Virus record (IMG/VR): IMGVR_UViG_3300029913_000003
Span: 1 to 64,000 of that record
DNA from: a virus
Length of the DNA stretch: 64,000 nucleotides
Reading direction: 5' to 3' (one strand)
In this document: positions 1 through 64,000 of the stretch, piece after piece
How the letters are laid out: every line of letters starts with the position of its first letter
Position numbering within the stretch: the first letter of the stretch is position 1
Made by a program: the position numbers and the translations under genes
The notes under the pieces: generated by a model
The model's input: only the letters and a program-made list of their open reading frames with translations
Told to the model about the DNA's origin: nothing
The model's database searches: none

Positions 1-9744: not shown

Positions 9745-10143
9745 TTAATTTTTTATATCATTCCAATCAATATCATCACTATCTACATATTCATCAATTT
9801 CTTGGTTTCTATATTTGGAAATAATTTCTTGCCATGTTGGTTTAACTTTCCAAATACCAAGTATATTTATATAATCAGACCATTCAATGTGATTATCAAT
9901 ATCATAAACTTCTTCTCTATTTTCATTAACCCATTTAACATAATTAAATGCAAATGCTTGATCTGCAACAAAAAATCCAAGGTAAATTGCGAATATAGGT
10001 TTTGTGACTTTAAACACACCTTTATAATTTCTATCTTGATATTCTTGAAAAAGAATATAATCACCGAATTTTAATTGATTACAATTATCTGAGAAAGGAT
10101 TAAGTTTTTTCATAATTTTATATTTCAGTTTGTATTTTTGCAA
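9745..10143 (-). CDS. hypothetical protein (132 aa)
   Basis: ORF track. Confidence 0.5.
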   Translation of the reverse strand: MQKYKLKYKIMKKLNPFSDNCNQLKFGDYILFQEYQDRNYKGVFKVTKPIFAIYLGFFVADQAFAFNYVKWVNENREEVYDIDNHIEWSDYINILGIWKVKPTWQEIISKYRNQEIDEYVDSDDIDWNDIKN

Positions 10144-10300
10144 GTCCGTATCCTAAATATCCTCCTGATACACAGCATAATATAATTGTCAATATTATAT
10201 TATTCATTACAAATAAAGGATTTATAATCATAATTATAACTAATAATAACAATGTAATTATAGATATCACAAAAGGATAATATTTTTTTGCTTTTTTCAT
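10118..10300 (-). CDS. small membrane protein
   Basis: Two predicted TM helices. Confidence 0.45.
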   Translation of the reverse strand: MKKAKKYYPFVISIITLLLLVIIMIINPLFVMNNIILTIILCCVSGGYLGYGLAKIQTEI

Positions 10301-10305
10301 ATTTT

Positions 10306-10659
10306 TTATTTATAATTAACTTCTAAATAATGTTTTATACATTTATTTAATAATTCTGGATGAAGAATCTTTGCTGTTTGAATAGCGTCCATTTGCATTT
10401 CTGGCTTAGTATATCTTGCTAATGCCCAATCTATGTATGCTTCATATAAATCTTCATCTGTCTTTACATTGTGATGCCTTGCTATTCTTCTATGAATTTT
10501 AGATGCATTATAATCTCCTAAAATAAGAATAAGAATCATTTTTTCTAAATCGTGTTTAATTACTCTTAGCAATGAAACTTTTGTGGTTTCAGTCTTCCAC
10601 AATTTTAAAATTGCTATCTTATGTTTATATACTCTTTTAGATTCATCAAATCTATTCAT
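10306..10659 (-). CDS. hypothetical protein (117 aa)
   Basis: ORF track. Confidence 0.5.
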   Translation of the reverse strand: MNRFDESKRVYKHKIAILKLWKTETTKVSLLRVIKHDLEKMILILILGDYNASKIHRRIARHHNVKTDEDLYEAYIDWALARYTKPEMQMDAIQTAKILHPELLNKCIKHYLEVNYK

Positions 10660-10700
10660 AACTAAGTTTTTAATAATTAGAATACAAAGATAATAAAAAA

Positions 10701-10732
10701 AGTAGAATTAAATGAATAATTCTACTTTTTTA
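10701..10732. terminator. hairpin plus T/A-run intrinsic terminator
   Basis: agtagaatt / aattctact stem flanked by A-run and T-run. Confidence 0.55.
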
Positions 10733-10751
10733 ACTGTTATATTATGTTAAT

Positions 10752-11051
10752 TTAATCAAATAAATTTTCAGATGTCAATTCAGAGTCATCTCCATTTTCT
10801 GATGCTTCTTTACCATATCTAATTTGATTACTATTTTTAGCTATTTTCCAAGCTTCTTTTCTATAAACAAAATTTCCTTTTGATGTTAAAAATCCTTGCT
10901 CTTTTCTATTTGGCTCATGAAATTTAGTAGAGTTACAAGAAATTTCAATTTTATTTAATGAATCATAACAATCATTATGCCTTCTACCACAAACTATTAT
11001 ATCATCAAATTTAATTGCTGAGCATAATATATATTCTTTATCTTCCATCAT
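10752..11051 (-). CDS. hypothetical Cys-containing protein
   Basis: ORF track. Confidence 0.45.
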   Translation of the reverse strand: MMEDKEYILCSAIKFDDIIVCGRRHNDCYDSLNKIEISCNSTKFHEPNRKEQGFLTSKGNFVYRKEAWKIAKNSNQIRYGKEASENGDDSELTSENLFD

Positions 11052-11267
11052 TAAACTATTATACCATTTAATATCATAATATTTTTATATTTGTTAAAGT
11101 CAAGTTTTTGACGAATTATTTCACATTTTTTATTATATTCTTTAAGTGTTTTTGCGCCTTCGTCTACACACTGATAATGAGTTTGTACAAGAATATCAAA
11201 TTCTAATTGAGCATTTTTAGCATCTTCACGTTTTTCTTATACATAAAGTACTAGTTCTTCTGTAGTT

Positions 11268-11385
11268 CCGTCAACTTAAACATGCACAAATTTGTACAGG
11301 AAGTGACGTTTGGATGTTGTTTGATAACATTCCTTGTCCGAACACACTATTCTTTATAAATTTAAAGAAATCGTAGTCGCATTTA
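11268..11385 (-). ncRNA. putative omega-RNA (reRNA) scaffold region at TnpB 3' end
   Basis: ~118 nt at the 3' end of the TnpB ORF is repeated at 28386..28508; hairpin with conserved loop ATCAAAC kept by compensatory stem changes. Confidence 0.4.
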
Positions 11386-12728
11386 ATTTTAACTGGATTA
11401 CACAGTTTAAACATATAATTTTTCAGCCATGAAAAATCATTATTTTTGTTTGATTTTTTAATATGATTAACTGCACCATTTAAATCTGCATTCATTGTTT
11501 TATTTATTAGTTTGTCTGTAAACAATCCACGTTTAGAACGAACACCATTTAGTTCTTTATCTAACGGATTATTAACATCATCACTAACACAAGAACACTT
11601 GGAAGTGTAGGCTTCGTTAATTATATCTACTTGAATTCCAACTTCATTACTTTTATATTGAATGTAATCCAATAATTTAATGAAAGGAATCTGTATGAAA
11701 TTTTGTTTTACTTTATTATTTAATTTGCAGTCACCATTATATTTTAAGCTAGCTAAATTATATGATATGGTTAGGTTTGTTACTGAATTTAATTTCAAGA
11801 ACTCAACTACCCTTTTACTTACTTTATGAAACTGATCATAAAAATAACGATTCCTCTTTTCATAAAGAAATGTCTTATACTTCCTTAATTCTATTCCTCT
11901 TTGAGTCCACTTGGAAGCATATTTAATATTATTTTTACTTAAACTATATTCTATTACTTCGTTAGAAATTGATTCATTTAATTTAGCTATAAAACGATTG
12001 AATTTTGAGTTATAAGTCTTAAAGTGATTTCCATCTACAATAATTGATTTAGATTTTTTATCATCAATAAATATTGCAAGCAAATTATTGACTCCAACAT
12101 CAATCCCTGCTTCTTTTATGTTCAAATTACTATTTAAAATATCTTCAGTTAAATAGTTCAAGTGTAAATAAATTTCTTTGTTTGAGTAAACTATTTTAAG
12201 GCTTTGAATGTTTTTTGGTAGAAATTCGTGTTTGAAATCAATGTAAAACATTTTATTACTTAAGTTAATTCCAATTTTATCTTTTTTCTTGAAGGAAAAT
12301 GCAATTTGATCAACTAAAATTGAATATTTTGTTACCAAGAATAGCTTTTTAGCACTGGGTGTATTTGCCTTAACTTTTTGTTTGATTTTAGTGAAAAATG
12401 CTTTATAACTTACTTTAACTCTCTTAATCAAATCAGAAATATTATGAATTTTAAGACATTTAGATAAACGAATCAACTCAATCATTTTATCATAATTTTT
12501 ATATTTATCTTTAATAAACTTTACTTTGTCTTTTTCCAAACCGCCAGCAGTTTCAGCAAGAACTGCTCTCATGACTTTATAGTTAGAAAGTAAATTAAAA
12601 TCTTCTTGGTTTTCCTTCAATATTATAAGGTATAAGTTTTCGAAGTGACGATATTTGAAAATATAATCACTCATCATTTTTTTATATTTATCTTCTTTAA
12701 TGTGTATTATGAAGGTTCTATTATTCAT
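11271..12728 (-). CDS. tnpB: TnpB / Fanzor-like RuvC-fold RNA-guided nuclease (IS200/IS605 OrfB family)
   Basis: RuvC-I GIDVGVNN, RuvC-II INEAYTSKCSC, RuvC-III NADLNGAVNHI; 485 aa; no adjacent TnpA. Confidence 0.8.
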   Translation of the reverse strand: MNNRTFIIHIKEDKYKKMMSDYIFKYRHFENLYLIILKENQEDFNLLSNYKVMRAVLAETAGGLEKDKVKFIKDKYKNYDKMIELIRLSKCLKIHNISDLIKRVKVSYKAFFTKIKQKVKANTPSAKKLFLVTKYSILVDQIAFSFKKKDKIGINLSNKMFYIDFKHEFLPKNIQSLKIVYSNKEIYLHLNYLTEDILNSNLNIKEAGIDVGVNNLLAIFIDDKKSKSIIVDGNHFKTYNSKFNRFIAKLNESISNEVIEYSLSKNNIKYASKWTQRGIELRKYKTFLYEKRNRYFYDQFHKVSKRVVEFLKLNSVTNLTISYNLASLKYNGDCKLNNKVKQNFIQIPFIKLLDYIQYKSNEVGIQVDIINEAYTSKCSCVSDDVNNPLDKELNGVRSKRGLFTDKLINKTMNADLNGAVNHIKKSNKNNDFSWLKNYMFKLCNPVKIKCDYDFFKFIKNSVFGQGMLSNNIQTSLPVQICACLS

Positions 12729-12750
12729 TCAATTACTTGATTTTATTGCG

Positions 12751-12780
12751 TATTATATATAAATATTTAATAATTGTTTA
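12751..12780 (-). promoter_or_regulatory. AT-rich promoter-like repeat upstream of tnpB
   Basis: 25/30 identity to 13301..13330; both ~25-35 nt upstream of minus-strand starts; contains TATATAAT. Confidence 0.3.
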
Positions 12781-12956
12781 ATTTATTTACACTTTTTTAT
12801 AGTTTTGTTTAAATTTTTTGTAACTGAATCTAACCTCTTGCTCTTATGCTTTTAGCTTCACCATATTGACTATTTTCATCACCACTTGAATATGAAAAGC
12901 CAATTTCTTTTATAAATTCTTCTGTGAAAATTTTTAACATAACTTTATATTTTTAA

Positions 12957-13268
12957 TTATATAATATTATTATCAACGCACCAATTATTAAATAATTTTT
13001 CTAACGATGGTTCAATTTTAAAAAATATAGTGATAGGTAATTTATCTATAACCATATTTTGATAATATTTATCTAAAAAATTCAAATTCTTTTGAATTTG
13101 TGATTTAGTCATATCAATATCTTTACATCTATTAAAATATTTAATAAATGGTGATTCTAAATCAAAATATGCATATACATCAGCTTGTTCCATAATTGAT
13201 ATTTTAAATATTAATAATAAATTTGAATACAAAGATAATACATTATTTTTATATACTAAAATGTGCAT
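12957..13268 (-). CDS. hypothetical protein (103 aa)
   Basis: ORF track. Confidence 0.45.
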   Translation of the reverse strand: MHILVYKNNVLSLYSNLLLIFKISIMEQADVYAYFDLESPFIKYFNRCKDIDMTKSQIQKNLNFLDKYYQNMVIDKLPITIFFKIEPSLEKLFNNWCVDNNII

Positions 13269-13300
13269 ATAAAATAATATAATTTTTTATTGTTATTTAA

Positions 13301-13330
13301 CATTATATATAAATATGTAATAATTTTGAA
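13301..13330 (-). promoter_or_regulatory. second copy of promoter-like repeat
   Basis: cattatatataaatatgtaataattttgaa, upstream of 12957..13268. Confidence 0.3.
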
Positions 13331-13404
13331 TGTTTTTGCTCTAAATATTTGGTAGATTTAAAAAAATGTAGTATTTTTGCTAATTGTCATAATAAAATAA
13401 AACT

Positions 13405-13734
13405 ATGATTTATATATTAATAATTTATTTGTTTGGATTTTTATATATTCCAAAAACATTACTCAATAAAACTGAGCCAGAAAAACTAAAATCAAAAGAT
13501 TATATCATTTTCAATGGTCAACAATCATATATGAAATGCCTATTATATTTTTTTGTTTTTAATTGGATTTGTTTTTTATTTTTAAATAAAATAAGAGAAA
13601 TGAGAAAAATAGATTATTATAAAGATGTTATTGATAGTTGGAATAAAAGTTATGGATTTGAAAATCTTCATGATCAAACTAAATTAGATTATATTAGAAT
13701 CAGTAGATATATTAAAATTAAAAAACTAAAATGA
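13405..13734 (+). CDS. family C small membrane protein (TM + FLFLNKIREMRKIDYYK + RYIKIKKLK tail)
   Basis: Shared motifs with 13731, 21406 and 21755 genes. Confidence 0.55.
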   Translation: MIYILIIYLFGFLYIPKTLLNKTEPEKLKSKDYIIFNGQQSYMKCLLYFFVFNWICFLFLNKIREMRKIDYYKDVIDSWNKSYGFENLHDQTKLDYIRISRYIKIKKLK

Positions 13735-14069
13735 TACAGATCATACCATTTATATTTCTTATAATATATTTTACAAGTTTTTCATACATGCCTTATATTT
13801 TAGACAAAAAAACTAAACCAAAAGGAAATGACGGACTTATTGAAACTAAATACAATGTATTATTTTGTTTTGTTAATATTTTTTGTTTTTTATTTTTGAA
13901 TAAAATTAGAGAAAAAAGAAAAATAAATTTTTATAAAAATAGAATATTACATTATGATCAAAACTTTATAAAAATTTTTGGTTTTGAATCATTATCACCT
14001 GATGGTAAATTAGATTACAATAGAATGAAGAGGTATTTAAAACTTAAAAAAATAAATGAAAAATCATAA
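13731..14069 (+). CDS. family C small membrane protein
   Basis: ATGA overlap; FLFLNKIREKRKINFYK. Confidence 0.55.
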   Translation: MIQIIPFIFLIIYFTSFSYMPYILDKKTKPKGNDGLIETKYNVLFCFVNIFCFLFLNKIREKRKINFYKNRILHYDQNFIKIFGFESLSPDGKLDYNRMKRYLKLKKINEKS

Positions 14070-14415
14070 ATCTGAGTACCATATAAATCATACAAAAATA
14101 CGTTATTTAGAAAGATTTAATGAAATTTTATCTGATGATGAATATGATGAATTATGTTCATTATTATCAATAGAAAATTCTATAAGATTAACAGCTCATA
14201 AATATAGAAACATTATTAAATTTAAAGAACATTATATTTGGTGCACGTTTAATAGATATAAATATATCATCACAGTATATTTTTTAAGCAAAAAAGAAAT
14301 AATATCATACAATAATGGTAAAATAGATTATTCAAAAGCTACTTTAAAATATAAAGAAAAAAATGACAGAAAAAAAATATTTAAGAAAACTCAGAAACAT
14401 GCTATCTCAAATTAA
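14056..14415 (+). CDS. hypothetical protein
   Basis: ORF track. Confidence 0.45.
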   Translation: MKNHKSEYHINHTKIRYLERFNEILSDDEYDELCSLLSIENSIRLTAHKYRNIIKFKEHYIWCTFNRYKYIITVYFLSKKEIISYNNGKIDYSKATLKYKEKNDRKKIFKKTQKHAISN

Positions 14416-14815
14416 TCTACATATTTACAAAGATAGTGATGAAAAAACTTACATTGATATAATTAAAAAATATGCAATGAAGTTTATAAAAATGAAAGAA
14501 GATAATGATAATAGTGGATTAAAATATAAATTAGGTAAAATATATGTAGATTTATATAATATCATAAAACAATATAATACAAGTGAAGAAACTATTAAAC
14601 AACTTTATAATGAAGAACAAATTAAATTAGTTTTGCATAAAAGATTTGATTATAAACAAAATCCTATTGTGAGACGTGACAATAAAGGAGTACTAATTGG
14701 TATGGGATTTGGTGGCAATAAAAATATGACAAGATATCCTAAAAAGAATCGTCCTCTAAAAGTGTGGAAAAAATTTTACGAAATGTTCCCAATTGAAGCA
14801 AAAAAAGATAATTGA
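14363..14815 (+). CDS. hypothetical protein (150 aa)
   Basis: ORF track. Confidence 0.45.
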   Translation: MTEKKYLRKLRNMLSQINLHIYKDSDEKTYIDIIKKYAMKFIKMKEDNDNSGLKYKLGKIYVDLYNIIKQYNTSEETIKQLYNEEQIKLVLHKRFDYKQNPIVRRDNKGVLIGMGFGGNKNMTRYPKKNRPLKVWKKFYEMFPIEAKKDN

Positions 14816-14848
14816 AATGGTAAAACATCATCTAAAATGAAATAATTT

Positions 14849-15424
14849 ATGATTGAGTACTACAATAAATATTTTAATATAATATCTGAAAATGATAGTT
14901 ATAATTCTGAAATTGCATTTATTAATACAAATAATACTTGCATATTTAAAGAATCTGCATATGTTGAATATATTGAAAATAACACATTAAAATATGGAAT
15001 ATTCAAAATGACAGATGAATTGAAAAAAATTTATTTTGAATTTAGAAATAATCCAGATTTTATACATAAAATAATCAAAAAAATTCAAATTTCAACAAAC
15101 AATTATTCTTATATTAAAATATTAAAAGATAATATAAATCCTCAATTAGAAGGAAAAATAATGATTTTTAAATTTAAGCATAAAATTTCTGAAACTATTG
15201 GAACTTATATAATTAAAGAAAAAATAAATATTATTGGTCATACATTTAGAATAAATTTAAATAAAAAAAGTCATTATCTCAATACTGATTATTGTTATTT
15301 CACTAATGTTGAATATTGCATTGAAGATTATAGTTTAGATATTAGAAATGATATTCATATTAAATCTTTGAATATATTAAATATAGAAAGAAAAGAAAAA
15401 ATTAAAAAATTAAATTTATTATAA
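14849..15424 (+). CDS. hypothetical protein (191 aa)
   Basis: ORF track. Confidence 0.5.
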   Translation: MIEYYNKYFNIISENDSYNSEIAFINTNNTCIFKESAYVEYIENNTLKYGIFKMTDELKKIYFEFRNNPDFIHKIIKKIQISTNNYSYIKILKDNINPQLEGKIMIFKFKHKISETIGTYIIKEKINIIGHTFRINLNKKSHYLNTDYCYFTNVEYCIEDYSLDIRNDIHIKSLNILNIERKEKIKKLNLL

Positions 15425-15427
15425 TTT

Positions 15428-15766
15428 ATGAAAATTATATTACTATCAATAATTATATTTGAGTTATATGCAATAATTTCTATATATGCAAAAAAATATT
15501 TAGAGAAGAGATATAATAAAATGTATAAAGATTTTTTTATTTATGTAAATATTAATTTAGATTTTCCAAAGGCGTTATATTATCCTATTCATATATTATT
15601 ACGTAAAAAATATGATATGAAATATAAGAAATTATATTTAAGTGCTAAAATAGATGAAATATATTTTTATGATTTTCAATCTGACTTTATTGATAATAAA
15701 TTATCTAATTTACAAAAAGAACTAAACAAAATTAATAGACAAATTAAATTAAAAAAATTAAAATGA
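15428..15766 (+). CDS. small membrane protein with IKLKKLK tail
   Basis: N-terminal TM helix; tail motif. Confidence 0.5.
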   Translation: MKIILLSIIIFELYAIISIYAKKYLEKRYNKMYKDFFIYVNINLDFPKALYYPIHILLRKKYDMKYKKLYLSAKIDEIYFYDFQSDFIDNKLSNLQKELNKINRQIKLKKLK

Positions 15767-16200
15767 TTAATACATTTATTTTATTAGTAGAAATTGCAAT
15801 TATATTATCTATATATTATCTGATAAATTCATTCATATTAAAAAATGAACTTAAAAAATATACTAATGAATATAGAATATATTTTAAAAAAAGACATATA
15901 AATAAACATCCTATTTTATATATTTTTTTCACTATGTTTATATTTTTATATAATAAGTATCATAAAGATGAAATTGAATATGATTTCTTAAAATATAAAG
16001 TTGAAAGATGTGATTTAATAAAAAATGATCCATATTTTATAACGCTAAATAATAACATATCTGTTTATAAAAATAACTCTGTTTATAAAATTGATAATTT
16101 TAATATTAAAGAGGAAGAAATACGAAAAAAATTAAGATCTTGTGCATTAAAAATAAAATTAAAAAAAATAAATAAAATAGTTAATGATGATAGCAAATGA
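15763..16200 (+). CDS. small membrane protein with LKIKLKKINK tail
   Basis: ATGA overlap; TM helices. Confidence 0.5.
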   Translation: MINTFILLVEIAIILSIYYLINSFILKNELKKYTNEYRIYFKKRHINKHPILYIFFTMFIFLYNKYHKDEIEYDFLKYKVERCDLIKNDPYFITLNNNISVYKNNSVYKIDNFNIKEEEIRKKLRSCALKIKLKKINKIVNDDSK

Positions 16201-16531
16201 TATAATATTAATATGTTTTATAATATTTAATATTTATATAATAGTAAATTGTATATTATTTATCATTTATAAAAAATTAATTAAAAAAGGTATTGATTTT
16301 TATGAATATTTTTATGATAATAATATTAGGAAGAAAATTTTATTATATATGTTTTTAACTATATTTATTATTTCATATAATATTTTATATAAAGATAATA
16401 TTAAACTTAAGTATTATAATTATAAATTGAAAAAAATAAGATATGGAGAAGATTTTGAATCAGAATTAAATGAAATAAAAAAATTAATTCATCAGACTGA
16501 AAGAAGAATAAAAATTAAAAAATTCAAATGA
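16184..16531 (+). CDS. small membrane protein with RIKIKKFK tail
   Basis: ORF track; TM helices. Confidence 0.5.
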   Translation: MMIANDIILICFIIFNIYIIVNCILFIIYKKLIKKGIDFYEYFYDNNIRKKILLYMFLTIFIISYNILYKDNIKLKYYNYKLKKIRYGEDFESELNEIKKLIHQTERRIKIKKFK

Positions 16532-17019
16532 ATAATATATTAAAGCTAATAACGATTTCTTTTGAAAAATATTATTATAATAATAGGAATGAATATCTTA
16601 AAATAGATTTTATTAAAAATTTTATGTATGATAATTGTGATAATATAAATCCTACTGATTTTATTAATAAAAAAATACCAATATATTTCGTTTATGATAT
16701 AAAAGATAATTTAGAATTAAAAGATATAAATATAAATGAATTTGATACTAATGAAATTTATGATAATAAAAAACAAATTTTAGAGTTAGTCGATCAAGAT
16801 AATGAAATAATTGAATGTATTGATTTTTCATTATTTTCTGATAGAAAATATATAATATATTCAAATTTAAATAATAATATAGTATTAAAAAATAAAATAT
16901 ATTCAAATGATTATAAATTATTTTTATTCTATGAGGATCATAACTTTATTGTAAAATTAATATATTCTCCTAATATTAGAAAATATAAATTACAGCAAAT
17001 TAAAAAGACGATAAAATGA
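16528..17019 (+). CDS. hypothetical protein (163 aa)
   Basis: ATGA overlap both sides. Confidence 0.5.
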   Translation: MNNILKLITISFEKYYYNNRNEYLKIDFIKNFMYDNCDNINPTDFINKKIPIYFVYDIKDNLELKDININEFDTNEIYDNKKQILELVDQDNEIIECIDFSLFSDRKYIIYSNLNNNIVLKNKIYSNDYKLFLFYEDHNFIVKLIYSPNIRKYKLQQIKKTIK

Positions 17020-17231
17020 AAATAGGAGATATAGTAATATATATAGGTAAAGATAATAAATTAATATATTTGAAAGAATATACTATTTATTATATAACTA
17101 CAACAGGATTTAATTATATATTTTTTATGATTGATGGAATTAATGCTATGAGCATGTTTCCTATTGAAGATTTTTGTACATTAAAAGAATATAGAAAATT
17201 AAAATTAAATAAATTATGCTCAACCAAGTAA
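17016..17231 (+). CDS. family A small protein (MKIGDIVIYIG ... LKEYRKLKLNKL)
   Basis: ORF track. Confidence 0.55.
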   Translation: MKIGDIVIYIGKDNKLIYLKEYTIYYITTTGFNYIFFMIDGINAMSMFPIEDFCTLKEYRKLKLNKLCSTK

Positions 17232-17434
17232 AAGGAATTACAGCTAAAACAGAATTAGATAAAAAAGCATATGAAAAATATGAAGAGTATATTGATATTC
17301 AAGGTTATTACACTCAATATACGTTAGATTTATTCTTAACTCAAAAGAAATCTAATAAAATTAAATTATTTTATGAAATAGCTTTAAAACAATTGAGATT
17401 AGATAAATTAAATAAATTATGTATACAGAATTAG
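17216..17434 (+). CDS. family D small protein (...KLNKLCIQN), TAG stop
   Basis: First of 4 tandem paralogs with overlapping junctions. Confidence 0.5.
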   Translation: MLNQVKGITAKTELDKKAYEKYEEYIDIQGYYTQYTLDLFLTQKKSNKIKLFYEIALKQLRLDKLNKLCIQN

Positions 17435-17613
17435 AAAAATTAAACAAGTTTGCATATGATATGTTTATATACGACATGAAAAATAAATATAGAATAAGCT
17501 ATTTGACTATTTATGAATTTATTGAAAATAAAGAAATATATCATAATTATTATGATAAAGCAAAAAAATTAATAAGAAAAGAAAAACTTAATAAAATATG
17601 CACACAAACGTAG
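17419..17613 (+). CDS. family D small protein (...KLNKICTQT), TAG stop
   Basis: Tandem paralog. Confidence 0.5.
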   Translation: MYTELEKLNKFAYDMFIYDMKNKYRISYLTIYEFIENKEIYHNYYDKAKKLIRKEKLNKICTQT

Positions 17614-17789
17614 ATATGCTAGCATATGAATTATATTGTGAAAGTAGAAATCCAAAGGATGAAGGATATTCATGCCTATGTACATTTGATTATTTTATTT
17701 ATAAAAAAAATGAATATCAATTATATTATGATAAGGTTATCAGAAAAGAAAAACTTAAAGAATTAAATGAAATATGTACACAGAATTAG
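17598..17789 (+). CDS. family D small protein (...ELNEICTQN), TAG stop
   Basis: Tandem paralog. Confidence 0.5.
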   Translation: MHTNVDMLAYELYCESRNPKDEGYSCLCTFDYFIYKKNEYQLYYDKVIRKEKLKELNEICTQN

Positions 17790-17965
17790 ATAAATTGACA
17801 TATAAATTATATTCAGAATATATGATGTCTGAAAGATGTATTATTTGGAATGATATTGAATATTTTATAAAACGTAAAGATTCATATCATGATTATTTCA
17901 ATGACGCTATAATTAAATTAAGAAAAGAAAAACTCAATACTATATCAAAATATGTGCAAATTTAA
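17774..17965 (+). CDS. family D small protein
   Basis: Tandem paralog. Confidence 0.5.
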   Translation: MYTELDKLTYKLYSEYMMSERCIIWNDIEYFIKRKDSYHDYFNDAIIKLRKEKLNTISKYVQI

Positions 17966-18513
17966 TATCGGAGATAAAATTGTTTATATTGTATATGAAA
18001 ATAATTTATCTTTTTATGAGTATCCGTTTGAGTGTTTTAAATATAGTGTTTTATTGTTAATTATTTAGCATGTGTTACTTGTCAACCATCTCTTTATTAG
18101 TTAACTACGTACAACTCTCAATTTTAACTTGGGGATTAATTAAAACATAAGAAACAACTCCATAGTAGTTGATCAGAACAATCAACCACGTATGCTTTAT
18201 TTTAGTCTATCCTAATTGATGACCCATACAATCAAATTTTATAACTATATAAATAACAAGACATTACTAATATTAAATAGATAAAGCGAATCAACATAAA
18301 TATATATATTAAGATATCCAAACGGATACTCATATATCTTTTTATGATGATTTTTTTAAAAAATATAACACGTATACGATAGTTCAAATTTTAAATAATG
18401 GTATTACATTTGGACTAGGAATTAAAGAGATAGGTGGTTATTACTCATCAAATTATTTCATAACTTTAAAAGAATATAGAAAATTAAAACTTCAAAAATT
18501 AGAATTGTTATGA
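17952..18513 (+). pseudogene. family A gene split by a MITE insertion
   Basis: MCKFNIGDKIVYIVYENNLSFY | 320-bp insert | DDFFKKYN...ITLKEYRKLKLQKLELL*; removing insert plus one TSD copy restores the frame. Confidence 0.6.
18015..18334. mobile_element. MITE-like non-autonomous element with 16-bp TIRs and 8-bp TSD
   Basis: TIRs TATGAGTATCCGTTTG / CAAACGGATACTCATA perfect; flanking direct repeat TATCTTTT at 18007..18014 and 18335..18342; no ORF inside. Confidence 0.7.
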
Positions 18514-18757
18514 TAACTAATATAAATAAATATGATAAAGTAGTATATATTTTGGTCATGATGGTAAAATTAGTCAGTCTAAATTTATCTATGGTAATAT
18601 TTATACAGTAACAGGCTACTTTCGATCTTATATACCAGAATTGTCTTATATAACTACAGATGAAATAGAAAATTTTTATATTTATCTTAATTTTTTTATT
18701 ACATTAAAAGAATATAGAAAATTAAAACTTCAAAAATTAGAATTATGTTTAGAGTAG
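18510..18757 (+). pseudogene. family A pseudogene, frameshift in a T-run
   Basis: MITNINKYDKVVYIL.. then frame switches to ..HDGKISQ...ITLKEYRKLKLQKLEL. Confidence 0.5.
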
Positions 18758-18954
18758 GAGAAAAAATAGTTTATATAAAGCAATCATATACTGGACTTAA
18801 ATTAGCATCAATTCATATTATAAAAGATATTAGATTTGATACTAGTATATCATTAGAAGATTCTTATAAAAATTGGTGGTTTTCATCCGAATGTTTTATA
18901 TCACTATCTGAATATCGAAAACAAAAACTTAATGAATTAAAAAAAATATCATAA
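18745..18954 (+). CDS. family A small protein (MFRVGEKIVYI ... LSEYRKQKLNEL)
   Basis: ORF track. Confidence 0.55.
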   Translation: MFRVGEKIVYIKQSYTGLKLASIHIIKDIRFDTSISLEDSYKNWWFSSECFISLSEYRKQKLNELKKIS

Positions 18955-19019
18955 TATTTTTTTATTCAAAATTAATTTCATATATTTGCACATTAAATGT
19001 TTAACTAAATAATTATAAT

Positions 19020-20081
19020 ATGATAGATAAAAATATTTGTATACCTGGCAACATATTTGTTGTAAATAACAAAGTTTCAAAAGTAAATAATCAATATAAT
19101 GATTATTATAATCAAAAAGACTCATTAGGATTAAATGCTTATATTCATATGAAAGATGGAATAGATTATTCTGGTTATAACATGATTGAAATTCCATCAG
19201 GTACAAAAATTGAAATAATTAAATTTAAAAATGCAACAGCATTTTTTAAAATAATAAGTGAGCCTAATAATATTTATTCTGCATATTGGTCTCCATTTAA
19301 AGTTAAAGTTGATAAAATTGAAGGTCAAGAAATTAGTGAACCTGAAGTTATACCAACTAGATATAAAATCTTCTATAAAGGAAAAGCTCACAAGCCAAAA
19401 TATTTCAATGATCTTGGTAAAGTTAAAGCATCATTACTTATTACAATTGGATATTATGAAAATCAATATGAAATGTTCCAAAAATATATTGATCGTAATC
19501 CAGAATTAGAAGACTCACAAATTCCAGAATGGTGTCAATCTGCGAATGAAACATTTGATAGAGATGATTGTAAATATCTTGAAATTATGTCATACGTTAA
19601 TGGTGATAACAAACATCCTATCAAATTTGATTTTGATATGCTTAAATATTATGATGATTCAATGAGATTGATTAATGTCACTGCTCAGTTTGGCAACGCA
19701 GCAAGAGAAGTATTCAAAAATGTAATGAATACAAAAGAATATTCTTATATGTTAGTTTATTATCCTTATGAATATCGTAATCCTAATAATTTTGATGTAA
19801 GTTATGGCTATAAAAGTAGTAATTTTGATTTTAGTGAATTGAAAGAAGATCAAAGAATTAAAGACATTTTAAAAGAATCTGGGATCAAAGGAACAAAAAA
19901 ATCTACCAAATTTGGTAAAACTGCAATAGCTTTTAAAACTCTTGATGATCTTAAACAAGTTATGTTAAGGCTAGAACCAAAAGAATATTTTATTCTTGAT
20001 TGTGACGGTGATCAATTAATTGAAAAAAATACAAGATTTATTAAATTAATTATGCTTCAAGAAGAAAATTTTGATGAATAA
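19020..20081 (+). CDS. hypothetical protein (353 aa)
   Basis: Long intact ORF; no recognisable motif. Confidence 0.55.
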   Translation: MIDKNICIPGNIFVVNNKVSKVNNQYNDYYNQKDSLGLNAYIHMKDGIDYSGYNMIEIPSGTKIEIIKFKNATAFFKIISEPNNIYSAYWSPFKVKVDKIEGQEISEPEVIPTRYKIFYKGKAHKPKYFNDLGKVKASLLITIGYYENQYEMFQKYIDRNPELEDSQIPEWCQSANETFDRDDCKYLEIMSYVNGDNKHPIKFDFDMLKYYDDSMRLINVTAQFGNAAREVFKNVMNTKEYSYMLVYYPYEYRNPNNFDVSYGYKSSNFDFSELKEDQRIKDILKESGIKGTKKSTKFGKTAIAFKTLDDLKQVMLRLEPKEYFILDCDGDQLIEKNTRFIKLIMLQEENFDE

Positions 20082-20084
20082 TAT

Positions 20085-20387
20085 ATGAAAATAGGAGATA
20101 AAATATTTTGCTTAGATTATCAAATATATTCGGATTATAATGACGATATTAAATATAAAGGAGGATTATTAAAAAAAAATACAGAATATACAATCTATGG
20201 TATTTTTTTAGAATTTAGTGATTATTCTGAAAAATGGGTAGCAGAAACTCCTAAGATAGATGATAATAATTGTCAAATATATTTTGAATTAATTGAACTT
20301 GATGAGTTGATGTTTAATAAATGTAGATTTTTAACTAATAATGAATATAGAAAACTTAAGTTGCAGAAAATATATGAAAGTAGGTGA
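20085..20387 (+). CDS. family A small protein (MKIGDKIFCLD)
   Basis: ORF track. Confidence 0.55.
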   Translation: MKIGDKIFCLDYQIYSDYNDDIKYKGGLLKKNTEYTIYGIFLEFSDYSEKWVAETPKIDDNNCQIYFELIELDELMFNKCRFLTNNEYRKLKLQKIYESR

Positions 20388-20607
20388 TAAAGTAATTTTT
20401 CATAGTAATCATTATTATAGAGATTTAATAGAAGGTTACACATATACAATATCTGAAATTAATAGAATAGATGATGCTTATATTGAAATACCTAACGAAG
20501 ATTATATTATAGTATTATTAGAAAATACTTACGTTTTTTTATCAGATTTTATAACTATAAAAGAATATCGAAAACTTAAATTGAAAGAAATAGATGAAAG
20601 TAGGTGA
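20341..20607 (+). CDS. family A small protein (MKVGDKVIF)
   Basis: ORF track. Confidence 0.55.
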   Translation: MNIENLSCRKYMKVGDKVIFHSNHYYRDLIEGYTYTISEINRIDDAYIEIPNEDYIIVLLENTYVFLSDFITIKEYRKLKLKEIDESR

Positions 20608-20797
20608 TAAAGTTGTATGTATTGATAATTATAATTATACATATAAAATTTCATTAGATAAAATTTTAACAATAAAATTCAATAATAATTCTTATATGAA
20701 ATTTGATGAAATCGATTATAGATATTCAAGTAATAGATTTATAACTATAAAAGAATATAGAAAACGTAAATTAAAAAAATTAAAAAACTTATACTAA
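20594..20797 (+). CDS. family A small protein (MKVGDKVVCID)
   Basis: ORF track. Confidence 0.55.
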   Translation: MKVGDKVVCIDNYNYTYKISLDKILTIKFNNNSYMKFDEIDYRYSSNRFITIKEYRKRKLKKLKNLY

Positions 20798-20835
20798 TAT
20801 TTGGTAGTTATAAAAAAATATATTATCTTTATAAT

Positions 20836-21360
20836 ATGACAGAAAACAAACAAATAAATAAAAATGTAACTTTTTTTGGAGGTGCTATTAATGATAGAAC
20901 TACTTCTAAATATAGTGATAGTGTTTTAATTGGAAACTTTTTAGCTTCAAATGGGTATATAATTAAAAATGGAGGATATAGTGGATTAATGGAAGCTGTT
21001 TCTAAGGGAGCTAATGAAGCAGAAGGTACAATAATTGGTTATACTTGTTTATCTATTGGCTGTGCAAGAGGAAATGAATATTTAACAGAAACAGTTCCTT
21101 GTATTGACATCTATCAAAGATTGAGATTATTAATATCTGATAGTGAAATTTTTATAGTCCAAATAGGTGGAATTGGTACATTATCTGAAGTGTTTCTTCT
21201 ATTAGATGGCATAAGAAAATTAAAAGTAAAACCAAGAATATTTTTATTTGGACCTGAATGGAACAATTTATTTAATAATTTAACTGACTTTATGTCACCT
21301 GATCAAATAAAAATGATCACATTTTGTCAGGATTTTGAAGAATTTATAAAAGTTTTTTAA
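20836..21360 (+). CDS. LOG-family (TIGR00730-like) Rossmann-fold nucleotide-binding protein
   Basis: NGGYSGLMEAVSKGANEAEG and QIGGIGTLSEV resemble LOG GGYGGxMEA / PGGxGTxEE motifs. Confidence 0.5.
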   Translation: MTENKQINKNVTFFGGAINDRTTSKYSDSVLIGNFLASNGYIIKNGGYSGLMEAVSKGANEAEGTIIGYTCLSIGCARGNEYLTETVPCIDIYQRLRLLISDSEIFIVQIGGIGTLSEVFLLLDGIRKLKVKPRIFLFGPEWNNLFNNLTDFMSPDQIKMITFCQDFEEFIKVF

Positions 21361-21405
21361 ATTTATTTAGTTGGTATCATATTTGTAATATTAAAAAAAA
21401 TATAA

Positions 21406-21735
21406 ATGACTGTATTTTATACATATTTATTTGGTGTGATAGTAGTATTTATTCTAATTATAAATATTCATATATTAGATGAAAAAACAAAATATAAAGA
21501 TGATGATAGAGATTTATCTATAAAATACTATATATTATTTTATATTTTTAATATATTTTGTTATTTATTTTTAAATGTAATACGTGAAAAAAGAAAAATA
21601 AATTATTATAAATATTATATAAAATGTTTTGATGATAATAGAATATATTTTGAATTATCATTTAGTTTAGAAATTGAAATCAAAAAAAGAAATAAAATAA
21701 TTAGATATTTAAAAATTAAACAATTAAAAAAATAA
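21406..21735 (+). CDS. family C small membrane protein
   Basis: FLFLNVIREKRKINYYKYY; tail RYLKIKQLKK. Confidence 0.55.
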   Translation: MTVFYTYLFGVIVVFILIINIHILDEKTKYKDDDRDLSIKYYILFYIFNIFCYLFLNVIREKRKINYYKYYIKCFDDNRIYFELSFSLEIEIKKRNKIIRYLKIKQLKK

Positions 21736-21754
21736 TCATTATATAAACTTAAAT

Positions 21755-22120
21755 ATGATAATAGCAGTAAAAGTGTATCAAATTATTTTATTTATGATAT
21801 TAATTGCAATTATTTATAAAATTGTTCTGGTATTAGATGAAAAAACAAAATTTCCTGATGATCATAGAAAAATATCTTTTAAATATTCTATATTTTTTTA
21901 TATTTTTAATGCTTTTTGCTTTCTATTTTTAAATACTATAAGAGAAAATAGAAAAAATGATTATTATAAATATTACGTAAAATATTATAAAAAATATAAA
22001 AAATCACTTGATTTTTTAACTAAATATTCTATATATGATGATTGTAATGCAATAAATTATAATATTAAAACTTATAATAAAATACTTAGATATTTAAAAA
22101 TTAAACAATTAAAAAAATAA
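21755..22120 (+). CDS. family C small membrane protein
   Basis: FLFLNTIRENRKNDYYKYY; tail RYLKIKQLKK. Confidence 0.55.
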   Translation: MIIAVKVYQIILFMILIAIIYKIVLVLDEKTKFPDDHRKISFKYSIFFYIFNAFCFLFLNTIRENRKNDYYKYYVKYYKKYKKSLDFLTKYSIYDDCNAINYNIKTYNKILRYLKIKQLKK

Positions 22121-22288
22121 TCATTATATAAACCCAAACATGACAATATTGTTATGCTTAACAAAAAAAAAAGAAAATTATGAAACATCAACATTAGGTT
22201 TTATCATTTGATAGAGGTTCACCTTTTATTATTTTTAATCAATTAGTATTTAAAAAAATTAATAATTTAATAAAAAAATAATAAAAAT

Positions 22289-22612
22289 ATGAAAACTACA
22301 ATAAAAAATGATATAAAAAAACTGGCGGAGAATCAATCAAATCTCAGAAATCAAAGAAAAACTATTCACATTAAAGGTGAAAGAGTAATGGAATCATGGA
22401 AAGCAGATTATTTACATTCTGAAAACAGACATGAATTAAGAATGTTATATGCAGCTTATGCAGTATTAAAAGGTAAAATATTTGAAGAAATTGAACCTAA
22501 AAATAAACCAGATAAATTGCCTTTATCATATTACAAAAATTCAATTGATAAATTAGTTGAAAAATATAATGTGATAGAAGAAATTAAAGATGAATCATTA
22601 GCATCTATTTAA
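22289..22612 (+). CDS. hypothetical protein (107 aa)
   Basis: ORF track. Confidence 0.45.
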   Translation: MKTTIKNDIKKLAENQSNLRNQRKTIHIKGERVMESWKADYLHSENRHELRMLYAAYAVLKGKIFEEIEPKNKPDKLPLSYYKNSIDKLVEKYNVIEEIKDESLASI

Positions 22613-22613
22613 T

Positions 22614-22940
22614 ATGATAATGAAAAACGTCAAAGATGATTTAGAAAAAGATAAATTATTTATATTAATTGACAACAAGCTTGATGTTACTTATGGAGGA
22701 GTTCAAGGTGCTCACGCTTCATGCCAATGGTTACTTGATCATAAATAGGTGCAAACCTGGAATAATCAATACTTAATTTTTCTATCTGCAGAACTTGAAA
22801 AATGGATATTTAAGTTAACTCTTAAAAATATAGATTTCACAGTGTTCTATGAACCTGATTTAGATAATAAACCAACTGCATTAGCAGTACATGGCAATGA
22901 TTCTCTATTTCGTAATTTAAAACTTTGGGGTGCTTTATAA
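22614..22940 (+). CDS. PTH2-like peptidyl-tRNA hydrolase with one in-frame TAG (codon 45)
   Basis: 22614..22745 and 22749..22940 are the same frame separated only by TAG 22746..22748; GGVQGAHASCQ ~ PTH2 GKGKxAAQCSHA; C-terminal FRNLKLWGAL ~ GHLKLL; human PTRH2 has Gln at the TAG position. Confidence 0.55.
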
Positions 22941-22947
22941 GCACCCC
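22927..22947 (+). promoter_or_regulatory. GC-rich stem-loop over the PTH2-like stop codon
   Basis: ggggtgc tttataa gcacccc; 7-bp G/C-rich stem with TAA in the loop, 15 nt before the tRNA. Confidence 0.4.
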
Positions 22948-22962
22948 GATTTTAATAAAAAT

Positions 22963-23033
22963 GCTCATTTAGTCCAGTGATAGGGCGGTAGCCTCTAAAA
23001 CTACCTACATCGGTTTGAATCCGATAGTGAGCA
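22963..23033 (+). tRNA. tRNA with anticodon CUA (amber-reading / suppressor-type), hand-folded
   Basis: Acceptor GCTCATT/AGTGAGC; D-stem GTCC/GGGC; anticodon stem GTAGC/ACTAC with loop CTCTAAA (U33, A37); T-arm ATCGG-TTTGAAT-CCGAT; discriminator A; 71 nt. Confidence 0.65.
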
Positions 23034-23070
23034 CAAATATATTTTTCATAAGGTATATTTATTTTTAAAA

Positions 23071-23099
23071 GGATTGAAATTCATTTCAATCCTTTTTTT
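23071..23099. terminator. intrinsic terminator after the tRNA
   Basis: ggattgaaa ttca tttcaatcc then ttttttt. Confidence 0.6.
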
Positions 23100-23139
23100 A
23101 TGTATAAAAATTTGCACATTCAAAATTTAATAGTTATAT

Positions 23140-23592
23140 TTGTATCTTATTTTAAAACTTATAAAAATGATTGTAAATATTGTAAATTATGTAATGAGTA
23201 GTTCATATATATCATTAAATACTGATTATAATATTTTTTATAATAATAATGATTCTATTAAAATATTAGATTTTAATAAGATGCTTGATATTACTATATC
23301 AATGAAAATAAATAATATAAATTTAGGTGGACTATTATGGTTCGTTAAAGAAATTCGTATGTATGAAATATGTCAATTAAAAGAATGTAAAGATTTTACT
23401 GATATGTTGAGAATGATTGGTATAATAATTGGCACAAATACTATATCTATAAGTGATGAAATATATTCAATAAAAGGTTTAACTTTATTAGAATTAACTC
23501 ACATAATTGATAATAATCCTGATAATTCATTTCAGAAATTACGAACATATATTAGAAAGAAAAAACTTGAAAAAATAATGATAGATGCTTAA
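23140..23592 (+). CDS. hypothetical protein with IRKKKLEKIMIDA tail
   Basis: ORF track. Confidence 0.5.
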   Translation: MYLILKLIKMIVNIVNYVMSSSYISLNTDYNIFYNNNDSIKILDFNKMLDITISMKINNINLGGLLWFVKEIRMYEICQLKECKDFTDMLRMIGIIIGTNTISISDEIYSIKGLTLLELTHIIDNNPDNSFQKLRTYIRKKKLEKIMIDA

Positions 23593-23839
23593 CGTTGGAG
23601 ACAAAATTTATTTTATTAAATCTTTATGATACAATATAGATTTACCATCAAATAAAGAATTAACAATCTTACATATATTTGATTGCCGTAATAATATTGT
23701 AATAGGAGGAGTTACTACTGTAATTAGAATAAAAGAAGCTATAATTGTTGATGATTATTATTCAGAACAATTTTTATCATTGAAAGATTATAGAAAAGAA
23801 AAACTAAAAAAATTATCAAATATATGCAAGCTTGGGTAA
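23585..23839 (+). pseudogene. family A-like pseudogene (multiple frame breaks)
   Basis: MLNVGDKIYFIKSL* then tail ..SLKDYRKEKLKKLSNICKLG* readable only in other frames. Confidence 0.45.
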
Positions 23840-24078
23840 AAAAACATAATTCAACATTTTATTGTATTGATAACTATATAAAAAAAGATAATAAAAATTA
23901 TAATCTTAAATCTTATAAAATGGGTACATCTTTTGATAAATATACTAATTTTAGAATAATATACTATGATAGTAATATATCAAGACAAGTTTTTTTTTCA
24001 AATATAACATTATCTGCTAATGAATATAATAATTTTATAAGAAAAACAAAAATTGAAAAATTATCAAAATATGAATGA
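23824..24078 (+). CDS. hypothetical small protein, tail IRKTKIEKLSKYE
   Basis: ORF track. Confidence 0.45.
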   Translation: MQAWVKKHNSTFYCIDNYIKKDNKNYNLKSYKMGTSFDKYTNFRIIYYDSNISRQVFFSNITLSANEYNNFIRKTKIEKLSKYE

Positions 24079-24334
24079 TTGGATAAATAAATGGATAGAA
24101 AGAAAAAATGAATTACCATTATTTTTTGATTATATTATTAAAAAAGATAATGAAAAATATGAATTTTATTCATATATGAAATTAACAACTTATGAATTTA
24201 GCATAAAAGTTAAATTGTCATATTATATTATAAATGTAGATACTATGTTTTCAGATGAAAAAGAAATATCATTTAATTCATTTAATAATTATCTTAGAAA
24301 AATTAAATTAGAAAAATTAAATGAAAATATCTAA
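24053..24334 (+). CDS. hypothetical small protein, tail LRKIKLEKLNENI
   Basis: ORF track. Confidence 0.45.
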   Translation: MKNYQNMNDWINKWIERKNELPLFFDYIIKKDNEKYEFYSYMKLTTYEFSIKVKLSYYIINVDTMFSDEKEISFNSFNNYLRKIKLEKLNENI

Positions 24335-24608
24335 TTTTGAATTATTGATTTATGTTATAAATAACGTTGAACGTTTTTATATATCAGAAGGATATGTTAT
24401 AGATCGTATATCATATAATATAATTAGAAATACATTATGTATAACTGTACGATATTTAATTAAAGTTGATTCTGAATTATGTACAAGTATTACAGTAAAT
24501 GTTAATATTAGAGATTATATTAGAGAAACTAGAAGAATAAAATTTAAGAAAATGAAAATAGATGAAAATAACAAAAAAGGATATGATGATTTATATATTG
24601 AATCATGA
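24321..24608 (+). CDS. hypothetical small protein
   Basis: ORF track. Confidence 0.45.
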   Translation: MKISNFELLIYVINNVERFYISEGYVIDRISYNIIRNTLCITVRYLIKVDSELCTSITVNVNIRDYIRETRRIKFKKMKIDENNKKGYDDLYIES

Positions 24609-24793
24609 TGAAGAATTTATTCTTAATAAAAAATATACTATTGACGATATAAAATATCATATATCAATAATGAAATTAATATTGATATTACATATTTAAT
24701 AGCTGATAATAAATATAAACAATTTAATTATTATATTTATATTTTAGAATACGTAAAATATATAAGAAAATTTAAATTATCTAAAATAATATT

Positions 24794-25222
24794 ATGATAA
24801 ACGTAAAGTTATATAATAAAGAATTATTTACTAAACATAATTTGTTTATTGAAGTCTGTATTCCTAATGATAAATATAATTCTATATCTCATTTATTTGA
24901 TGTAATAATAAATAAATTAATAGAGTATAAAAATAGAGATGTTTATTTTGCTTCTATTCGTAGTTTAATAGGTATAATGCTAGTTGAAATGAAACATGTA
25001 GATGAATTGGAATTAGAAGATTTTTTTAGAATTTTTCAATATAGATTTGATGTGCTTGATAATAAAATAGATGTGTTTAATGGATGGTATCATTTTATAA
25101 ATCAAGATATAGAAGATATTAAAGGAATAACTTTACATCAATTTAATATGATGATTAATGATGATAAATATATTAAAAAATATTTTAGAATGATTAAACT
25201 TCAAAAATTATCAAAATTATGA
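24794..25222 (+). CDS. hypothetical protein, tail RMIKLQKLSKL
   Basis: ORF track. Confidence 0.5.
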   Translation: MINVKLYNKELFTKHNLFIEVCIPNDKYNSISHLFDVIINKLIEYKNRDVYFASIRSLIGIMLVEMKHVDELELEDFFRIFQYRFDVLDNKIDVFNGWYHFINQDIEDIKGITLHQFNMMINDDKYIKKYFRMIKLQKLSKL

Positions 25223-25590
25223 TAGTAGAATATTATAATATAGATTTTTCAATAAATTATCAATCTGAAGAAATAGATTCAAATAGAATATATAATATTA
25301 TTAAAAATTATATAAATAATTATATAATGATATATAAAAATAATCCTCATATTTATGTAGGTAAGGATTGTTTTGATTTTATTTTATATTCCGATAAATT
25401 TCATCTTATTTCTTACAAATCATCAAAACCTTATATCGGAATATTATATGACTGTTATCTTTATATAAACACAGATTTACAAGAAGGGGATTTTTATTTA
25501 TCTAATAATAAAATAGATTTTAAACAATATAATAGAAAATTAAAAATAGAAAAAATAAATAATTATTATAATGAAAATAGTAAAATTTAA
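25219..25590 (+). CDS. hypothetical protein, tail NRKLKIEKIN
   Basis: ATGA overlap. Confidence 0.5.
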   Translation: MIVEYYNIDFSINYQSEEIDSNRIYNIIKNYINNYIMIYKNNPHIYVGKDCFDFILYSDKFHLISYKSSKPYIGILYDCYLYINTDLQEGDFYLSNNKIDFKQYNRKLKIEKINNYYNENSKI

Positions 25591-25707
25591 TGTTGAAATA
25601 TTTGATAATTATATATTAAAAACTACTAGGATTTTTACGAATTATTATATAAAGAAATATCTAAAAATTTTAATGATTATGGAGTTGCTGTTGTTTTTAG
25701 TCGTAAA

Positions 25708-25914
25708 ATGATGGATAATTTAAATTATCTTAATTGTAATTATAAAATTCATATTCAATATCAAGTAAATGATTATATAAACATAAATGATGTTTTTATA
25801 TATCCATATTATGCAGCCAATGAATGTGATATTATATTAACAGATTTTGATTTTATTAAATATTATAGAAAACAAAAACTTAAAGAAATATGTTTAAACC
25901 AGGAGATAGAGTAG
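25708..25914 (+). CDS. family A member with decayed N-terminus (tail YYRKQKLKEICLNQEIE)
   Basis: Upstream in-frame remnant DYGVAVVFSRK lacks a start. Confidence 0.45.
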   Translation: MMDNLNYLNCNYKIHIQYQVNDYININDVFIYPYYAANECDIILTDFDFIKYYRKQKLKEICLNQEIE

Positions 25915-26132
25915 TTTGCATAAATGATGAAAATAATTGTGATCCAAATATAAATCTAATTAAATATAATATTTATATTGTAAAAGAGTTACATGAATAT
26001 ACCAATAATAGAATAATATTAGAATATCATGAAAATAGTTTATATTATAATACTAGATTTATATTATTAAAAGAATATAGAAAAGAAAAACTCAAACAAA
26101 TAGAATTATGTTCAAACCAGGAGATAAAGTAG
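25890..26132 (+). CDS. family A small protein (MFKPGDRVVCIND)
   Basis: Tandem array; junction ELCSNQEIK overlaps next start. Confidence 0.6.
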   Translation: MFKPGDRVVCINDENNCDPNINLIKYNIYIVKELHEYTNNRIILEYHENSLYYNTRFILLKEYRKEKLKQIELCSNQEIK

Positions 26133-26344
26133 TGTGTATTAATGATAAATATTTTTATAATGATAAATCTATAATAGAAATGATTAAATATAATATTTAT
26201 ACAATAAATAGAATTGCAGAAATTTCAGGTAGCAATACAGATAGAGTTGTATTATATGAATGTAAACGTATGTATTTTTCACACAGATTCATATCATTAA
26301 AAGAATATAGAAAACAAAAATTATTAGAAATATGTTCAAAGTAG
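26108..26344 (+). CDS. family A small protein
   Basis: MFKPGDKVVCIND ... RFISLKEYRKQKLLEI. Confidence 0.6.
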   Translation: MFKPGDKVVCINDKYFYNDKSIIEMIKYNIYTINRIAEISGSNTDRVVLYECKRMYFSHRFISLKEYRKQKLLEICSK

Positions 26345-26598
26345 GAGATAAAGTAGTTTGTATTGATGTTAAAAAATATAATAATAATAATTATAATGTA
26401 AACCTAATTAAATATAATATTTATACAATTAATATAGATTTTTCAGTTTTTGATAGATCAAGTTTTGGTAGATCAAGAGTTGAAATAAAAGAATGTTGTA
26501 ATGAGACATTTTATTCAGAGAGATTTATATTATTAAAAGAATATAGAAAACAAAAACTCAAACAAATAGAATTATGTTCAAACCAGGAGATAAAGTAG
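26332..26598 (+). CDS. family A small protein
   Basis: MFKVGDKVVCIDV ... RFILLKEYRKQKLKQI. Confidence 0.6.
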   Translation: MFKVGDKVVCIDVKKYNNNNYNVNLIKYNIYTINIDFSVFDRSSFGRSRVEIKECCNETFYSERFILLKEYRKQKLKQIELCSNQEIK

Positions 26599-26813
26599 TT
26601 TGCATTGATCAACAATATAGAAAAAAATACAATTTACCTAATACAATATTAGAAGTTACAGAATATAAAGATATAAGATATAAAAAATTATTTAGTGAAA
26701 ATTTTATTATTTGTTTCAAAGATATAAAATATGGATATAATTATAATTGTTTTATGCTATTAAAAGAATATCGTAAATTAAAATTATTAAAATTAAATAA
26801 AAATGATAAGTGA
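26574..26813 (+). CDS. family A small protein
   Basis: MFKPGDKVVCIDQ ... LLKEYRKLKLLKL. Confidence 0.6.
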   Translation: MFKPGDKVVCIDQQYRKKYNLPNTILEVTEYKDIRYKKLFSENFIICFKDIKYGYNYNCFMLLKEYRKLKLLKLNKNDK

Positions 26814-27084
26814 ATCAAGTCTTGTTAATTATATAGAAAATCTAAATCTTAGAAAAACCCATGAATGTTTTGATACTAACTATATAATTGATAATAATTA
26901 TATAATATGCATTGAATCATCTACTAATGTTTTTTTCATAGATAAAAAAATGAATTCGAACCTGTATATTTTCATAATTAATATTGAAAAATTAAAAGAT
27001 ATTTATTATAAAAAAACTGGTAAAAATATAGAAATTTTAATGAGAAAAGAAAAACTAAAAAAATTAGAAGAATGTTCAAGATAA
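26803..27084 (+). CDS. divergent array member (tail LMRKEKLKKLEECSR)
   Basis: Lacks GD start motif. Confidence 0.45.
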   Translation: MISESSLVNYIENLNLRKTHECFDTNYIIDNNYIICIESSTNVFFIDKKMNSNLYIFIINIEKLKDIYYKKTGKNIEILMRKEKLKKLEECSR

Positions 27085-27296
27085 GAGATAGAGTAGTTTG
27101 CATTGATAATTCTTATTTATATGATATAAATCTATTACAATTAAATAATATTTATATAATTGAAGATATTTTTAGTTATGATACAGAAAATAATTATATT
27201 GGTATGATATTAGAAAAATATAATTTTGAATTTAATTCTAATAGATTTATATCATTAAAAGAATATAGAAAACAAAAAATATTAAAATTATGTTAA
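27072..27296 (+). CDS. family A small protein (MFKIRDRVVCIDN)
   Basis: ORF track. Confidence 0.55.
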   Translation: MFKIRDRVVCIDNSYLYDINLLQLNNIYIIEDIFSYDTENNYIGMILEKYNFEFNSNRFISLKEYRKQKILKLC

Positions 27297-27535
27297 AACC
27301 AGGAGATAAAGTAATTTGTATTGATAATTCTTATTTAGATGATAATAGTATGAGAAAATTATTATTAAACCATATTTATATAATTAAACTATGCTTTACA
27401 TATCAATCAGATCATTTTAATTATATTATATTAGAAAATGATTTTGAATATCATGAAAATAGATTTATAACATTAAAAGAATATAGAAAACAAAAACTAT
27501 TAAAATTATGTTCAAACCAGGAGATAAGTTATTAG
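27290..27535 (+). CDS. family A small protein (MLKPGDKVICIDN)
   Basis: ORF track. Confidence 0.55.
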   Translation: MLKPGDKVICIDNSYLDDNSMRKLLLNHIYIIKLCFTYQSDHFNYIILENDFEYHENRFITLKEYRKQKLLKLCSNQEISY

Positions 27536-27756
27536 AAATATCAACTAACAAAATTTTCACATTCTGTGATTATATAAAAACTATATCATATTCATCAAAT
27601 TATAATGATATGATAGTGAATGATTATGATTATGAAAATGGTTTAATATCAATCAATGAAGATGCAGAAAATTATCATAGAATTAATAAATATTTATCTA
27701 TTAAAGAATGTAGAAAAGAAAAACTTAAAAAATTATATAAAGATTTTAATATTTAA
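27508..27756 (+). CDS. family A divergent member (MFKPGDKLLEIS)
   Basis: ORF track. Confidence 0.5.
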   Translation: MFKPGDKLLEISTNKIFTFCDYIKTISYSSNYNDMIVNDYDYENGLISINEDAENYHRINKYLSIKECRKEKLKKLYKDFNI

Positions 27757-27849
27757 AGTTAAAAATCAATAAAATAAATAATATATTAATATCTAAATCA
27801 TTTATATTTTATATCTTTGTCATCATTATAATAATTATTTAAAATACTC

Positions 27850-28116
27850 ATGAAAATAACATATACTAAGCAAAAAGGGGCGAGAATTAAATATTCATTC
27901 AAAAGACCATTTTCAATTAATATAAATGGTTATTGGTGGAATTGTGAATTATTAAGATGGGAAAAAGAAGATGACTTCAATTTTTATAAATATGAATATA
28001 CTAGTAATTATTATTCTTTAAAATCAGTTAAAAGATTTCTTATAAAATATAAAGCACCAAAAGGTAAAGATTCCGTTACAAAAAAATTAAATAAAAATAT
28101 AAAAAAGTGTAAATAA
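27850..28116 (+). CDS. hypothetical basic small protein
   Basis: ORF track. Confidence 0.45.
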   Translation: MKITYTKQKGARIKYSFKRPFSININGYWWNCELLRWEKEDDFNFYKYEYTSNYYSLKSVKRFLIKYKAPKGKDSVTKKLNKNIKKCK

Positions 28117-28385
28117 AATAAACTTTTTTAAAATATTATACTATTAAATATAATTAAACAAATAGTTCTTTGATGTCATGATAAAATGGTTGTTAGTTAA
28201 AAACTTAACTAACGTAAAATCATAAAAGTAATAAGTTTGATTAAAAATCAAACTGAAACTTTTAATCGTTATACATATCAATAATATTGATTACAGTAAA
28301 CATAGAACGATTAATACACTTTTAAATACATCTTAACAACGGACTATAATAAGTCTTAAAAATGGTTGTTCGTTATGTAGTTTAA

Positions 28386-28508
28386 ATAATTAAAAGCGAC
28401 TACGATTTCTTTAAATTATTAAAGAATAGTGTGTTCGGATAAAGAATTTCATCAAACGAAATTCAAACGTCACAGCAAGTACAAATTTGTATAAGTTTAA
28501 GTTGACGG
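28386..28508 (+). ncRNA. orphan copy of the TnpB 3'-end / omega-RNA-like element (no tnpB ORF)
   Basis: ~85% identity to revcomp of 11268..11385; perfect hairpin GAATTTC-ATCAAAC-GAAATTC; sits in a 430-bp ORF-free gap. Confidence 0.45.
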
Positions 28509-28615
28509 TATACCTATTAATATATCAACCATGTGGATTAATCATGATATGAAAGTTATCATAAAAAAAGATTTAGTTGGAAGTAAATTAAGAAAAAGAA
28601 AATTATTAAAAATAA

Positions 28616-28840
28616 ATGAAAATAGGAGATAAAGTTTTATTTACTGATTATTTTTATGAACATCATAAATATATAACAGATAATAGATATAATATTTTTA
28701 CAATCAAAGATTATTTTAGCGATAATTTCACCATTATTTCTTTATATGAACTTCCAATGTATTATTTTGAACCAAAAAATTTAATAACAGTATCAGAAAT
28801 TAGAAAAAAAAAATTAAAAAAATTAAAAATATATGAATAA
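28616..28840 (+). CDS. family A small protein (MKIGDKVLFTD ... VSEIRKKKLKKL)
   Basis: ORF track. Confidence 0.55.
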   Translation: MKIGDKVLFTDYFYEHHKYITDNRYNIFTIKDYFSDNFTIISLYELPMYYFEPKNLITVSEIRKKKLKKLKIYE

Positions 28841-29384
28841 ATTCGGAGTAATATTAGCAAGAGTTCAGCCAGTACATAATGGTCATATGGCATTAATTAA
28901 AAAGGCATATGATGAAAATGAAAATGTAGTATTTTTAGTTGGAAGTGCGGATAAAGTTGACTCAAGAAATCCAATTCCAGTTAGCATTAGAATTGAAATG
29001 CTAAAAGATGCATTAAAAGAAGCTAAGTTGATTGATAAATGTTTAATAATACCATTAGATGATTTAACTTCAGAAAGTGATAATTCTATTGAATGGGGTT
29101 TTTATCTTTATACTAAAATAGTAGATCAAATTAAAGATAGTTGTTTCACTATGTATTATTCAGATGGATTTGAAATCATCACTAAATGGTTTCCAGGATT
29201 TATGTTCAAAAATAATGTATCTCTGGTGCTATTAGCAAGAGGAACTGTTGAAGATGGTGTATCTGCTACCGAAGTTAGAAAAGCTATACTGAGCAATTCT
29301 CCTGAGCTAAAAAACATGGTTCCAAAATCAGTCTATAATAACAGAAATACGATTAAATCATTTATTGAATTAAATAAAGAATGA
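28833..29384 (+). CDS. nicotinamide-nucleotide adenylyltransferase, archaeal NadM-type cytidylyltransferase fold
   Basis: ARVQPVHNGH matches NMNAT GRFQPFHxGH; SATEVRKAI matches SxTxIR; 183 aa. Confidence 0.6.
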   Translation: MNKFGVILARVQPVHNGHMALIKKAYDENENVVFLVGSADKVDSRNPIPVSIRIEMLKDALKEAKLIDKCLIIPLDDLTSESDNSIEWGFYLYTKIVDQIKDSCFTMYYSDGFEIITKWFPGFMFKNNVSLVLLARGTVEDGVSATEVRKAILSNSPELKNMVPKSVYNNRNTIKSFIELNKE

Positions 29385-29665
29385 AAAATATTTATATAAC
29401 AAAAGATGAACTTGATAATTTCACAGAAGAACAATTAAATAGATTAGTATTTGTTTTTTATGATGGGCAAGGAGACACTAGCGTTATGATATGGAAAGAT
29501 TTTATTGAATTATCAAAAGAATGGGAGAAAGAACTTGGAATTGGATTTCCAAAAAATTCAGATAAATTTGATTTTTTATATAAAGATAGTGAACTAAATG
29601 GTAATATAAGTGAATTTCTATATTTTGATTTTAATAATGAATACAAAAGAATTTATTTTAAATAA
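29381..29665 (+). CDS. hypothetical protein
   Basis: ATGA overlap with NMNAT gene. Confidence 0.45.
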   Translation: MKNIYITKDELDNFTEEQLNRLVFVFYDGQGDTSVMIWKDFIELSKEWEKELGIGFPKNSDKFDFLYKDSELNGNISEFLYFDFNNEYKRIYFK

Positions 29666-29673
29666 TAATTATT

Positions 29674-29910
29674 ATGGCAAAAGATTATTTTGATAAAGAA
29701 TTTAAAAAAATGTGGATGGAAACGTGCATTGAATCTTGGAATGATCAATTTCTTGGAATATACTATACAAAACCATTTGAGGAAATTATTTATCTACATA
29801 ATAATATAGAAGAATTAGAAAGATATATTTCAGCATATGAAAAAAAATATGATACTAAACTAACATATAGATTAGATAACGGTTGCTCTTATATTTCACA
29901 ATTAAAATAG
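29674..29910 (+). CDS. hypothetical protein
   Basis: ORF track. Confidence 0.45.
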   Translation: MAKDYFDKEFKKMWMETCIESWNDQFLGIYYTKPFEEIIYLHNNIEELERYISAYEKKYDTKLTYRLDNGCSYISQLK

Positions 29911-29914
29911 AGAT

Positions 29915-30208
29915 ATGAAAGAGCACAATCACAATAATGATATTAATTATAATGCTGTTATTGAACAATGTGGTTTAATATTATATAAAAAGAAAGCAAT
30001 AGGTAATAAAGCAAGATTATTGTATATAATTCAAGCAAAATCTGGTAGATATGATCATCAAAGTATTATTATAATAAAAGAAATTAATAAAGATTTCATA
30101 AAAATAAATGATTCTAATGATATAGAATCAAAATTATATGAACCAGATAGATTACTTTATAACCAAATAAAAGAATATATAATAGAAGCAAATTATGAAT
30201 ATAGATAG
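29915..30208 (+). CDS. hypothetical protein
   Basis: ORF track. Confidence 0.45.
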   Translation: MKEHNHNNDINYNAVIEQCGLILYKKKAIGNKARLLYIIQAKSGRYDHQSIIIIKEINKDFIKINDSNDIESKLYEPDRLLYNQIKEYIIEANYEYR

Positions 30209-31217
30209 AAAATTAGCAACAATTCAGGTAATTAAAGACATATTACCAATTAAAGGAGCAGATAGAATAGAGGTTGCACGCATAAAAGGTTGGAAAGTAG
30301 TAGTTAAAAAAGACGAATTTAAAGTAGGTGACAAAGTTGTTTATTTTGAAATTGATTCACTATTACCTATTAGAGAAGAATTTGAATTTCTTAGAAATAG
30401 TTCATATAGAAAAACTGATGAACAAGAAGGTTTCCTCTTGAGAACGGTCAAATTACGCAAACAATTTTCATGTGGACTAATAATGTCATTAGATATTTTA
30501 AATGATACACCTTGTCATATATTTAAATTGACAGAAGGTGATGATGTATCTGATTATCTAAATGTTGTAAAATTTGAAGTTCCAATACCTGATGAACTTA
30601 AAGCTGATGTTGTTGGTCCTATTCCTTCATTCATATTGAAGACAAATGAAGAACGCGCACAAAATTTATCTGATGATTTCGATGAATGGAAAAAAGATAA
30701 TGTAATATTCTATGAAACAGAGAAACTTGATGGTCAATCTACCACTATGTATTTACATAATGGAGTATTTGGCGTGTGTGGTAGAAACTGGGAATTTAAA
30801 AGAAATCCAAATAATTTATTTTGGAAATTTGCAATTGAAAATAATATTGAAGAGAAATTAAGAATATATGGTAAAAATATTGCTGTTCAAGGTGAATTAA
30901 TTGGTTCAGGAATAGAAGGCAATAACTATAAATTAAGCCATAAAACAATAAAATATTTTAGAGTTTTTAATATAGATGAATATAAATTGGAAGATTATAA
31001 TACATTCGTTGATATTGTAACTAATGTATTAAATGCTGACACGGTTCCTTTAATTTGTAGTTATTATAAATTACCTGGCACTATTGATGAAATATTAAAA
31101 CATGTTGAAGGCAAATCTGTATTAACAAATTCATCAAAAAGGGAGGGAAGTGTATTTAAATCAATTGATTCATCAATAAGTTTTAAGGTCATTAACAATG
31201 AATATTTAATTAATTGA
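30195..31217 (+). CDS. ATP-dependent RNA ligase (Rnl5/DraRnl-like: N-terminal OB/tRNA-binding fold plus nucleotidyltransferase)
   Basis: N-terminus IKGADRIEVARIKGWKVVV..VGDKVVYFE resembles OB tRNA-binding fold; ligase motif I ETEKLDGQS (KxDG); 340 aa. Confidence 0.5.
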   Translation: MNIDRKLATIQVIKDILPIKGADRIEVARIKGWKVVVKKDEFKVGDKVVYFEIDSLLPIREEFEFLRNSSYRKTDEQEGFLLRTVKLRKQFSCGLIMSLDILNDTPCHIFKLTEGDDVSDYLNVVKFEVPIPDELKADVVGPIPSFILKTNEERAQNLSDDFDEWKKDNVIFYETEKLDGQSTTMYLHNGVFGVCGRNWEFKRNPNNLFWKFAIENNIEEKLRIYGKNIAVQGELIGSGIEGNNYKLSHKTIKYFRVFNIDEYKLEDYNTFVDIVTNVLNADTVPLICSYYKLPGTIDEILKHVEGKSVLTNSSKREGSVFKSIDSSISFKVINNEYLIN

Positions 31218-31310
31218 TAATCAACAAATTACGGGAAGATATTATATATTTATATTATATATCATGATCTTGCATCTTTTTTATAATACATTTAATATTA
31301 GTGAATTACA

Positions 31311-31520
31311 ATGGTAGAATTTAAATTTAAAATTAGTGATGAAGCATTTAATTTATTGATGTACATTAAAGAGCATAAACAAGCAGAATATCGTGATTAT
31401 GAATTTGAAAATATAGATAAATTTATAAAATCTAATAATGAATTTATTACAGTTGAACAATTTAAACATAGAAATTGTAATGGAACTTATTATTTAATCG
31501 ACTTGAGATACATAATTTAG
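31311..31520 (+). CDS. hypothetical small protein (paralog of 31847)
   Basis: Shared AEY..RNC[DN]GT.YLI motif. Confidence 0.45.
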   Translation: MVEFKFKISDEAFNLLMYIKEHKQAEYRDYEFENIDKFIKSNNEFITVEQFKHRNCNGTYYLIDLRYII

Positions 31521-31637
31521 TTTGTAGTAATAATTTTGCATGGCATCCTACATTTATATTAACTGAAATAGGTAAAAAAATGTTAGAAAATAATTGTAGA
31601 AGAATTAAATTAGAAAATTTAAATAAAATATAAAAAA

Positions 31638-31859
31638 ATGTTTAAACATGGTGATGTAGTAATTGCATTAGAAACATATGATAATTTAATTGTAATAAAT
31701 AATTCTTATATTATTGAACGTACTGGATATGTGAAAAATAGAAAAAAATATTATGTAATATTACAGTATCCGCCTGGTTTTTATATAGAAGAAGAAAAAT
31801 TTAAATTAGATATAAAATATCAAAGAATAGAAAAATTGAAAAAAATATGCAAAATATAA
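31638..31859 (+). CDS. family A-like small protein (MFKHGDVVIALE ... QRIEKLKKI)
   Basis: ORF track. Confidence 0.5.
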   Translation: MFKHGDVVIALETYDNLIVINNSYIIERTGYVKNRKKYYVILQYPPGFYIEEEKFKLDIKYQRIEKLKKICKI

Positions 31860-32191
31860 TAAATAGCAGAAATATTATTAATAATATTAGTCATGATGCT
31901 CATAAATTATTAATTTATATTTATGAGAATGGTAGTGCTGAATATAAAGATCCACAATATCAATCTATCTCTGATTTTATAGGCAATTCATTATATTTGA
32001 ATCTTGTTGAAGAATTTAAAATAAGAAATTGTGACGGTACACTTTATTTAATACCAGAGTTAATAAAATATTCATTAGTTGATAAATATTTTTCAGAATA
32101 TACTGATAAATATATATTATCTGATTTTGGTAAAAAAATACTTGTTAGCGTTATTAGAAAAGAAAAATTAAAAAAATTAGAAAAATTATAA
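31847..32191 (+). CDS. hypothetical protein, tail IRKEKLKKLEKL
   Basis: Paralog of 31311. Confidence 0.45.
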   Translation: MQNIINSRNIINNISHDAHKLLIYIYENGSAEYKDPQYQSISDFIGNSLYLNLVEEFKIRNCDGTLYLIPELIKYSLVDKYFSEYTDKYILSDFGKKILVSVIRKEKLKKLEKL

Positions 32192-32196
32192 AAAAT

Positions 32197-32613
32197 ATGC
32201 AAAAAATAGTAATAGTAAATAGTAATAATGGTTGTACTTTTTCATTATCAACAAAAGTTATACGTAGATATTTCGAACTTTCAAATTTGGGTAAACCATA
32301 TTTTTATATCAGAGATTATAGTTATTTAAATATCACTAAATATAAAAAAATTGAAGATGCTGATGATTATTTTTATACTTCATTTAATGATTTAGGAAAA
32401 GAATTAACAAATGAAAATAACATTTTTGATAAAGAAAATTATTTTGATCAAATGGAAATTTTAAGAGATGATGTAAATTTAGTTAAAGCAGTGGAAGAAA
32501 TAAAACCTGACGAAATAAAAATTGTTGAAATTCCAGATGATGTTGAATGGTATATTAGAGAAGAAGATGATGGACATGAATCAATAGAAGAAACACATAG
32601 ATCTTGGTTTTAA
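32197..32613 (+). CDS. hypothetical acidic protein
   Basis: ORF track. Confidence 0.45.
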   Translation: MQKIVIVNSNNGCTFSLSTKVIRRYFELSNLGKPYFYIRDYSYLNITKYKKIEDADDYFYTSFNDLGKELTNENNIFDKENYFDQMEILRDDVNLVKAVEEIKPDEIKIVEIPDDVEWYIREEDDGHESIEETHRSWF

Positions 32614-32629
32614 TTAATTAAATAAATAT

Positions 32630-33097
32630 ATGAAAAAAGAGTTTTATAGTTATTCTGATGAAGAACAAAAACAAATAAAAAGAATTCAAGCATTTAGTTT
32701 GATGAAAGAAATAGAAATTATTAATTGTGATAAATTAGATGATGAAACGCACACACAGTTAATGATATATGTTGTGTTATTTTCTAATCCTCACTTATCA
32801 TATCTTAATAAATTTAATACAGAATATACTATTGTAGGCAATGAGATTATTGAAAAAACTTATACAGTTAATAAAAAAATCGAAAAAATCGAAAAAATAA
32901 AACCTGATTATATTTTTGAAAGAAAAGAATATAAAAGAAAAACAGTAGTAGAAGGAAAGGTAGGAATTGTAAATGATTATGAAGAATATGTTAATAGTAA
33001 GAAATATTATGAATATTCAGATGATAGTTATGAAAGGAAAAATTGGAGAACTATTGAATATAAATGGAAAAATTACATTAAAGAAATAAATATATGA
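32630..33097 (+). CDS. hypothetical protein
   Basis: ORF track. Confidence 0.45.
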   Translation: MKKEFYSYSDEEQKQIKRIQAFSLMKEIEIINCDKLDDETHTQLMIYVVLFSNPHLSYLNKFNTEYTIVGNEIIEKTYTVNKKIEKIEKIKPDYIFERKEYKRKTVVEGKVGIVNDYEEYVNSKKYYEYSDDSYERKNWRTIEYKWKNYIKEINI

Positions 33098-33540
33098 AAA
33101 AATTATTTTTATGTGCATTGTTTAGTGTATTATTTTTGTCTTGTCAAAAATATAAAACATATGTGACAAAACCAGTTGTTTTAAGACAAATGGTTAAAAC
33201 TGAAGTATCAAATAAATCAGCAAGTGGTAGTTTTTTATTGGTTTATGGGATTTATAACTCTAAAGAAAAAACCGAATTGATGGTTAGATGTTTAGGAAAC
33301 GTAGATGGTATGTATAGATTAATTGAGTTGCCAATGAAGAGCGTTAGAATAAAGATCAATAACAATATAATTACTCCAACATTACAATTTGTTTATTATA
33401 GTAATTACGAATTAAATATTAACTCTTTACTTTCTATAGGAGAATGTCCAGATCCATTTTCTAACTATAACTTCCTATATTATATTATAAATATTCCAGA
33501 AAAATATATTCCAGAAAAATTAATACCAATAACATTATAA
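33094..33540 (+). CDS. putative lipoprotein
   Basis: N-terminus MKKLFLCALFSVLFLSC (signal peptide plus lipobox-like LSC). Confidence 0.5.
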   Translation: MKKLFLCALFSVLFLSCQKYKTYVTKPVVLRQMVKTEVSNKSASGSFLLVYGIYNSKEKTELMVRCLGNVDGMYRLIELPMKSVRIKINNNIITPTLQFVYYSNYELNINSLLSIGECPDPFSNYNFLYYIINIPEKYIPEKLIPITL

Positions 33541-33565
33541 TAAATTAAATTAAAAAATTATAAAT

Positions 33566-33853
33566 ATGAAAAAATTAATATTATTTAGTTGCATTTTATT
33601 ATTTAGCTGTAATAATAAAATACATTATGATGGACAAGAGTTTGATAATTATGATCAATATGTAGAATATTCCATTAATCAGTTGAAATCTCCAGTAGTA
33701 ATTACTAATATTAGATCTAAATTTTATTCTAGTGATACTATATATTCTATTGTAGTTAAAGATGCCAATAATATAATTAAAGAATATGATTCACAATCAG
33801 AATTAATTGATATTATAGCAAAAACAAAAGATATTGGAGATACAATTAGATAA
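33566..33853 (+). CDS. putative lipoprotein
   Basis: MKKLILFSCILLFSCNN; lipobox-like LFSC. Confidence 0.5.
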   Translation: MKKLILFSCILLFSCNNKIHYDGQEFDNYDQYVEYSINQLKSPVVITNIRSKFYSSDTIYSIVVKDANNIIKEYDSQSELIDIIAKTKDIGDTIR

Positions 33854-34383
33854 ATAATATATTATGGAACAAAATAAAGAAATTATTTACAGAGTTGTAA
33901 AAAATATATAAAATTATAGAAATATTTATAATTTTATAATTATCACAATAAAAAATGCGATGTTATTATAGTTACTAATGTAGATAATCCTTATTATAGA
34001 ATTATGAATAATGATAAAGAAAATTTGGAATATGATGAATATATTGATAGTCATGATTTAAATATTTATTGACTTATTGATTATTTAATTTATTATGGAT
34101 TAATGAATAAAAATTACAAACAATTAAATTTAAATAATTAAATCATGGATGATATAACAATATTATGCATATGCATTCCGCTTGCGATATTTTTTATATT
34201 TTTAGCAATATCTACTATTTTTGGTAAAAACAGAAATAGTGGAATTGGTGGATTTAAACCACCAATATCAAATAAAAACTTAAATTCTAAAAAATAAATT
34301 ATGGATTATACCGCAGTTTATTACGACAAGAATTTAAAGGTTATTTCTTATGAAAATTTAAAAGATTTAGAAATTTTTATAAA

Positions 34384-34872
34384 TCAGAACAAATCAAGTA
34401 AATTAAAATATGTTCTTTCTGTGAATTTGGACCTTAATCTATTTAATTGAATTAAGAATTCACTTTTTGTTATTAATGTATTAGTTTTTCCAGATTTTCC
34501 AATAGAATGTTCTAATTTATAAGGTATTGATTCTTTTAAACTATTTCTAAAATATTCATTTTTTTCAAATAAGCAATCATAAGATCTTGTTATTAAATTA
34601 TCATATTCTTCGGATTGTCTATCAATTGGAGTAGATATCCAATATAATTTTTGCTTATCTACCCAATTTAAATATTGACCAGCTTTCCATGCTTCAAACC
34701 CTGATAGTTTCCATATATTCTCTTTAATTTGTATATCTGGAGTCCTTAAAGACTGTACAAAGCCTTCATATGAAGCCACAGATATACCGTCAATCTCGAA
34801 TTGATAAGGATATAAATTTGATAGTTTTTTTTCTAAACCATCAGTTCTAAATTTAATATCTAATATTTCCAT
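34384..34872 (-). CDS. NADAR / YbiA-like (DUF1768) domain protein
   Basis: LSNLYPYQFEIDGISVASYEGFVQSL resembles YbiA SNFYPspFelDGitfptvEHyfQA. Confidence 0.5.
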   Translation of the reverse strand: MEILDIKFRTDGLEKKLSNLYPYQFEIDGISVASYEGFVQSLRTPDIQIKENIWKLSGFEAWKAGQYLNWVDKQKLYWISTPIDRQSEEYDNLITRSYDCLFEKNEYFRNSLKESIPYKLEHSIGKSGKTNTLITKSEFLIQLNRLRSKFTERTYFNLLDLF

Positions 34873-34904
34873 TCTATATTATATGGTATAAAAATAAAAA
34901 AGTT

Positions 34905-35183
34905 ATGATTAAAGTAAATATTATATTATCCGAGATTAACTATTATAAAAATAAGTTAACTGAATTTGAAAAGGAGCATATTACAATTGAAAATAATATT
35001 AAAACAGTACATATAAAATCGGTTAATGATTGTAATAATTATGTTAATATTATGAAATCATTAAATGAATATGAAAATAAATATAAAAATGCAATAGAAT
35101 ATAATGCTAAAATTGATATTAGAAAAGATAAGTTAAAACAATTATCAAAATATTATCATTATTGTAATAAAATTAATATTTAA
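34905..35183 (+). CDS. hypothetical small protein, tail IRKDKLKQLSKYYHY
   Basis: ORF track. Confidence 0.45.
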   Translation: MIKVNIILSEINYYKNKLTEFEKEHITIENNIKTVHIKSVNDCNNYVNIMKSLNEYENKYKNAIEYNAKIDIRKDKLKQLSKYYHYCNKINI

Positions 35184-35281
35184 AATAGTTGAGAATAATT
35201 TGTGTATTTGAATTTTTTTATTATCTTTGTATTTGAAATCAATAAAAAATTGTTTTCATGTTTAATTAAAATAATAATAAT

Positions 35282-36409
35282 ATGAATTTATTAAATGTAA
35301 CACCAACAACAACAGTATCATCAACAAAAAAAGTTGATAAACTTGGATTATTAAATAAACTTAATGTAATAGAATCTGACATAAAGGATTTTATATTAAC
35401 ATTGAGAGTATTAGAAAAAGTTAAAATTATTGATACCCATAGTCACTATTATTCTGATAATTCTAAAACTAATTTTTCTACTAAACAAGAAATTTTCAAA
35501 CATTTAGGATATGAAATCACGGATAAAGTAAATAATTATAATAGTATATTAAGAGAATTAAAAAACTTTAATATTAAAGTACCAGATAATTTAATTAAAT
35601 ATGATTTAGAAGTTGAAGAAATTAAATCTGGTTGTAGATATAATGGATCATCAAGTGAAAAATATAATCAAATTTTAATTAAAACAGATGAAAATTATAA
35701 TAAATATCTAAATTCAAGATTAAATTCAAAACTTAGTTCTATCGTAGAAATAGCAGAAACATTTGGATTTATGATAATTCCATTAGAATTAGCAAAAAAT
35801 TCAATTTTAACTTGTGATCCAAAAAGAAAATCTGTAGATATTGAATCTGCAATTAACAATTATAAATTTGCAAATTCAGAAAGATATTTTTACATTTTAT
35901 GTCCAATTGGATTTTATGATTTTGAAAAACATGTAAAATCTCAAAAATACTATGATGTTTATTTTCCTAGTTCATTATCAATGGTTAGTATGAATGTTGG
36001 TATGAATTTACCATTATTCAGAAGTATGTATGAAACTATGGTAAATCTTGGTAATAGAGTAGATGCACTTGAAAATTCAACAAAAGTTTTAAAAGAGCAA
36101 GTAAAAGGAATAGAACAAAATATTTGTAGAATTCAGTCAGAACTTGAAAAAATATCAAAAGAACAAATTCGTCAGCAACAACTAGCTATTCAGCAAGCTG
36201 AACAAATTAAAACATTAAACCTTGAAGTCCAACAAGCATTAGCAAGAAGAGAAGATCCTTTATTATTTTCTACATCTTATAGTATAACTAATTTTTCTGA
36301 AGATTCTCATTGTGATGTTGCATTTGCATGGGGTACAGAATTTCCAAATGAATTTTTAGAAATGATGAATGTTAAAGGAATTAAAAAAAGTAATTATTGG
36401 TTAAAATAA
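35282..36409 (+). CDS. hypothetical protein with C-terminal coiled coil (375 aa)
   Basis: Heptad-rich Q/E segment ~aa 260-320. Confidence 0.55.
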   Translation: MNLLNVTPTTTVSSTKKVDKLGLLNKLNVIESDIKDFILTLRVLEKVKIIDTHSHYYSDNSKTNFSTKQEIFKHLGYEITDKVNNYNSILRELKNFNIKVPDNLIKYDLEVEEIKSGCRYNGSSSEKYNQILIKTDENYNKYLNSRLNSKLSSIVEIAETFGFMIIPLELAKNSILTCDPKRKSVDIESAINNYKFANSERYFYILCPIGFYDFEKHVKSQKYYDVYFPSSLSMVSMNVGMNLPLFRSMYETMVNLGNRVDALENSTKVLKEQVKGIEQNICRIQSELEKISKEQIRQQQLAIQQAEQIKTLNLEVQQALARREDPLLFSTSYSITNFSEDSHCDVAFAWGTEFPNEFLEMMNVKGIKKSNYWLK

Positions 36410-36413
36410 TATT

Positions 36414-36713
36414 ATGAAATTAAATGAAACTTGGGTATTATATGATATGTGTATGTCTGAAATAGTTGAAGTATTTTCAGATAAAAATAAAGCAATTGAA
36501 CTTTGTGATATAAATATTAAAGATTGTTATATTAAAAATCGTGAGTTAACTCATTTTTTTAAAGATATGTCTGATGAACAATATGATGAGCATTTTAAAA
36601 AATATTTTTCAAATACTTTATTTAGCGTTATTACATTAGATGAAGCTATTGAAAATATAAAAGAAAAATTAACTGATTATTTTGAATCAATAATATATCC
36701 TAATTATAATTAA
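36414..36713 (+). CDS. hypothetical protein
   Basis: ORF track. Confidence 0.45.
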   Translation: MKLNETWVLYDMCMSEIVEVFSDKNKAIELCDINIKDCYIKNRELTHFFKDMSDEQYDEHFKKYFSNTLFSVITLDEAIENIKEKLTDYFESIIYPNYN

Positions 36714-36714
36714 A

Positions 36715-37053
36715 ATGATTGATAAAAAAAGATTAAAAGAACACCTTAATAATGGTAAAATAGAATATGTTATGTGCGCTTCTAATTGGATAGATGATGG
36801 AATAGATTATCTTTATAAGCCATATAATATAGATAAAGGAATTTGCTATAATAGCGTACGGCATCCTTGCATATATGAGCAAACAAATAAAATTTATCCT
36901 GCTGAAAAATATGGAATGTTGACTGTTGAAGGATTTTTAACTACAAAAAATAGATTTCTTAATAGAGAAGAAGCTTTAGAATTAGTTAAATCAAATGATC
37001 AGTTAAAACAAGATTTAATAGGTAGTGTATTAACATCTGAAGATTTATGGTAA
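36715..37053 (+). CDS. hypothetical protein
   Basis: ORF track. Confidence 0.45.
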   Translation: MIDKKRLKEHLNNGKIEYVMCASNWIDDGIDYLYKPYNIDKGICYNSVRHPCIYEQTNKIYPAEKYGMLTVEGFLTTKNRFLNREEALELVKSNDQLKQDLIGSVLTSEDLW

Positions 37054-37307
37054 ATAGAAATATAATTAAAATAGGATATATGAGAATTAATATAGATACT
37101 ATTTTATGCTATTATATTGGTAGAGGTGATAAAACTATTATAATTCAAAGATCACTAGATGATATAAATGATATTGAAATAGATTTTGATAATAATATAG
37201 AATGTGAAAAATCATTAGCTGAATTAGATTCATTATTAGTTTTAAATGCTCATAATTATATAAGAAAATTAAAAATAGAAGAACTAAATGATAATAGAAC
37301 GAGATAA
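37047..37307 (+). CDS. hypothetical small protein, tail IRKLKIEELND
   Basis: Paralog of 37288. Confidence 0.45.
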   Translation: MVNRNIIKIGYMRINIDTILCYYIGRGDKTIIIQRSLDDINDIEIDFDNNIECEKSLAELDSLLVLNAHNYIRKLKIEELNDNRTR

Positions 37308-37563
37308 AATTAAAATAGGTGATTATAGATTAAAAATTGATAGTATATTTGCATATTATCCTACTACAGTTGAAGAAAATGATCGTTGGTTTATTGTAAT
37401 TGAACGTGACGTACCAGATGGTATTACAGAATTAGAAGTCGAATTTGATACAGAAGAAGAAAGAGATAAAGTTTTATTAGAATTAGATAAATTATGTACT
37501 ATTGATCCAATGAATTTAAGAAAAGAAAAATTAGAAGAAATAAATAAAAATGGAAAAATTTAA
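37288..37563 (+). CDS. hypothetical small protein, tail LRKEKLEEINK
   Basis: Shared KIG(D)YR..IDSI..YY N-terminus. Confidence 0.45.
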   Translation: MIIERDKIKIGDYRLKIDSIFAYYPTTVEENDRWFIVIERDVPDGITELEVEFDTEEERDKVLLELDKLCTIDPMNLRKEKLEEINKNGKI

Positions 37564-37798
37564 AATAATTAAACAAGTTCACACATATCAAAATAATATT
37601 ACTAATTTTGTTGTATATAAAAAGAATTTTATTGGTTGGACTCCAGCAAATATTATTTACAATAATTTTAAATATCAATATGATTCATTCTTTGAAGCTG
37701 AGATGTCAATATTTAATTATTTTGAAACTAAACATGGTGGTATAATAGATATTGATGTAAATATTTATACATACTCACCGTATTCTTTACCAATATGA
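37550..37798 (+). CDS. hypothetical protein
   Basis: ORF track. Confidence 0.4.
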   Translation: MEKFKIIKQVHTYQNNITNFVVYKKNFIGWTPANIIYNNFKYQYDSFFEAEMSIFNYFETKHGGIIDIDVNIYTYSPYSLPI

Positions 37799-37842
37799 AT
37801 TAAAAAATAAATAATATTTTATATATAAAGATATAATTAAAA

Positions 37843-38133
37843 ATGAAAGATAATAGATTAGTAAGAACTGAGTTAGTTACAAGAGAGATCGAAATTGATT
37901 TAACATATCATGAGATAAAAAAACTTATGATTGAAAAGTCTCCAACTGAAATTTTTGTTATGACATATAGTAGTTCCAAACCATGTATTCGTATTACTAA
38001 GCCAATATTAGATAGTGATAAAGAAATATGTGTTTGTTATGAATCATGTAAAGATAAAGATGAATATTTCCTTACATGGATAGGTTTTTATAATTTACTT
38101 GAAAAATATGGATTATCAAATATTAGATTTTAA
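37843..38133 (+). CDS. hypothetical protein
   Basis: ORF track. Confidence 0.45.
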   Translation: MKDNRLVRTELVTREIEIDLTYHEIKKLMIEKSPTEIFVMTYSSSKPCIRITKPILDSDKEICVCYESCKDKDEYFLTWIGFYNLLEKYGLSNIRF

Positions 38134-38163
38134 TATTTTATCAAATAAAAAAAATAAATTAAA

Positions 38164-38652
38164 ATGAAAATAAAAAAAGAAGATTATTATGAATATAAAC
38201 AAAATAGATCATTATCATCATTTAAACATGCATTAATTGTTATTGGTGTAGCATTTTTAGCATTTATGGCATTCCAATTTGGAACTAAAATTGGTCAAAA
38301 TACAGAATTGAATTATTATTTAAATGTAATGAATCCTGTTGACCCAAATATTGAAGTTGGGCAAACTTGGATTTATATTCTTAATAAAGATAATCCATTT
38401 GAAGATACAATTCAAATTAAGAAAAAAATTATAGGAATTAAAAATGATTATATTTTATATGTTCAAAGCAACTCTGATAGTACAATAAATAGTAATGATA
38501 CTATTAGTGAAAATGAATCTTATTTTATAATAGGATGTGAATTATTGAAATCAGATAGTACTAAATTTAATATTGAGTTTCCTATATTTAATGAAAATAT
38601 ACCTGAATATAAACCTGAATATGAATTCAAATTAAATTATATAAATAATTAA
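38164..38652 (+). CDS. membrane-anchored hypothetical protein
   Basis: One TM helix near N-terminus. Confidence 0.45.
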   Translation: MKIKKEDYYEYKQNRSLSSFKHALIVIGVAFLAFMAFQFGTKIGQNTELNYYLNVMNPVDPNIEVGQTWIYILNKDNPFEDTIQIKKKIIGIKNDYILYVQSNSDSTINSNDTISENESYFIIGCELLKSDSTKFNIEFPIFNENIPEYKPEYEFKLNYINN

Positions 38653-38656
38653 AAAT

Positions 38657-38818
38657 ATGAAAAAATTAGAATATATTAATGTATTTATTCTGATAATATT
38701 ATGTGGTATTTTAGGGTATCTAATATCTTATCCATTTGATCTCAAATTTCAAACTATAGTTATATCAGTATTATTTTTATCATATTTAACTTTTTTTTTA
38801 TATAAAAATAAAAAATAA
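38657..38818 (+). CDS. small membrane protein (53 aa)
   Basis: Hand-translated MKKLEYINVFILIILCGILGYLISYPFDLKFQTIVISVLFLSYLTFFLYKNKK*. Confidence 0.35.
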   Translation: MKKLEYINVFILIILCGILGYLISYPFDLKFQTIVISVLFLSYLTFFLYKNKK

Positions 38819-38835
38819 AGAAAAATTAAAAAATA

Positions 38836-39012
38836 ATGAGAATACTATTATATTTTATGTTGTTTATGCTAATGTCTCTAACTGGTTTATTTTGTTATTT
38901 AATATATTATCAGCCAAATGATAAATTACATATTGGATTATCAATAATAGCATTTTTTATATATTTAGGAATATTTATATATGTAGATGAAAAATCAAGA
39001 AAAATTAATTAA
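38836..39012 (+). CDS. small membrane protein (58 aa)
   Basis: Hand-translated MRILLYFMLFMLMSLTGLFCYLIYYQPNDKLHIGLSIIAFFIYLGIFIYVDEKSRKIN*. Confidence 0.35.
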   Translation: MRILLYFMLFMLMSLTGLFCYLIYYQPNDKLHIGLSIIAFFIYLGIFIYVDEKSRKIN

Positions 39013-39026
39013 TTAAATGAATAAAA

Positions 39027-39266
39027 ATGAATAAAAATAATATTACAGTCAAAGTGGAGGGAGCAACTGCAATCGGCAAATCCGCTGTTACACTAGCAAT
39101 AGTAAAAGCTCTTAAAGAATTTGGATTTGAAGTAGATTTAGAAGATACTGGACATAGAAATATTAATCATTTAGAGCATTCCATGGAGCATGATATATCA
39201 TTTTCTGAACGAATGAATACTATGAATAGTAATACTAAAGTGATAATAAAAGAAATAACAATTTAA
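39027..39266 (+). CDS. hypothetical protein
   Basis: ORF track. Confidence 0.45.
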   Translation: MNKNNITVKVEGATAIGKSAVTLAIVKALKEFGFEVDLEDTGHRNINHLEHSMEHDISFSERMNTMNSNTKVIIKEITI

Positions 39267-39268
39267 AT

Positions 39269-39571
39269 ATGAAAAGATATAGAAGATTAGAAGATATTTT
39301 AGTGTTTCATTGGACTGGTGATTTTTCAATTATTGATGAAATTAATAATGCAGTAAAATCATTTAATAAAGAACATCAAGATACTTTAAATGCAAGTAAA
39401 GATGTTGATAATGACGATAAAATTTTAATAATAACTCATAATGGAGAATATGGTACAATGAGTGAATCAGTTAAAATGAATGATTATATTATATTTGATG
39501 TAAATGAAATTGAAACATCATTAGGTGCATATTCTGAAGATTATTTAAATGATCATTTTATATTAATATAA
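39269..39571 (+). CDS. hypothetical protein
   Basis: ORF track. Confidence 0.45.
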   Translation: MKRYRRLEDILVFHWTGDFSIIDEINNAVKSFNKEHQDTLNASKDVDNDDKILIITHNGEYGTMSESVKMNDYIIFDVNEIETSLGAYSEDYLNDHFILI

Positions 39572-39743
39572 TGAAAAGAATAGAAGTCGAATTTAATGTT
39601 AAAATGATTATTGATGTTGAAGATAATCAGAATATAGAAACAGTTGTTAATACAATTGAAATTGGTGAATTTGATATAGATGAAGATGCCAATATTATAG
39701 CATGTAACATAACGAATAGAAATTATTCTAATTTTTTAAAAAA

Positions 39744-40445
39744 ATGAAAATTTTAAACATAGGGGATATTCACGGATTTGATTCATGGAAAAAATTTGTA
39801 GATGATATTTCTCAATATGATAAAATAATATTTGTAGGAGATTATGTTGATGAATATCATCTAAGTAATATTACAATATTAAATAATTTATTAGATATCA
39901 TTGAATTTAAGAAAAAATATCCAGATAAAGTTATTTTATTATTAGGTAATCATGATTATCAATATGCTATACGACCACCTAGTATGAATATTTTAGGACA
40001 TTGCTCTGGATATAGAGCAGAAATGCATTTTGATTTATATGAAATATTTCATAATAATTTAAAATTATTTCAATTATCTTATCAATACGAAAATTATATT
40101 TGGACCCATGCAGGAATTCATCGTGGATGGTATGACCATTTTTTAATAGAATTTAAAAAAGTTTCTGATTTTGAAGGTACTATATCAGATAAATTAAATT
40201 TAGCATTTGAATTTGAGTTAGAATGCTTACTTGATTGCGGATATGTACGTGGTGGATATAATAAAGTTAGCGGTCCATTGTGGGCTGATAAAACTGAATC
40301 ATGGACTAAACCATTAAAGAATTGTCATCAAATTTGCGGTCATACCCACACAGATAAAATAGTTCATCATGAAATACCAAATATAAATTCATCTGTTACA
40401 TATATTGACTCCTTGCCAGAATATTGTTACATTTTAAATATATAA
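39744..40445 (+). CDS. calcineurin-like metallophosphoesterase (PPP / ApaH / lambda-phosphatase-like)
   Basis: GDIHG ... FVGDYVDEY ... LLGNHDYQY ... GHTHTD. Confidence 0.6.
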   Translation: MKILNIGDIHGFDSWKKFVDDISQYDKIIFVGDYVDEYHLSNITILNNLLDIIEFKKKYPDKVILLLGNHDYQYAIRPPSMNILGHCSGYRAEMHFDLYEIFHNNLKLFQLSYQYENYIWTHAGIHRGWYDHFLIEFKKVSDFEGTISDKLNLAFEFELECLLDCGYVRGGYNKVSGPLWADKTESWTKPLKNCHQICGHTHTDKIVHHEIPNINSSVTYIDSLPEYCYILNI

Positions 40446-40448
40446 ATT

Positions 40449-40670
40449 ATGAAAATTAAAATATTTAATTACTATTTCGGTACCAGACTTGCATATGCTG
40501 ATACTATTACTAAACTTGAGTATGAATTGAATCATTGGATAGAATATGATAAACCTGAAATTAAACAATTCACACAATCAAATACTAAAGAATATTTAAT
40601 ATATACCTTTTTATATTACGAAAAAAAAGAATTAAGAAAAACAAAACTTGAAAAAATTAATGAATTATGA
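40449..40670 (+). CDS. hypothetical small protein, tail LRKTKLEKINEL
   Basis: ORF track. Confidence 0.45.
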   Translation: MKIKIFNYYFGTRLAYADTITKLEYELNHWIEYDKPEIKQFTQSNTKEYLIYTFLYYEKKELRKTKLEKINEL

Positions 40671-40885
40671 AAACAGATAAATTAAAAAATAGATTACTTG
40701 AGTTTTATATATTAGGATTCAAAAATGAAATAGATTTTTGTGATGTACCAAATAAAGAAAATCTAAAAAAATCATATTTATTAGGAAAAAAACATTCAGA
40801 TGCAGGCGATACATTTGAATCTACTGAATATTTGAACGACGATATCATTGAATATTTAATAGAAAAAGAGGAATTAAATTATTGA
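40667..40885 (+). CDS. hypothetical protein
   Basis: ATGA overlap. Confidence 0.45.
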   Translation: MKTDKLKNRLLEFYILGFKNEIDFCDVPNKENLKKSYLLGKKHSDAGDTFESTEYLNDDIIEYLIEKEELNY

Positions 40886-40907
40886 GGATGAATAAATTAT
40901 AAATAAT

Positions 40908-40931
40908 ATTTGCAATTTGCAAATTGCAAAT
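40908..40931. repeat. perfect 24-bp palindrome ATTTGCAATTTGCAAATTGCAAAT
   Basis: Self-complementary; starts an ORF-free 700-bp region holding the tRNA-like cluster. Confidence 0.6.
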
Positions 40932-41206
40932 TTAAAAATTTTATATATAGTTTATGATTGTGAGTTATTAATTTAACTATCAATTAATTAAGTTAGAGAA
41001 GCTTAACGATTTATTATTTACGTAAAAAATGATACTGATTGTGCTATAGTTTAATAGTGCTAAATGGATAAGGAATAACCAATTCCCCCATTTTAGGTGA
41101 CTTTTTTTAATTCAGTAAGACGATTAAGTTGTTTTTTTCAAAGTAAAAAAACATTGGTTACATCTATTCATTGTATTCTCAGGTGGAGATAGCTAGGTGG
41201 CGGAAA

Positions 41207-41288
41207 GGTTAGACGTTTGGGTAAAAGTCCCATTAGTGAGGTAGCTCAAAGATTATTTCTTATATAGGTTCGAGTCCTATCCTAACTA
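41207..41288 (+). tRNA. tRNA-like gene with canonical T-arm; body does not fold as a standard 76-nt cloverleaf
   Basis: T-arm ATAGG-TTCGAGT-CCTAT; acceptor GGTTAGA/CCTAACT (6/7); D-arm TGGG-TAAAAGT-CCCA; anticodon arm unresolved. Confidence 0.35.
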
Positions 41289-41298
41289 CATTTAAAAA

Positions 41299-41359
41299 TG
41301 AAAAGACGGATCTAAGCCAAAAAAGCATTAGTATGTGGGTTCAACTCCCACATTTTCAC
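41299..41359 (+). other. tRNA-like fragment (T-arm plus acceptor-like ends; too short for a full tRNA)
   Basis: GTGGG-TTCAACT-CCCAC; TGAAAAG/ATTTTCA ends; 61 nt. Confidence 0.25.
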
Positions 41360-41375
41360 TAAATAATATTAATTA

Positions 41376-41468
41376 AAGAAAGTAAGTCAAAAGGTCAGAC
41401 TAGTAAAGCCAAAAAAGCGTTTATATAAAAAATATTCATTTATGTTGGTTCGAATCCAACCTTTCTTT
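41376..41468 (+). tRNA. tRNA-like gene with canonical T-arm and D-arm plus ~20 extra nt (possible intron)
   Basis: Acceptor AAGAAAG/CTTTCTT perfect 7 bp; D-arm AGTC-AAAAGGTCA-GACT; T-arm GTTGG-TTCGAAT-CCAAC; anticodon region not canonical. Confidence 0.4.
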
Positions 41469-41635
41469 CAAAAATTTAAAAATATGAAATCACATACTCA
41501 AAAAAATAATTTTTTATTTAACTGAAAAGTTTGTGATGATGAAAAAACTTTTTTTGAATTTTTGAAATAATAATAAAATATTGAATTTTTTATTTGGTTA
41601 ATCCATAATATAGTTGTATCTTTGTAAGCTATATT

Positions 41636-41893
41636 ATGGATTTATTAATTTATATTATGAAACAAGGGGATAAAGTAGTTTGTATATGTAACACAAGAGG
41701 AGCCTTTATGGGGAGTCCAAGATTATATGTAGGTAAAACATATACAGTAAAAGATTATCATATGGTAGGATTTTCTGCAAATTTTATATGTCTTGATGAG
41801 CATCCACAATATTCATATACAGAAAAAGATTTTATAACTCAATCTGAAAATAGAAAAAATAAGTTAAATAAAATAAATAAATGTATAATATGA
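41636..41893 (+). CDS. family A-like small protein (MKQGDKVVCIC ... ENRKNKLNKI)
   Basis: ORF track. Confidence 0.5.
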   Translation: MDLLIYIMKQGDKVVCICNTRGAFMGSPRLYVGKTYTVKDYHMVGFSANFICLDEHPQYSYTEKDFITQSENRKNKLNKINKCII

Positions 41894-42078
41894 AAAAATT
41901 TAATTTAGATAGGGAGCATGGTATTTTTTGTGGAGTGTGTGCTGGATTGTCAAATTATTTTGATATTGATAAATTATTAATAAGAGTATTATTTTTGATA
42001 TTTTTTAGTTATAGTTTATTACCATATCTTATAATTGCATTAGTCAAATCAAATAATGATACTGATGAACAAACATAA
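41881..42078 (+). CDS. small membrane protein
   Basis: Hydrophobic core. Confidence 0.4.
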   Translation: MYNMKKFNLDREHGIFCGVCAGLSNYFDIDKLLIRVLFLIFFSYSLLPYLIIALVKSNNDTDEQT

Positions 42079-42463
42079 AAATAAAAAAGTTTCATTCGAT
42101 TTTGATAGTACATTATCAAAAACTAATATTCAGGATTATGCAAAATTATTGATCGAAAAAGGAATAGAAGTTCATATTGTAACTGATAGATTTGAAAATA
42201 CAACTAAATGCGCATACACAAATGATTATTTGTTTGAAGTAGTTGAAAAATTAGGAATTAATAAAAATAATATTCATTTCCTTAATATGACAGATAAACA
42301 TAAATTTTTTTTAGATAATTCAGATTTTATTTGGCATCTTGATGATGATGATATTGCTATGAGTTTTATTAATGCGGAAACAAATGTTATATGTATATTA
42401 AATGATAAAATGATAGATTGGAAAGTTAACTGCAATAATTTATTACAAAAATATATAAAATGA
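42056..42463 (+). CDS. HAD-superfamily hydrolase-like small protein
   Basis: VSFDFDSTLS matches HAD motif I DxDxT. Confidence 0.4.
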   Translation: MILMNKHKNKKVSFDFDSTLSKTNIQDYAKLLIEKGIEVHIVTDRFENTTKCAYTNDYLFEVVEKLGINKNNIHFLNMTDKHKFFLDNSDFIWHLDDDDIAMSFINAETNVICILNDKMIDWKVNCNNLLQKYIK

Positions 42464-42675
42464 AAAAAGGTAAAAAATTAAAAATATTCTTATGTTTTTT
42501 CGTGATATTATTAATGTCATTTTATTTAATTGATCTTGTATCATATTATTTAATAGGCGCTGAAATTAATATTAAGTATTTTATATTTGATACAATTGCT
42601 ATAATATATTGGATTTATCTTTTGAAAAATACTATTAAAAATAAAAACAAAAAAAGTGAAACAATAACTAAATAA
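42460..42675 (+). CDS. small membrane protein
   Basis: ATGA overlap; two TM helices. Confidence 0.45.
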   Translation: MKKGKKLKIFLCFFVILLMSFYLIDLVSYYLIGAEINIKYFIFDTIAIIYWIYLLKNTIKNKNKKSETITK

Positions 42676-42712
42676 AAATATAAACCAAATAAAAAATTAA
42701 ACATAAATAAAT

Positions 42713-43033
42713 ATGGAAACTAAATTATCAAAGGAAGAATTGCAAGAGCAATTGAATATAATTGAAGAAAAAGAAAAAGAATTGAAAGAAGAAATTTTTT
42801 ATCAAGATTATTCTGATCTTACATTTTTTCAATTATGGAAAAATCATAACGATTGGAAAAGAATTATTATATTTGATATTATTTATAGTATTATAATTGC
42901 TGCATTATGTTATCATACAATATTATTACCAGTAATATTTATTCCTACTGCAATTCTTTTTTTAGCTTCTTTATCAACTGCATTAGACGTTAAGATGAAA
43001 ATTAATAGCATTAAAAAGAAAAGAACAAATTAA
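42713..43033 (+). CDS. small membrane protein
   Basis: TM helices in the C-terminal half. Confidence 0.45.
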   Translation: METKLSKEELQEQLNIIEEKEKELKEEIFYQDYSDLTFFQLWKNHNDWKRIIIFDIIYSIIIAALCYHTILLPVIFIPTAILFLASLSTALDVKMKINSIKKKRTN

Positions 43034-43112
43034 AATTTAATATGAATGAAATAGAAATATATGATTATAAATTTCTAATAGTAATTAATATTATATAATA
43101 TAAAATTAAATT

Positions 43113-43511
43113 ATGGAATCAGATTCAAAATGTCCAAAATGTGGTTCATATAGATTCTACGATGGTACTAAATGTACAAATTGTGGATATAAGAATGATA
43201 ATCCTGATGATGATATAATTATATGTCCTGGATTTTTTAAATATGATAAATTAAATATGATAAATATGGTGTGGGGAGTTGATAGTGGAAGTATAGATGA
43301 TAAAATTTTAAAGCCATTAGGATTAGTTTGTGATGGAGGTGGATCATTTAAAAATAATGAGCTTAGTTATCATGTTACAAATATTAATAGTAATAAAAAT
43401 AAAATTGATATTTATCTTACTAAAAAAGAATTTAATAATATTGAAAATTATATGAAAAAATATAATAAAGAAATTAGATTAAAAAAATTAAAAATATTAA
43501 ATTTAAAATAA
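43113..43511 (+). CDS. zinc-ribbon protein with IRLKKLKILNLK tail
   Basis: CPKCGSY...CTNCGY. Confidence 0.5.
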   Translation: MESDSKCPKCGSYRFYDGTKCTNCGYKNDNPDDDIIICPGFFKYDKLNMINMVWGVDSGSIDDKILKPLGLVCDGGGSFKNNELSYHVTNINSNKNKIDIYLTKKEFNNIENYMKKYNKEIRLKKLKILNLK

Positions 43512-43692
43512 AAATGGAAAAAGCAACTTATTGTATAGGAGTAAATGAAGTAGGAATTAATTCATATGTAGAACATGAAATTCCTGAAAACGATGTAGAT
43601 GAATCAACAGTGTTAACGCCTGATGTTGATATTAATGAATCTTATAATGAAACAGATGGATTAATTAATGATGTAAAATAAAATTATAGAAT

Positions 43693-44106
43693 ATGAATAT
43701 GAAAAAAATTATAATTCTTCTTATACTTGGATTTGGAATATTTTCAAATTCATATTCTATTGATAAATATTCTATTGATAGCGTAAAAATAAGAGTAAAT
43801 AATGTAAAATATGAAAATTGTTATACTCTATATGAATGGCAATCTTGGCAAAAAGTCAATGGTCAATTGTATATAGATAAAGATAATAAAAGAATAACTT
43901 TAGCATTAAATATGCCTAAAGTATACATTTATATGAATGAAAAACTTGAAAGATATAGTAATAATATAAATTTTGATTGTTTTTATACGAATGATGTTTA
44001 TACGCTATCTATTTATATGTATAATAATGATACATATTTTTATATTTTAGATGACTTTAATCAAATTGAAATAATTTATAAATTAAATAAAAAATGGAAG
44101 AATTAA
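43693..44106 (+). CDS. secreted/exported hypothetical protein
   Basis: N-terminal signal-peptide-like MKKIIILLILGFGIFSNSYS. Confidence 0.45.
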   Translation: MNMKKIIILLILGFGIFSNSYSIDKYSIDSVKIRVNNVKYENCYTLYEWQSWQKVNGQLYIDKDNKRITLALNMPKVYIYMNEKLERYSNNINFDCFYTNDVYTLSIYMYNNDTYFYILDDFNQIEIIYKLNKKWKN

Positions 44107-44522
44107 AACAAGGCACAAGAGTAAAATATCATGAGCAATTACTTATTGGAACAGGTAAAATTGTTGGAGTGGTAACAAATGATATGCCTTTAACTGGTAG
44201 ATTATATATAGTTGAACCAGATGAAAAAGTAATTAGTGAAATTTATCATTATTCAAATATCGCAGTATTCGAAAGTAATTTAGAAGTTATAGATGAAATA
44301 AAAATAAAAAAAGCATTTTTATCATTTGAAGATAACTTAAACATTAAAGATCTTGAAATAGAAGATGGAAACCAATTTAAATGCTTTCATATTGATTTAA
44401 CTGAAGGTGAAGATAATGGTATGTATATCAAACTTTGTTCTTGGGATGAAAATTTAGAGCATAAAAATTTTGATCAATTTATAGGCAAAAAAGTTAAAAT
44501 AACTATTGAAGAAATAAATTAA
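44094..44522 (+). CDS. hypothetical protein
   Basis: ORF track. Confidence 0.45.
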   Translation: MEELKQGTRVKYHEQLLIGTGKIVGVVTNDMPLTGRLYIVEPDEKVISEIYHYSNIAVFESNLEVIDEIKIKKAFLSFEDNLNIKDLEIEDGNQFKCFHIDLTEGEDNGMYIKLCSWDENLEHKNFDQFIGKKVKITIEEIN

Positions 44523-44525
44523 ATT

Positions 44526-44738
44526 ATGAAAAAATTTTTAATGTCATATTTTGCAATTATTTGGGAAGTCAAATATAGTATATTGACTACATGGTTGTTT
44601 TTCTTTTTATTAGCAACGTGCAGTAAATCACCTTTTAGTTTTTTACATTTAGCGATTTCATCATTTTGTTTTGTATTAGGAATTATTTCATTTATAATTT
44701 TATTTATAACTTTATTATCAAATCATAGATATAAATAA
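44526..44738 (+). CDS. small membrane protein
   Basis: Two TM helices. Confidence 0.4.
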   Translation: MKKFLMSYFAIIWEVKYSILTTWLFFFLLATCSKSPFSFLHLAISSFCFVLGIISFIILFITLLSNHRYK

Positions 44739-44739
44739 T

Positions 44740-44958
44740 ATGAAAATAGGAGAATTAATAGATTTAAACTCAGAAGCTCATGAAATTATAAATTCCAATT
44801 TAAGTTGGAATGTTAAATATGATTTGATTTTTTCTGATGATATGTCATCAAAAGTTAAATTAGATTATTATGATCCAGACACATCATATGAAGAAGATGT
44901 ACTAGCTTGGATTGGAGCCTTTGATGAATATTTAAAATATAATAACATATTAAAATGA
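44740..44958 (+). CDS. hypothetical acidic small protein
   Basis: ORF track. Confidence 0.4.
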   Translation: MKIGELIDLNSEAHEIINSNLSWNVKYDLIFSDDMSSKVKLDYYDPDTSYEEDVLAWIGAFDEYLKYNNILK

Positions 44959-45575
44959 AAAATATCGCACTTTTTTTTGGTAGCTATAATCCTTGTCATA
45001 ATACACATATTAAGGTAGCTGAATGTGTATCTAAGTTAGATTATATTGATGAAGTGCAATTAGTAGTTTCGCCACAAAATCCATTTAAGCATGATTTAGC
45101 TGATTATAATGATAGATTTAATATGTGTGAGTTATCTGTAGAAAATTATGCTAATATCACAGTAAATCATATCGAACGTTATTTACCTTTACCATCATTT
45201 ACCATTAATGCATTAAATGAGTTAAGTAAATTAAATCCTGATACTAAATATTATATGATAATGGGGTTAGATATTTTTTTAGATATAGATAAATGGAAAA
45301 GTTATAAGGTTATATGTGAAAAATACCCTTTTTTAGTTTTACCAAGAGATTTTGATATAGAAACAAATGAAAAATGTTTTATTTATAAGAAAACTGAATT
45401 ACTCAATAGTAATGTAATTATAAATAAAGATACTGTTTTTTTGAAAGATTTTAAAATATCATCATTATCTTCAACAAAAATAAGAAATAGTGTTGCAAAT
45501 TCAGAAGATATTAGTATCTTTGTACCAGAAACAGTAAATAAATATATTCATCAACATAATCTATACAAAATATGA
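44955..45575 (+). CDS. nadD: nicotinate/nicotinamide mononucleotide adenylyltransferase (bacterial NadD-type)
   Basis: GSYNPCHNTH (HxGH-type) and ISSTKIRN (SxT.IR) motifs; 206 aa. Confidence 0.55.
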   Translation: MKNIALFFGSYNPCHNTHIKVAECVSKLDYIDEVQLVVSPQNPFKHDLADYNDRFNMCELSVENYANITVNHIERYLPLPSFTINALNELSKLNPDTKYYMIMGLDIFLDIDKWKSYKVICEKYPFLVLPRDFDIETNEKCFIYKKTELLNSNVIINKDTVFLKDFKISSLSSTKIRNSVANSEDISIFVPETVNKYIHQHNLYKI

Positions 45576-45883
45576 TTTATGTAACAACTACTTATTCCGA
45601 TGATTATACCCATATTGAAAATGTATGGGATGTAAATGTAGATAATGTTGAAGAACTTTATAAAATTTTTATTACTGAAAAATCAATAGAGATGAATATT
45701 ATTATAAATAAATATTGGTTAAATATAATGGATTTTGAACTTTTTCATAAACATTTAACAAAAACACAATATAATAATTTATCTAAAAAATGGAAAAAGT
45801 TTTTACGTTTATGGAATAAAGATAAATTCATTTTTGAAAAATTAAATGGATTAAAATTAGAATTTAAATGTTTATCTAATTAA
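45572..45883 (+). CDS. hypothetical protein
   Basis: ATGA overlap. Confidence 0.45.
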   Translation: MIYVTTTYSDDYTHIENVWDVNVDNVEELYKIFITEKSIEMNIIINKYWLNIMDFELFHKHLTKTQYNNLSKKWKKFLRLWNKDKFIFEKLNGLKLEFKCLSN

Positions 45884-45889
45884 TAAAAT

Positions 45890-46261
45890 ATGCATAATTT
45901 CAGTGAACTGTTAAATTTTAATACATTAGAAGAAGGTCAAAAAAATTTGAATAAAGCGGTTGAAATTCGAGATATGATGGGAGGAGAATTATATTGGAAC
46001 ATAGCTAATGATGATTGTGATGAAATTTCAAATAAGCTTGTTGATCTTAAAGTTAAATTGTTCAAAATAAAAGAAAAACTTAACGGCATAAGTATTAAAG
46101 TTATTAAATTTTATTTAAGAATAAAAAAAATAGAATATTTAGATTCATCTTTAAATAGTAATGATAATAGATGTTTTGGATATTATATTCTAGATACTAT
46201 AGAATTTAAATATATTGAAAATTTTTACAATAAAATTGATATAAATATATGGAAAATATAA
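45890..46261 (+). CDS. hypothetical protein
   Basis: ORF track. Confidence 0.45.
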   Translation: MHNFSELLNFNTLEEGQKNLNKAVEIRDMMGGELYWNIANDDCDEISNKLVDLKVKLFKIKEKLNGISIKVIKFYLRIKKIEYLDSSLNSNDNRCFGYYILDTIEFKYIENFYNKIDINIWKI

Positions 46262-46482
46262 ACGAATTATCTTTAAAATTAAAGAATGAATTGATTAATG
46301 ATTTAATGACATCTCCAAGAAATTTAGATGTAGAATATCTTCATGTTGGAATGAAAGTATACTCCAGACGAGAGTTGGCTAATGAAATTAAAAATGAAAC
46401 TGAATTTGGATTAGAGTGGCTAGCAACATCAATAACTGTTGCAATAAATATAATTGCTAAGGATTCATTAAAAAATAAATAA
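46249..46482 (+). CDS. hypothetical protein
   Basis: ORF track. Confidence 0.4.
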   Translation: MENINELSLKLKNELINDLMTSPRNLDVEYLHVGMKVYSRRELANEIKNETEFGLEWLATSITVAINIIAKDSLKNK

Positions 46483-46516
46483 AGAAAATTATAATAAACA
46501 ATAAATAAAAATTAAA

Positions 46517-46855
46517 ATGAAAGAAAAAATTAAAGAATACCCAGTTATTACGACAGAAGAATTCGAAGCAAAAAAATTATTTATGATAATTGATGTTCTT
46601 GATATATTTTATAAAAAGCATATCAAAAATAGTATAGAGTCAGTAAATATTGTTCTTAATTTTTTTGATAAATTCTCAAAAGAAAATAATATACAATGTA
46701 AAAATTTGTATGTAGTATCATTTGAATATAAAGGAGATGTAGTAGGATATTATGGATGCTGTGATATATTATCAGATGAATATTTAGAAAAATTTAGTGA
46801 CTATTGCGATAATATCGGATTAGATTTAGATTATTATATCGAAGATAATGATTAA
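46517..46855 (+). CDS. hypothetical protein
   Basis: ORF track. Confidence 0.45.
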   Translation: MKEKIKEYPVITTEEFEAKKLFMIIDVLDIFYKKHIKNSIESVNIVLNFFDKFSKENNIQCKNLYVVSFEYKGDVVGYYGCCDILSDEYLEKFSDYCDNIGLDLDYYIEDND

Positions 46856-47312
46856 TTTAAAAAAAATTAACGGAAATGAAATTATAGATTTCATTAACAA
46901 ATCATATGAAGATAATGATGATCTTGATGATTGCTCACTAGGATTTCCACTTACATTTGAAAGTCAAAGAATTTTCAATGACAGATATGAATTGAGATTT
47001 ATGTCCCGTTATAATAATTGGGGTAGTAACGGTACATTACAACCTATATCTGATAATATTATTGCTATTGATGAAGAAGGTAATATTATAATAGGATTAG
47101 AAGAACCTTTTGAAGATGATGAAAGTTCTGATATATTAGAAGATATACTAAGCAAATGGTTACCTACTCATGTTTTCAGTGATCAATCTGAAAATTTTAA
47201 TAATATAATGATTGACGCACGTGAAAAAATTAATAAAATTTCTATTAACGATATAAATCTTATGGATAATATAATCAAACAATTAACCAATGCTAGAACA
47301 ATGATGAAATAA
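46848..47312 (+). CDS. hypothetical acidic protein
   Basis: ORF track. Confidence 0.45.
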   Translation: MINLKKINGNEIIDFINKSYEDNDDLDDCSLGFPLTFESQRIFNDRYELRFMSRYNNWGSNGTLQPISDNIIAIDEEGNIIIGLEEPFEDDESSDILEDILSKWLPTHVFSDQSENFNNIMIDAREKINKISINDINLMDNIIKQLTNARTMMK

Positions 47313-47313
47313 T

Positions 47314-47511
47314 ATGAATGCTACTGAAATTGTTACAAATAGAGAAGATTTTAAAGATAAATTAAAAAAACTTTTCATTCCATCATGTATAAAGGATTTT
47401 GGTGATATAGAACCATTTAACATAGGATACGCAATGAAAAACTGGACATTTTTTTATTATTCTGTTGAAAATATTGGAATACATACAGTAGAATTAATTG
47501 AAAATAAATAA
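47314..47511 (+). CDS. hypothetical small protein
   Basis: ORF track. Confidence 0.4.
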   Translation: MNATEIVTNREDFKDKLKKLFIPSCIKDFGDIEPFNIGYAMKNWTFFYYSVENIGIHTVELIENK

Positions 47512-47920
47512 TATGAAAAAACAATTTATATCACCTTTTAATGAGGAGTCTTTTGAAAAAGAATTTATTCAACATGATATTAGTAAATATGATGTTTTGT
47601 ATCATGTAACAACTGAAGATAGAATAGAAAATATTAAAAATGATGGACTGAAAATTAACCAGCCTCAGTATAAATCACTTGTTGAGACAGGGATGTTGTT
47701 CTTTTCTTATCCTATACTACATAATACTCAAGATTTATTTAGATATTATGATAAATCGTATATTGTAGCACTTGATGTACAAAAATTGATTAAAGATGGT
47801 ATTATTTTTTATGATGATAATTTCTCAAATCAAGATCAATCATCAAATAGAAATCATTTATGCTGTGAAGTAGATATACCAGTTAAATATATTAAAAAAA
47901 TTATAGAACCATTTGAATAA
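47498..47920 (+). CDS. hypothetical protein
   Basis: ORF track. Confidence 0.4.
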   Translation: MKINNMKKQFISPFNEESFEKEFIQHDISKYDVLYHVTTEDRIENIKNDGLKINQPQYKSLVETGMLFFSYPILHNTQDLFRYYDKSYIVALDVQKLIKDGIIFYDDNFSNQDQSSNRNHLCCEVDIPVKYIKKIIEPFE

Positions 47921-47934
47921 TAATTTGCATTGAA

Positions 47935-48120
47935 AATATTAATTCAATTGATGCGTTCACTCGTAATTTGCCATTATTTAAGCCTTTGCATGTAGTATCT
48001 AATGATCAATTTAGAATTGAATTTAAAGAATATAAAAATAGGTTATATTATAAAAACCGTCATATATTTATTACACCATCTGAATATAGAAAACTTAAAT
48101 TAAATAAATTAAATAATTAA
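47935..48120 (+). pseudogene. N-terminally truncated family A-like copy (no start codon)
   Basis: Open frame ..FKPLHVVSNDQF...PSEYRKLKLNKLNN* with no ATG. Confidence 0.4.
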
Positions 48121-48330
48121 ATCTGGCGATATATTAATTTGTACTCAGCATAATTCAAGTTTTGGGTTCACTAACACTAACTTAAAACTTTTTACTCCAT
48201 TGCATGTTAAACATTTAAAATATGGAGATACATTTGAATTTTATGAATATCCAGGTAAAACTTATATATCTGAATATCACACTTTCATAAAATTATCTGA
48301 TTATAGAAAACTTAAATTAAATAAATTAAA
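48121..48330 (+). pseudogene. family A-like copy with ATG>ATA start-codon loss
   Basis: IIKSGDILICTQHN...LSDYRKLKLNKLNDKTW*; aligned start of intact neighbour is ATGATAAAACCTGGTGAT. Confidence 0.4.
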
Positions 48331-48566
48331 TGATAAAACCTGGTGATATATTAATTTGTACTCATAATAAAGAAGGTTCAAGTAAAATTGAACTTTTCAA
48401 ACCTTTACATGTTAAACTAACAACAAATGATGATCATTTTTTTGAATTTGAAGAATTTGAAAATGTTGCATACACCAGTAATTATCATATTTTTATAAAA
48501 TTATCTGAATATAGAAAACTTAAATTAAATGAATTAAATGAAATCTCAAATAAAGAAATTTATTGA
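48330..48566 (+). CDS. family A-like small protein (MIKPGDILICTHN ... LSEYRKLKLNEL)
   Basis: Intact copy of the unit found decayed twice upstream. Confidence 0.55.
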   Translation: MIKPGDILICTHNKEGSSKIELFKPLHVKLTTNDDHFFEFEEFENVAYTSNYHIFIKLSEYRKLKLNELNEISNKEIY

Positions 48567-48831
48567 TTATATATTCGAAAAAATACATAAGCAAAAAATA
48601 GAATTAATTCTTAAAAAATATAAAATTGATACTGATTCATATGAGAAAGGTAGGCAATTTGGATATGAGAAAGGGTTTATTGACGGAACAAAATCGAATC
48701 CACAAAAACATTACTCTGTACCAAAAAAAGATTATGATGACTTAATTATATATTTAGCATCTCATAATCTTGTACTTATATATAACGTAGATTCACCAGA
48801 TGGAACTGGATTAATGGTTAGAAAAATATAA
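48538..48831 (+). CDS. hypothetical protein
   Basis: ORF track. Confidence 0.45.
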   Translation: MKSQIKKFIDYIFEKIHKQKIELILKKYKIDTDSYEKGRQFGYEKGFIDGTKSNPQKHYSVPKKDYDDLIIYLASHNLVLIYNVDSPDGTGLMVRKI

Positions 48832-48842
48832 AAATAATAATT

Positions 48843-49241
48843 ATGGGCCTTGATTTAACATTTTATAAAACAAAAGATATATATAATGAGATAACTCCAG
48901 TTATATATAAAGATAATGATTATACAGAAGATGAAGCAAAAAATTCAATAATATTTGAAGATTTTGAAAAAAAGGTAATAGAAATTTATTATCTTAGAAA
49001 TAATTACCAATTACTAACTTATTTAATTAGTGAATATGGTCAAATAAAAAATGATAAAAAATCATATTTTAAAAATAATGAGCTTAATGATTGCATTGTT
49101 AAAATTAAAGAAAGTGATATATTAAATATTAAAGAAGTTATAAAAAATAAGCACTGGACAGATAAAGATGAAACTCATTTCATTGATATTCTTAAAAAAT
49201 CAATTGTGCACAATAGCATTTTAATACATATTAGTTATTAA
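48843..49241 (+). CDS. hypothetical protein
   Basis: ORF track. Confidence 0.45.
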   Translation: MGLDLTFYKTKDIYNEITPVIYKDNDYTEDEAKNSIIFEDFEKKVIEIYYLRNNYQLLTYLISEYGQIKNDKKSYFKNNELNDCIVKIKESDILNIKEVIKNKHWTDKDETHFIDILKKSIVHNSILIHISY

Positions 49242-49331
49242 TATTATTATTTAACTTTTAAGATACTACATATACCAAATATATGTGGTATCTTTGTATT
49301 TGAAATTTTTAAACAATTAAATCATATTATT

Positions 49332-49535
49332 ATGAGTACAATGTTAATATTATCAGTATTTTTAGGAATTATTTCTGTTATTTTTTTTGGATTTGCATTT
49401 CTTGGTAAATCAAATAGATTAATGATGTATATTATTGGATGCTTATTCTTTTGTGCTAGCATGATTTTTATGCATGAATATTCTGATCATGTAAAATGTA
49501 ATAATTCTAAATTAGAGTATTATATTAAAAAATAA
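49332..49535 (+). CDS. small membrane protein
   Basis: Two TM helices. Confidence 0.45.
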   Translation: MSTMLILSVFLGIISVIFFGFAFLGKSNRLMMYIIGCLFFCASMIFMHEYSDHVKCNNSKLEYYIKK

Positions 49536-49589
49536 ATTATTAGAGTATTTTTATTATAACTTCATGTTATTCATTTAGTGAAATAACAA

Positions 49590-49780
49590 CAAGAGATAAA
49601 CAGGTTTGGTGAGGTTATGAAATAATATTTGTAAACCGAAGTGGAACTAAGATGCCATTGAAAAAAGTTAGTAAGTTCGGCGCAGGACTAAAAAGATTAC
49701 AAGGTCTAAGTTAGAGAGGGATCCAAGAAAGAACTGAACTATGCCATAGTAGAAATAAATACCTGTAATAATTTATAAAA
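49590..49780 (+). ncRNA. candidate structured small RNA (GC-enriched island ending at a terminator)
   Basis: ~190 nt with no ORF, locally higher GC than surroundings, nested inverted repeats (CCGAA..TTCGG), ends at hairpin 49781..49808. Confidence 0.3.
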
Positions 49781-49808
49781 AGTGAATGATTAATCATTCA
49801 CTTTTTTT
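49781..49808. terminator. intrinsic terminator
   Basis: agtgaatgattaatcattcact then tttttt. Confidence 0.6.
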
Positions 49809-49873
49809 GCGTATATAATAGTTATATAACATAAATTTAATATAATTTTAATAGTAAATCATCTAATAATATA

Positions 49874-50608
49874 GTGAATATTAAATATATAATAATAAAA
49901 AATATGGAAATAGAAGCACTTTTTATATCAGATGTGCATCTTGGTACAAAATATACAAAAGCTACTGAATTATTAGAAATATTAAAATATTATAAGCCAA
50001 AAAAATTATTTTTAATAGGAGATATCATTGATGGATGGGCGTTAAAAAAGAAGCATTACTGGAATCAAGAACAAACAAATGTAATTAGAAAAATTTTATC
50101 ATATTCAAAAAATGGAACAGAAATATATTACATATCAGGAAATCATGATGATTTTTTAAAACATTATATATTTGATTTTGGTAATATTCATATAATATCT
50201 GAAATGATATGGAATAATTGTTTAATTACTCATGGAGATAAATATGATACTGTAGTTATGAATAATAAATGGATTGCTCATTTGGGTAGTATTGGTTATG
50301 ATATCGCTCTTTATTTAAATAAATATATTAGTAATATTAGAAAATTATTTGGTTTAGATAAAAAATCTTTCAGTAAATGGTTAAAAAATAATGTAAAAGA
50401 AGCTATCAATTTTATATACAAATTTGAAGAAATTTTAATAACAGATACAATAAAAAAAGGTTGTGATACTGTAATTTGCGGTCATGTTCACACTCCTGAT
50501 GATAAAATTATAAATAATGTAAGATATTTAAATACTGGTGATTGGATTGAAAATTGTTCATATATTATATATGATAAAAATAAATTCACTTTAAAATATT
50601 ATGATTAA
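49874..50608 (+). CDS. LpxH-like calcineurin-type metallophosphoesterase
   Basis: FISDVHLG ... LIGDIIDGW ... ISGNHDDF ... THGDKYD ... CGHVHTP. Confidence 0.6.
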   Translation: MNIKYIIIKNMEIEALFISDVHLGTKYTKATELLEILKYYKPKKLFLIGDIIDGWALKKKHYWNQEQTNVIRKILSYSKNGTEIYYISGNHDDFLKHYIFDFGNIHIISEMIWNNCLITHGDKYDTVVMNNKWIAHLGSIGYDIALYLNKYISNIRKLFGLDKKSFSKWLKNNVKEAINFIYKFEEILITDTIKKGCDTVICGHVHTPDDKIINNVRYLNTGDWIENCSYIIYDKNKFTLKYYD

Positions 50609-51326
50609 TATAAAAGATTTATTGACAATTATTATTCCTTGTAAAAATGAAGAAAAATATATAGAAAGCACTTTAACTAATATTAATAATCAAAATAATG
50701 TTAAAGGAATAATTGTTTATATTTCTGATGCAGGATCAACAGATAACACATTAGATATAATTAGTAGTTTTGAAAATAATTTAAAAAATAATTTAAAAAT
50801 TAAAATAATTGAAGGTGGTAGAGTATCTGTAGGTAGAAATAATGGATTGAAATTAGTTGATACTCCTTATGTTTTATTTATGGACGCTGATACAACATTA
50901 GAAAATGATAATCAAATAAATGAATATTTAAATTGTATGATAAATAATGATTTATATTTAATGACTTCTCCATTATATTGTATTGTAAATGATAAATATG
51001 CAAAAATAATGTTCAAATCTTTTAACGCTTTAAATAAAATATTATCTAATATTCAACCGTTTGCAATTGGATTGTTTTTTATGACAAAAACTGATATTAT
51101 TAAAAAATTAGGTGGCTTTGATGAATCTGTTATACATTCAGAAGATTATCTATTATCTAAAAAATATAATAGAAATAAATTTAAAATAGGTAAATATAAA
51201 GTAGGACAAGATAATAGAAGATTTAAAAGATTTGGATATTTCAAAATGATAAAATTATTATCAAATGGATTATTATATCAAAATAATATAGATTATTTCA
51301 GAAAAGATAATAATTATTGGAATTAA
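50601..51326 (+). CDS. family 2 glycosyltransferase
   Basis: IIPCKNEEKYI ... DAGSTDNT ... FMDADT (DxD). Confidence 0.65.
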   Translation: MINIKDLLTIIIPCKNEEKYIESTLTNINNQNNVKGIIVYISDAGSTDNTLDIISSFENNLKNNLKIKIIEGGRVSVGRNNGLKLVDTPYVLFMDADTTLENDNQINEYLNCMINNDLYLMTSPLYCIVNDKYAKIMFKSFNALNKILSNIQPFAIGLFFMTKTDIIKKLGGFDESVIHSEDYLLSKKYNRNKFKIGKYKVGQDNRRFKRFGYFKMIKLLSNGLLYQNNIDYFRKDNNYWN

Positions 51327-51341
51327 AAAATTCTGAAAGAA

Positions 51342-51653
51342 CTATAAGTTAAAATTAGTTGCAGCATTTTTTAGTTTAATTATTTCTTTATCTTTATCAA
51401 ATATTAATATAGCATCTGGATAAATGATCCATCCTTTAGTATGACTAAAATCATAAAAATTAATTGTATATGATGCCATAGTTCCAGTTTCATAATCAAT
51501 TATTTTAAAAATTTTATTTGTTAATTTTTTCAAATAATATTTTTTTAATTCTGAATTTGAAAAACTTATATTATTCACATCAAGAATAACATAATCTCCT
51601 ACTTCAGGTTTATCAGTATTATTTATTTCTTCAAATCTTTTTAAGTATTTCAT
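51342..51653 (-). CDS. family E cassette protein (MKYLKRFEE ... ATNFNL)
   Basis: Conserved N/C termini; NTDKPEVGDYV subfamily. Confidence 0.55.
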   Translation of the reverse strand: MKYLKRFEEINNTDKPEVGDYVILDVNNISFSNSELKKYYLKKLTNKIFKIIDYETGTMASYTINFYDFSHTKGWIIYPDAILIFDKDKEIIKLKNAATNFNL

Positions 51654-52018
51654 ATGTTAAATTTATTTGCATTTTTTTTAATTTCTATTCGTTGTTTTAA
51701 TTCTTCTTTTGTTTTTCCAATTGCATTTATATCCTCTAAATTAAATATTTTATTATAACCTCCATAAGGTTTATCATATGGAAAAAACTTTAATACATTT
51801 TCTGGAATTTTAAATCCATATGTTACAATTATTCTATCATCATTAAAAAATGTATATATTTGTCCAGGATGATTAAGAAGATAATCTTTTAAATTATCAA
51901 GTTCTTTTTCATCATAGTATCTTTTTAAATGATTAATATATTTTTTACTTATTATTGAAACATAATCTCCTACTTCAGGCTTATTAGTAGTATTTTCAAA
52001 TGTTTTTATATATTTCAT
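51650..52018 (-). CDS. family E cassette protein (MKYIKTFEN ... ANKFNI)
   Basis: ATGA overlap; conserved termini. Confidence 0.6.
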   Translation of the reverse strand: MKYIKTFENTTNKPEVGDYVSIISKKYINHLKRYYDEKELDNLKDYLLNHPGQIYTFFNDDRIIVTYGFKIPENVLKFFPYDKPYGGYNKIFNLEDINAIGKTKEELKQRIEIKKNANKFNI

Positions 52019-52365
52019 ATGTTAAATTTATTTGCTTGTAATATAGCTTTTAATTCTTCTTTATTTTTAGAATATTTTATAATATCTATTGCTTTCATAG
52101 AAAATCCATATTCATTATTTGATAGAAATATTTTAAAATTATTTAATTCAAATGGAATATTATCATATTGTATAATATAATGTGTAGTTCCAGGAAATAA
52201 TTTACCAGTAATTTCAACAAGTTTACCTATATTATTATTAATAAAATCATTAAATATTTTATATTTTTCATTATTATGACCTTCATACCATTCACATATG
52301 ACGTAATTTCCTACTTCAAGTTTATCAGTATTATTTATTTCTTCAAATGTTTTTATGTATTTCAT
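52015..52365 (-). CDS. family E cassette protein
   Basis: ATGA overlap; conserved termini. Confidence 0.6.
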   Translation of the reverse strand: MKYIKTFEEINNTDKLEVGNYVICEWYEGHNNEKYKIFNDFINNNIGKLVEITGKLFPGTTHYIIQYDNIPFELNNFKIFLSNNEYGFSMKAIDIIKYSKNKEELKAILQANKFNI

Positions 52366-52751
52366 AAATTAAATTTATTTGCTGCAATTTTAAGTTTCAA
52401 ATCCTCTTTGGTTTTAGAAAATGCATATATTTCGTTATATTGAAAATTTTTAAAATATCCATATTTTTCAATATATCCTAATAATTCTTTCATATTATCA
52501 GGTATATTTTTACCATATGATACCTCAACGCTATGTATATTATTTCCAATACTATAAAATTTAATTATTTTACCTGGATAATTAAGAAAAAAATCTTTAT
52601 AATCTTCATATCTACTATTTATTGAAACATAATCTCCTACTTCAGGCTTATTAGTAGTATTTTCAAATAATTTTAAGTATTTCATATTATTATATATTAA
52701 AAAAATATAATTAAATTCCTCAATTGAAATAATTATAGTATTTTTGTACAT
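52362..52751 (-). CDS. family E cassette protein (first in operon)
   Basis: Internal MKYLKLFENTTNKPEVGDYV. Confidence 0.55.
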   Translation of the reverse strand: MYKNTIIISIEEFNYIFLIYNNMKYLKLFENTTNKPEVGDYVSINSRYEDYKDFFLNYPGKIIKFYSIGNNIHSVEVSYGKNIPDNMKELLGYIEKYGYFKNFQYNEIYAFSKTKEDLKLKIAANKFNL

Positions 52752-52769
52752 AATATTAAATATAAATAT

Positions 52770-53294
52770 ATGGAACTAAAAGTAGTAGATTATAAGATAT
52801 ATAAAATTCATACCACACGTGAACAATATCGTGAGAATGCTATCAAATATGATTATGCATTAAAAAATAAAAATTGGGCTAACGATTTTGAAGGAATGAT
52901 TGAAAAAAAATATTCTGGATATTCTGATGAAATAGGTTCATTTAGTGAGAATCATTATTTATTAAAAACTGTATTTGTTGGTGATAAATTTGATATAAAT
53001 AAAGATTTTTATGATAAATGTAAAGAACCTTACTATAATATAGTAAATATTGAATTTAGAGAATATGGTGATAATTTGACCGATGAAATTATTAAATCTA
53101 AATTTGAAGTAGTTAAACCAAATAAACCAACTACATATCCTAAATATAATAATGAAATTAAATTTAATTATGATAAAAAAAATGTTACAATTGAAAAAAT
53201 ATACTTTGATGGATATCAATGGCAATATAAATTAAAGAATATTGGGCATATTTATGATTATATTTCTGAAACTACTATCAATAAATATAATTGA
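52770..53294 (+). CDS. hypothetical protein (174 aa)
   Basis: ORF track. Confidence 0.5.
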   Translation: MELKVVDYKIYKIHTTREQYRENAIKYDYALKNKNWANDFEGMIEKKYSGYSDEIGSFSENHYLLKTVFVGDKFDINKDFYDKCKEPYYNIVNIEFREYGDNLTDEIIKSKFEVVKPNKPTTYPKYNNEIKFNYDKKNVTIEKIYFDGYQWQYKLKNIGHIYDYISETTINKYN

Positions 53295-53380
53295 ATTGTT
53301 AAAAAAATATAAAAATTATTTAATTTTTTGGTATATAATAAAAAATGTGATAATTTTGTAATGTAATTAAAAATTAAAAT

Positions 53381-54010
53381 ATGCAACCAGAATACGAGCA
53401 CATTATTCAAATCTTAGCATCATTAGCCGCTGGCTCTATATTGGGATTAGAACGTGGATTTCATGGTAAGCCTGCAGGTTTTAAAACTATGATATTGATT
53501 TGCGTTAGTTCATGTTTATTCACTATACTATCAGTTAATTTAGTTAGTGGTGATCGTATAGCATCAAATATAGTTACAGGAATAGGATTTATTGGTGCTG
53601 GAGTTGTATTTAAAGAAGGTGGAAATGTTCGTGGTATAACTTCTGCAGCTATCATTTGGATGGCATCAGCAATAGGTATGTGTATTGGGTTTCAAAATTA
53701 CGCACTATCTTTCTTTGTTTTATTAGTAGTTATGCTAGTTATGATTGTACTATTTAAGTTTGAGAAATTGTTTGATACTTTTCATCATTCTAAATTATAT
53801 ATTATACATTTTATATTTTCTGAATATTCATTAGAAGATTTAGAAAAAGAAATGACAGAACTTGAAATTTCATATAAAAGAAATAAAATAGGTAAAACTA
53901 ATAATATTATTAATGTTGAATATAATGTAATAATTTATCCAATTGAAAATATGAAAAAAATTGATAATTTTTTAATCAATAATACTCATATAAATAGTTT
54001 TTATGATTAA
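53381..54010 (+). CDS. mgtC: MgtC/SapB family membrane protein
   Basis: LAAGSILGLERGFHGKPAGFKT ... GIGFIGAGVVFKEGGNVRGITSAA; 4-5 TM helices. Confidence 0.7.
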   Translation: MQPEYEHIIQILASLAAGSILGLERGFHGKPAGFKTMILICVSSCLFTILSVNLVSGDRIASNIVTGIGFIGAGVVFKEGGNVRGITSAAIIWMASAIGMCIGFQNYALSFFVLLVVMLVMIVLFKFEKLFDTFHHSKLYIIHFIFSEYSLEDLEKEMTELEISYKRNKIGKTNNIINVEYNVIIYPIENMKKIDNFLINNTHINSFYD

Positions 54011-54029
54011 ATAAAATAAATAAATAAAT

Positions 54030-54689
54030 ATGTGGAATATTTTAAAAAGTAATGCTCGTAAAAAACTTGACGCTGAAAAAATTAAATTTGAATCTGAAAA
54101 AATTAAGCTTGAAGCTGAAAGATTGGATGCGCTATATAATATAGAAAGCAAACGACTAAATGATAAGATATCTAATGCATGTATCAAATTTAGAAAAAAA
54201 GAAAAAGACAGAATAAAAAAATTGAATGAAATTTGTCCAAAATGTTCTTCTAATAAAGTTGTTGATAAAATAAGTCAATTGAAAGGAGAGATAAATGGAA
54301 CATCATTTGGATCAATGTCATTTGGATCAGGATATTCTTCAGGATCAATTCATGGAAGCATGGATACGTATGAAATTAATAAATGTAATGATTGTGGTAA
54401 TGAATGGAAAAAAGTTACTTATAATAATTACGGTGAAACTTCATGGGATCAAAAAATTAGATTCTTAAGATTATCTATATCTAATTTTATTCAATTTCCA
54501 GATAAAAAAGAACCTTATTATGTTATAGAAACAAGAAATTTCTGGTCTGGTACTAAATTAGAAATTTTACCTTTATTGCTTGAAAAAGAACATATTGAAA
54601 ATGAATATTATAGTGTTAACAAAATTATAATGGATTTAATTAAAGGTAATGAAGATATTTTAATTGATAAATTAGGATTTATAAAATGA
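54030..54689 (+). CDS. hypothetical protein with zinc ribbon
   Basis: CPKCSS ... CNDCGNEW. Confidence 0.5.
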   Translation: MWNILKSNARKKLDAEKIKFESEKIKLEAERLDALYNIESKRLNDKISNACIKFRKKEKDRIKKLNEICPKCSSNKVVDKISQLKGEINGTSFGSMSFGSGYSSGSIHGSMDTYEINKCNDCGNEWKKVTYNNYGETSWDQKIRFLRLSISNFIQFPDKKEPYYVIETRNFWSGTKLEILPLLLEKEHIENEYYSVNKIIMDLIKGNEDILIDKLGFIK

Positions 54690-54717
54690 TAAATGGAATA
54701 GTTATAGATATTAAAAA

Positions 54718-55656
54718 ATGAAAAAAGATAAAAAATTAGTCATATCTTGTGGATTACCAGCAGCAGGTAAATCAAGCATCATTGAAAAATATGTTGATTA
54801 TAAATGTACATTACTATCAAGAGATATTGAAGGAGATACATTAAGTTCTCTTAATAAAAAACTTGAACAATTAATGTTAGATGGCGTGGATATTGTATTA
54901 GATGGAACATATTCAACTAAATTATCTAGGGCTGATGTTATTGAATTAGCAAAAAAATATAATTATTATATATTATGTATTCATTTTACTACAAAAATTG
55001 AAGATTGTATGTTCAATCAGGTAACAAGAATGATAAGAAAATATGGTAAATTATTCACAGAATTAAGTGAATATTCTAACTCTAATGATCCACATATGTT
55101 TCCTGTTGCTGCACTTTATAAAATTAATAAAAATTTTGAAGCACCTGAATTATCAGAAGGTATTGATGATATAGAAAAAATAGATTTTAAACGTTATTCA
55201 TCAGAATATAAAAATAAAGCAATTTTATTTGATTATGATGGTACATTGAGATTAACTAAAAGTGGTGAACATTATCCAACTGATATTAGTGATATTGAAA
55301 TAATTCCAGGTAGAACAGAAAAACTTTTAGAATTACAAAGTCAAGGTTATATATTACTTGGAGTTTCAAATCAAAGTGGAATAGCAAAAGGATTATTATC
55401 TAATGATACAGCAATAGCTTGTTTTGAAAAAACAAATGAAATGCTAGGAGTTAATATTGATTATAAATATTGTGGGCATTCAGTTCCTCCAATAACTTGC
55501 TATTGTAGAAAACCAGGAGTTGGACTAGGAATAGAATTTATTGAAAAATATAAACTTGATCCATCTCAATGCATAATGGTTGGAGATTTAACAAGTGATA
55601 AAACATTTGCTAAAAGATGTGGATTCAAATATATTGATGCTGCTAATTTCTTCTAA
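54718..55656 (+). CDS. polynucleotide kinase / 3'-phosphatase (T4 Pnkp-like: P-loop kinase plus HAD phosphatase)
   Basis: Walker A SCGLPAAGKSS; HAD motifs LFDYDGTL, GVSNQSG, VGDLTSD; domain order as in T4 Pnkp. Confidence 0.6.
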   Translation: MKKDKKLVISCGLPAAGKSSIIEKYVDYKCTLLSRDIEGDTLSSLNKKLEQLMLDGVDIVLDGTYSTKLSRADVIELAKKYNYYILCIHFTTKIEDCMFNQVTRMIRKYGKLFTELSEYSNSNDPHMFPVAALYKINKNFEAPELSEGIDDIEKIDFKRYSSEYKNKAILFDYDGTLRLTKSGEHYPTDISDIEIIPGRTEKLLELQSQGYILLGVSNQSGIAKGLLSNDTAIACFEKTNEMLGVNIDYKYCGHSVPPITCYCRKPGVGLGIEFIEKYKLDPSQCIMVGDLTSDKTFAKRCGFKYIDAANFF

Positions 55657-55670
55657 TTAATATTAAAAAA

Positions 55671-55703
55671 CATTAAATTAAACCTTGAATATTTTATATT
55701 CAA
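55671..55703. terminator. intrinsic terminator after Pnkp-like gene
   Basis: aaccttgaatat tttatattcaaggtt then ttttttt. Confidence 0.6.
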
Positions 55704-55746
55704 GGTTTTTTTTATACTTTTGTATTGTAATTAAAACAAACTACTT

Positions 55747-56013
55747 ATGAAAGAGCCGAAAGATATAATTGATATTCCTACAATTGATAATATTGATTTA
55801 TTCTATTCAAATAGGGATAGAGCAGAACATATGAATTTAGAACATTGTCCATGCTGTGGAAAAGAATTAAAAAATCCAGAATATTTCATCAATTCTATAT
55901 ATGGTGGATGTATGTATAAATCTGATGATAAAGAAGTTTATTCTGACACATGGATTATGGGTGTAGGTCCAGAATGTAGAAAAAAGTTTCCAGAAGGTTA
56001 TGTATTCAAATAA
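55747..56013 (+). CDS. Cys-rich small protein
   Basis: HCPCCGKEL ... GCMYK ... GPECRKKF. Confidence 0.45.
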   Translation: MKEPKDIIDIPTIDNIDLFYSNRDRAEHMNLEHCPCCGKELKNPEYFINSIYGGCMYKSDDKEVYSDTWIMGVGPECRKKFPEGYVFK

Positions 56014-56283
56014 TTGGTATTATGAAAGATAAACTTTTTAAAATTTTTAAAATTTTTTATAATTTCATTTTATTGATTGTATATGGATATATGTTTTCAC
56101 TTACAATTGGTGCAATAAAAATTACATATAATTTATATAATATTCATTATTATTCATTAAATAAATGTATTTAGAATTATATTGTTTTAGGATTAGTTTC
56201 ATTGATAATTTTTATTATATTTATTACTATATTAGTTATTTCATATATTACATTAAAAACTAAAAAAAATAAAATATAAAATT

Positions 56284-57006
56284 ATGCCAAAAATTTATGA
56301 AGTGGGCGGATGTGTACGTGACCGTATCTTAGGAGTTGATTGTAAAGATATAGACTTTACTTTTGTATTGGATGACAAGAATCAATCAGTTGAATCTGGA
56401 TTCATGTCAATGGACTTGTGGTTACGTAAAAATGGCTACACCGTATATAATTCAACTCCAAGATGTTTCACAATCAAAGCAAAGTTTCCAAAAGGACATA
56501 AGCATGAAGGGTTAACTGCAGATTTTGTAATGGCTAGAAAGGAAATTGGTTATTACGAAGGAACAAGACGTCCAATTTTAGAACTTGGTACACTTGAAGA
56601 TGATTTAATCAGACGTGATTTCACATTGAATGCTATGGCACTTGATGAAGATGAAAATTTGATTGATTTATTTGATGGAGTAAAAGATCTTAAAATGGGT
56701 ATTCTTAGAACGCCAAGACCTTGCCAACTTACATTTGATGAGGATCCATTACGGATTTTACGTTGTGAGCGTTTTTGTATTACAAAAGGTTTCAGAATGA
56801 CTGATGATATTGAAGTTGCTATTAAAAATTATGATTATGAATCAAAAATGCAAGTAGTTTCAAATGAAAGAATTCAAGATGAACTTACCAAGTGTTTTAA
56901 ATTTGATACATTAAAAACAATTTTGATGTTGAATGAATTTCCTGAATTGAGAGATTATGTATTTAATCATACTAAGATGTGGTTGAAACCATCATTTCAA
57001 AAATAA
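56284..57006 (+). CDS. tRNA nucleotidyltransferase (CCA-adding / poly(A) polymerase) head-domain protein, Pol-beta superfamily
   Basis: N-terminal YEVGGCVRDRILGVDCKDIDFTF matches class-II GGxVRD...DxD; only 240 aa. Confidence 0.55.
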   Translation: MPKIYEVGGCVRDRILGVDCKDIDFTFVLDDKNQSVESGFMSMDLWLRKNGYTVYNSTPRCFTIKAKFPKGHKHEGLTADFVMARKEIGYYEGTRRPILELGTLEDDLIRRDFTLNAMALDEDENLIDLFDGVKDLKMGILRTPRPCQLTFDEDPLRILRCERFCITKGFRMTDDIEVAIKNYDYESKMQVVSNERIQDELTKCFKFDTLKTILMLNEFPELRDYVFNHTKMWLKPSFQK

Positions 57007-57010
57007 AAAA

Positions 57011-57042
57011 AGAGTTGTGATTTAAATCACAACTCTTTTTTT
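57011..57042. terminator. bidirectional intrinsic terminator between convergent genes
   Basis: agagttgtgatttaaatcacaactct flanked by A-run and T-run. Confidence 0.65.
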
Positions 57043-57241
57043 ATTTTTTCTTTAAACGTTTATTTAAAATTTCACTTATAACATAATTAATATCATTATT
57101 TGTTGGTTTATAACCTTCAATTGTAGTGGATTTAAAATTTTTAACTGCACTATTTATTGCAACTAAAAATTGAAGTTTTAATTCTTCTCTTATTCTCCAA
57201 TTTTCAAATTCCTTTATTTCTTTTTCTTTATCTGTTTTCAT
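57041..57241 (-). CDS. hypothetical small protein
   Basis: ORF track. Confidence 0.4.
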   Translation of the reverse strand: MKTDKEKEIKEFENWRIREELKLQFLVAINSAVKNFKSTTIEGYKPTNNDINYVISEILNKRLKKK

Positions 57242-57248
57242 AATATTA

Positions 57249-64000: not shown

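Follow-up and report, generated by a model that had tools for sequence, protein, structure and literature searches.

A solo TnpB gene in a large AT-rich phage

The 64,000-nt (64-kb) stretch of viral DNA analysed here, referred to as the window, encodes a TnpB-like nuclease, and the 3' end of its gene recurs at a second place that has no nuclease gene. This raises the question of what the two copies are and how the second came to lie where it does. The window comes from a very AT-rich (~21% GC), large phage-like genome; proteins identical to its own are encoded on contigs of 222-347 kb. A CTA-anticodon tRNA suggested stop-codon recoding, but counting TAG as a sense codon extends ORFs no further than doing so for TGA, and the standard code was therefore kept. 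The nuclease gene is located as follows:

11271..12728, minus strand: tnpB ORF, 485 aa; the TGA stop falls within the terminal GTTGACGG

By its sequence, the 485-aa ORF is a TnpB. It matches the Pfam families OrfB_IS605 (7e-10) and Cas12f1-like_TNB (9e-10) and carries all three RuvC motifs listed in the initial annotation (GIDVGV, INEAYTSKCSC and NADLNGAVNHI). The catalytic residues D210, E372 and D415, the D-E-D triad of a split RuvC domain, are invariant in a family alignment of 25 members. We found 199 homologues, the best of them 95% identical. Among cellular organisms, the nearest homologues come from bacteria (Sulfurihydrogenibium, Caloranaerobacter and others), and known phage records gave no nucleotide match and only distant TnpBs at <35% identity. 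A family profile of the TnpB matched Cas12f/TnpB structures in the PDB; phmmer with the TnpB against the PDB gave no match.

The RuvC-II glutamate of this TnpB is shifted C-terminally (INEAYTSKC), with S322 at the canonical position, and the second zinc-finger Cys pair is missing from the clade, both in the alignment and by direct reading. Because of these two features, activity of the nuclease is an assumption in what follows. The shifted glutamate, just upstream of the zinc-finger position, and the IS607 ancestry described below are shared with Fanzor2 and pro-Fanzor proteins (10.1101/2023.08.09.552727; PMC3627910), and to this extent the earlier label "Fanzor-like" was apt. Unlike Fanzor, however, the protein has DVG rather than DPG in RuvC-I, belongs to a prokaryote-type virus and has bacterial proteins as its nearest cellular homologues. 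With GIDVGV reading D-hydrophobic-G and the shifted glutamate as the only Fanzor mark in the protein, we rejected an assignment to Fanzor or pro-Fanzor.

The shared 3' segment is a putative omega-RNA scaffold

The repeated segment corresponds to two features, one on each strand:

11268..11392 (core 11268-11380), minus strand: predicted omega-RNA scaffold, copy 1; five helices, lying over the last 37 codons of tnpB
28384..28508 (core 28396-28508), plus strand: predicted omega-RNA scaffold, copy 2; non-coding owing to an in-frame TAA

No inverted repeat in the window is longer than that of arms 11268-11388 and 28388-28508, which has 86% identity over 121 nt (~85% in the initial annotation). Two sub-patterns of the repeat match these two places alone, where shuffles expect 0, and neither pattern searches nor the covariance model described below found further copies within the window. 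Both copies stop at GTTGACGG, the right boundary that had already been recognized as common to them, and the flanks beyond it are unrelated. A hairpin had been singled out earlier for compensatory changes in its stem, which reads GAATGTT/AACATCC in copy 1 and GAATTTC/GAAATTC in copy 2; relatives add the stem variants GAATTTC/GAAGTTC and GAATAAC/GTTATTC.

The initial annotation attributed this pattern to a conserved RNA structure and suggested a covariance-model search, among other ways from an alignment of the two copies with genome-wide ones. A covariance model (R1) found the scaffold at all relatives tested: in each of 26 distinct tnpB loci (42-95% aa identity) it matched once, over its full length, at the 3' end, and it also matched every locus of the mini-element described below. 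Its matches in the window are in two places only, copy 1 (148 bits) and copy 2 (141 bits), each over model positions 1-125 and with 33 of 34 pairs formed, which in copy 2, with its stop codon, no coding constraint can account for. The scaffold comprises 113-125 nt in five helices and terminates at the right boundary of the element, in (A/T)CGG in 26 of 28 loci. Across the alignment, 95.4% of cells are paired (26-49% with slid partners) and 24 of the 34 pairs show double changes, a value reached by 0 of 500 shuffles, although these pair counts were taken on a model-fitted alignment, which biases them towards structure. Covariation in helix 4 (CGUCA/UGACG, CGUUA/UAACG, CGUUG/CAACG and CGAUG/CAUCG) can already be made out in an ordinary MAFFT alignment.

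In the 160 nt upstream of the scaffold no conserved structure was predicted; thus, the mini-element retains exactly the structured part. Rfam returned only two tRNAs for the whole window at the gathering threshold, and no omega-RNA, RAGATH or group I intron family around either copy at E<=10. The covariation, which is family-wide, provides strong support for the shared 3' segment being a conserved structured RNA of the omega-RNA type across this TnpB clade, one that overlies the tnpB 3' end, runs to the right boundary and is followed by a variable guide.

The full-length copy is an IS607-family element that has lost tnpA

The nuclease gene lies in a larger unit, for which we define the following features:

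11268..12833, minus strand: tnpA-less IS607-family element (element 1), 1,566 bp, consisting of left end, apparently intact tnpB and omega-RNA scaffold/right end
12741..12833, minus strand: left end (LE) of element 1, 79% identical to 28068-28158
11248..11267, minus strand: predicted guide of copy 1 (AACTACAGAAGAACTAGTAC), the flank directly 3' of the scaffold
12834..12940, minus strand: truncated 5' part of a gene, 36 codons; the intact gene encodes 92 aa in contig L049

The family of the element is indicated by its relatives. The homologues P0001 (95% aa identity, contig L027) and P0010 (57%, contig L043) each lie directly behind, and overlap, an ORF with MerR and Resolvase domains. Since the closest TnpB relatives thus follow a serine-recombinase TnpA, we assign the element to the IS607 family, with tnpA lost; membership in IS200/IS605 is not supported. 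In agreement with the earlier description of a solo TnpB, tblastn with the TnpA of the closest relative found no TnpA-like sequence in the 64-kb window, and neither window element has the upstream, overlapping TnpA that characterizes IS607 and is found in L027 and L043. The window copies are therefore non-autonomous derivatives and not complete IS607 elements.

The left end of L027 matches both window left ends, and the first 58 nt of the element 1 LE are 86% identical to the L027 LE, which there stands ahead of tnpA. The left junction of element 1 reads ...GCAAGAGG|TTAGATTC and the right junction ...GTTGACGG|AACTAC. This right boundary is common to six other contigs (L027, L028, L029, L001, L030 and L040), all with unrelated flanks, and full-length copies show at least 7 different right flanks.

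Contig L049 is an element-free allele of copy 1 in which exactly the stretch of element 1 is missing. Its empty site reads GAAGG followed by a 20/20 match to the copy 1 guide, and its positions 410-688 encode the intact 92-aa protein. Beyond the element itself, an extra 292-bp deletion separates copy 1 from this empty allele: adjoining the LE, the window is without L049 517-808 (292 nt). We dropped contig L001 as an empty-site comparison in favor of L049, since its tnpB is at a different place in a rearranged region, which makes it uninformative for copy 1.

The second copy belongs to a 444-bp mobile element without a protein gene

The initial annotation treated copy 2 as an orphan RNA in an ORF-free gap. 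This reading was not borne out: what looked like a "gap" is a non-autonomous element of 444 bp that has a left end of its own, is precisely inserted into a small gene relative to an empty site in contig L045 and is present at a second locus on other viral contigs. Its features are as follows:

28065..28508, plus strand: non-autonomous mini-element (mini), 444 bp, consisting of LE, hairpin-rich spacer and omega-RNA scaffold/right end; no protein gene
28065..28158, plus strand: LE of the mini, homologous to the LEs of copy 1 and L027, with AAGG just before it
28159..28387, plus strand: internal spacer, a row of near-perfect hairpins
28509..28528, plus strand: predicted guide of copy 2 (TATACCTATTAATATATCAA), the flank 3' of the scaffold
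27850..28064, plus strand: 5' part of a split phage gene, interrupted by the mini
28509..28632, plus strand: 3' part of the split gene, in frame with 27850-28064 after removal of the 444 bp

An inverted repeat between 12741-12831 and 28068-28158 (91 nt, 79%), overlooked in the initial annotation, is the left end of the element. Excision of the mini in silico restores a 112-aa ORF; an intact 121-aa homologue (P0121) spans the junction, and the product of 28509..28632 aligns to its residues 82-121. The syntenic contig L045 (95% nt identity), the only empty allele found for the mini, reads CCAAAAGG|TATATC at the site. Occupied and empty sites differ by the element alone, with ambiguity only over GG(TA). 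The same 450 nt recur at 98.7% identity in contigs L037, L034 and L046, where the flanks have nothing in common with the window; these three contigs represent one common insertion site, for a total of 2 independent mini sites. A mini-specific pattern found these three contigs only.

A copy 2 that is the 3' remnant of a decayed tnpB pseudogene in an intergenic gap would account for its in-frame stop (TAA) and for the missing tnpB coding sequence upstream. Such a remnant, however, would not be expected to have a left end 230 nt upstream in the correct order and orientation, to form part of a 444-bp precise insertion at a site that an intact gene spans in L045, or to recur at another locus as a unit with the same two boundaries, and the spacer holds no trace of tnpA or tnpB. 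The initial annotation had itself named two outcomes that would speak against its reading: an absence of further copies and of structural covariation, or an ordinary decayed pseudogene with third-position substitutions only. Neither applies: copies 1 and 2 differ by 7/4/6 substitutions at codon positions 1/2/3, copy 2 has the stop codon, and further copies exist. We give the pseudogene practically no probability. The mini is a protein-less mobile derivative of an IS607-type TnpB transposon that keeps the LE and the scaffold/right end. As in PATEs and MITE-like elements, it has both ends, no protein gene, a precise insertion and more than one site. A PATE of the IS200/IS605 type, with subterminal hairpin ends and a Y1 transposase, was rejected, as the ends are of the IS607 lineage and the insertion is at GG rather than 3' of a TTAC/TTGAT-type TAM.

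By blastn and tblastx, the spacer of the mini resembles neither tnpA nor tnpB nor any of the loci retrieved for comparison; it has no Rfam match, and its fold has a z-score of -3.2. It also contains a promoter-like site at 28321-28350; such sites are not enriched over shuffles. Might the LE and spacer be a self-splicing intron removed from the host mRNA, making the mini a miniature IStron? IS607-family IStrons exist and lie in sense orientation inside genes (10.1101/2023.11.20.567912); the mini is sense-oriented within both genes it interrupts, and the 320 nt 5' of its scaffold are unusually structured (z = -3.2 to -4.0). Against this, no group I intron or other Rfam family matched at E<=10, wherever the boundaries are set in the ambiguous GGTA, a 5' exon ending in U and an intron ending in G are never obtained together, and the full-length relative has just 105 nt from the left boundary to the tnpB ATG. 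A miniature IStron is thus extremely unlikely.

Junctions, predicted TAM and guides

GG stands at both the left and the right junctions of copy 1, the mini, L027 and L037, and GG is the IS607 overlap dinucleotide (PMC4058570). Both window elements are insertions joined at GG, with no target-site duplication beyond GG, and they have, as IS607 elements do, no terminal inverted repeats. The left flanks are GAGG, AAGG, AAGG and AAGG, and site B of L049 has AAGG. A search for TAM-like motifs at left ends, one of the checks suggested earlier, thus yields RAGG at five junctions, of which 3-4 are independent, a number too small for a logo; RAGG is a predicted TAM.

It had also been suggested that the flank beyond the scaffold might match other loci. 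Within the window it does not: allowing <=3 mismatches, neither guide matches elsewhere, and both are unique. The matches lie in the element-free alleles, where AAGG is followed by a 20/20 (L049) or 19/20 (L045) match. The L045 site reads AAAAGG|TATATCTATTAATATATCAA, with its one mismatch to the copy 2 guide at position 5.

With one nuclease gene and two scaffolds that carry different guides in one genome, copy 2 might be a domesticated stand-alone guide-RNA gene that, together with the single TnpB, serves as a weapon against the host or a competitor; exapted TnpB systems are known (PMC10705468). Yet the guide is nothing but the DNA beside the insertion, matching the phage gene there in its uninterrupted form; this is the signature of a selfish homing element and not of a selected target. 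In addition, the unit is mobile and disrupts a gene. We consider such domestication very unlikely.

A probable mechanism of RNA-guided homing

The best explanation of the locus is probably that the two elements are members of one IS607-family lineage that spread by RNA-guided homing, with the mini depending on TnpB supplied in trans. By analogy with characterised IS607 and IS605 TnpBs, transcripts through the right end would be bound and processed by TnpB, and 16-20 nt of flanking DNA would become the guide. The TnpB complex would then cut genome copies that have an uninterrupted site, i.e., a TAM of about RAGG followed by a guide match, while occupied sites would be spared because the scaffold-guide junction reads CGG. 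Repair from the element-bearing copy would re-install the element, which provides for both homing and retention; TnpB-driven retention has been shown for IS607 (10.1101/2023.11.20.567912). In a phage, homing may take place between co-replicating or co-infecting genomes. For homing, the mini would use TnpB in trans (e.g., from element 1), and for transposition it would need a TnpA encoded elsewhere, there being none in the 64-kb window. On present analysis, such RNA-guided homing, in which the mini borrows its TnpB, is the most likely mechanism.

One competing view grants the mini its mobility and denies the RNA a role: the right end is kept only as DNA for the serine transposase, and the RNA fold is passively inherited and unused by TnpB. 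A non-autonomous IS607 derivative needs both ends for mobilization. The last 30 nt hold the palindrome GTACAAATTTGTAC, and the motifs GTTACAAAAAA and TTTAAAC/GTTTAAG recur in the left end; these may be TnpA sites. Moreover, the mini copies are ~99% identical, leaving little time for decay. With one mini lineage at two sites, retention of the whole scaffold could reflect a deletion accident or a need of TnpA for the right end. However, the retained 121 nt start within ~9 nt of helix 1 and cover all five helices, whereas in L027 a shared left end of only 58 nt is enough. The 33 of 34 pairs have been kept through 10-22 differences from full-length copies; relative to the nearest of these (L029), copy 2 has 12 differences, 3 of them in paired columns, and 2 of these 3 keep the pair. 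Changes in the mini miss paired columns or keep pairing, and the G-U variants fit an RNA and not a DNA palindrome. On balance, a right end kept purely as DNA is unlikely.

A more specific form of the homing mechanism, which we put forward tentatively and at somewhat less than even chances, is that the mini is a working RNA-only homing parasite. It would contribute only the guide RNA, rely on the resident solo-tnpB element for TnpB and on an outside source for a serine transposase, and drive itself into element-free genomes of co-infecting large phages; the hairpin-rich spacer may then be a new 5' module by which the guide RNA is expressed or stabilized. If this is true, the coexisting occupied and empty alleles in related metagenomes would be a natural system in which to observe RNA-guided gene drive in phage populations.

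Comparison with known systems

The locus adds one more case, from a very AT-rich large phage, to a kind of selfish element already known. It offers a natural phage example of TnpB transposon logic, with a nuclease element, a scaffold-only derivative and element-free alleles. It also adds a compact candidate omega-RNA class of ~115 nt with five helices and strong covariation, which is not in Rfam and whose TnpB clade has a degenerate zinc finger and its catalytic glutamate in the shifted position. Should activity be confirmed, this clade would offer a candidate for a small editor that uses an AGG-type TAM, and with the mini, guide-RNA-only parasites would be known from transposons of the serine-recombinase (IS607) type as well.

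In ISXfa1 of Xylella fastidiosa, the scaffold measures 144 nt, the TAM is GGG, and the guide junction carries a CGG that is not cleaved (10.1101/2023.08.09.552727). The elements described here resemble it in having a serine-recombinase TnpA (in the nearest relatives), insertion at GG, a scaffold of similar size (113-125 nt) over the tnpB 3' end, a left flank ending in purine-GG and a CGG scaffold-guide junction, which blocks self-cleavage in ISXfa1. They differ in that the window copy is without tnpA and sits in an AT-rich large phage, that RAGG takes the place of GGG as the predicted TAM, and that the TnpB, at 485 aa, is longer, with the RuvC-II glutamate shifted and the second zinc-finger Cys pair missing.

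IS607 TnpBs have AG-rich TAMs (PMC11061315). ISFba1-type elements, whose guides are derived from RAGATH-18 (PMC11061315), share with ours an IS607 TnpB, an AG-rich left-end TAM (predicted here) and a 3' non-coding RNA guide. In contrast to theirs, the window scaffold matches no Rfam family and is contained almost entirely in the ORF instead of following it, and the proteins are too distant for a phmmer link to any solved TnpB.

PATEs often carry omega-RNAs used by TnpB in trans (PMC10055086). Like those of Geobacillus stearothermophilus (PMC10055086), the mini has two ends and a guide-RNA scaffold and would rely on TnpA and TnpB in trans. PATEs, however, use a Y1 (HUH) transposase and single-stranded hairpin ends, whereas the mini has IS607-type ends at GG, would require a serine recombinase and resides in a phage genome.

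A 23-nt left-end pattern found in contigs L035, L038 and L039 falls in a coding region with no scaffold nearby and was judged unrelated or coincidental. A right-end pattern had no match in 185,579 representative genomes, and an exact scan of IMG/VR with the first right-end pattern gave none; a second pattern found the 330-kb relative only.

Both ends of the tnpB element recur at a second locus

The 3' end of the tnpB gene had been described in the initial annotation as repeated elsewhere in the window, and it is: the final 121 nt of the ORF (to 3 nt beyond its TGA) are 86% identical to 28388-28508 (+). The pair is the longest inverted repeat of the window (I1), and its sub-patterns match at these two places alone, where shuffles expect zero. 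The right boundary claimed for both copies holds, as similarity stops at GTTGACGG. A second shared segment had been missed: beyond the other end of the ORF, 12741-12831 aligns with 28068-28158 over 91 nt at 79% identity (I6). Locus 2 is thus not a bare orphan of the right end; it consists of a left-end-like piece and the right-end piece, separated by ~230 nt of unrelated sequence, in the order and orientation of the full element.

Features of the two loci (slash, boundary)
11271..12728, minus strand: tnpB ORF, 485 aa, with Pfam OrfB_IS605 and Cas12f1-like_TNB matches
12833->11268, minus strand, 1,566 bp: element 1 (copy 1), tnpA-less IS607-family derivative
28065-28508, plus strand, 444 bp: mini element (copy 2), left boundary ...CCAAAAGG/TAAAGATTCC..., right boundary ...GTTGACGG/TATACC...

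The ORF has 199 homologues at E<=0.001. The closest (P0001, 95% identity, contig L027) lies directly behind and overlaps a 202-aa MerR+Resolvase protein, an arrangement also found for P0010 (57% identity, contig L043); this order is the IS607 architecture. In L027, the 58 nt ahead of tnpA match the window segment upstream of tnpB, and 643 nt including tnpA stand where the window has 61 nt. No TnpA match was found by tblastn in the whole window. Element 1 thus belongs to the IS607 family as a derivative without tnpA. Contig L030 carries, 4.4 kb downstream of a TnpB relative with 75% identity, a second, different TnpB (10003-11223, 406 aa, HTH_OrfB_IS605 domain), so AT-rich viral genomes of this sort can host several TnpB lineages.

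The second copy is a mobile mini element

Removal of the 444 bp at 28065-28508 fuses ORF 27850.. and ORF ..28632 in frame into a 112-aa protein. A search with this reconstructed protein identified P0121 (121 aa, 87% identical), and the alignment spans the junction. Its contig, L045, is syntenic to window 27212-29094 at ~95% nucleotide identity; precisely the 444 bp are missing there, and the empty site reads CCAAAAGG/TATATCTATTAATATATC. The mini's 450 nt are also present at 98.7% identity, with identical boundaries, on viral contigs L037, L034 and L046, where the flanks share nothing with the window at the nucleotide or protein level and an open reading frame is likewise interrupted. The window covers a fraction of a far larger genome, so these contigs may come from related phages; what they establish is a separate insertion site, and the virus need not be another one. 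By these observations, the second locus holds a mobile mini element; readings of copy 2 as a pseudogene, a domesticated guide or a mini-IStron are disfavoured.

The mini spacer (28159-28387, 229 nt) forms a row of near-perfect hairpins (z = -3.2; whole mini, z = -4.0) and has no detectable relative among the loci compared; the known mini copies are too alike for covariation analysis. Three viral contigs, L035 (679-720), L038 and L039 (6575-6620), repeat the first ~23 nt of the left end (TTAGATTCNGTTACAAAAAANTTAAA) inside an unrelated gene, in its 3' coding region (encoding ...SLDSVTKKLKSRGHEL...), with no scaffold nearby. This match may be chance or may point to where the left end came from.

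Element 1 adjoins a deletion

For copy 1, we compared contigs encoding an identical neighbour protein (P0123), L047 and L049 among them. L047 matches the window at 99.98% identity and carries element 1; L049 has flanks 98-99% identical to the window and lacks the element. In L049, 292 nt (517-808) lie between the left GG shared with the window (...GCAAGAGG/) and ...AAAGAAGG/AACTACAGAAGAACTAGTAC. The window allele is thus element 1 plus an adjacent 292-bp deletion (junctions 12834 and 11267), which cuts short a 92-aa gene and takes away the beginning of the gene after it. RAGG sites at both ends of the deletion suggest a recombinase-mediated event; candidate causes are an adjacent deletion made by a recombinase, or a pair of insertions that then recombined.

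The shared right end is a conserved RNA scaffold

L027, L028, L029, L001, L030 and L040 share the right boundary GTTGACG(G/A), each in unrelated flanks. RNAalifold predicted five helices from nine close sequences, and a covariance model built from these sequences and this fold gave one full-length match at the tnpB 3' end in 26/26 distinct tnpB loci (42-95% amino acid identity) and one on every mini-element locus; within the window it found both copies and nothing else. The total was 33 matches at E<=1e-5, a few of which come from a contig represented twice. In the model-fitted alignment, which favours structure, standard pairs filled 95.4% of cells, falling to 26-49% when partners were slid by 1-3 columns, and 24/34 pairs changed on both sides; 0/500 shuffles reached the observed values. 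Covariation in helix 4 (CGUCA/UGACG, CGUUA/UAACG, CGUUG/CAACG, CGAUG/CAUCG) was already seen in plain MAFFT alignments, as was that in helices 2 and 3. The hairpin first noted for its altered stems and constant loop is also seen. Since no conserved structure was predicted by RNAalifold in the 160 nt upstream, the limits of the fold give a structured RNA of ~113-125 nt.

The mini's tnpB homology starts ~9 nt ahead of helix 1. The reading frame of copy 2 contains a TAA, and its differences from copy 1 number 7/4/6 at codon positions 1/2/3; it still pairs at 33/34. Against its nearest full-length copy it has 12 differences, 3 of them in paired columns, with the pair kept in 2/3. The main rival explanation is that the mini's right end is retained solely as a DNA site for TnpA, but the length of what was retained, together with changes that leave the structure intact, makes this the less likely reading. 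The system is well supported in its identity: a solo tnpB of IS607 lineage, a mini element that encodes no protein, and a conserved scaffold of omega-RNA type.

Across 25 relatives of the protein, D210, E372 and D415 never vary. E372 sits in INEAYTSKC, the C-terminally shifted position, and an invariant serine (S322) occupies the canonical RuvC-II position. Fanzors and pro-Fanzors are defined by DPG plus the shifted glutamate (10.1101/2023.08.09.552727); the label "Fanzor-like" fits the glutamate and fails at RuvC-I, which reads DVG instead of DPG. On direct reading, the clade as a whole lacks the zinc finger's second Cys pair. By phmmer, the 485-aa protein has no link to solved structures; the family profile reaches Cas12f and TnpB-like chains. 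No residue past position 451 is invariant or nearly so among the 25 relatives, and the final ~35 residues are essentially translated scaffold.

Junctions and predicted guides fit the layout expected for homing

The left flanks are GAGG (copy 1) and AAGG (mini, L037, L027), site B of L049 is AAGG, and the scaffold ends in (A/T)CGG in 26/28 loci and ACGA in 2/28. GG is the IS607 overlap dinucleotide (PMC4058570). The TnpB of ISXfa1, with a 144-nt scaffold, cleaves at a GGG TAM and not at CGG, its scaffold-guide junction, which spares occupied sites (10.1101/2023.08.09.552727); AG-rich TAMs adjoin the left end in other IS607 TnpBs (PMC11061315). Neither predicted guide (the flank directly 3' of the scaffold) matches elsewhere in the window. 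The copy 1 guide matches element-free L049 at 20/20 with GAAGG directly ahead, and the copy 2 guide matches element-free L045 at 19/20 with AAAGG directly ahead. A RAGG-type flank with a guide match in empty alleles is the layout expected if TnpB mediates homing and retention, as shown by experiment for IS605 (PMC10055086) and IS607 (10.1101/2023.11.20.567912). By analogy with published systems and from the architecture, TnpB would take up the mini's RNA in trans and the elements could home between phage genomes. Promoter-like sites within the mini do not exceed chance frequency. Element and interrupted gene are co-oriented in all three insertions with verified sites, so read-through transcription could supply the RNA.

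The components and logic are already known. Protein-less omega-RNA-bearing derivatives have been described for IS200/IS605 as PATEs (PMC10055086); a non-exhaustive literature search found no description of an IS607-type counterpart. What the locus adds is mainly a clean test case from nature and a new class of compact omega-RNA.

Other features of the window

Paralogous small genes (75-95 aa) form large tandem arrays at 5600-7400 (-), 17100-20800 and 23700-28850 (+) (repeat families D1, D3, D6, D9, D14, D17); their proteins begin MFK(P/V)GDKVVCID and finish ...LKEYRKQKLLKL. The gene split by the mini lies at the edge of one array and has a similar C-terminal basic tail. In a second paralogous array (51580-52700 and 58000-61900, minus strand; families D2, D4, D8, D15), the members share a conserved minus-strand start region of 60-100 nt (...CAAATAAATTTAACATATGAAATA...); the family is also represented in L001 (MKYLKKFE...). 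Four to six tandem 60-nt repeats (D7, 65-70% identical) lie within a minus-strand ORF at 59594-59953.

A tRNA with anticodon CTA, which reads amber TAG, lies at 22963-23034 (+) (ARAGORN label tRNA-Pyl; Rfam tRNA, 55 bits). We saw no sign of genome-wide recoding: TAG as sense extends ORFs no more than TGA as sense, and TAG terminates 17/133 long ORFs. A second tRNA-like match of 93 nt (41376-41468, plus strand; Rfam 41 bits, no ARAGORN call) could be an intron-containing tRNA or one with a long insertion.

An 817-aa protein (2531-4984, plus strand) without a PHROG match has a major-vault-protein shoulder (1e-29), a Vault_3 repeat and SPFH/Band 7, an unusual combination in a phage genome. An RNA-repair/nucleotide-metabolism gene set (30195-31217, 54718-55656 and 56284-57006, plus strand; 61890-63539, minus strand) comprises an RNA ligase (phrog_968), a polynucleotide kinase/3'-phosphatase-like protein, a CCA-adding/poly(A) polymerase-family protein and a PPK2-HAD_SAK_2 fusion.

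Follow-up and report, generated by a model that had tools for sequence, protein, structure and literature searches.

Transposable elements are rare in phage genomes. MITEs are said to have colonized a giant viral genome in the case of the Pandoravirus 'submariner' elements, and the insertion sequences (IS) of the IS1595 family were reportedly described by Siguier, Gagnevin and Chandler in 2009. Members of this IS family usually have 8-bp duplications at their flanks, and eukaryotic Merlin transposons also possess the DDE_Tnp_IS1595 domain and 8-bp duplications (PMC8101967). MITEs that viruses share with prokaryotic hosts were found in approximately 0.01% of viral sequences and have been proposed as a tool for host assignment, with Bacteroidota prominent and serving as a worked example (Nadal-Molero et al., NAR 2024, PMC11602168). 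The element described here is likewise a viral MITE with relatives in the presumed host clade, while it differs from the surveyed viral MITEs (PMC11602168) in that it resides in a huge phage and in that both filled and empty alleles of its site were seen. It also differs from the Merlin and submariner elements, which belong to eukaryotes or eukaryotic viruses, whereas the relatives with exactly matching ends found here are all in Bacteroidales bacteria. The locus thus offers a clean and fully documented case of a MITE in a huge phage; the IS family was already known and the element is new, while the mechanism class is a known one and nothing about it is mechanistically new.

The window analyzed is a stretch of 64,000 nucleotides (positions 1 to 64,000 of IMG/VR virus record IMGVR_UViG_3300029913_000003) with a GC content of approximately 20%. 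We conclude with high confidence that window positions 18015-18334 are a non-autonomous MITE of the IS1595 family. The features of the locus, in window coordinates, are as follows.

17952..18014, + strand: 5′ part of the interrupted 'family A' paralog, 21-22 native codons
18007..18014, no strand assigned: left copy of the 8-bp target-site duplication TATCTTTT
18015..18334, + strand: MITE (high confidence), 320 bp, non-autonomous, with stops in six frames and a GC content of 26% vs. 20% in the flanks
18015..18045, + strand: left end, consisting of the perfect 16-nt inverted end (TIR, 18015-18030) and the left-specific subterminal motif TTTGAGTGTTTTAAATAT
18296..18334, + strand: right end, consisting of the perfect 16-nt TIR (18319-18334) and the right-specific subterminal motif TTAAGATATCCAAACGG
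18335..18342, no strand assigned: right copy of the 8-bp target-site duplication TATCTTTT
18343..18513, + strand: 3′ part of the interrupted 'family A' paralog, 56 codons and a TGA stop

The TIR TATGAGTATCCGTTTG at 18015-18030 is matched by its exact reverse complement at 18319-18334, and pairing of the two ends continues imperfectly to 26 nt at 85%. A sequence-only reading of this DNA had described perfect 16-bp inverted ends and an 8-bp duplication around a non-coding segment, and both the coordinates and the sequences that it gave were exact; the 320 bp contain stops in all six frames and no transposase gene. At this length, and with TIRs, the element lies within the size of MITEs (below approximately 600 bp). 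The window held exactly one perfect inverted repeat of at least 14 nt with arms at most 1.5 kb apart and a flanking 8-bp direct repeat, and the same structure appeared in none of 200 first-order Markov simulations of the window, so that a chance origin was excluded. A promoter and terminator scan found no promoter-like or terminator-like sites inside the element, and neither a second copy of the 320 bp nor, by tblastn, a match to an IS1595 transposase was present within the 64-kb window. The direct repeat at its full extent is 13 bp (TATCTTTTTATGA, 18007-18019 and 18335-18347): the pentamer TATGA is present in the target just 3′ of the duplicated 8-mer and also forms the first 5 nt of the element. 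This adjoining TATGA (18343-18347 and 18015-18019) was not seen at other insertions of the family with IS1595 ends, and the extra repeat may be a coincidence or reflect micro-homology.

Relatives of the element were obtained by scanning the 19-mer TATGAGTATCCGTTTGAGT across one genome per GTDB species. The results showed matches at 10 loci, all 10 of them in Bacteroidales MAGs, which comprised four contigs of one Paludibacter MAG, one other Paludibacter MAG, one Odoribacter MAG and four unclassified Bacteroidales/Bacteroidetes. Contig L033 carries at 335-1344 a 1010-bp IS that is flanked by the 8-bp duplication AAAAATTA and encodes a 307-aa transposase. This protein matched NCBIfam NF033547 (IS1595 family) with 209.7 bits against a cut-off of 75, and PF12762 (DDE_Tnp_IS1595) at 6.4e-23 and 81.9 bits against a cut-off of 27, while its zinc ribbon PF12760 scored weakly (19.2 bits, below the cut-off of 25.4). 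An IS with the same TIRs as the window element and this 307-aa transposase is present in L033 and L057-L062. The search for an autonomous partner proposed in the sequence-only reading therefore succeeded in Bacteroidales, in the form of this 1010-bp IS1595-family IS, but yielded none in the window itself. The second transposon family that this reading had postulated was also borne out: since the other transposon gene of the window is TnpB, the family of the element is distinct from TnpB.

The ends of the element and of the IS correspond closely. Their terminal 16-19 nt are identical and they have end-specific subterminal motifs in common; both are also flanked by an 8-bp duplication at AT-rich targets. 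On the left, 19 of 19 terminal nt agree with the IS of L033, L025 and L057-L062, and identity to the left end of the IS in L039 is 84% over 31 nt. The right end is 87% identical over 39 nt to the IS of L039 and 85% identical over 41 nt to that of L033. The left-specific motif reads TTTGAGTGTTTTAAATAT in the window and TTTGAGTACCTAAAAATAT in the IS, and the right-specific motif reads TTAAGATATCCAAACGG in the window and TTAAGGTATCCAAGCGG in the IS, GGATAxCTTAAT being common to both right ends. The polarity of the ends is correct, with each end of the MITE matching its counterpart in the IS (left to left, right to right) over approximately 30-40 nt; the + orientation of the MITE is that of the parent IS, and the transposase-proximal end lies on the left. 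In contrast to the 1010-bp IS, the window element lacks a transposase gene, measures only 320 bp and has an unrelated interior, for which no similarity to the IS or to the Paludibacter MITEs was found.

These Bacteroidales MITEs, from Paludibacter Bin2_4 and other MAGs (L031, L034, L035, and L038), have the same TIRs, with a likeness of approximately 45 nt per end, and a similar size (296-362 bp). They are flanked by 8-bp duplications in L034 (ATATTTTT), L035 (ATAATTAA) and L038 (AAAAAGTA); the L031 stretch stops at the right TIR, and its right flank and any duplication lie outside that stretch. Their interiors are unrelated to that of the window element and rich in GC; the window element instead has the AT-rich composition of the phage. 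They constitute a MITE subfamily of their own, which relies on the same transposase lineage. The transposase family is large, with 4858 proteins at E<=1e-30, most of them on contigs of approximately 1 kb, and members are annotated in their sources as IS1595 transposases of Bacteroidota and Paludibacter. A copy of the transposase with 96% identity (P0160) has a left end identical to that of L025; on one contig it neighbors BACON and Por_Secre_tail genes, and several distinct right flanks were seen among its copies. In plasmids, the left end of the IS had no match, and no relatives of the transposase were found in IMG/VR.

Deletion of 18015-18342, i.e., of the element and one copy of the duplication, yields a 77-aa ORF (MCKFNIGDKIVYIVYENNLSFYDDFFKKYN...KEYRKLKLQKLELL), and the same intact gene was called on two other contigs, L046 (5179-5412) and L049 (750-983). 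The reconstruction of an intact gene made from the window alone was thus corroborated in other assemblies. The accompanying description of the element as inserted in frame holds for the restored gene, but not for the insertion itself: the latter adds 328 bases, which is not a multiple of 3, and therefore the reading frame is broken and is restored only by removal of the element. The truncated product consists of approximately 22 native residues and 16 element-encoded residues, followed by a stop. The 77-aa gene is one of many paralogs in the window with the C-terminal sequence ...KEYRKLKLQKL, and relatives are also present in related genomes. Small genes of this kind (approximately 60-100 aa) form tandem arrays at 16528-21000 and 25890-27510 of the window and share the N-terminal (K)IGDK.V and C-terminal ..EYRKLKLQKL.. 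motifs; the arrays differ among strains and related phages. The next family-A paralog, at 18510-18757, is frameshifted in the window by a 2-nt insertion (TATATATTTTGG vs. TATATATTGG) and is intact, at 81 aa, in L043, L045 and L046. The case illustrates how tandem families of small paralogs in huge phages both tolerate insertions and are eroded by them.

A coding sequence that is interrupted, and whose ORF is restored on removal of the insert, could also have been produced by a mobile self-splicing intron or another homing element, with the empty site described below representing the intron-less allele; element-free alleles do exist, and phage-type homing endonucleases are abundant in these genomes. 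We nevertheless hold this explanation to be exceedingly unlikely. Rfam at gathering score over the whole window returned only the two tRNAs and no catalytic core, and Rfam on 17900-18500 (600 nt) at E<=10 returned nothing credible. The fold of the element is weak (z = -2.0), with most of its stability arising from pairing of the ends. In addition, an 8-bp duplication is not a product of homing, the ends are identical to those of an IS with a DDE transposase, and in contig L041 the element lies outside coding sequence, right after a stop codon. A transposed MITE accounts for the locus in our reading, and it is this reading that is followed below.

To compare alleles of the site, contigs with and without the element were reached via contigs that encode a 63-aa protein just upstream. 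The empty site was found in L046 (ENA ERZ27249686) and L049 (JGI 3300029908), where the DNA reads ...AATAATTTATCTTTTTATGATGATTTT... (in a longer reading, ...GAAAATAATTTATCTTTTTATGATGATTTT...) with a single TATCTTTT and no footprint. The check for empty sites in related genomes that had been suggested from the window alone was therefore answered in the affirmative, and the element has both a target-site duplication and a matching empty site with a single target. The filled site, with identical junctions, was found in the independent assemblies L043, L047 and L048; of these, the JGI contig L047 ends inside the element, of which 127 nt are present. The element is 100% identical in L041, L043, L048 and L050 and over the 127 nt of L047. 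The empty haplotype, on the other hand, shows up to 3.6% divergence from the window immediately downstream, vs. only 0.02% upstream, and the 2-nt frameshift seen in the window's next paralog is missing from the filled contig L043. Given this flank divergence and the absence of the frameshift from L043, two or more haplotypes carry the insertion, and the empty allele exists alongside it. Both an empty contig (L046) and an element-bearing contig (L041) come from the same sample, ERZ27249686. Together, these data showed that the insertion is polymorphic in the huge-phage population, and the element can serve as a strain-level marker for that population. The empty-site sequence and the L041 and L050 flanks were all absent from IMG/VR.

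The same contigs bear on whether the element might be an assembly artefact, in which reads of a host repeat were threaded into a phage contig. Short contigs that cover the element (L041 and L050) are clearly untrustworthy, and contigs do break inside it (L047). Yet the window, L043 and L048, which are independent assemblies originating from different samples and assemblers, all have both junctions and the perfect 8-bp duplication, the left junction recurs in the JGI contig L047, and a target-site duplication is not expected from a chimera. We therefore assign a negligible probability to an artefact and retain the interpretation as a genuine MITE insertion.

Additional junctions of the 320 bp were found in two contigs. 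Contig L041 matches window 18015-21000 with 100% identity across the element and its right flank; its left flank is different and contains a gene for a 423-aa phage-type homing endonuclease, the TAA stop of which abuts the TIR. This protein (L041 634-1905) has a GIY-YIG-like N-terminus and approximately ten repeats of a motif of approximately 30 aa (..D.RY.SGEL..), and comes from a very large protein family encoded on contigs of huge-phage size; a homolog search with it returned only paralogs with at most 58% identity, the query itself not being among them. Contig L050 has the identical element in inverted orientation, bounded by another pair of flanks (TAAATTTT and TTATTTAA) that form no duplication. 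Both are short k141 contigs that may be chimeric across the repeat, and for this reason they are proof of extra junctions and not of complete extra copies. We argue that k-mers across each junction must nonetheless be present in the reads, in which case the left end of the element has no fewer than three different neighboring sequences. The search for other copies, which the sequence-only reading had called for, thus gave the extra junctions of L041 and L050 but recovered no complete second copy with its own duplication. A metagenome scan for paired TIRs 273-303 nt apart also returned nothing; the probable reason is that assembly stops within the repeat, as seen in L047. Overall, the L041 and L050 junctions give good but incomplete support for several copies of the 320 bp.

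These junctions also bear on a further explanation, i.e., that the element is a dead remnant made in place, in which a full IS inserted and lost its interior, such that the 320 bp never moved as a unit. The window has no second copy, the ends are those of the 1010-bp IS, and a related phage contig (L025) appears to bear that IS. Against this, the identical 320 bp, including the interior, has at least two other flanks (L041 and L050), no similarity between the interior and the IS was detectable, and all samples have the element at 100% identity although its flanks differ by up to 3.6%. As the 320 bp recur in full at other junctions, we regard formation in place as very unlikely and favor a MITE that moved as a unit. 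It is possible, although we find it doubtful, that the element is now transposing in the huge-phage population and reshaping its genome, that L041 represents a real rearrangement, and that IS1595 elements are shuttled between Bacteroidales hosts by these phages, a relative of which would carry the complete IS. If this were true, identical copies at several phage sites would be substrates for recombination, and L041 would join a homing-endonuclease locus to the right flank of the present site through the element.

The MITE was probably mobilized in trans. In the mechanism that we propose, it would retain just the two asymmetric ends, approximately 30-40 nt each, of the approximately 1-kb IS, which is common in Bacteroidales, and these ends would be bound by a DDE transposase of the IS1595 family provided in trans. 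Insertion would then take place at an AT-rich target by an 8-bp staggered cut, with repair of the stagger duplicating TATCTTTT. The chemistry may be cut-and-paste, as the sequence-only reading assumed, or copy-and-paste. The landing point is codon 22 of a dispensable member of a tandem family of phage genes of approximately 70-80 aa, which is thereby truncated. The transposase is most likely provided by IS copies on the host chromosome during infection, or by a phage-borne IS as in L025.

This last contig emerged from a scan of IMG/VR with the 16-mer TIR, which gave 30 single matches, only one of which, the AT-rich L025 (IMGVR_UViG_3300028859_000044), extended. The other matches had no extension beyond the 16-mer and were read as chance. 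L025 contains the end of the IS and, 64 nt further on, an ORF starting MNLLNFISQFPDEDSCKLKF, and the contig ends 126 nt into the IS. It has LRR and small-paralog families in common with the window. Given these shared gene families and the left end of the IS in L025, a related phage appears to carry the autonomous IS. L025 also contains at least four CRISPR-like mini-arrays (2155-2391, 5193-5547, 11205-11374, and 12380-12730) with a 36-nt repeat (about ATTATCAGACACTACCAAATTAAATGTATATACACC) and a period of 65-66, each extending from the 3′ end of a paralogous ORF of approximately 120 aa (...EILSDTTKLNVYTP). Further arrays near 5.9-6.0 kb and 11.9-12.1 kb are suggested by ORF translations only, and the mini-array repeat was absent from the window.

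With respect to the carrier, the gene directly downstream of the element (19020-20081) occurs with 100% identity on contigs as long as 346,561 bp, and a relative sharing 78% identity occurs on contigs as long as 711,471 bp. Among GenBank phages, neither distant blastn of the element nor megablast of the surrounding 20 kb gave a match. The window was read as belonging to an uncultured huge phage with contigs of at least 346 kb. Because all relatives with exactly matching ends sit in Bacteroidales, notably in Paludibacter, the element points to a Bacteroidales (Paludibacter-like) host, a suggestion drawn from these end sequences only, and it provides an independent host clue for an uncultured huge phage of 20% GC.

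The remainder of the window holds a number of other genes of note. An RNA-repair/tRNA toolkit lies at 30195-31217, 54718-55656, 56284-57006 and 61890-63539 (-), and its proteins are an RNA ligase, a polynucleotide kinase/phosphatase, a CCA-adding enzyme and a PPK2 fused to HAD_SAK_2. Two tRNA genes are present (22963-23033 and 41376-41468), one of which is 93 nt long. The TnpB-like protein of the window (485 aa, 11271-12728, - strand) has OrfB_IS605 and Cas12f1-like TNB domains and matches a PHROG transposase. An 817-aa protein encoded at 2531-4984 (+) contains domains of the eukaryote-type major vault protein (MVP_shoulder at 5.5e-29, Vault_3) together with Band_7/SPFH; vault-type domains are unusual in a phage.

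Follow-up and report, generated by a model that had tools for sequence, protein, structure and literature searches.

Organization of the locus

The stretch of DNA analyzed here, referred to as the window, comprises positions 1 to 64,000 of the IMG/VR virus record IMGVR_UViG_3300029913_000003. Together with flanks of about 10 kb on its 5' side and about 8 kb on its 3' side, ~82 kb of the ~346-kb genome were covered; the ~18 kb beyond the window consist entirely of auxiliary genes with ordinary code usage. Within the window, a small gene for a putative relative of the PTH2-type peptidyl-tRNA hydrolases is divided by an in-frame amber codon and followed by a tRNA gene with the anticodon CUA (Table 1).

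Table 1. Coordinates of the features at the PTH2-like locus and of the second gene with an in-frame TAG.
Feature	Position	Strand	Remarks
Upstream 107-aa gene, no assigned function	22289..22612	+	Conserved; beside the PTH2-like gene in many relatives
Predicted PTH2-fold gene with one TAG	22614..22940	+	End-to-end alignment with intact homologues
In-frame TAG, followed by GTG	22746..22748	+	Codon 45 counted from 22614, codon 43 from 22620
Terminator-like hairpin	22925..22949	+	5' arm formed by the last codons of the gene, TAA stop in the loop, then TTTTAATAAA
tRNA, anticodon CUA, amber-suppressor type, no encoded CCA	22963..23034	+	ARAGORN, Rfam
Intrinsic-terminator-like hairpin closing the gene-tRNA unit	23067..23096	+	13-pair stem and T-run
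Second TAG gene, 85 codons, predicted two-TM membrane protein	56022..56279	+	TAG at 56172-56174

As described in the initial annotation, a single TAG divides the reading frame common to the ORF pieces 22614..22745 and 22749..22940; these coordinates proved to be exact. The joined gene has 108 codons, terminates with TAA at 22938-22940 and starts either at 22614 or, as in the relatives, at ATG 22620. The TAG is not an assembly error, since 9 contigs have a record of the C-terminal ORF piece, L001 is identical, and relatives of 92-94% protein identity keep the codon. The 107-aa gene was found by tblastn directly 5' of the PTH2-like gene in 17 loci at identities down to 40%, and searches of Pfam, PHROG, NCBIfam and PADLOC assigned it to no significant family. 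A megablast search with the PTH2-tRNA locus against annotated phages gave no match.

The spacer of 22 nt between the stop of the gene and the tRNA was also found as described, and the hairpin at the stop codon ends 13 nt before the tRNA. In L004 this hairpin carries a compensatory change from GGGGTGC/GCACCCC to GGGGAGC/GCTCCCC, which is synonymous in the coding arm. The hairpin is conserved in the close clade; in other clades the hairpins fall past the stop. The proposal that ribosomes melting the stop-codon hairpin could raise transcription of the tRNA is, because of this different position in the other clades, kept only as an idea. Of hairpins such as the one downstream of the tRNA, 0.0 were expected in shuffled sequences.

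The tRNA with the anticodon CUA

ARAGORN called this tRNA as the only one in the window, and it matched Rfam RF00005 over its full length with 55.2 bits (threshold 29). The CUA anticodon, U33 and A37 proposed beforehand were borne out, and the 7-nt anticodon loop reads CUCUAAA. The cloverleaf fold was borne out by the RF00005 score, but not its description as clean: there is one non-canonical pair, a C31.A39 mismatch that the closest relatives lack, and paired changes (G19A/C56U) are seen in comparison with close relatives. In relatives a tRNA is found at the homologous position. The cloverleaf, the CUA anticodon in a 7-nt loop and the presence of conserved genes with in-frame UAG are as expected of an amber suppressor. 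A register audit of the related tRNAs gave clean CUA calls for 65 of 79 distinct sequences, and the loop CUCUAAA is present in 48.

With regard to the amino acid, comparison of the tRNA with co-resident tRNAs gave identities at background level for every isoacceptor. The residues aligned to the in-frame TAG sites are polar and variable (E/D/N/Q/K/R/Y) and hence not diagnostic. The alignment with Gln of human PTRH2, on which the initial annotation had based its suggestion of glutamine, falls in the variable loop past helix 1, where the family has E/D/N/T/Q. Glutamine finds no support in these comparisons, and the single site that can be compared with a close relative, in the second TAG gene, has GAG (Glu) there. 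That the tRNA might be initiator-like and start translation at UAG was considered and rejected, because it has a G1-C72 pair, its anticodon stem lacks three consecutive G-C pairs, and internal TAGs exist. No theta- or HDV-like ribozymes next to the suppressor tRNA were detected with Rfam.

The encoded protein

Profile comparisons and a structural model indicate that the product of 22614..22940 is a distant relative of the PTH2-fold proteins. The Pfam search that the initial annotation had suggested for the joined product with TAG read as Q returned no match to PF01981 even at E<=10; the NCBIfam model TIGR00283 was not matched either, and a direct sequence search of the PDB yielded nothing. At the level of the family, 56 of 81 members match PF01981 weakly (best 1e-7), a subclade member scores 20 bits against an NCBIfam cut-off of 126, and the family profile matches the PDB Pth2 structure 2zv3 with E=3.9e-5. 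The AF2 model of the homologue P0001, which is 65% identical to the window protein, has a pLDDT of 93, and the top 15 PDB matches in a fold search with this model are all Pth2/Bit1 structures (TM 0.6-0.68), including 2zv3, 1q7s, 1wn2, 1xty, 3erj and 1rlk. Thus, the PTH2 relationship is visible only with profiles and folds, direct sequence searches being blank. The position of the TAG maps to a surface loop past helix 1 that is variable among the family members.

The family shows little or no variation at His34, Trp49, Glu80, Asp82 and Thr88. In the Pth2 of S. solfataricus the catalytic Lys and Asp are K18 and D86. In the HMMER alignment the second Lys of the 2zv3 GKGK motif falls on Tyr27 in 70 of the 81 members and on S, L or Y in the other subclade, and the Asp of the RDAG motif on the invariant Glu80, a conservative replacement. 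The combination of catalytic Lys and Asp found in Pth2 is therefore absent, the Lys being missing. Hence, of the claim of a PTH2-type hydrolase, the distant homology is upheld by profile and fold and the enzyme assignment is weakened; with Tyr or a variable residue opposite the catalytic Lys, hydrolase activity of the PTH2-like protein has to be regarded as unproven. Searches of the PADLOC defence-system models and of NCBIfam names for the hydrolase gave nothing significant.

Use of TAG in the window

TAG terminates about 18 plausible genes of the window, many of them with A at position +4, and the ORFs starting at 17216, 17419 and 17598 all end in TAG as had been noted before. Recoding was assessed by a coverage index, i.e. 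the density change when TAG is taken as sense, and brute-force TAG counts, which are dominated by non-coding frames, were kept only as a Lak positive control. The index was -0.02 for the window, the Lak positive controls giving +0.25 to +0.35, and an in-frame TAG was found in 2 of about 150 window genes. With few TAG genes and TAG still acting as terminator, the window does not use code 15 in the sense of Borges et al. (bioRxiv 10.1101/2021.08.26.457843). The earlier view that suppression would operate without a global code change holds in this region, given the index and the TAG-ended genes.

The second TAG gene ends 2 nt before the gene for the CCA-adding enzyme. In the close relative L138 an intact homologue has GAG (Glu) in place of the TAG, and beyond this codon the two genes share, in frame, the conserved TM helix and the basic tail. 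In the ENA assembly L051 the ORF calls are split in the same way. RNA ligase and PNK genes are likewise encoded in the window, which together with the CCA-adding enzyme make up a set of tRNA-repair genes.

Conservation of the in-frame TAG

Relatives whose proteins are 92-94% identical retain the TAG at 22746; substitutions are found before and after it, but no frameshift. It is conserved in L001, L003-L006 and L020-L022, and this alignment column is occupied by a TAG also in L104, a distant relative. The Val codon following it is GTG, GTT or GTA across three lineages, i.e. only synonymous changes occurred. In the L007 clade an independent TAG, followed by GAA, immediately precedes the invariant EPD motif. 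Upstream as well as downstream of the TAG at 22746, pN/pS amounts to 0.07-0.18. For the downstream part values of 0.07 and 0.16 were obtained, with 2 of 9 and 5 of 13 changes being nonsynonymous against a neutral expectation of 0.79, which corresponds to purifying selection (P=4e-4 and 1.5e-3). Furthermore, all invariant family residues are kept in the window gene. The comparative data thus support the initial proposal that the TAG is translated and does not reflect decay: the codon is kept in diverged relatives, the part downstream is under purifying selection, and independent TAGs exist elsewhere in the same gene in other phages, nearly all of them accompanied by a tRNA-CUA.

Recurrence in huge phages

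The family survey comprised 99 distinct homologues on phage contigs, whose flanks of +-2-3 kb were searched for tRNAs. A tRNA-CUA is present within 2-3 kb of the PTH2-like gene in 72 of the 99, and 60 carry a TAG close to the N-terminus in an ATG-x-TAG leader (43 by a strict definition). The strictly defined loci span GC contents from 0.23 to 0.66, and seven representative TAG-leader lineages show pairwise identities of 30-50%. In one deep subclade the leader TAG lies at codon 2-5; in others the TAG is internal. All five further internal stop sites in the family are TAG as well; the internal TAGs occupy four alignment columns, one of which was hit twice independently. TGA or TAA was flagged only in L025, L103 and L107, upstream of the conserved core, and was read there as the stop of an upstream ORF.

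A tRNA-CUA lies in the flank of 51 of 60 TAG-leader genes as compared to 19 of 36 TAG-less genes. Linked tRNAs are on the same strand as the gene in 74 of 77 cases, and 22 lie within 150 nt downstream; the linkage is far above chance. Since 36 of the 99 homologues have no in-frame TAG, among them those of the TAG-recoded Lak phages, the TAG gate is not obligatory. About 10 of the 99 loci, Lak included, appear genuinely TAG-recoded.

The base following the in-frame TAGs (+4) is A in 28, G in 14, C in one and T in no case (98% purine), whereas TAG terminators of the same loci are followed by T34, A31, G17 and C11 (52% purine; P=1e-8 for the difference). The +4 context of the in-frame TAGs favours suppression. 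An SD-like motif is placed for the leader ATG in 13 of 43 loci and for the post-TAG codon in 3 of 43. About half of the codons after the leader TAGs are ATT, ATC or ATA, 15 of 60 are GTT or GTA, and one of 60 is a canonical start. The natural UAG context in the family can be summarized as ATG-AAA/ACN-TAG-AT/GT, the tRNA loop being CUCUAAA. From the comparison of these loci, the PTH2-like gene with its built-in TAG and the tRNA-CUA appear to constitute a conserved module of many huge phages that are not related to one another. The initial single-gene reading was amended because this module recurs in phages and because the window contains a second TAG gene.

Genes related to the family are present in 207 cultured M. 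smegmatis phages, where the TAG may lie just outside the ORF: in HyRo and Phabba an SD is found 7 nt from the GTG directly after the TAG, and the annotated CDS starts at that GTG. The register of the mycobacteriophage tRNA is ambiguous between CUA and UCU, and tRNAs in cultured phages are unannotated or re-labelled. Public annotation of the family is affected systematically, genes being split or called with an incorrect 5' end, e.g. P0002.

Discussion

We consider it likely that the TAG at 22746 is decoded as sense by the adjacent tRNA-CUA, and that the locus is one instance of a conserved huge-phage module with a recurrent, selected TAG. The tRNA encoded 22 nt past the gene would be charged and read the UAG as a sense codon, so that the full-length PTH2-fold protein would be made only once the phage suppressor tRNA has been transcribed, processed, provided with a CCA end and charged. 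With 13 nt from hairpin to tRNA and a terminator after the tRNA, gene and tRNA would be one unit. The UAG gate may be regulatory, either in timing or by coupling the hydrolase to suppressor activity. The PTH2-like protein would then cleave an ester bond on tRNA, with peptidyl- or aminoacyl-tRNA as the substrate, and might e.g. clear by-products of suppression or set the level of the suppressor. Several observations speak against this reading. An efficient suppressor would extend the ~18 TAG-ended window genes, many with A at +4, and the window tRNA has the C31.A39 mismatch that is missing in its closest relatives. Furthermore, more than a third of the homologues (36/99) are TAG-less, and in the mycobacteriophages the TAG is perhaps outside the ORF and the tRNA register ambiguous. 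Against a gate in particular, the second TAG gene fits a plain tolerance of nonsense codons given a suppressor.

This gene also fits incipient or partial recoding, in which TAGs would be tolerated after the gain of a suppressor and drift into permissive sites of various genes, the PTH2-like gene being one among others. Such a course agrees with the acquisition of the suppressor before recoding described by Borges et al. (10.1101/2021.08.26.457843), with GAG in a close relative at the second TAG, with the position of the first one in a variable surface loop and with the about 10 of 99 loci, including Lak, that look TAG-recoded. Drift leaves unexplained, however, why more than 60% of one small family carry TAG and the flanking genes rarely do, why it recurs at codon 2-5 across 30-50%-identical lineages with GC contents of 0.23-0.66, and why the tRNA adjoins this particular gene; moreover, the 'code change' genes of Borges et al. 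are themselves in standard code. As the sole explanation we consider drift unlikely. It and the suppressor-gated module are not mutually exclusive.

Clearly less probable is that TAG acts as a real stop with reinitiation at GTG 22749, the ATG-x-TAG leaders being mini uORFs coupled to a start at the next codon. The GTG after the window TAG, the SD and annotated CDS start in HyRo and Phabba as well as the possible weak starts ATT/ATC/ATA at about half of the post-TAG codons would suit this arrangement. Against it, the same TAG is followed by GTT or GTA in close relatives and the TAG of the L007 clade by GAA, only one of 60 leaders is followed by a canonical start while 15 have GTT or GTA, and the alternation of Ile and Val indicates a constraint at the amino-acid level. 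The SD motifs favour the leader ATG (13/43 against 3/43), a separate 43-aa N-terminal fragment would part the invariant His motif from the EPD motif, and the exclusive use of TAG in AT-rich, TAA-dominated genomes points to the CUA tRNA. That the gene is a nonsense pseudogene with a tRNA neighbour by chance is very improbable: a small gene that is intact but for one stop and a product to which Pfam is blind could be taken in this sense, but the TAG is kept in diverged relatives, downstream pN/pS is low, frameshifts are lacking, all invariant family residues are retained, and the gene-tRNA linkage far exceeds chance. Even more remote is pyrrolysine-type decoding, as implied by the ARAGORN label 'tRNA-Pyl', which rests solely on the CUA anticodon. 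The architecture of tRNA-Pyl is atypical and without the standard features of the window tRNA, which aligns over its full length as a standard tRNA (two-base connector, 5-bp anticodon stem, 7-nt D-loop, T-loop TTTGAAT), and there are no Pyl synthesis or synthetase genes among the ORFs scanned.

The suppressor-gated module that we favour resembles the recoded phages of Borges et al. in its phage tRNA-CUA, a standard-code host, low GC and a production tied to the suppressor, and their route, with the suppressor first and in-frame stops later, fits the second TAG gene. In those phages (Lak and crAss-like) recoded stops are dispersed among the genes for structure and lysis, the 'code change' genes keep to the standard code, and a hydrolase is nowhere mentioned (10.1101/2021.08.26.457843). 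In contrast, the region studied here otherwise uses the standard code with TAG as a working terminator, and the TAG lies inside the tRNA-coupled gene, near the start codon at a conserved position in many lineages. PTH2 genes of jumbo phages have been ascribed a role in rescuing ribosomes once tRNAs have been cleaved (Iyer et al. 2021, PMC7824862; RaK2 ORF188, PMC3622015), without mention of an adjacent suppressor tRNA or of a TAG within the gene. Fold and superfamily, the kind of phage and the tRNA-repair genes alongside are the same; the branch described here differs in that it lies below the Pfam and NCBIfam cut-offs and has no Lys aligned to the catalytic Lys of Pth2. The standard-code jumbo phage XacN1 has two tRNA-CUA genes as well as a peptidyl-tRNA hydrolase gene, and its authors, who sought only homology past annotated amber stops, found no suppressor-targeted genes (PMC5852040). 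Such a homology search would overlook a TAG that lies ahead of the called start, at codon 2-5. A pairing of a UAG-gated PTH2-like gene with a tRNA-CUA was not found described in the literature.

More speculatively, the suppressor tRNA and the PTH2-fold protein encoded beside it could form a 'readthrough rheostat', in which the UAG-gated hydrolase would report suppressor activity and act back on the suppressor tRNA or on the peptidyl-tRNAs arising from suppression, thereby setting how much UAG readthrough occurs, or when, during infection. We regard this extension as rather doubtful. If true, it would be an autoregulatory translational circuit with a logic comparable to prfB, and would supply the target so far missing for the suppressor tRNAs of jumbo phages with the standard code. 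In prfB autoregulation, RF2 itself reads an in-frame UGA at which a programmed +1 frameshift occurs. The principle is alike, in that a translation-factor gene contains an in-frame stop and its synthesis reports the activity at that stop; the stop would here be read by a tRNA instead of by the factor with a frameshift. The lambda bar minigenes are short ORFs releasing short peptidyl-tRNAs, which are substrates of peptidyl-tRNA hydrolases, in Pth-limited cells. ATG-x-TAG likewise represents an ORF of two to four codons, but this is a resemblance only; unlike the minigenes, it continues directly in the frame of a hydrolase-like gene, and its stop is always TAG.

For the suppressor tRNAs that are common in standard-code huge phages, a UAG-gated PTH2-fold gene would provide a concrete and general target. 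A 'code-change' locus that itself holds the recoded codon suggests feedback or timing control beyond the recoding of late genes. With the 207 M. smegmatis phages harbouring related genes, the hypothesis may be partly testable at the bench, the tRNA register being ambiguous in these phages. The compact natural UAG context and the CUCUAAA tRNA can be examined in reporter assays.

The PTH2-like gene and the adjacent tRNA

The window has a G+C content of about 21%, and its small genes are densely packed in long same-strand runs, as is usual for large phages. The source is a jumbo phage of peat or bog metagenomes. The initial annotation had described a single TAG splitting one reading frame, and both pieces were found again in the same frame (see table). 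The C-terminal piece is recorded on nine contigs, the longest of 346,561 bp, and the whole locus is identical in a second assembly. The TAG is therefore real.

The tRNA downstream of the gene is the sole tRNA call of ARAGORN in the window and scores 55.2 bits with the Rfam tRNA model (threshold 29). Its anticodon loop is CUCUAAA, with U33 and A37 present. Thus, the tRNA(CUA) 22 nt downstream stands as first described, except that its cloverleaf is not entirely clean: it contains one non-canonical pair, C31.A39, a mismatch absent from its relatives. The label 'Pyl' given by ARAGORN is due to the anticodon alone. CCA is not encoded in the tRNA, and a CCA-adding enzyme gene is present in the window. 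Three terminator-like sites, including the two in the table, were detected in the stretch of the PTH2-like gene and the tRNA, the chance expectation being 0.0.

Coordinates of the features in the window and in related loci
Feature	Position	Strand	Remarks
107-aa gene	22289-22612	+	conserved in 17 loci immediately 5' of the PTH2-like gene, identity down to 40%
PTH2-like gene	22614-22940	+	two same-frame ORF pieces, single TAG between
In-frame TAG	22746-22748	+	inside the PTH2-like gene
Terminator-like hairpin	22925-22949		5' arm formed by last codons of the PTH2-like gene; TAA in loop
TAA stop of the PTH2-like gene	22938-22940	+
tRNA, anticodon CUA	22963-23034	+	ARAGORN; starts 22 bases past the PTH2-like gene
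Second terminator	23067-23096		3' of the tRNA(CUA)
tRNA-like element, 54 nt	41235-41288	+	no anticodon arm; 26 bits
Lone T-arm-like hairpin	41335-41351	+
Atypical tRNA-like gene, 93 nt	41376-41468	+	Rfam 41 bits; 27-nt insertion in anticodon arm
Second gene with in-frame TAG, 85 codons	56022-56279	+	predicted small two-TM membrane protein; TAG 56172-56174
tRNA/RNA repair genes	30195-31217, 54718-55656, 56284-57006	+
tRNA/RNA repair gene	61890-63539	-
tRNA/RNA repair gene, left flank	L049:7490-8437
Ankyrin-repeat gene array	~58058-61156	-
Atypical tRNA, phage HyRo	L158:3105-3178		just 3' of annotated 'peptidyl tRNA hydrolase'
Atypical tRNAs, phage Phabba	L159:1843-1928, 1965-2035		just 3' of annotated 'peptidyl tRNA hydrolase'

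Identity of the protein

A Pfam search with the joined product gave no match even at E<=10, and a PDB sequence search gave none either. Intact single-ORF homologues exist that align with the joined product from end to end, and a profile search yielded 1,957 representatives at E<=0.001. PF01981 (PTH2) is matched weakly by 56 of 81 family members, and the family profile matches the structure of M. jannaschii Pth2 (2zv3) with E=3.9e-5. For the AlphaFold model of a 65%-identical homologue (pLDDT 93) the top 15 PDB matches are all Pth2/Bit1 (TM 0.6-0.68), and the model also matches phage 'peptidyl-tRNA hydrolase' proteins in a viral structure library. By its matches to PF01981, 2zv3 and the Pth2/Bit1 folds, the family is a remote offshoot of the PTH2 fold that is specific to phages. 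The initial assignment as PTH2-like thus holds at the level of family profile and fold, though not in the Pfam search of the joined product itself. Among 185,579 species genomes only five matches were found, all on MAG contigs, which include a phage contig of 425 kb placed in the wrong bin. Opposite the catalytic Lys of Pth2 the family has Tyr27 or a variable residue, and opposite the catalytic Asp it has a Glu that is invariant. From modelling and profile comparison the PTH2 fold is established, and the hydrolase activity is putative.

Probable translation through the TAG

As already proposed in the initial annotation, the TAG appears to be read and not to mark a pseudogene. It is retained at the same codon in relatives with 92-94% protein identity (L003-L006, L020-L022). 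Comparison of the window with two lineages at this distance gives pN/pS values of 0.07 and 0.16 for the part downstream of the TAG, as low as those of the upstream part (0.18 and 0.14), a sign of purifying selection; 2 of 9 (P=4e-4) and 5 of 13 (P=1.5e-3) downstream changes are nonsynonymous, with a neutral expectation of 0.79. Reinitiation behind the TAG is disfavoured, because the following codon, GTG in the window, is GTT in L003 and GTA in L004; both are synonymous with GTG (Val) and cannot start translation. In L007, L023 and L024, which form a clade of 65% identity, the position of the window's TAG is occupied by Asp, and an independent TAG, followed by GAA, is found immediately 5' of the invariant EPD motif. 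In L002, another relative with 65% identity, the gene is intact. A tRNA-CUA lies downstream of the gene in every one of these relatives. Judged by these comparisons, the TAG of the PTH2-like gene is probably translated.

Genetic code and a second interrupted gene

Reading TAG as a sense codon lengthens the ORFs of the window no more than reading TGA as sense does, and about 18 plausible window genes terminate at TAG. On a recoding index calculated from coverage, the window scores -0.02, as compared to +0.25 to +0.35 for two loci of the TAG-recoded Lak megaphages, which served as positive controls. In agreement with the earlier view that TAG still terminates, the code is unchanged within the examined region, that is the window and about 18 kb of flanks, which contains no recognisable structural genes: none were found in the window, and the flanks (about 10 kb left and 8 kb right) hold auxiliary genes only. 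Across the homologues' loci, TAG ends 10-13% of flanking ORFs, and signs of recoding are seen in only about 10 of the 99.

The second TAG-interrupted gene ends 2 nt upstream of the CCA-adding enzyme gene, and the +4 base of its TAG is A. In the close relative L138 the homologue is uninterrupted and reads GAG at this very codon, and the helix and basic tail that follow are conserved in the same reading frame. With two such genes, in-frame TAGs are therefore tolerated, or put to use, at more than one site in this phage, in line with the route described by Borges et al. ('suppressor first, recoding later'; 10.1101/2021.08.26.457843). The gaps between window genes revealed no other convincing TAG-interrupted case.

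The module in other phages

Scans of viral and metagenome contigs from two sub-alignment seeds gave 115 loci with 99 distinct homologues. In 60 of these, ATG is followed by zero to few codons, TAG and the first conserved strand, as in MT#IKEGDKLY and MK#VHQKL (# for TAG). A tRNA-CUA is present within the 2-3 kb flank of 51 of these 60 genes, of 19 of the 36 without an N-terminal TAG (six more have a UUA-type suppressor) and of two of three whose upstream TAG lacks a preceding in-frame ATG; about 2% is expected by chance. The linked tRNA-CUA is on the same strand in 74 of 77 cases and at most 150 nt downstream in 22. Of 79 distinct tRNAs, 65 gave a clean CUA call, and the loop CUCUAAA is present in 48. 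TAG is absent from one third of the homologues, including those of Lak phages.

Under a strict definition (TAG at most 4 codons from ATG; no ATG, GTG or TTG between TAG and strand 1), 43 TAG-leader homologues remain, ranging in G+C from 0.23 to 0.66; seven representative lineages share only 30-50% pairwise identity. Where an SD-like motif can be recognised, its spacing suits the leader ATG in 13 of 43 and the post-TAG codon in 3 of 43, the control also giving 3 of 43. The codon after the N-terminal TAG switches between ATT/ATC and GTT/GTA, an alternation that is an amino-acid-level constraint. Internal in-frame TAGs occur in four alignment columns, that of the window being hit independently in L104. 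All in-frame stops accepted as real are TAG; TGA or TAA flagged upstream of the conserved core in L025, L103 and L107 were taken as stops of upstream ORFs. A purine at +4 favours amber suppression over termination. After in-frame TAGs, A stands at +4 in 28 cases, G in 14 and C in one, and T in none; for TAG terminators of the same loci the counts are T 34, A 31, G 17 and C 11 (Fisher P=1e-8).

The hydrolase gene of cultured Cluster C mycobacteriophages (207 records) is preceded by xTG-TAG-GTG, and the SD is positioned for GTG, so that here the ORF may not include the TAG. The tRNA by the hydrolase gene is unannotated in HyRo and annotated as Arg(tct) and an 'undetermined' tRNA in Phabba; ARAGORN assigns anticodon CUA, but the register is ambiguous and the tRNA reaches only 26-31 bits.

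Besides the PTH2-like gene and the tRNA, the module may include the 107-aa gene as a third part. In L043 (2486-2902), L044 and L045, a PTH2-like ORF without stop reads into the tRNA-CUA, whose processing would leave the mRNA without a stop codon; next comes a second tRNA-like gene, for which the anticodon call is an odd one of 2 bases. In the suppressor tRNAs of L007, L008, L010, L016 and L018 the loop reads CCCUAAA, C taking the place of the nearly universal U33. L010 also encodes a phage tmRNA (1440-1781) about 1.2 kb 5' of the PTH2-like gene and tRNA-CUA, a placement that groups ribosome-rescue-type functions.

Proposed mechanism

We propose that the PTH2-like gene and the tRNA would be co-transcribed, and that the tRNA would then be processed, receive its CCA end and be charged by a host enzyme. 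UAG would be read only after charging, so that the PTH2-fold protein would be made only under active suppression. A TAG at codons 2-5 would be a cheap gate, because failed readthrough would waste only a di- to tetrapeptide. The putative tRNA-ester hydrolase might be tied to the suppressor because it removes peptidyl-tRNAs that arise through competition at UAG, because it limits the suppressor itself in a negative feedback analogous to the logic of prfB, or simply for timing.

PTH2 genes of jumbo phages are known and were interpreted as ribosome-rescue factors (PMC7824862; PMC3622015), as are phage suppressor tRNAs and stop-codon recoding (10.1101/2021.08.26.457843). For the two tRNA-CUA genes of jumbo phage XacN1 no targets were found (PMC5852040). 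Our literature search found no paper joining jumbo-phage PTH2 genes with suppressor tRNAs and no report of an amber codon in the hydrolase gene. The link between hydrolase gene and suppressor tRNA is general, conserved and directly testable.

Other features of the window

The tRNA- and RNA-repair genes form a full toolkit and comprise RNA ligase, polynucleotide kinase-phosphatase, CCA-adding enzyme and PPK2-HAD, a 'Swiss army knife' protein; counting the left flank (L049), RNA ligase is present in two copies. The gene-free gap 40885-41636 holds a cluster of tRNA-like elements missed by ARAGORN, especially at 41180-41470 (+), in which the motif GCCAAAAAAGC is present twice. Possible identities are tRNAs that contain an intron or are split, or else pieces resembling tmRNA. 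Just past the right end of the window lies a large non-coding region of 3.9 kb (L051:883-4785), without tRNA and without ORFs of at least 80 codons under any stop-codon reassignment.

An 817-aa protein (2531-4984, +) has Major Vault Protein shoulder, Vault_3 repeat and SPFH/Band-7 domains (PF11978, 5.5e-29), and such a vault-protein-like gene is unusual for a phage. The genome also carries a TnpB/OrfB_IS605-type gene (11271-12728, -) with a Cas12f1-like TNB domain. Finally, overlapping, paralogue-like ORFs of 60-95 aa form arrays at 5854-7185 (-), 17216-17965 (+) and 25708-27756 (+); many have TAG as their stop and share 13-25 nt with the following ORF, and several have a backup TAA or TGA 2-13 codons past the TAG.

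Follow-up and report, generated by a model that had tools for sequence, protein, structure and literature searches.

The window, a 64-kb stretch of DNA that was analysed over its whole length, contains a family of small genes whose products are predicted to form SH3-like barrels, and one array of these genes extends over positions 25708-27756. An iterated HMM search, which converged, identified 31 loci of the family in the window, fragments included, with E-values of 1e-13 to 1e-27, and together they make up ~11% of the stretch. The copies are stand-alone ORFs of 62-100 aa, many of them in arrays of 3-9 copies, and they are not located within a NusG/Spt5 or ribosomal-protein architecture. The copies matched no annotated family of Pfam or NCBIfam, and no sequence match was found in PDB.

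A preliminary description of this DNA had counted about 45 copies; this figure corresponds to the number of ORFs with a C-terminal RKxKL motif, 21 of which are unrelated proteins. The nine copies that it had placed in the minus-strand array at 5602-7663 are present, and those at 17016, 18745, 20085-20797 (three copies), 28616, 31638, 41636 and 48330 were all found by the HMM. Seven of the eight copies that it had reported at 25890-27756 are members of the family (ORFs 25890, 26108, 26332, 26574, 27072, 27290 and 27508), and the eighth ORF, 26803-27084, is a non-member that has only the tail in common with them. Its first ORF, 25708-25914, is the 3' part of a frameshifted gene that is represented by one 113-aa ORF (9448-9789) in the syntenic relative L004. 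The loci are as follows.

5602..7663, minus strand: array B, nine SH3-like copies (5602-5826, 5854-6042, 6056-6256, 6244-6480, 6468-6707, 6683-6925, 6901-7185, 7166-7399, 7424-7663)
17016..17231, plus strand: SH3-like copy, 71 aa (HMM)
17952..18513, plus strand: SH3-like copy divided by an element of ~310 nt whose inverted ends measure 26 nt (18015-18040 and 18309-18334)
18511..18757, plus strand: frameshifted SH3-like copy, N-terminus in one frame and remainder in another
18745..18954, plus strand: SH3-like copy, 69 aa (HMM)
20085..20797, plus strand: array C, three SH3-like copies (20085-20387, 20341/20371-20607, 20594-20797)
23591..23839, plus strand: SH3-like pseudogene, no ATG, in-frame TGA where the L004 ortholog has Trp
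25571..25914, plus strand: divergent leader copy of array A, frameshifted (ORFs 25571-25711 and 25708-25914), tail YYRKQKLKEI
25890..26132, plus strand: intact SH3-like copy, 80 aa (HMM E-value 1.8e-26)
26108..26344, plus strand: intact SH3-like copy, 78 aa (HMM), modelled by AlphaFold2 (P0002)
26332..26598, plus strand: intact SH3-like copy, 88 aa (HMM)
26574..26813, plus strand: intact SH3-like copy, 79 aa (HMM)
26803..27084, plus strand: non-SH3 ORF inside array A, 93 aa, only the tail MRKEKLKKL in common; kept in the relatives L004 and L012, dN/dS about 0.3
27072..27296, plus strand: SH3-like copy, 74 aa (HMM)
27290..27535, plus strand: SH3-like copy, 81 aa (HMM)
27508..27756, plus strand: SH3-like copy that closes array A, 82 aa, N-terminal block divergent (KLLEIS) (HMM)
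28616..28840, plus strand: solitary SH3-like copy, 74 aa, orthologs in L004 and L012 (HMM)
31638..31859, plus strand: divergent SH3-like copy, 73 aa (HMM)
41636..41893, plus strand: SH3-like copy, 85 aa, probable start MKQGDK (HMM)
47935..48566, plus strand: array of three SH3-like copies (47935-48120, N-truncated; 48121-48346, ATA for ATG; 48330-48566, intact)

Consecutive genes of the array at 25708-27756 lie in different frames, as had been noted, and overlap by 25, 25, 13, 25, 11, 13, 7 and 28 nt (~25 nt in the earlier description). The overlap by which the tail ELCSNQEIK was said to hold the ATG of the next gene is real, but CSNQEIK is a mere out-of-frame reading of the next gene's start: the same nucleotides, ATGTTCAAACCAGGAGATAAAGTAG, encode MFKPGDKV in one gene and CSNQEIK followed by a stop in the gene before. 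This is a clean example of how the tight overlap of tandem genes yields spurious "conserved" protein ends, and annotators should not call CSNQEIK a motif. With each gene starting 7-28 nt before the previous one ends, translation could be coupled. Upstream of the start codons the sequence is rich in A and shows no Shine-Dalgarno motif, which may point to a Bacteroidota-like host. Of the 14 copies that start with Met-Phe, 9 use TTC as codon 2, compared with 15% genome-wide, a hint that the junction is to some degree constrained at the nucleotide level.

Fold, constant base and variable loops

AlphaFold2 modelling of one copy (26108..26344) gave a canonical SH3-like barrel followed by a C-terminal helix, with a pLDDT of 89. 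The elements assigned by DSSP (E7-10, E30-38, E45-49, E55-57, HHH58-60, E61-63 and H64-77) follow the order of the SH3-like small beta-barrel class: a long RT loop, then an n-Src loop and a distal hairpin, and finally a 3/10 turn that leads into the last strand. By fold class, the family is thus modelled as an SH3-like five-stranded barrel. The helix at residues 64-77 is predicted with high confidence (pLDDT 95-97) and is contiguous with the last strand; together with a tail net charge that is always positive, from +1 to +6, this bears out the earlier view of the C-terminus as a basic amphipathic helix. In the modelled structure, the main role of this helix may be to cap the barrel.

The nearly invariant positions are K3, G5, D6, F61, R68, K69, K71 and L72. 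Entropy and indels are highest at model positions 12-29 and 37-46, the equivalents of the RT loop and the n-Src loop, so that the middle regions are indeed hypervariable, as had been claimed. In the model, the constant base of the protein consists of the first and last strands (GDKVVCI and RFISL) and the amphipathic basic helix LKEYRKxKLxK[IL] after them, whereas the loop equivalents are hypervariable in sequence, length and charge. RT and n-Src loops are the usual ligand-binding face of SH3-type domains.

The top Foldseek matches were the SH3 domains of Fyn, Src, Abl and spectrin and a chymase-Fynomer complex, all of them weak (E 0.04-0.1, TM about 0.45-0.5). The modelled strand order is that of eukaryotic SH3 domains and Fynomers, and the diversity is likewise concentrated in the RT and n-Src loops; in contrast to these, the family has no sequence relation to them, and its diversification is natural and distributed over separate genes. 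The N-terminal segment had been likened to the KOW/SH3-like motif of NusG and L24, of which the SH3-like five-stranded barrel is supported by the model and the KOW assignment is not: a Pfam scan of 13 copies at E<=1 gave no match at all, and hence none to KOW, SH3 or DUF6501. The likeness to the KOW barrels of NusG/Spt5 and uL24 lies in the barrel itself, whereas the window family is stand-alone, occurs in multi-copy arrays outside the transcription and ribosome machinery, and has an extra conserved C-terminal basic helix and hypervariable loops.

It is possible, though rather unlikely, that the proteins are small nucleic-acid binders like KOW, Tudor, Sso7d or ProQ-C, in which barrel and basic helix would bind RNA or DNA and the copies would have a regulatory or architectural role. 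Most of the best structural neighbours are barrels that bind RNA or DNA (uL24, Spt5/NusG KOW, Xrn1 SH3-like, PWWP with ssDNA, and OapB), which is consistent with such a role, as are the basic tail and the weak match of 3 of 22 copies to phrog_14634, a "DNA binding protein" (E 9e-7 to 8e-3), a match confined to the N-terminal 60 positions of the profile (4-64 of 245). Distant multi-repeat relatives match DUF6501, DUF7244 and, weakly, Phage_ProQ_C_like, the last of which points the same way; none of the three is matched by the window copies. However, the net charge of the barrel ranges from -7 to +8 and its pI from 4.3 to 9.9, unlike a uniform nucleic-acid binder and unlike the uniformly basic barrels of the Sso7d/Cren7 type, and no KOW or other nucleic-acid-binding profile matches. 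The same tail also occurs on unrelated folds and on proteins whose N-terminal part has hydrophobic stretches, and hypervariable loops on the canonical ligand face suggest many ligands.

A C-terminal motif common to unrelated proteins

We scanned 154 ORFs for the pattern [RK]K.K[LIM]..[LIVM] within 15 aa of the C-terminus. The motif R-K-x-K-L-x-x-[LI] was located at the C-terminus of 43 ORFs (~28%), with 2 matches elsewhere and 0.42 expected from shuffles, and 21 of these 43 ORFs are not SH3-like. The tail is a portable motif common to many unrelated proteins of the genome, a point that was overlooked in the preliminary description and that alters the meaning of a "family signature". In L004, the tail is present on 29 of 56 ORFs, only 10 of which start with the GD-type N-terminal block of the family. 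All tail-bearing proteins are small (59-191 aa). The carriers without an SH3-like barrel, with some variants of the tail, are listed below.

124..1685, plus strand: ORF 124-390 and three paralogs with hydrophobic N-terminal stretches (619-963, 993-1346, 1353-1685) ending YIRKKKLQKIK
8118..8502, minus strand: two paralogs (8118-8318, 8323-8502) ending SYIRKKKLENI and SYIREKKLEKI
14849..17019, plus strand: ORFs 14849-15424 and 16528-17019, weaker variants at 15428-15766 and 15763-16200
17419..17965, plus strand: second small tandem family, 63-64 aa, MYTELxKL... (17419-17613, 17598-17789, 17774-17965), tail IRKEKLNKI
23167..25590, plus strand: ORFs 23167-23592, 23824-24078, 24071-24334, 24794-25222 (variant tail) and 25219-25590
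31847..32191, plus strand: ORF of 114 aa, three tandem paralogs in L004
34905..35183, plus strand: ORF with tail motif
37047..37563, plus strand: two paralogs (37047-37307, 37288-37563)
40449..40670, plus strand: ORF with tail motif
43113..43511, plus strand: zinc-ribbon-like ORF, tail variant EIRLKKLKIL

A homolog search with the ORF at 31847-32191 returned that ORF alone, a degenerate DNA pattern for F-I-x-L-K-E-Y-R-K-x-K-L matched nothing in 185,579 species genomes, a full-text search gave no relevant paper on the tail sequence, and a keyword search for comparable phage families yielded nothing of use. In more G+C-rich distant relatives the tail is reduced to [YW]-R-x-x-[KQR]-[LI]-x-x-[LI], which indicates that part of its Lys richness may be compositional.

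The tail is written with varied synonymous codons, both for Leu (TTA 15, CTT 13, CTA 3, TTG 3, CTC 3) and for Arg (AGA 36, CGA 4, CGT 2), which shows that the protein and not the DNA is conserved. The idea that the conserved unit is a DNA or RNA junction element (a promoter, recombination site or re-initiation signal) with incidental ORFs is hardly tenable, and for the RKxKL tail it is largely refuted: although DNA conservation within the arrays is highest at the junctions, which span the tail and the start after it (about 50-60 nt), and the rare codon AAC occurs in 10 of the 12 junctions of a second gene class described below, the tail DNA pattern near 3' ends was in frame 42 times and out of frame twice, the Leu and Arg codons vary in both their first and third position, dS shows no reduction in the tail, and scans found promoter-like sequences at the frequency of shuffles (61 against 60.8 expected) and no terminators.

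This second class, from the same genome, has a different pair of terminal motifs, N-terminal MKYIKxFE and, directly before the stop codon, NKFN[LI], on ankyrin, leucine-rich-repeat and other bodies. In an AlphaFold2 model of one ankyrin member, the two motifs lie outside the fold with low confidence (pLDDT 58 and 70), and no pairing of N- and C-terminal strands was seen.

The capsid-targeting sequence of T4 is N-terminal and cleaved, and loads internal proteins into the capsid; poxvirus ankyrin proteins have a C-terminal PRANC/F-box; SspB-type adaptors have a C-terminal ClpX-binding peptide; and proteolysis signals include the basic C-terminal ClpX signal of MuA and the tail of lambda CII. By analogy, the window proteins would have the same design as the T4 internal proteins, poxvirus ANK-PRANC proteins and SspB adaptors, a variable body with a short constant terminal module that links many proteins to one machine. 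They differ in that there is no sequence similarity and, from the T4 case, in that the tail is C-terminal. As with the T4 sequence, the short peptide is common to otherwise unrelated proteins, and the sharing of the tail suggests a handle or address tag.

We tentatively raise the possibility, to which we give a rather low probability, that the RKxKLxx[LI] helix is the address or docking tag of a new phage protein-sorting system and that the MKYIKxFE/NKFN[LI] pair is a second such tag. A lineage of very AT-rich large phages might then deliver dozens of diversified binders, among them SH3-like, ankyrin and LRR proteins, to a common machine or to two of them; a protease, a protein compartment and the capsid or ejection apparatus would be candidates. 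If so, the arrays would form an arsenal of modular effectors, comparable to the ANK-PRANC proteins of poxviruses or the effectors of secretion systems.

That the tail is a signal of sorting or timing rather than a functional docking handle, for loading into the capsid and ejection with the DNA or as a mark for proteolysis, with the barrels as its cargo, is unlikely. The almost exclusively C-terminal position of the motif on 43 ORFs of unrelated sequence would fit such a role, as would the small size of every carrier and the second motif pair on another diverse protein set, with its ends outside the ankyrin fold. However, the motif lies at a variable distance of 1 to 12 residues from the C-terminus, depending on how far the next gene overlaps, which is awkward for a signal that requires a free C-terminus, and in the SH3 model the tail is predicted as an ordered helix running on from the last strand rather than as a floppy tag.

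Turnover of the arrays and possible functions

At least 9 of the 31 loci are damaged. The decaying copies that had been described are real: the copy at 18511-18757 is frameshifted, that at 48121-48346 has ATA where its neighbour has ATG, that at 47935-48120 is without its N-terminus, and that at 17952-18513, previously called MITE-split, is interrupted by the element with inverted ends. Damage at 23591-23839 (TGG to TGA, no ATG) and truncated tails in two array B copies (5854-6042 and 6056-6256) had been overlooked. The TGA at a Trp position raised the question of TGA being read as Trp, which was ruled out since 41 ordinary ORFs end in TGA.

Copy numbers vary among syntenic relatives. The array C site has three copies in the window and six in each of L004 and L012, another array site has 8, 7 and 3 copies across three relatives, and in L008/L009 there are 14-15 copies in a row. 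The nearest paralog is usually found in the same array and is often adjacent, and the arrays arose by local tandem duplication. Nearest paralogs are 40-61% identical, which means that there are no recent duplicates; the arrays turn over slowly through gain, loss and decay.

Compared with L004 and L012, dN/dS was 0.08-0.21 for enzymes and 0.25-1.0 for the family copies. Over pooled blocks of 14 ortholog pairs it was 0.36 in the N-terminal block, 0.73 in the middle and 0.28 in the tail, and dS was not lower in the tail (0.77) than in the middle (0.63). The low dN/dS of core and tail (0.28-0.36) at undiminished dS indicates that the protein is what is conserved. The middle value is high yet below 1, so fast evolution is supported and positive selection is not proven. 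Of the birth-and-death turnover under diversifying pressure that had been proposed, gain, loss and decay are therefore confirmed, and the diversifying pressure is not, as relaxed constraint accounts for the variability of the middle equally well. A family with a quarter or more of its copies damaged and no young duplicates also fits slow decay under weak selection.

An array with little or no current function, the decaying duplication filler of a large phage with headful packaging whose gene ends are kept only through overlap with neighbours and initiation regions, is quite unlikely. The phages G and 121Q contain tandem arrays of >30 similar genes, which were read as duplication-driven genome expansion (Hua et al. 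2017, PMC5646251). The window arrays resemble these as head-to-tail small paralogs in very large phage genomes (>200 kb), and differ in that tblastn against GenBank phages shows no sequence relation to the genes of phages G and 121Q, that the window copies are old and diverged, not "very similar", and that the terminal motif is common to unrelated genes. The damaged loci and the fast middle are in line with filler, and with A-rich, Shine-Dalgarno-free starts, gene ends rich in Lys, Asn and Glu could favour initiation of the next gene, with the excess of TTC at codon 2 as a hint in the same direction. However, core and tail are under clear purifying selection with dS as high as elsewhere, one-to-one orthologs persist between relatives at only 50-60% identity, thousands of diverged members occur on many contigs, and array-end and solitary copies retain the tail with no closely following gene (next start 59-824 nt away).

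From this architecture we infer a set of diversified binders that share one constant helix for docking, a reading to which we assign about an even chance. The variable faces would recognise different host or phage targets, and the constant helix would be a common handle that docks all copies, and at least 21 unrelated small proteins, onto one putative shared partner. The likely setting would be early host takeover or counter-defence. The family could then be a natural library of small binders, comparable to the engineered SH3 "Fynomers". Small ORFs without a known function abound in large phages; if variable faces and a constant handle are the right description, the targets of this mini-binder library would map host takeover or disarming, and the shared tail would lead to one hub within reach of pull-down experiments. 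Even on the least interesting reading, the birth-and-death dynamics of a phage gene family are documented across syntenic relatives.

The source genome is uncultivated, large, very AT-rich (~20% G+C) and phage-like, and identical proteins are found on contigs of up to 346 kb (a 346,561-bp contig). We call it phage-like on the basis of the IMG/VR membership of relatives, gene packing, PHROG-type genes and a suppressor tRNA; neither a capsid nor a terminase gene lies in the 64-kb window. A 55-mer search gave no exact match in IMG/VR, where relatives alone were found. We also weighed a eukaryotic giant virus, in which the tail would serve as a nuclear localisation signal, and discarded this reading in view of the ATGA-overlapping gene runs, the amber-suppressor tRNA, TnpB and the phage-type RNA ligase matches; no hallmark gene for or against such a virus was seen in the window.

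A tblastn search with a family member and a distant relative gave no match in 50,697 GenBank phage records. Clustering of the family's metagenome relatives at 50% identity gives 5,668 representatives with a threshold of E<=1e-3 and 784 with E<=1e-10. The top representative (P0114; 7,545 aa, 127 "repeats") repeats a 59-aa unit with perfect periodicity; it almost certainly stems from faulty assembly and was left aside. Distant tail-less relatives have 3-13 in-frame barrel repeats. Among species genomes, the N-terminal pattern was found only in two tandem tail-less barrels of a Flavobacteriaceae genome, which gives a weak hint of the host.

Overlapping arrays of small genes

A profile was built from eight copies and iterated over all stop-to-stop open reading frames (ORFs) until convergence, which recovered 31 family loci in the window with E-values of 1e-13 to 1e-27. 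The loci are real genes, and ORFs were found at exactly the places listed in the preliminary description.

Loci of the SH3-like family in the window
5602-7663 (-): array of nine loci
17016: single locus
near 18313-18954: three loci, one being the 3' part of the split copy 17952-18513
20082-20797: array of three loci
23630: single locus
25630-27756: array of eight loci
28616: single locus
31638: single locus
41636: single locus
47917-48566: three loci

The earlier count of about 45 copies was not reproduced, and 45 equals the tally of ORFs with the C-terminal motif. Eight ORFs were indeed present in 25890-27756, where eight copies had been counted, but the ORF at 26803-27084 is not a family member. 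Neighboring genes overlap in different frames as described, by 25, 25, 13, 25, 11, 13, 7, and 28 nt in the 25708-27756 array (~25 nt in the preliminary description). In such an overlap, ATGTTCAAACCAGGAGATAAAGTAG is read as MFKPGDKV in one frame and as CSNQEIK followed by the stop in the other, and when the next gene starts with MFKVGD, the preceding gene ends in CSK and the stop. Since the CSNQEIK end is the out-of-frame reading of the next gene's MFKPGDKV start, it is no independent motif, and ELCSNQEIK, the tail named in the preliminary description, is an overlap by-product. Codon 2 was TTC in 9 of 14 Phe-starting copies (such as those at 26108, 26332, and 26574) compared with 15% TTC genome-wide, and the Gly of the GD motif was GGA in 13 of 15 copies, which creates AGGAGAT just inside the gene. 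This bias may reflect constraint by the overlapping upstream frame or by initiation.

Fold, variation, and a shared C-terminal helix

No copy was matched in sequence searches of Pfam, NCBIfam, and PDB. The AlphaFold2 model of the copy at 26108, based on 114 homologs (pLDDT 89.3, pTM 0.74), showed an SH3-like fold with a strand (7-10), a long loop, a strand (30-38), a loop, two strands (45-49 and 55-57), a 3/10 turn, a strand (61-63), and a helix (64-77). The KOW/SH3-like resemblance noted earlier therefore holds for the SH3-like fold but not for KOW at the sequence level, and the helix agrees with the basic helical tail expected from the sequence. In an alignment of 22 window copies, K3, G5, D6, F61, R68, K69, K71, and L72 were nearly invariant and strand positions were conserved as hydrophobic, while entropy and insertions peaked at model positions 12-29 (the RT-loop equivalent) and 37-46 (the n-Src-loop equivalent), which bears out the hypervariable middle. 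In SH3-type domains, the RT and n-Src loops border the ligand-binding face. Because the first and last strands are adjacent in the fold, the N-terminal block, the RFISL strand, and the helix form one constant base opposite the variable face.

The tail was also found beyond the family. Among the 154 non-overlapping ORFs with 50 aa or more, the strict motif [RK]K.K[LIM]..[LIVM] occurred 45 times, 43 of them no more than 15 residues from the C-terminus; shuffling each protein gave an expectation of 0.42 and a maximum of 3. Carriers were 22 family members and 21 proteins without detectable relation. Among the latter are a zinc-ribbon-like protein, three paralogs whose N-terminal parts contain hydrophobic stretches, proteins that reach 191 aa and have no Pfam match, and a second small tandem family.

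17419-17965 (+): three copies of 63-64 aa, starting MYTELxKL, with overlapping junctions and an RKEKL tail

In L004, a syntenic relative, the tail likewise ends 29 of 56 ORFs, only 10 of which start with the GD-type block. The helix was retained as [YW]-R-x-x-[KQR]-[LI]-x-x-[LI] in more distant, more G+C-rich members of the SH3-like family, where lysines are less frequent; base composition may thus account for part of the Lys richness. Both small barrels of the SH3-like type and, in jumbo phages, tandem arrays of paralogs are already known; the family described here is unnamed and carries a conserved helix that is also borne by unrelated proteins of the same genome. A full-text literature search for the tail sequence returned no description of this helix.

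We consider it an even chance that the array products are a repertoire of SH3-like mini-binders, with a variable face for targets and a constant helical handle to a shared partner. As we infer it, the RT/n-Src face would recognize different targets, and the constant base with the basic helix would dock the copies and the other tail-bearing proteins to one common partner, probably during early host takeover or counter-defence; RNA-repair genes and ankyrin and leucine-rich-repeat proteins lie nearby. It is unlikely that the copies are instead nucleic-acid binding proteins, a reading favored by the always basic tail and by 3 of 22 copies that weakly matched phrog_14634 ('DNA binding protein'), limited to the first ~60 positions; against it, net charge ranged from -7 to +8 in the barrel. 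Somewhat less probable again is a tail that serves as a packaging or degradation tag.

A second class of genes carries a different pair of ends, MKYIKxFE at the N-terminus and NKFN[LI] at the stop codon.

51650-52751 (-) and 58058-61871 (-): 11-12 ORFs with MKYIKxFE and NKFN[LI] ends

The same ends were found in 12 of 29 ORFs of the flanking sequence (L025 1-7470; L022 1-7969) and in 7 of 52 ORFs in L020. The bodies between them comprise ankyrin repeats, leucine-rich repeats (59510-60016), and others, with ATGA gene overlaps. AlphaFold2 modeled the repeat domain of one ankyrin member confidently and placed its low-confidence ends (pLDDT 58 and 70) outside the fold. The rare Asn codon AAC occurred at 10 of 12 junctions, so some nucleotide-level constraint may act in this class. 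Tandem repeats of 60 and 120 nt detected by TRF at 59628-59941 correspond to the leucine-rich repeats of ORF 59510-60016. An 'address tag' reading is worth stating because diversified interaction scaffolds of two sets each bear a terminal signature of their own; it is doubtful that the terminal motifs belong to a genuinely new system for sorting or docking.

Selection and turnover

The family is large and unnamed. A first homolog search gave 113 matches, all unnamed, and searching 1.84 billion representatives with a profile yielded 5,668 at E<=1e-3, of which 784 reached E<=1e-10; the best 150 of the 5,668 were mostly proteins of 65-95 aa, with the alignment extending through the tail. More distant relatives contain 3-13 in-frame barrel repeats without the tail, and tblastn against 50,697 GenBank phage records detected no relative.

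The window is syntenic with two IMG/VR contigs (L004 and L012), whose conserved genes share ~80% nucleotide identity with its own. Copy numbers at matching sites differ, in agreement with the birth-and-death turnover proposed earlier. The L008/L009 relative contains 14-15 consecutive copies. The nearest paralog of a window copy usually lies in the same array, often adjacent, at 40-61% identity, which fits old local tandem duplications, not recent amplification.

Array copy numbers in syntenic relatives
20082-20797: window 3, L004 6, L012 6
25630-27756: window 8, L004 7, L012 3

Nei-Gojobori dN/dS for reciprocal-best pairs, which is rough given the skewed base composition and dS near saturation, spanned 0.08-0.21 in enzymes, compared with 0.25-1.0 in family copies.

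Regional estimates, pooled across 14 pairs
N-terminal block: dN/dS 0.36, dS 0.485
Variable middle: dN/dS 0.73, dS 0.63
Tail: dN/dS 0.28, dS 0.77

The low values at both ends indicate purifying selection on the protein there; the middle changes rapidly, but the data do not establish positive selection, nor with it the diversifying pressure suggested before. Duplicated, largely functionless filler, as proposed for the phage G and 121Q arrays (PMC5646251), is an improbable reading of arrays with such ends. The tail is conserved at the protein level: its invariant Leu is encoded by TTA (15), CTT (13), CTA (3), TTG (3), and CTC (3) and its Arg by AGA (36), CGA (4), and CGT (2), its synonymous divergence is unreduced, and it is present even where 59-824 nt separate it from the next gene. 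A junction DNA element can be dismissed as highly improbable, the DNA pattern of the tail occurring 42 times in frame near the 3' end versus 2 out of frame.

Every decaying copy named in the preliminary description was real. Further damage was found at 23591-23839 (nonsense, without start codon), at 5854-6042 and 6056-6256 (truncated tails), and in the leader gene 25571-25914, which is frameshifted relative to an intact 113-aa counterpart in L004. A MITE-like element interrupts one copy.

18015-18334: non-coding, relatively G+C-rich element of ~310 nt, inserted in an SH3-like copy

Its ends are 26-nt inverted sequences, 85% complementary, flanked by duplicated ATCTTTTTATGA-like sequence, and Rfam gave no match to it. 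The window's TnpB gene lies at 11271-12728.

The surrounding genome

The window has ~20% G+C and dense small ORFs, abutting or overlapping; larger ORFs include TnpB, a glycosyltransferase, and those listed below. Proteins of the window recur unchanged on metagenome contigs as long as 346,561 bp, and in IMG/VR the syntenic relatives are classed as viral contigs 40-330 kb long. The 64 kb contained no gene for a capsid or a terminase; the packing of genes (with runs of ATGA overlaps), genes of phage type, and a suppressor tRNA suggest a large phage. The 30 nt upstream of 152 starts across the window contained no Shine-Dalgarno signal and were instead A-rich (0.6-0.66 at -3, -5, -6, -9, -12, and -13) and G-depleted, with T at -1 in 61%. 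Translation initiation in Bacteroidota is similar. Among cellular genomes, only one from Flavobacteriaceae (L021), with two tandem tail-less barrels, matched the N-terminal pattern of the barrel.

2531-4984 (+): major-vault-protein-like ORF of 817 aa with MVP repeat and shoulder (SPFH) domains (MVP_shoulder, E 5.5e-29)
30195-31217, 39744-40445, 54718-55656, 56284-57006, 61890-63539: RNA-repair-type set (PHA02142-type RNA ligase, phosphoesterase, polynucleotide kinase/3'-phosphatase, CCA/poly(A) polymerase-type nucleotidyltransferase, PPK2 and HAD_SAK_2 fusion)
22963-23034 (+): tRNA with anticodon CUA, an amber suppressor labeled tRNA-Pyl by ARAGORN
41376-41468 (+): 93-nt tRNA match in Rfam (41.4 bits), not reported by ARAGORN

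The major-vault-protein-like ORF directly adjoins the minus-strand array; one report so far describes phage homologs (bioRxiv 10.1101/2023.11.10.566534), and any link to the tail-bearing proteins would be pure speculation. L025 5083-6030, immediately upstream of the window, encodes a second RNA ligase. Just outside, ~3.9 kb (L022 883-4785) is annotated without genes in the source, and no tRNA was found there. The CUA tRNA is kept in L004 (6348-6419). TAG nonetheless serves as stop codon in 21 cases in the window and is common at the ends of family genes, where it is formed by GTAGGA of the next gene, so amber suppression would lengthen their products by a few residues. The Rfam match at 41376-41468 may represent a tRNA with a long arm or an intron.

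Follow-up and report, generated by a model that had tools for sequence, protein, structure and literature searches.

The phage genome sampled by the window (the whole 64-kb stretch of DNA analysed here, to which all coordinates refer) carries two functionally separate gene sets, one for RNA repair and tRNA 3'-end formation and the other for amber suppression. Together they are probably best explained as a jumbo-phage-type RNA end-healing, sealing and tRNA 3'-end set plus a suppression-gated module of a PTH2-fold protein and tRNA(CUA). The phage, which comes from environmental metagenomes, is huge (at least 346 kb) and AT-rich, with T4-family genes (Phage_30_3 and T4_Y16D). Its repair set is an ordinary new member of a complement known from jumbo phages (Iyer et al. 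2021, PMC7824862). The PTH2-like/tRNA(CUA) pairing recurs across some 50 further phage lineages; no report of such a module was found in the searchable literature. The ligase, kinase/phosphatase, CCA-type, PTH2-like and tRNA genes had been read in the initial annotation as one counter-defence kit against tRNA-cutting nucleases, and each element claimed there was found at or near its reported position.

Genes for RNA end healing, sealing and tRNA 3' ends

The sealing enzyme is a full-length RNA ligase of the Rnl5 (DraRnl/NgrRnl) type (30195..31217, plus strand), assigned by Pfam, PDB, PHROG and NCBIfam matches and by motifs. It contains the PHA02142 OB-fold (1e-35) and RNA_ligase (9e-19) domains of Pfam, matches NgrRnl end to end (PDB 5cot, E 1e-62) and scores 174 bits against TIGR02306 RNA_lig_DRB0094 (cut-off 151). 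The motif I lysine is K177 within KLDG, and motifs III (QGEL232), IV (REGSVFK316) and V (SFKV329) are present. The OB-fold N-terminus and KxDG motif noticed earlier are therefore borne out, as is the suspected Rnl5 signature, and the protein is neither a DNA ligase nor a capping enzyme. The window ligase is collinear with NgrRnl over its full length, including the N-terminal OB domain, and the DraRnl gene also lies near a polynucleotide kinase gene; however, the window copy is phage-borne, the kinase/phosphatase gene is 23.5 kb away, and the nearest neighbour is an NMNAT-like gene. The latter (28833..29384, plus strand) encodes a HIGH-motif nucleotidyltransferase (H15NGH, S144ATEVR; Pfam CTP_transf_like 6e-9; phrog_395 and phrog_3462), which NCBIfam NMNAT families match at 4e-19 yet below their cut-offs. 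It opens a tightly packed block that the ligase gene closes; the ORF list places three small ORFs between them (94, 78 and 97 aa; 29381..30208, plus strand), whose starts and stops overlap or abut and for which no Pfam or PHROG family was found above threshold. A NadD-type nicotinate/nicotinamide mononucleotide adenylyltransferase of NAD salvage is encoded at 44955..45575 (plus strand; TIGR00482 138 bits, cut-off 112; CTP_transf_like 5e-15). The window has two NMN/NaMN adenylyltransferases.

A polynucleotide 5'-kinase/3'-phosphatase is encoded at 54718..55656 (plus strand), as identified by Pfam domains, alignment with mammalian PNKP and motifs. The N-terminal P-loop kinase contains G12LPAAGKS and D36, and the C-terminal HAD-IIIA phosphatase contains D172YDGT, S220, K265 and D290/D294; among homologues, the P-loop G12-S19, D36, D172xD174xT176, S220, K265 and D290/D294 are invariant. 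The T4-Pnkp-like architecture proposed earlier stands for the domain order, kinase (AAA_33) and then phosphatase (PNK3P), but not for the phosphatase itself, which is of the PNKP/GmhB HAD-IIIA type, whereas that of T4 is PF25109 HAD_PNKP. A paralogue of the PF25109 type is present in other huge phages, and none was found in the 64-kb window. With the T4 system, in which Pnkp and Rnl1 act on PrrC-cut tRNA-Lys, the window phage shares this domain order, a presumed heal-then-seal logic and T4-family genes; unlike Rnl1, which is an anticodon-loop specialist, the window ligase is a nick-sealing Rnl5. The PNK-HAD family was found at 41 IMG/VR loci, mostly on contigs of 100-570 kb.

The third enzyme is a short class II CCA-type tRNA nucleotidyltransferase of 240 aa (56284..57006, plus strand), assigned with Pfam, PHROG, NCBIfam and motifs, which consists of head and neck only, the body and tail domains being absent. 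Motifs A-E (GGCVRD8, DID22, RRDFTLNA110, DGVKDL131, EDPLRILR153, ERIQDEL195) were located, the PolyA_pol head is matched at 8e-20 (Pfam), and the phrog_24229 profile (245 positions) is covered in full (3e-68). These profile searches uphold the CCA-type head seen at first inspection, and the protein belongs to the PolyA_pol/CCA family and is no MenT/AbiEii-type toxin. The short form is a recognised phage family with 478 phage records, such as gp032 (245 aa) of Cellulophaga phage phi17:2, and occurs together with an Rnl5 ligase in cultured Microbacterium phage Cece and in Arthrobacter phages Mimi, Racecar and Talia1610.

Several further genes may take part in end healing. A protein with a cRec (cyclic-phosphate-processing receiver) domain (57249..57587, minus strand; PF20274 4e-18 in Pfam, phrog_1479) is a predicted 2',3'-cyclic phosphodiesterase, the prediction being that of PMC7824862. 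A polyphosphate kinase 2 family (PPK2) protein with a C-terminal "Swiss-army-knife" (SAK) RNA-repair HAD phosphatase is encoded at 61890..63539 (minus strand; PPK2 6e-73 and HAD_SAK_2 4e-24 in Pfam, TIGR03707 272 bits in NCBIfam); its N-terminal approximately 165 aa have no assigned domain. A calcineurin-like metallophosphoesterase (39744..40445, plus strand; Pfam Metallophos 7e-12), encoded about 750 nt upstream of a cluster of tRNA-like elements, has a weak match to multidomain phrog_8238 ("RNA ligase"), in the phosphoesterase part of that profile, and is a possible end-healing phosphoesterase. In addition, a 140-aa protein (47498..47920, plus strand) has a sub-threshold Pfam match to the C-terminal, NAD-binding lobe of Tpt1/KptA (PTS_2-RNA, E 1.3e-3, 19.3 bits, cut-off 26) and none in PDB, NCBIfam or PHROG searches, and its membership of the repair set is doubtful.

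In the accessible text of Iyer, Anantharaman, Krishnan, Burroughs and Aravind (2021, PMC7824862), the jumbo-phage complement comprises, besides KptA, tRNAs, ATP-dependent RNA ligases, PNK-HAD, SAK-type HAD, cRec, a CCA-adding enzyme, PTH2 and NAD salvage by HIGH nucleotidyltransferases, with a calcineurin-like phosphoesterase as an occasional substitute; the window has counterparts of these. There are three differences: the ligases named in that text are Rnl1, Rnl2 and RtcB whereas that of the window is Rnl5; SAK-HAD is described there as usually stand-alone whereas here it is fused to PPK2; and the PTH2-fold protein of the window is from a divergent family without Pfam matches that is linked to a suppressor tRNA.

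Possible substrates of the repair set

The set may act on RNA ends bearing a 2',3'-cyclic phosphate or 3'-phosphate and a 5'-OH, which arise through processing or the action of metal-independent host ribonucleases. Such ends would be opened and dephosphorylated, for which the cRec protein, the HAD domain of the kinase/phosphatase, the SAK-type HAD and the calcineurin-like esterase are candidates, and the 5'-OH would be phosphorylated by the P-loop kinase. Subsequently, nicks within duplex RNA would be closed by the Rnl5 ligase, or else tRNA 3' ends would be rebuilt by the short CCA-type enzyme, which probably also matures the phage's own tRNAs, all of them without an encoded CCA.

The enzyme assignments of the initial annotation are upheld, and a role in repair and maintenance fits what PMC7824862 describes for jumbo phages; however, four points weaken the idea that anticodon loops cut by host nucleases are resealed. 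First, Rnl5 ligases join 3'-OH/5'-PO4 nicks in duplexes, have no established physiological substrate and are not known to close breaks in anticodon loops, and the sole in vivo case points to DNA repair, as DraRnl knockout delays genome reassembly after irradiation, which is the only phenotype of DraRnl (PMC5397189). Second, the phosphatase is not of the T4 type. Third, the genes lie scattered across some 40 kb and their linkages are conserved in close relatives only, the Pnkp-CCA-cRec adjacency being kept at 83-87% identity and lost even in one of those relatives. Fourth, the PTH2-like gene and the adjoining tRNA form part of the amber-suppressor module and not of break repair.

Three tRNA-like elements had been counted at 41207..41468, and three lie at 41191-41468, of which only the third scores above the Rfam gathering score of 29. 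Element 1 (41191..41288, plus strand, 98 nt; 28.8 bits) has acceptor, D and T arms, an extra arm of about 28 nt, a UAAAAGU loop without U33 and a conserved 5' leader of about 45 nt; its relatives score 36.8-40.6 bits with compensatory changes (alignment A3), and ARAGORN calls for it are inconsistent. Element 2 (41299..41359, plus strand, about 61 nt) was called only in the mitochondrial mode of ARAGORN; it lacks a D arm, has a T arm GUGGG/CCCAC and a CAAAAAA loop, and is kept at the related locus L125. Element 3 (41376..41468, plus strand, 93 nt; 41.4 bits) has canonical acceptor, D and T arms and, in the anticodon region, an insertion of 27 nt that contains the conserved AGCCAAAAAAGC; its L125 homologue reaches the same score and shows compensatory changes in the acceptor and T arms. 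The loops of all three elements are A-rich and non-canonical, lacking U33.

It is possible, though tentative, that the set is housekeeping for phage translation, maturing CCA-less tRNAs or tRNA-like RNAs and recycling tRNAs, with no anti-nuclease role. CCA is encoded neither in the suppressor tRNA nor in the three tRNA-like elements, and of 58 distinct suppressor tRNAs that adjoin PTH2-like genes only 16 encode it; the phage invests heavily in tRNA-related genes. However, housekeeping leaves unexplained the 5'-kinase, nick-sealing ligase, cRec and SAK-HAD, which act on broken ends and not on primary transcripts. The housekeeping and anti-nuclease readings are not mutually exclusive.

It is rather unlikely that the Rnl5 ligase and PNKP-like enzyme act on DNA or RNA-DNA hybrids and not in tRNA repair, for instance by sealing nicks with a ribonucleotide 3' side (primer remnants, embedded ribonucleotides) or by healing 3'-phosphate/5'-OH DNA breaks. 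The knockout phenotype would suit such a role, as would the finding that DraRnl requires only that the 3'-OH side of the nick carry at least two ribonucleotides; the authors call it unresolved whether Rnl5 and Rnl2 repair DNA or RNA (PMC5397189). Both domains of the kinase/phosphatase align with, and have as best PDB match, mammalian PNKP, a DNA-repair enzyme, and in phi17:2 the short CCA-type gene has a PARP-like gene next to it and an ATP-dependent DNA ligase gene two genes away. On the other hand, distant PNK-HAD homologues in IMG/VR lie near markers of RNA repair (of 40 loci, 10 have RlaP at a distance of at most 6 kb and 7 a PF09414 RNA ligase), a homologue in LR756500 is embedded among tRNA genes, and the kinase/phosphatase is clustered with the tRNA nucleotidyltransferase and cRec in the window lineage.

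A PTH2-like gene paired with an amber-suppressor tRNA

The PTH2-fold gene (22614..22943, plus strand), identified by fold analysis and relatives, contains an in-frame TAG at 22746-22748 (codon 45). Its stop codon is followed after 19 nt by an amber-suppressor tRNA (22963..23034, plus strand; ARAGORN, Rfam 55.2 bits) with anticodon CUA, a canonical CUCUAAA loop and no encoded CCA, and so the gene and tRNA proposed at 22614..23033 are both real. Two terminator-like hairpins surround the tRNA (22925..23096, plus strand; three sites against 0.1 expected), one spanning the PTH2-like stop codon (22925-22949) and one after the tRNA (23067-23096).

Across IMG/VR, 65 distinct members of the PTH2-like family were compared (64 and the window's own), and tRNA linkage was counted in the 61 with at least 1.5 kb of downstream sequence. 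The gene is adjoined by tRNA(CUA) in 50 of the 61, on the same strand within 1.5 kb downstream in 47 (within 50 nt in 17) and at most 400 nt upstream in three more; none was detected at 11 of the 61 loci. As a control, the 41 PNK-HAD loci held 27 tRNAs with a single CUA, and a PTH2-like gene adjoins that one. In-frame TAG is present in about 40 of the 65 members, mostly at codons 2-14, and absent from 20. In approximately 32 members it lies 1-13 codons (mostly 2-5) past a leader ATG, to which the Shine-Dalgarno sequence, where present, is suitably spaced, and 27 of them lack any canonical start codon from the TAG up to the conserved core. Internal TAG was found in eight members, six of which share one alignment site at 38-44% sequence identity.

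The linkage and TAG recurrence suggest that the protein is an accessory of phage stop-codon read-through and is itself gated by suppression, since full-length protein would be made only with an active suppressor. In the window member, GTG follows the TAG, so that a split, two-piece product is possible. The protein may clear peptidyl- or aminoacyl-tRNA by-products of read-through, or may feed back on the suppressor itself. Unlike archaeal and eukaryotic Pth2 (PF01981), the family is phage-restricted and the protein has no PF01981 match at E 0.01; no Pfam domain was found among the 120 listed of 1174 matches to the family profile. What we take to be the catalytic Lys of Pth2 aligns to Tyr/Arg or Gly, and the presumed catalytic Asp to an invariant Glu, so that peptidyl-tRNA hydrolase activity is not assured.

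Genome-wide TAG reassignment (code 15), with the suppressor tRNA nearby through a shared tRNA region, is an unlikely explanation of these TAGs. TAG reassignment together with suppressor tRNAs is known from Lak phages and many gut phages, and in a noisy locus-level test ORF coverage rises at some loci when TAG is read as sense; TAG may be sense throughout some of these phages, and some in-frame TAGs would then be unremarkable. However, the same test gave seven distinct loci without another TAG-containing ORF among 5-11 neighbours, and in the window TAG is the working stop of 20 of 157 ORFs, the TAG at 22746 being the only genuine in-frame one. TAG positions are also strongly non-random, just past the start codon or at one common internal site, and of 50 loci 43 have CUA as their first tRNA downstream, and 18 loci contain no other tRNA. 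A pseudogene arising by nonsense mutation is highly improbable and largely refuted: gene callers do cut the window gene into pieces of 42-44 and 63 aa, but close relatives (92-95% nucleotide identity) retain the TAG at that codon, three far more distant lineages have a TAG at the same alignment site, and downstream codon changes are mostly synonymous (7:2 and 8:5 synonymous to non-synonymous in two comparisons with close relatives), without frameshift or further stop.

The proposed suppression-gated arrangement resembles prfB (RF2), which is autoregulated through an in-frame UGA bypassed by +1 frameshifting, with negative feedback: in both, a gene linked to stop-codon decoding has an early in-frame copy of that stop, so that product synthesis would report decoding activity. 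In the window, by contrast, the adjoining suppressor tRNA would bring about bypass through read-through, and any feedback could have either sign. Similarly, the phage "code-change module" of suppressor tRNA, aminoacyl-tRNA synthetase and release factor (Borges et al., bioRxiv 10.1101/2021.08.26.457843) places a stop-codon suppressor tRNA beside a translation-related gene; here, however, the partner is a PTH2-fold protein that is itself amber-gated, and the window has no sign of general TAG reassignment. Because code-change genes are written in the standard code in that model, a TAG in the suppressor-adjacent gene is itself informative.

Among 185,579 species genomes, the family was found on only three MAG contigs, with tRNA(CUA) adjoining in two. 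Directly upstream of the window PTH2-like gene is a 107-aa ORF (22289..22612, plus strand) with no match in Pfam or PHROG, homologues of which adjoin the PTH2-like gene in ten other loci according to neighbour clustering. A SLOG/LOG-family (TIGR00730-like) nucleotide-processing protein (20836..21360, plus strand; Pfam Lysine_decarbox 8e-14, LDcluster4 1e-13) is encoded 1.25 kb upstream of the PTH2-like gene.

RNA sealing, end-healing, and CCA genes

The genes are best read as two separate modules, namely a set that may heal RNA ends, seal nicks, and restore CCA or mature tRNAs, and a PTH2-like gene that may act as a suppression-gated PTH2-fold accessory of an amber suppressor. The presence of an RNA/tRNA repair gene set, as reported in the initial annotation, was confirmed by domain and motif matches, while the meaning given to it there is supported in part. 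Iyer et al. 2021 (PMC7824862) interpret such an inventory (tRNAs, ATP-dependent RNA ligases, PNK-HAD, SAK-HAD, cRec, KptA, CCA enzyme, PTH2, and NAD salvage) as an adaptation of jumbo phages for RNA repair and ribosome rescue. The general idea of a repair and maintenance kit is thus the accepted one for these phages, and the kit is one more instance of a catalogued set, with modest value of its own. Pure housekeeping for phage tRNAs is a possible if somewhat unlikely account of the same genes, and it does not exclude repair. The suppressor module matters more than the repair kit, and the pairing of the PTH2-like gene with tRNA(CUA) is the part worth follow-up.

The ligase gene (30195-31217) encodes 340 aa, with PF21189 (PHA02142 OB) at residues 7-98 (1e-35) and PF09414 (RNA_ligase) at residues 172-332 (9e-19). 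Residues 5-334 of Naegleria NgrRnl align collinearly with the whole ligase (E 1e-62), and the NgrRnl motifs I (K177LDG), III (QGEL232), IV (REGSVFK316), and V (SFKV329) are all matched. With an N-terminal OB and a C-terminal adenylyltransferase domain, these four motifs, and a score of 174 bits against the cut-off of 151.15 of TIGR02306 (the NCBI curated DRB0094 equivalog), the protein is, by sequence, an Rnl5 ligase of the DraRnl/NgrRnl type, which bears out the signature anticipated earlier. The family is common in phages (339 records), and the window ligase is predicted to share its trait of joining, with Mn2+ and ATP, 3'-OH/5'-PO4 nicks whose 3' side is a ribonucleotide. Rnl5 enzymes seal duplex nicks having a ribonucleotide on the 3' side, and their physiological role was termed uncharted by Schmier et al. 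2017 (PMC5397189). Since this ligase type is a duplex-nick sealer, the more specific proposal that it reseals cut anticodon loops is unsupported.

The initial annotation called the 240-aa product of 56284-57006 a CCA-type enzyme, which holds for the head and neck but not for the remainder of the molecule. It matches PF01743 (8e-20), aligns with residues 37-247 of the T. maritima CCA enzyme 3h37, and has motifs A-E (GGxVRD, DxD, RRDxxxNA, D..G..DL, and EDxxR) in place, but it stops at residue 240, after the neck, and lacks the body and tail domains that form the tRNA-holding part of full-length class II CCA enzymes (~390-440 aa); it also falls far under every cut-off of the full-length NCBIfam CCA equivalogs. 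Judged by these features, it is a class II CCA-family enzyme reduced to head and neck. This shorter version is well established as a family in phages (phrog_24229, 245 positions; 478 phage records), exemplified by gp032 of Cellulophaga phage phi17:2 (245 aa). Template-independent addition of C, C, and A is the predicted family activity, the sequence being compatible with a CCA-, CC- or A-adding enzyme. A MenT/AbiEii-type toxin was rejected, because the only Pfam matches are PolyA_pol and PolyA_pol_RNAbd and the PHROG matches are tRNA nucleotidyltransferases; neither this outcome nor a DNA-ligase or capping-type ligase, both named beforehand as contrary to the repair proposal, came true.

The kinase/phosphatase (54718-55656, 312 aa) consists of an N-terminal P-loop kinase followed by a C-terminal DxDxT phosphatase. 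This domain order is shared with T4 Pnkp, whose architecture had been proposed for it, whereas the phosphatase belongs to PF08645 (PNK3P) and HAD-SF-IIIA/GmhB-type models and does not match the T4-type PF25109 (HAD_PNKP), a model that, in the same library, does pick up a true member encoded by another huge phage (1.8e-49). Mammalian PNKP is the closest match to both domains, and homologues of the phage protein show no variation in any of its catalytic motifs (G12LPAAGKS, R35-D36, and D172YDGT in their alignment). The family to which it belongs (PNK-HAD) was compared in 41 IMG/VR loci, most of them on contigs of 100-570 kb. The Pnkp-CCA-cRec cluster is retained only in relatives at 86-87% identity and is absent from one relative at 83%, and no CCA, cRec or Rnl5 gene was found within 6 kb of PNK-HAD in the distant loci of this set; a conserved Pnkp-CCA-cRec or Pnkp-Rnl5 linkage was therefore rejected beyond close relatives. 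Genes near the distant loci include RlaP (10/40), a 252-aa PF09414 RNA ligase (7/40), a T4-type Pnkp paralogue, and an RNase T-like exonuclease, which supports an RNA-repair role of the family with changing partners; in LR756500 (locus L005), the homologue sits amid tRNA genes. That Rnl5 and PNKP instead serve DNA or hybrid repair is unlikely next to these neighbours, even with the PNKP resemblance and with recovery from DNA damage as the sole in vivo phenotype of DraRnl (PMC5397189).

In LR756500, the Pnkp homologue is separated from the PTH2-like gene by a stretch (9034-11361) that encodes NADAR, APS-kinase-like, and YqeY/GatB-tail-like proteins, the last of which has a tRNA-binding domain and could be linked to suppressor charging. 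In the window, an MgtC-family membrane protein (53381-54010, +) lies two genes upstream of the kinase/phosphatase, an order kept in close relatives.

Several further genes came from a scan of the other ORFs. A cRec domain protein (57249-57587, -; PF20274, 66.3 bits, cut-off 27) is encoded 240 nt from the CCA gene, and PPK2 is fused to a 'Swiss-army-knife' (SAK) RNA-repair HAD (61890-63539, -; PF18143 at residues 397-533, 85.9 bits against 27.5). The SAK-type HAD tends to stand alone according to PMC7824862, in contrast to this fusion, whose polyphosphate-driven kinase plus phosphatase would resemble a second kinase/phosphatase; its N-terminal ~165 aa have no family match. Profile matches also identified a calcineurin-like phosphoesterase (39744-40445, +), and one NadD-type and one NMNAT-like adenylyltransferase are present, as is an SLOG protein. 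A Tpt1/KptA identity of the 140-aa product of 47498-47920 was rejected: only the NAD lobe is matched (profile positions 98-166, 19.3 bits, below the cut-off of 26), the N-terminal RNA lobe with the catalytic Arg-His-Arg-Arg is missing, and no support came from PDB, NCBIfam or PHROG. What the kit adds as candidates for biochemistry are the Rnl5 ligase, the PNKP-type kinase/phosphatase, the PPK2-SAK-HAD fusion, and the head-and-neck CCA-type enzyme.

tRNA-like elements at 41191-41468

Three tRNA-like elements (41191-41288, 41299-41359, and 41376-41468, all +) had been listed alongside the tRNA at 22963-23034; the latter is canonical and these are not. Two are recognised by the Rfam tRNA model (41.4 and 28.8 bits, gathering score 29) and the third solely as a D-armless form. 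U33 is missing from their loops (UAAAAGU and CAAAAAA), which are not of constant size among relatives, insertions of 27-28 nt occur, and no CCA is encoded. Relatives in which the metallophosphoesterase encoded alongside is 82-83% identical keep the elements, with compensatory changes in the T, acceptor, and 'anticodon' stems, and the ~45 nt upstream of the first element (41146-41190, +) are almost invariant in the same relatives. Retention, compensatory changes, and the conserved 5' leader together indicate real structured RNAs, and the leader suggests that the functional RNA extends 5' of the first element. The T4 tRNA cluster holds small stable RNAs, to which these elements may be analogous; pairing of their A-rich loops with U-rich anticodon loops is a speculation. 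A DNA-pattern scan of IMG/VR with their shared AGCCAAAAAAGC...GGTTCRA motif gave only chance matches in coding DNA, and Rfam revealed no ribozyme (e.g., HDV-like) or other family in the cluster or beside the suppressor tRNA.

The PTH2-like gene and its amber-suppressor tRNA

Within the PTH2-like ORF (22614-22943), an in-frame TAG occupies 22746-22748, the only genuine one in the 64 kb, and 19 nt past the stop codon of the ORF begins a tRNA (22963-23034) with the anticodon CUA, a canonical CUCUAAA loop with U33, and an Rfam score of 55.2 bits. The PTH2 assignment stood at the level of the fold and not of the sequence profile: an AF2 model from a 74-sequence alignment (a 6-sequence version with pLDDT 63.8 was discarded) has the Pth2 alpha/beta fold, and Pth2 chains were matched only in profile-versus-PDB comparison (7.5e-5 to 1e-3), whereas the protein has no Pfam or NCBIfam match, is not a PF01981 member by sequence profile, and has no precomputed Pfam domain among the 120 homologues listed. 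The catalytic residues of archaeal Pth2 are presumably Lys and Asp; in the HMM alignments, the position of the former is Tyr or Arg/Gly and that of the latter an invariant Glu.

A search with a profile of the family yielded 80 loci in IMG/VR; together with that of the window, these comprise 65 distinct PTH2-like sequences. A same-strand tRNA(CUA) lies within 1.5 kb downstream of the gene in 47 of the 61 loci that have at least 1.5 kb of downstream sequence, within 50 nt in 17, and just upstream in three more. tRNA(CUA) comes first among the downstream tRNAs in 43/50 loci and is the sole tRNA in 18, and one locus has tRNA(UCA) instead, 40 nt past the gene. The 41 PNK-HAD loci served as a control: of their 27 tRNAs a single one is CUA, and that one adjoins a PTH2-like gene. 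The arrangement recurs in LR756500, where the homologue begins ATG-AAG-TAG and tRNA(CUA) follows 0.8 kb downstream.

The position of the in-frame TAG is also patterned. It is missing from 20/65 sequences, whereas in ~32 it lies 1-13 codons past the leader ATG, mostly within 2-5 codons (e.g., MK*INPKLRVVTRRDL). Among these early-TAG members, 27 have no canonical start codon from the TAG to the conserved first strand, and in the others the sole candidate start is inside or adjoins the conserved core; in members having a Shine-Dalgarno sequence, it is placed 4-6 nt ahead of the leader ATG. Eight members have internal TAGs; in six of them the TAG falls at the same alignment position although the sequences are 38-44% identical, and the other two share a second position. 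It is quite possible, and our tentative proposal, that this ~100-aa, phage-restricted, Pfam-negative PTH2-fold family (>1,000 members) is a dedicated partner of the amber-suppressor tRNA, encoded directly upstream of it, gated by an early or fixed-site UAG, and acting as an autoregulated sensor/effector of read-through or code switching. Such gating would make synthesis of the protein a report of suppressor activity, and the protein might clear peptidyl-/aminoacyl-tRNA by-products or, alternatively, tune the charged suppressor pool.

It is improbable that the in-frame TAGs stem from genome-wide TAG reassignment alone. Borges et al. describe a code-change module in which a suppressor tRNA goes with a release factor and/or an aaRS and with late genes that are recoded. 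The window, 64 kb of a genome of at least 346 kb, has a suppressor tRNA; no recoded genes were found in it, and the scan of its ORFs, which covered small ORFs in part, detected neither a release factor nor an aaRS. Among 157 ORFs, TAA is the stop in 96, TGA in 41, and TAG in 20, with short read-through extensions for all three, and the window uses the standard genetic code; the 20 TAG-terminated genes, short extensions, and single genuine in-frame TAG rule out global TAG/TGA recoding here. Among the other loci, recoding estimates from ORF coverage are noisy, and individual phages were left unclassified. Degeneration of the window gene into a pseudogene is highly implausible, because relatives at 92-95% nucleotide identity retain the TAG and the changes past it are mostly synonymous.

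No description of the amber-gated PTH2-like/tRNA(CUA) pairing was found in the searchable literature. How suppressor-tRNA phages control read-through and its side effects is open in the stop-codon-recoding literature, and a conserved amber-gated protein partner would provide a concrete, easily testable component; the proposed sensor/effector, if true, is missing from current 'code-change module' models. Annotation would improve as well, because gene callers now truncate or split PTH2-like genes.

Some neighbours of these genes were also recorded. The 107-aa ORF just upstream (22289-22612, +) belongs to a family with a conserved ELR(I/M)(M/L)YAAY motif, has no Pfam or PHROG match, and has relatives adjoining the PTH2-like gene in 10 other loci. 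A vault-like phage protein of 817 aa (2531-4984, +), with Major Vault Protein shoulder, Vault_3 repeat, and Band_7/SPFH matches, has ~830-aa homologues directly upstream of the PTH2-like gene in two loci (L086 and L094). In LR756500, a tRNA-shaped sequence (12340-12530; acceptor GGTTGTA/TACAATC, good D/T arms) immediately upstream of the suppressor tRNA is split by a >100-nt insertion and is not called by ARAGORN. In ONIZ01000001.1 (L172, 1100-1427), a 410-kb scaffold binned as a Firmicutes MAG that may be a mis-binned huge phage, a PTH2-like gene is preceded at a distance of 1 kb by a tmRNA gene.

Identity of the phage and its gene families

The window has a G+C content of 21% and short, densely packed ORFs. 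No DNA-level similarity was found among cultured phages, and by protein the nearest relatives are 'huge phages' of 460-735 kb from metagenomes. Genes identical to those of the window are carried by many metagenome contigs (JGI, ENA, and Logan), with size bins reaching 0.2-1 Mb, and a 346,561-bp contig holds the C-terminal piece of the PTH2-like gene. The low G+C, ankyrin/LRR paralogues, and Naegleria-like ligase raised the question of a giant-virus origin, which was rejected on account of T4-family proteins, PHROG and other phage matches, and the huge-phage relatives; the small T4-family proteins (Phage_30_3 and T4_Y16D) and PHROG matches identify a tailed phage.

Two paralogous families are present. 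Members of the first, a large one (60-95 aa, 'MFKVGD(R/K)VVCID...RFISLKEYRK(Q/E)KL') occur at 5406-8318 (-) and at 17016-17231, 20085-20797, 25708-27756, 28616-28840, and 48330-48831 (+), many in overlapping tandem arrays and many terminated by TAG. The second family (51342-52751 and 58058-61871, both -) starts with 'MKYIKTFE' and ends with '(A/T)NKFN(I/L)', some members having ankyrin or LRR-like repeats. A TnpB-like protein of 485 aa (11271-12728, -), with OrfB_IS605 and a Cas12f1-like TNB domain, is also encoded within this phage genome.
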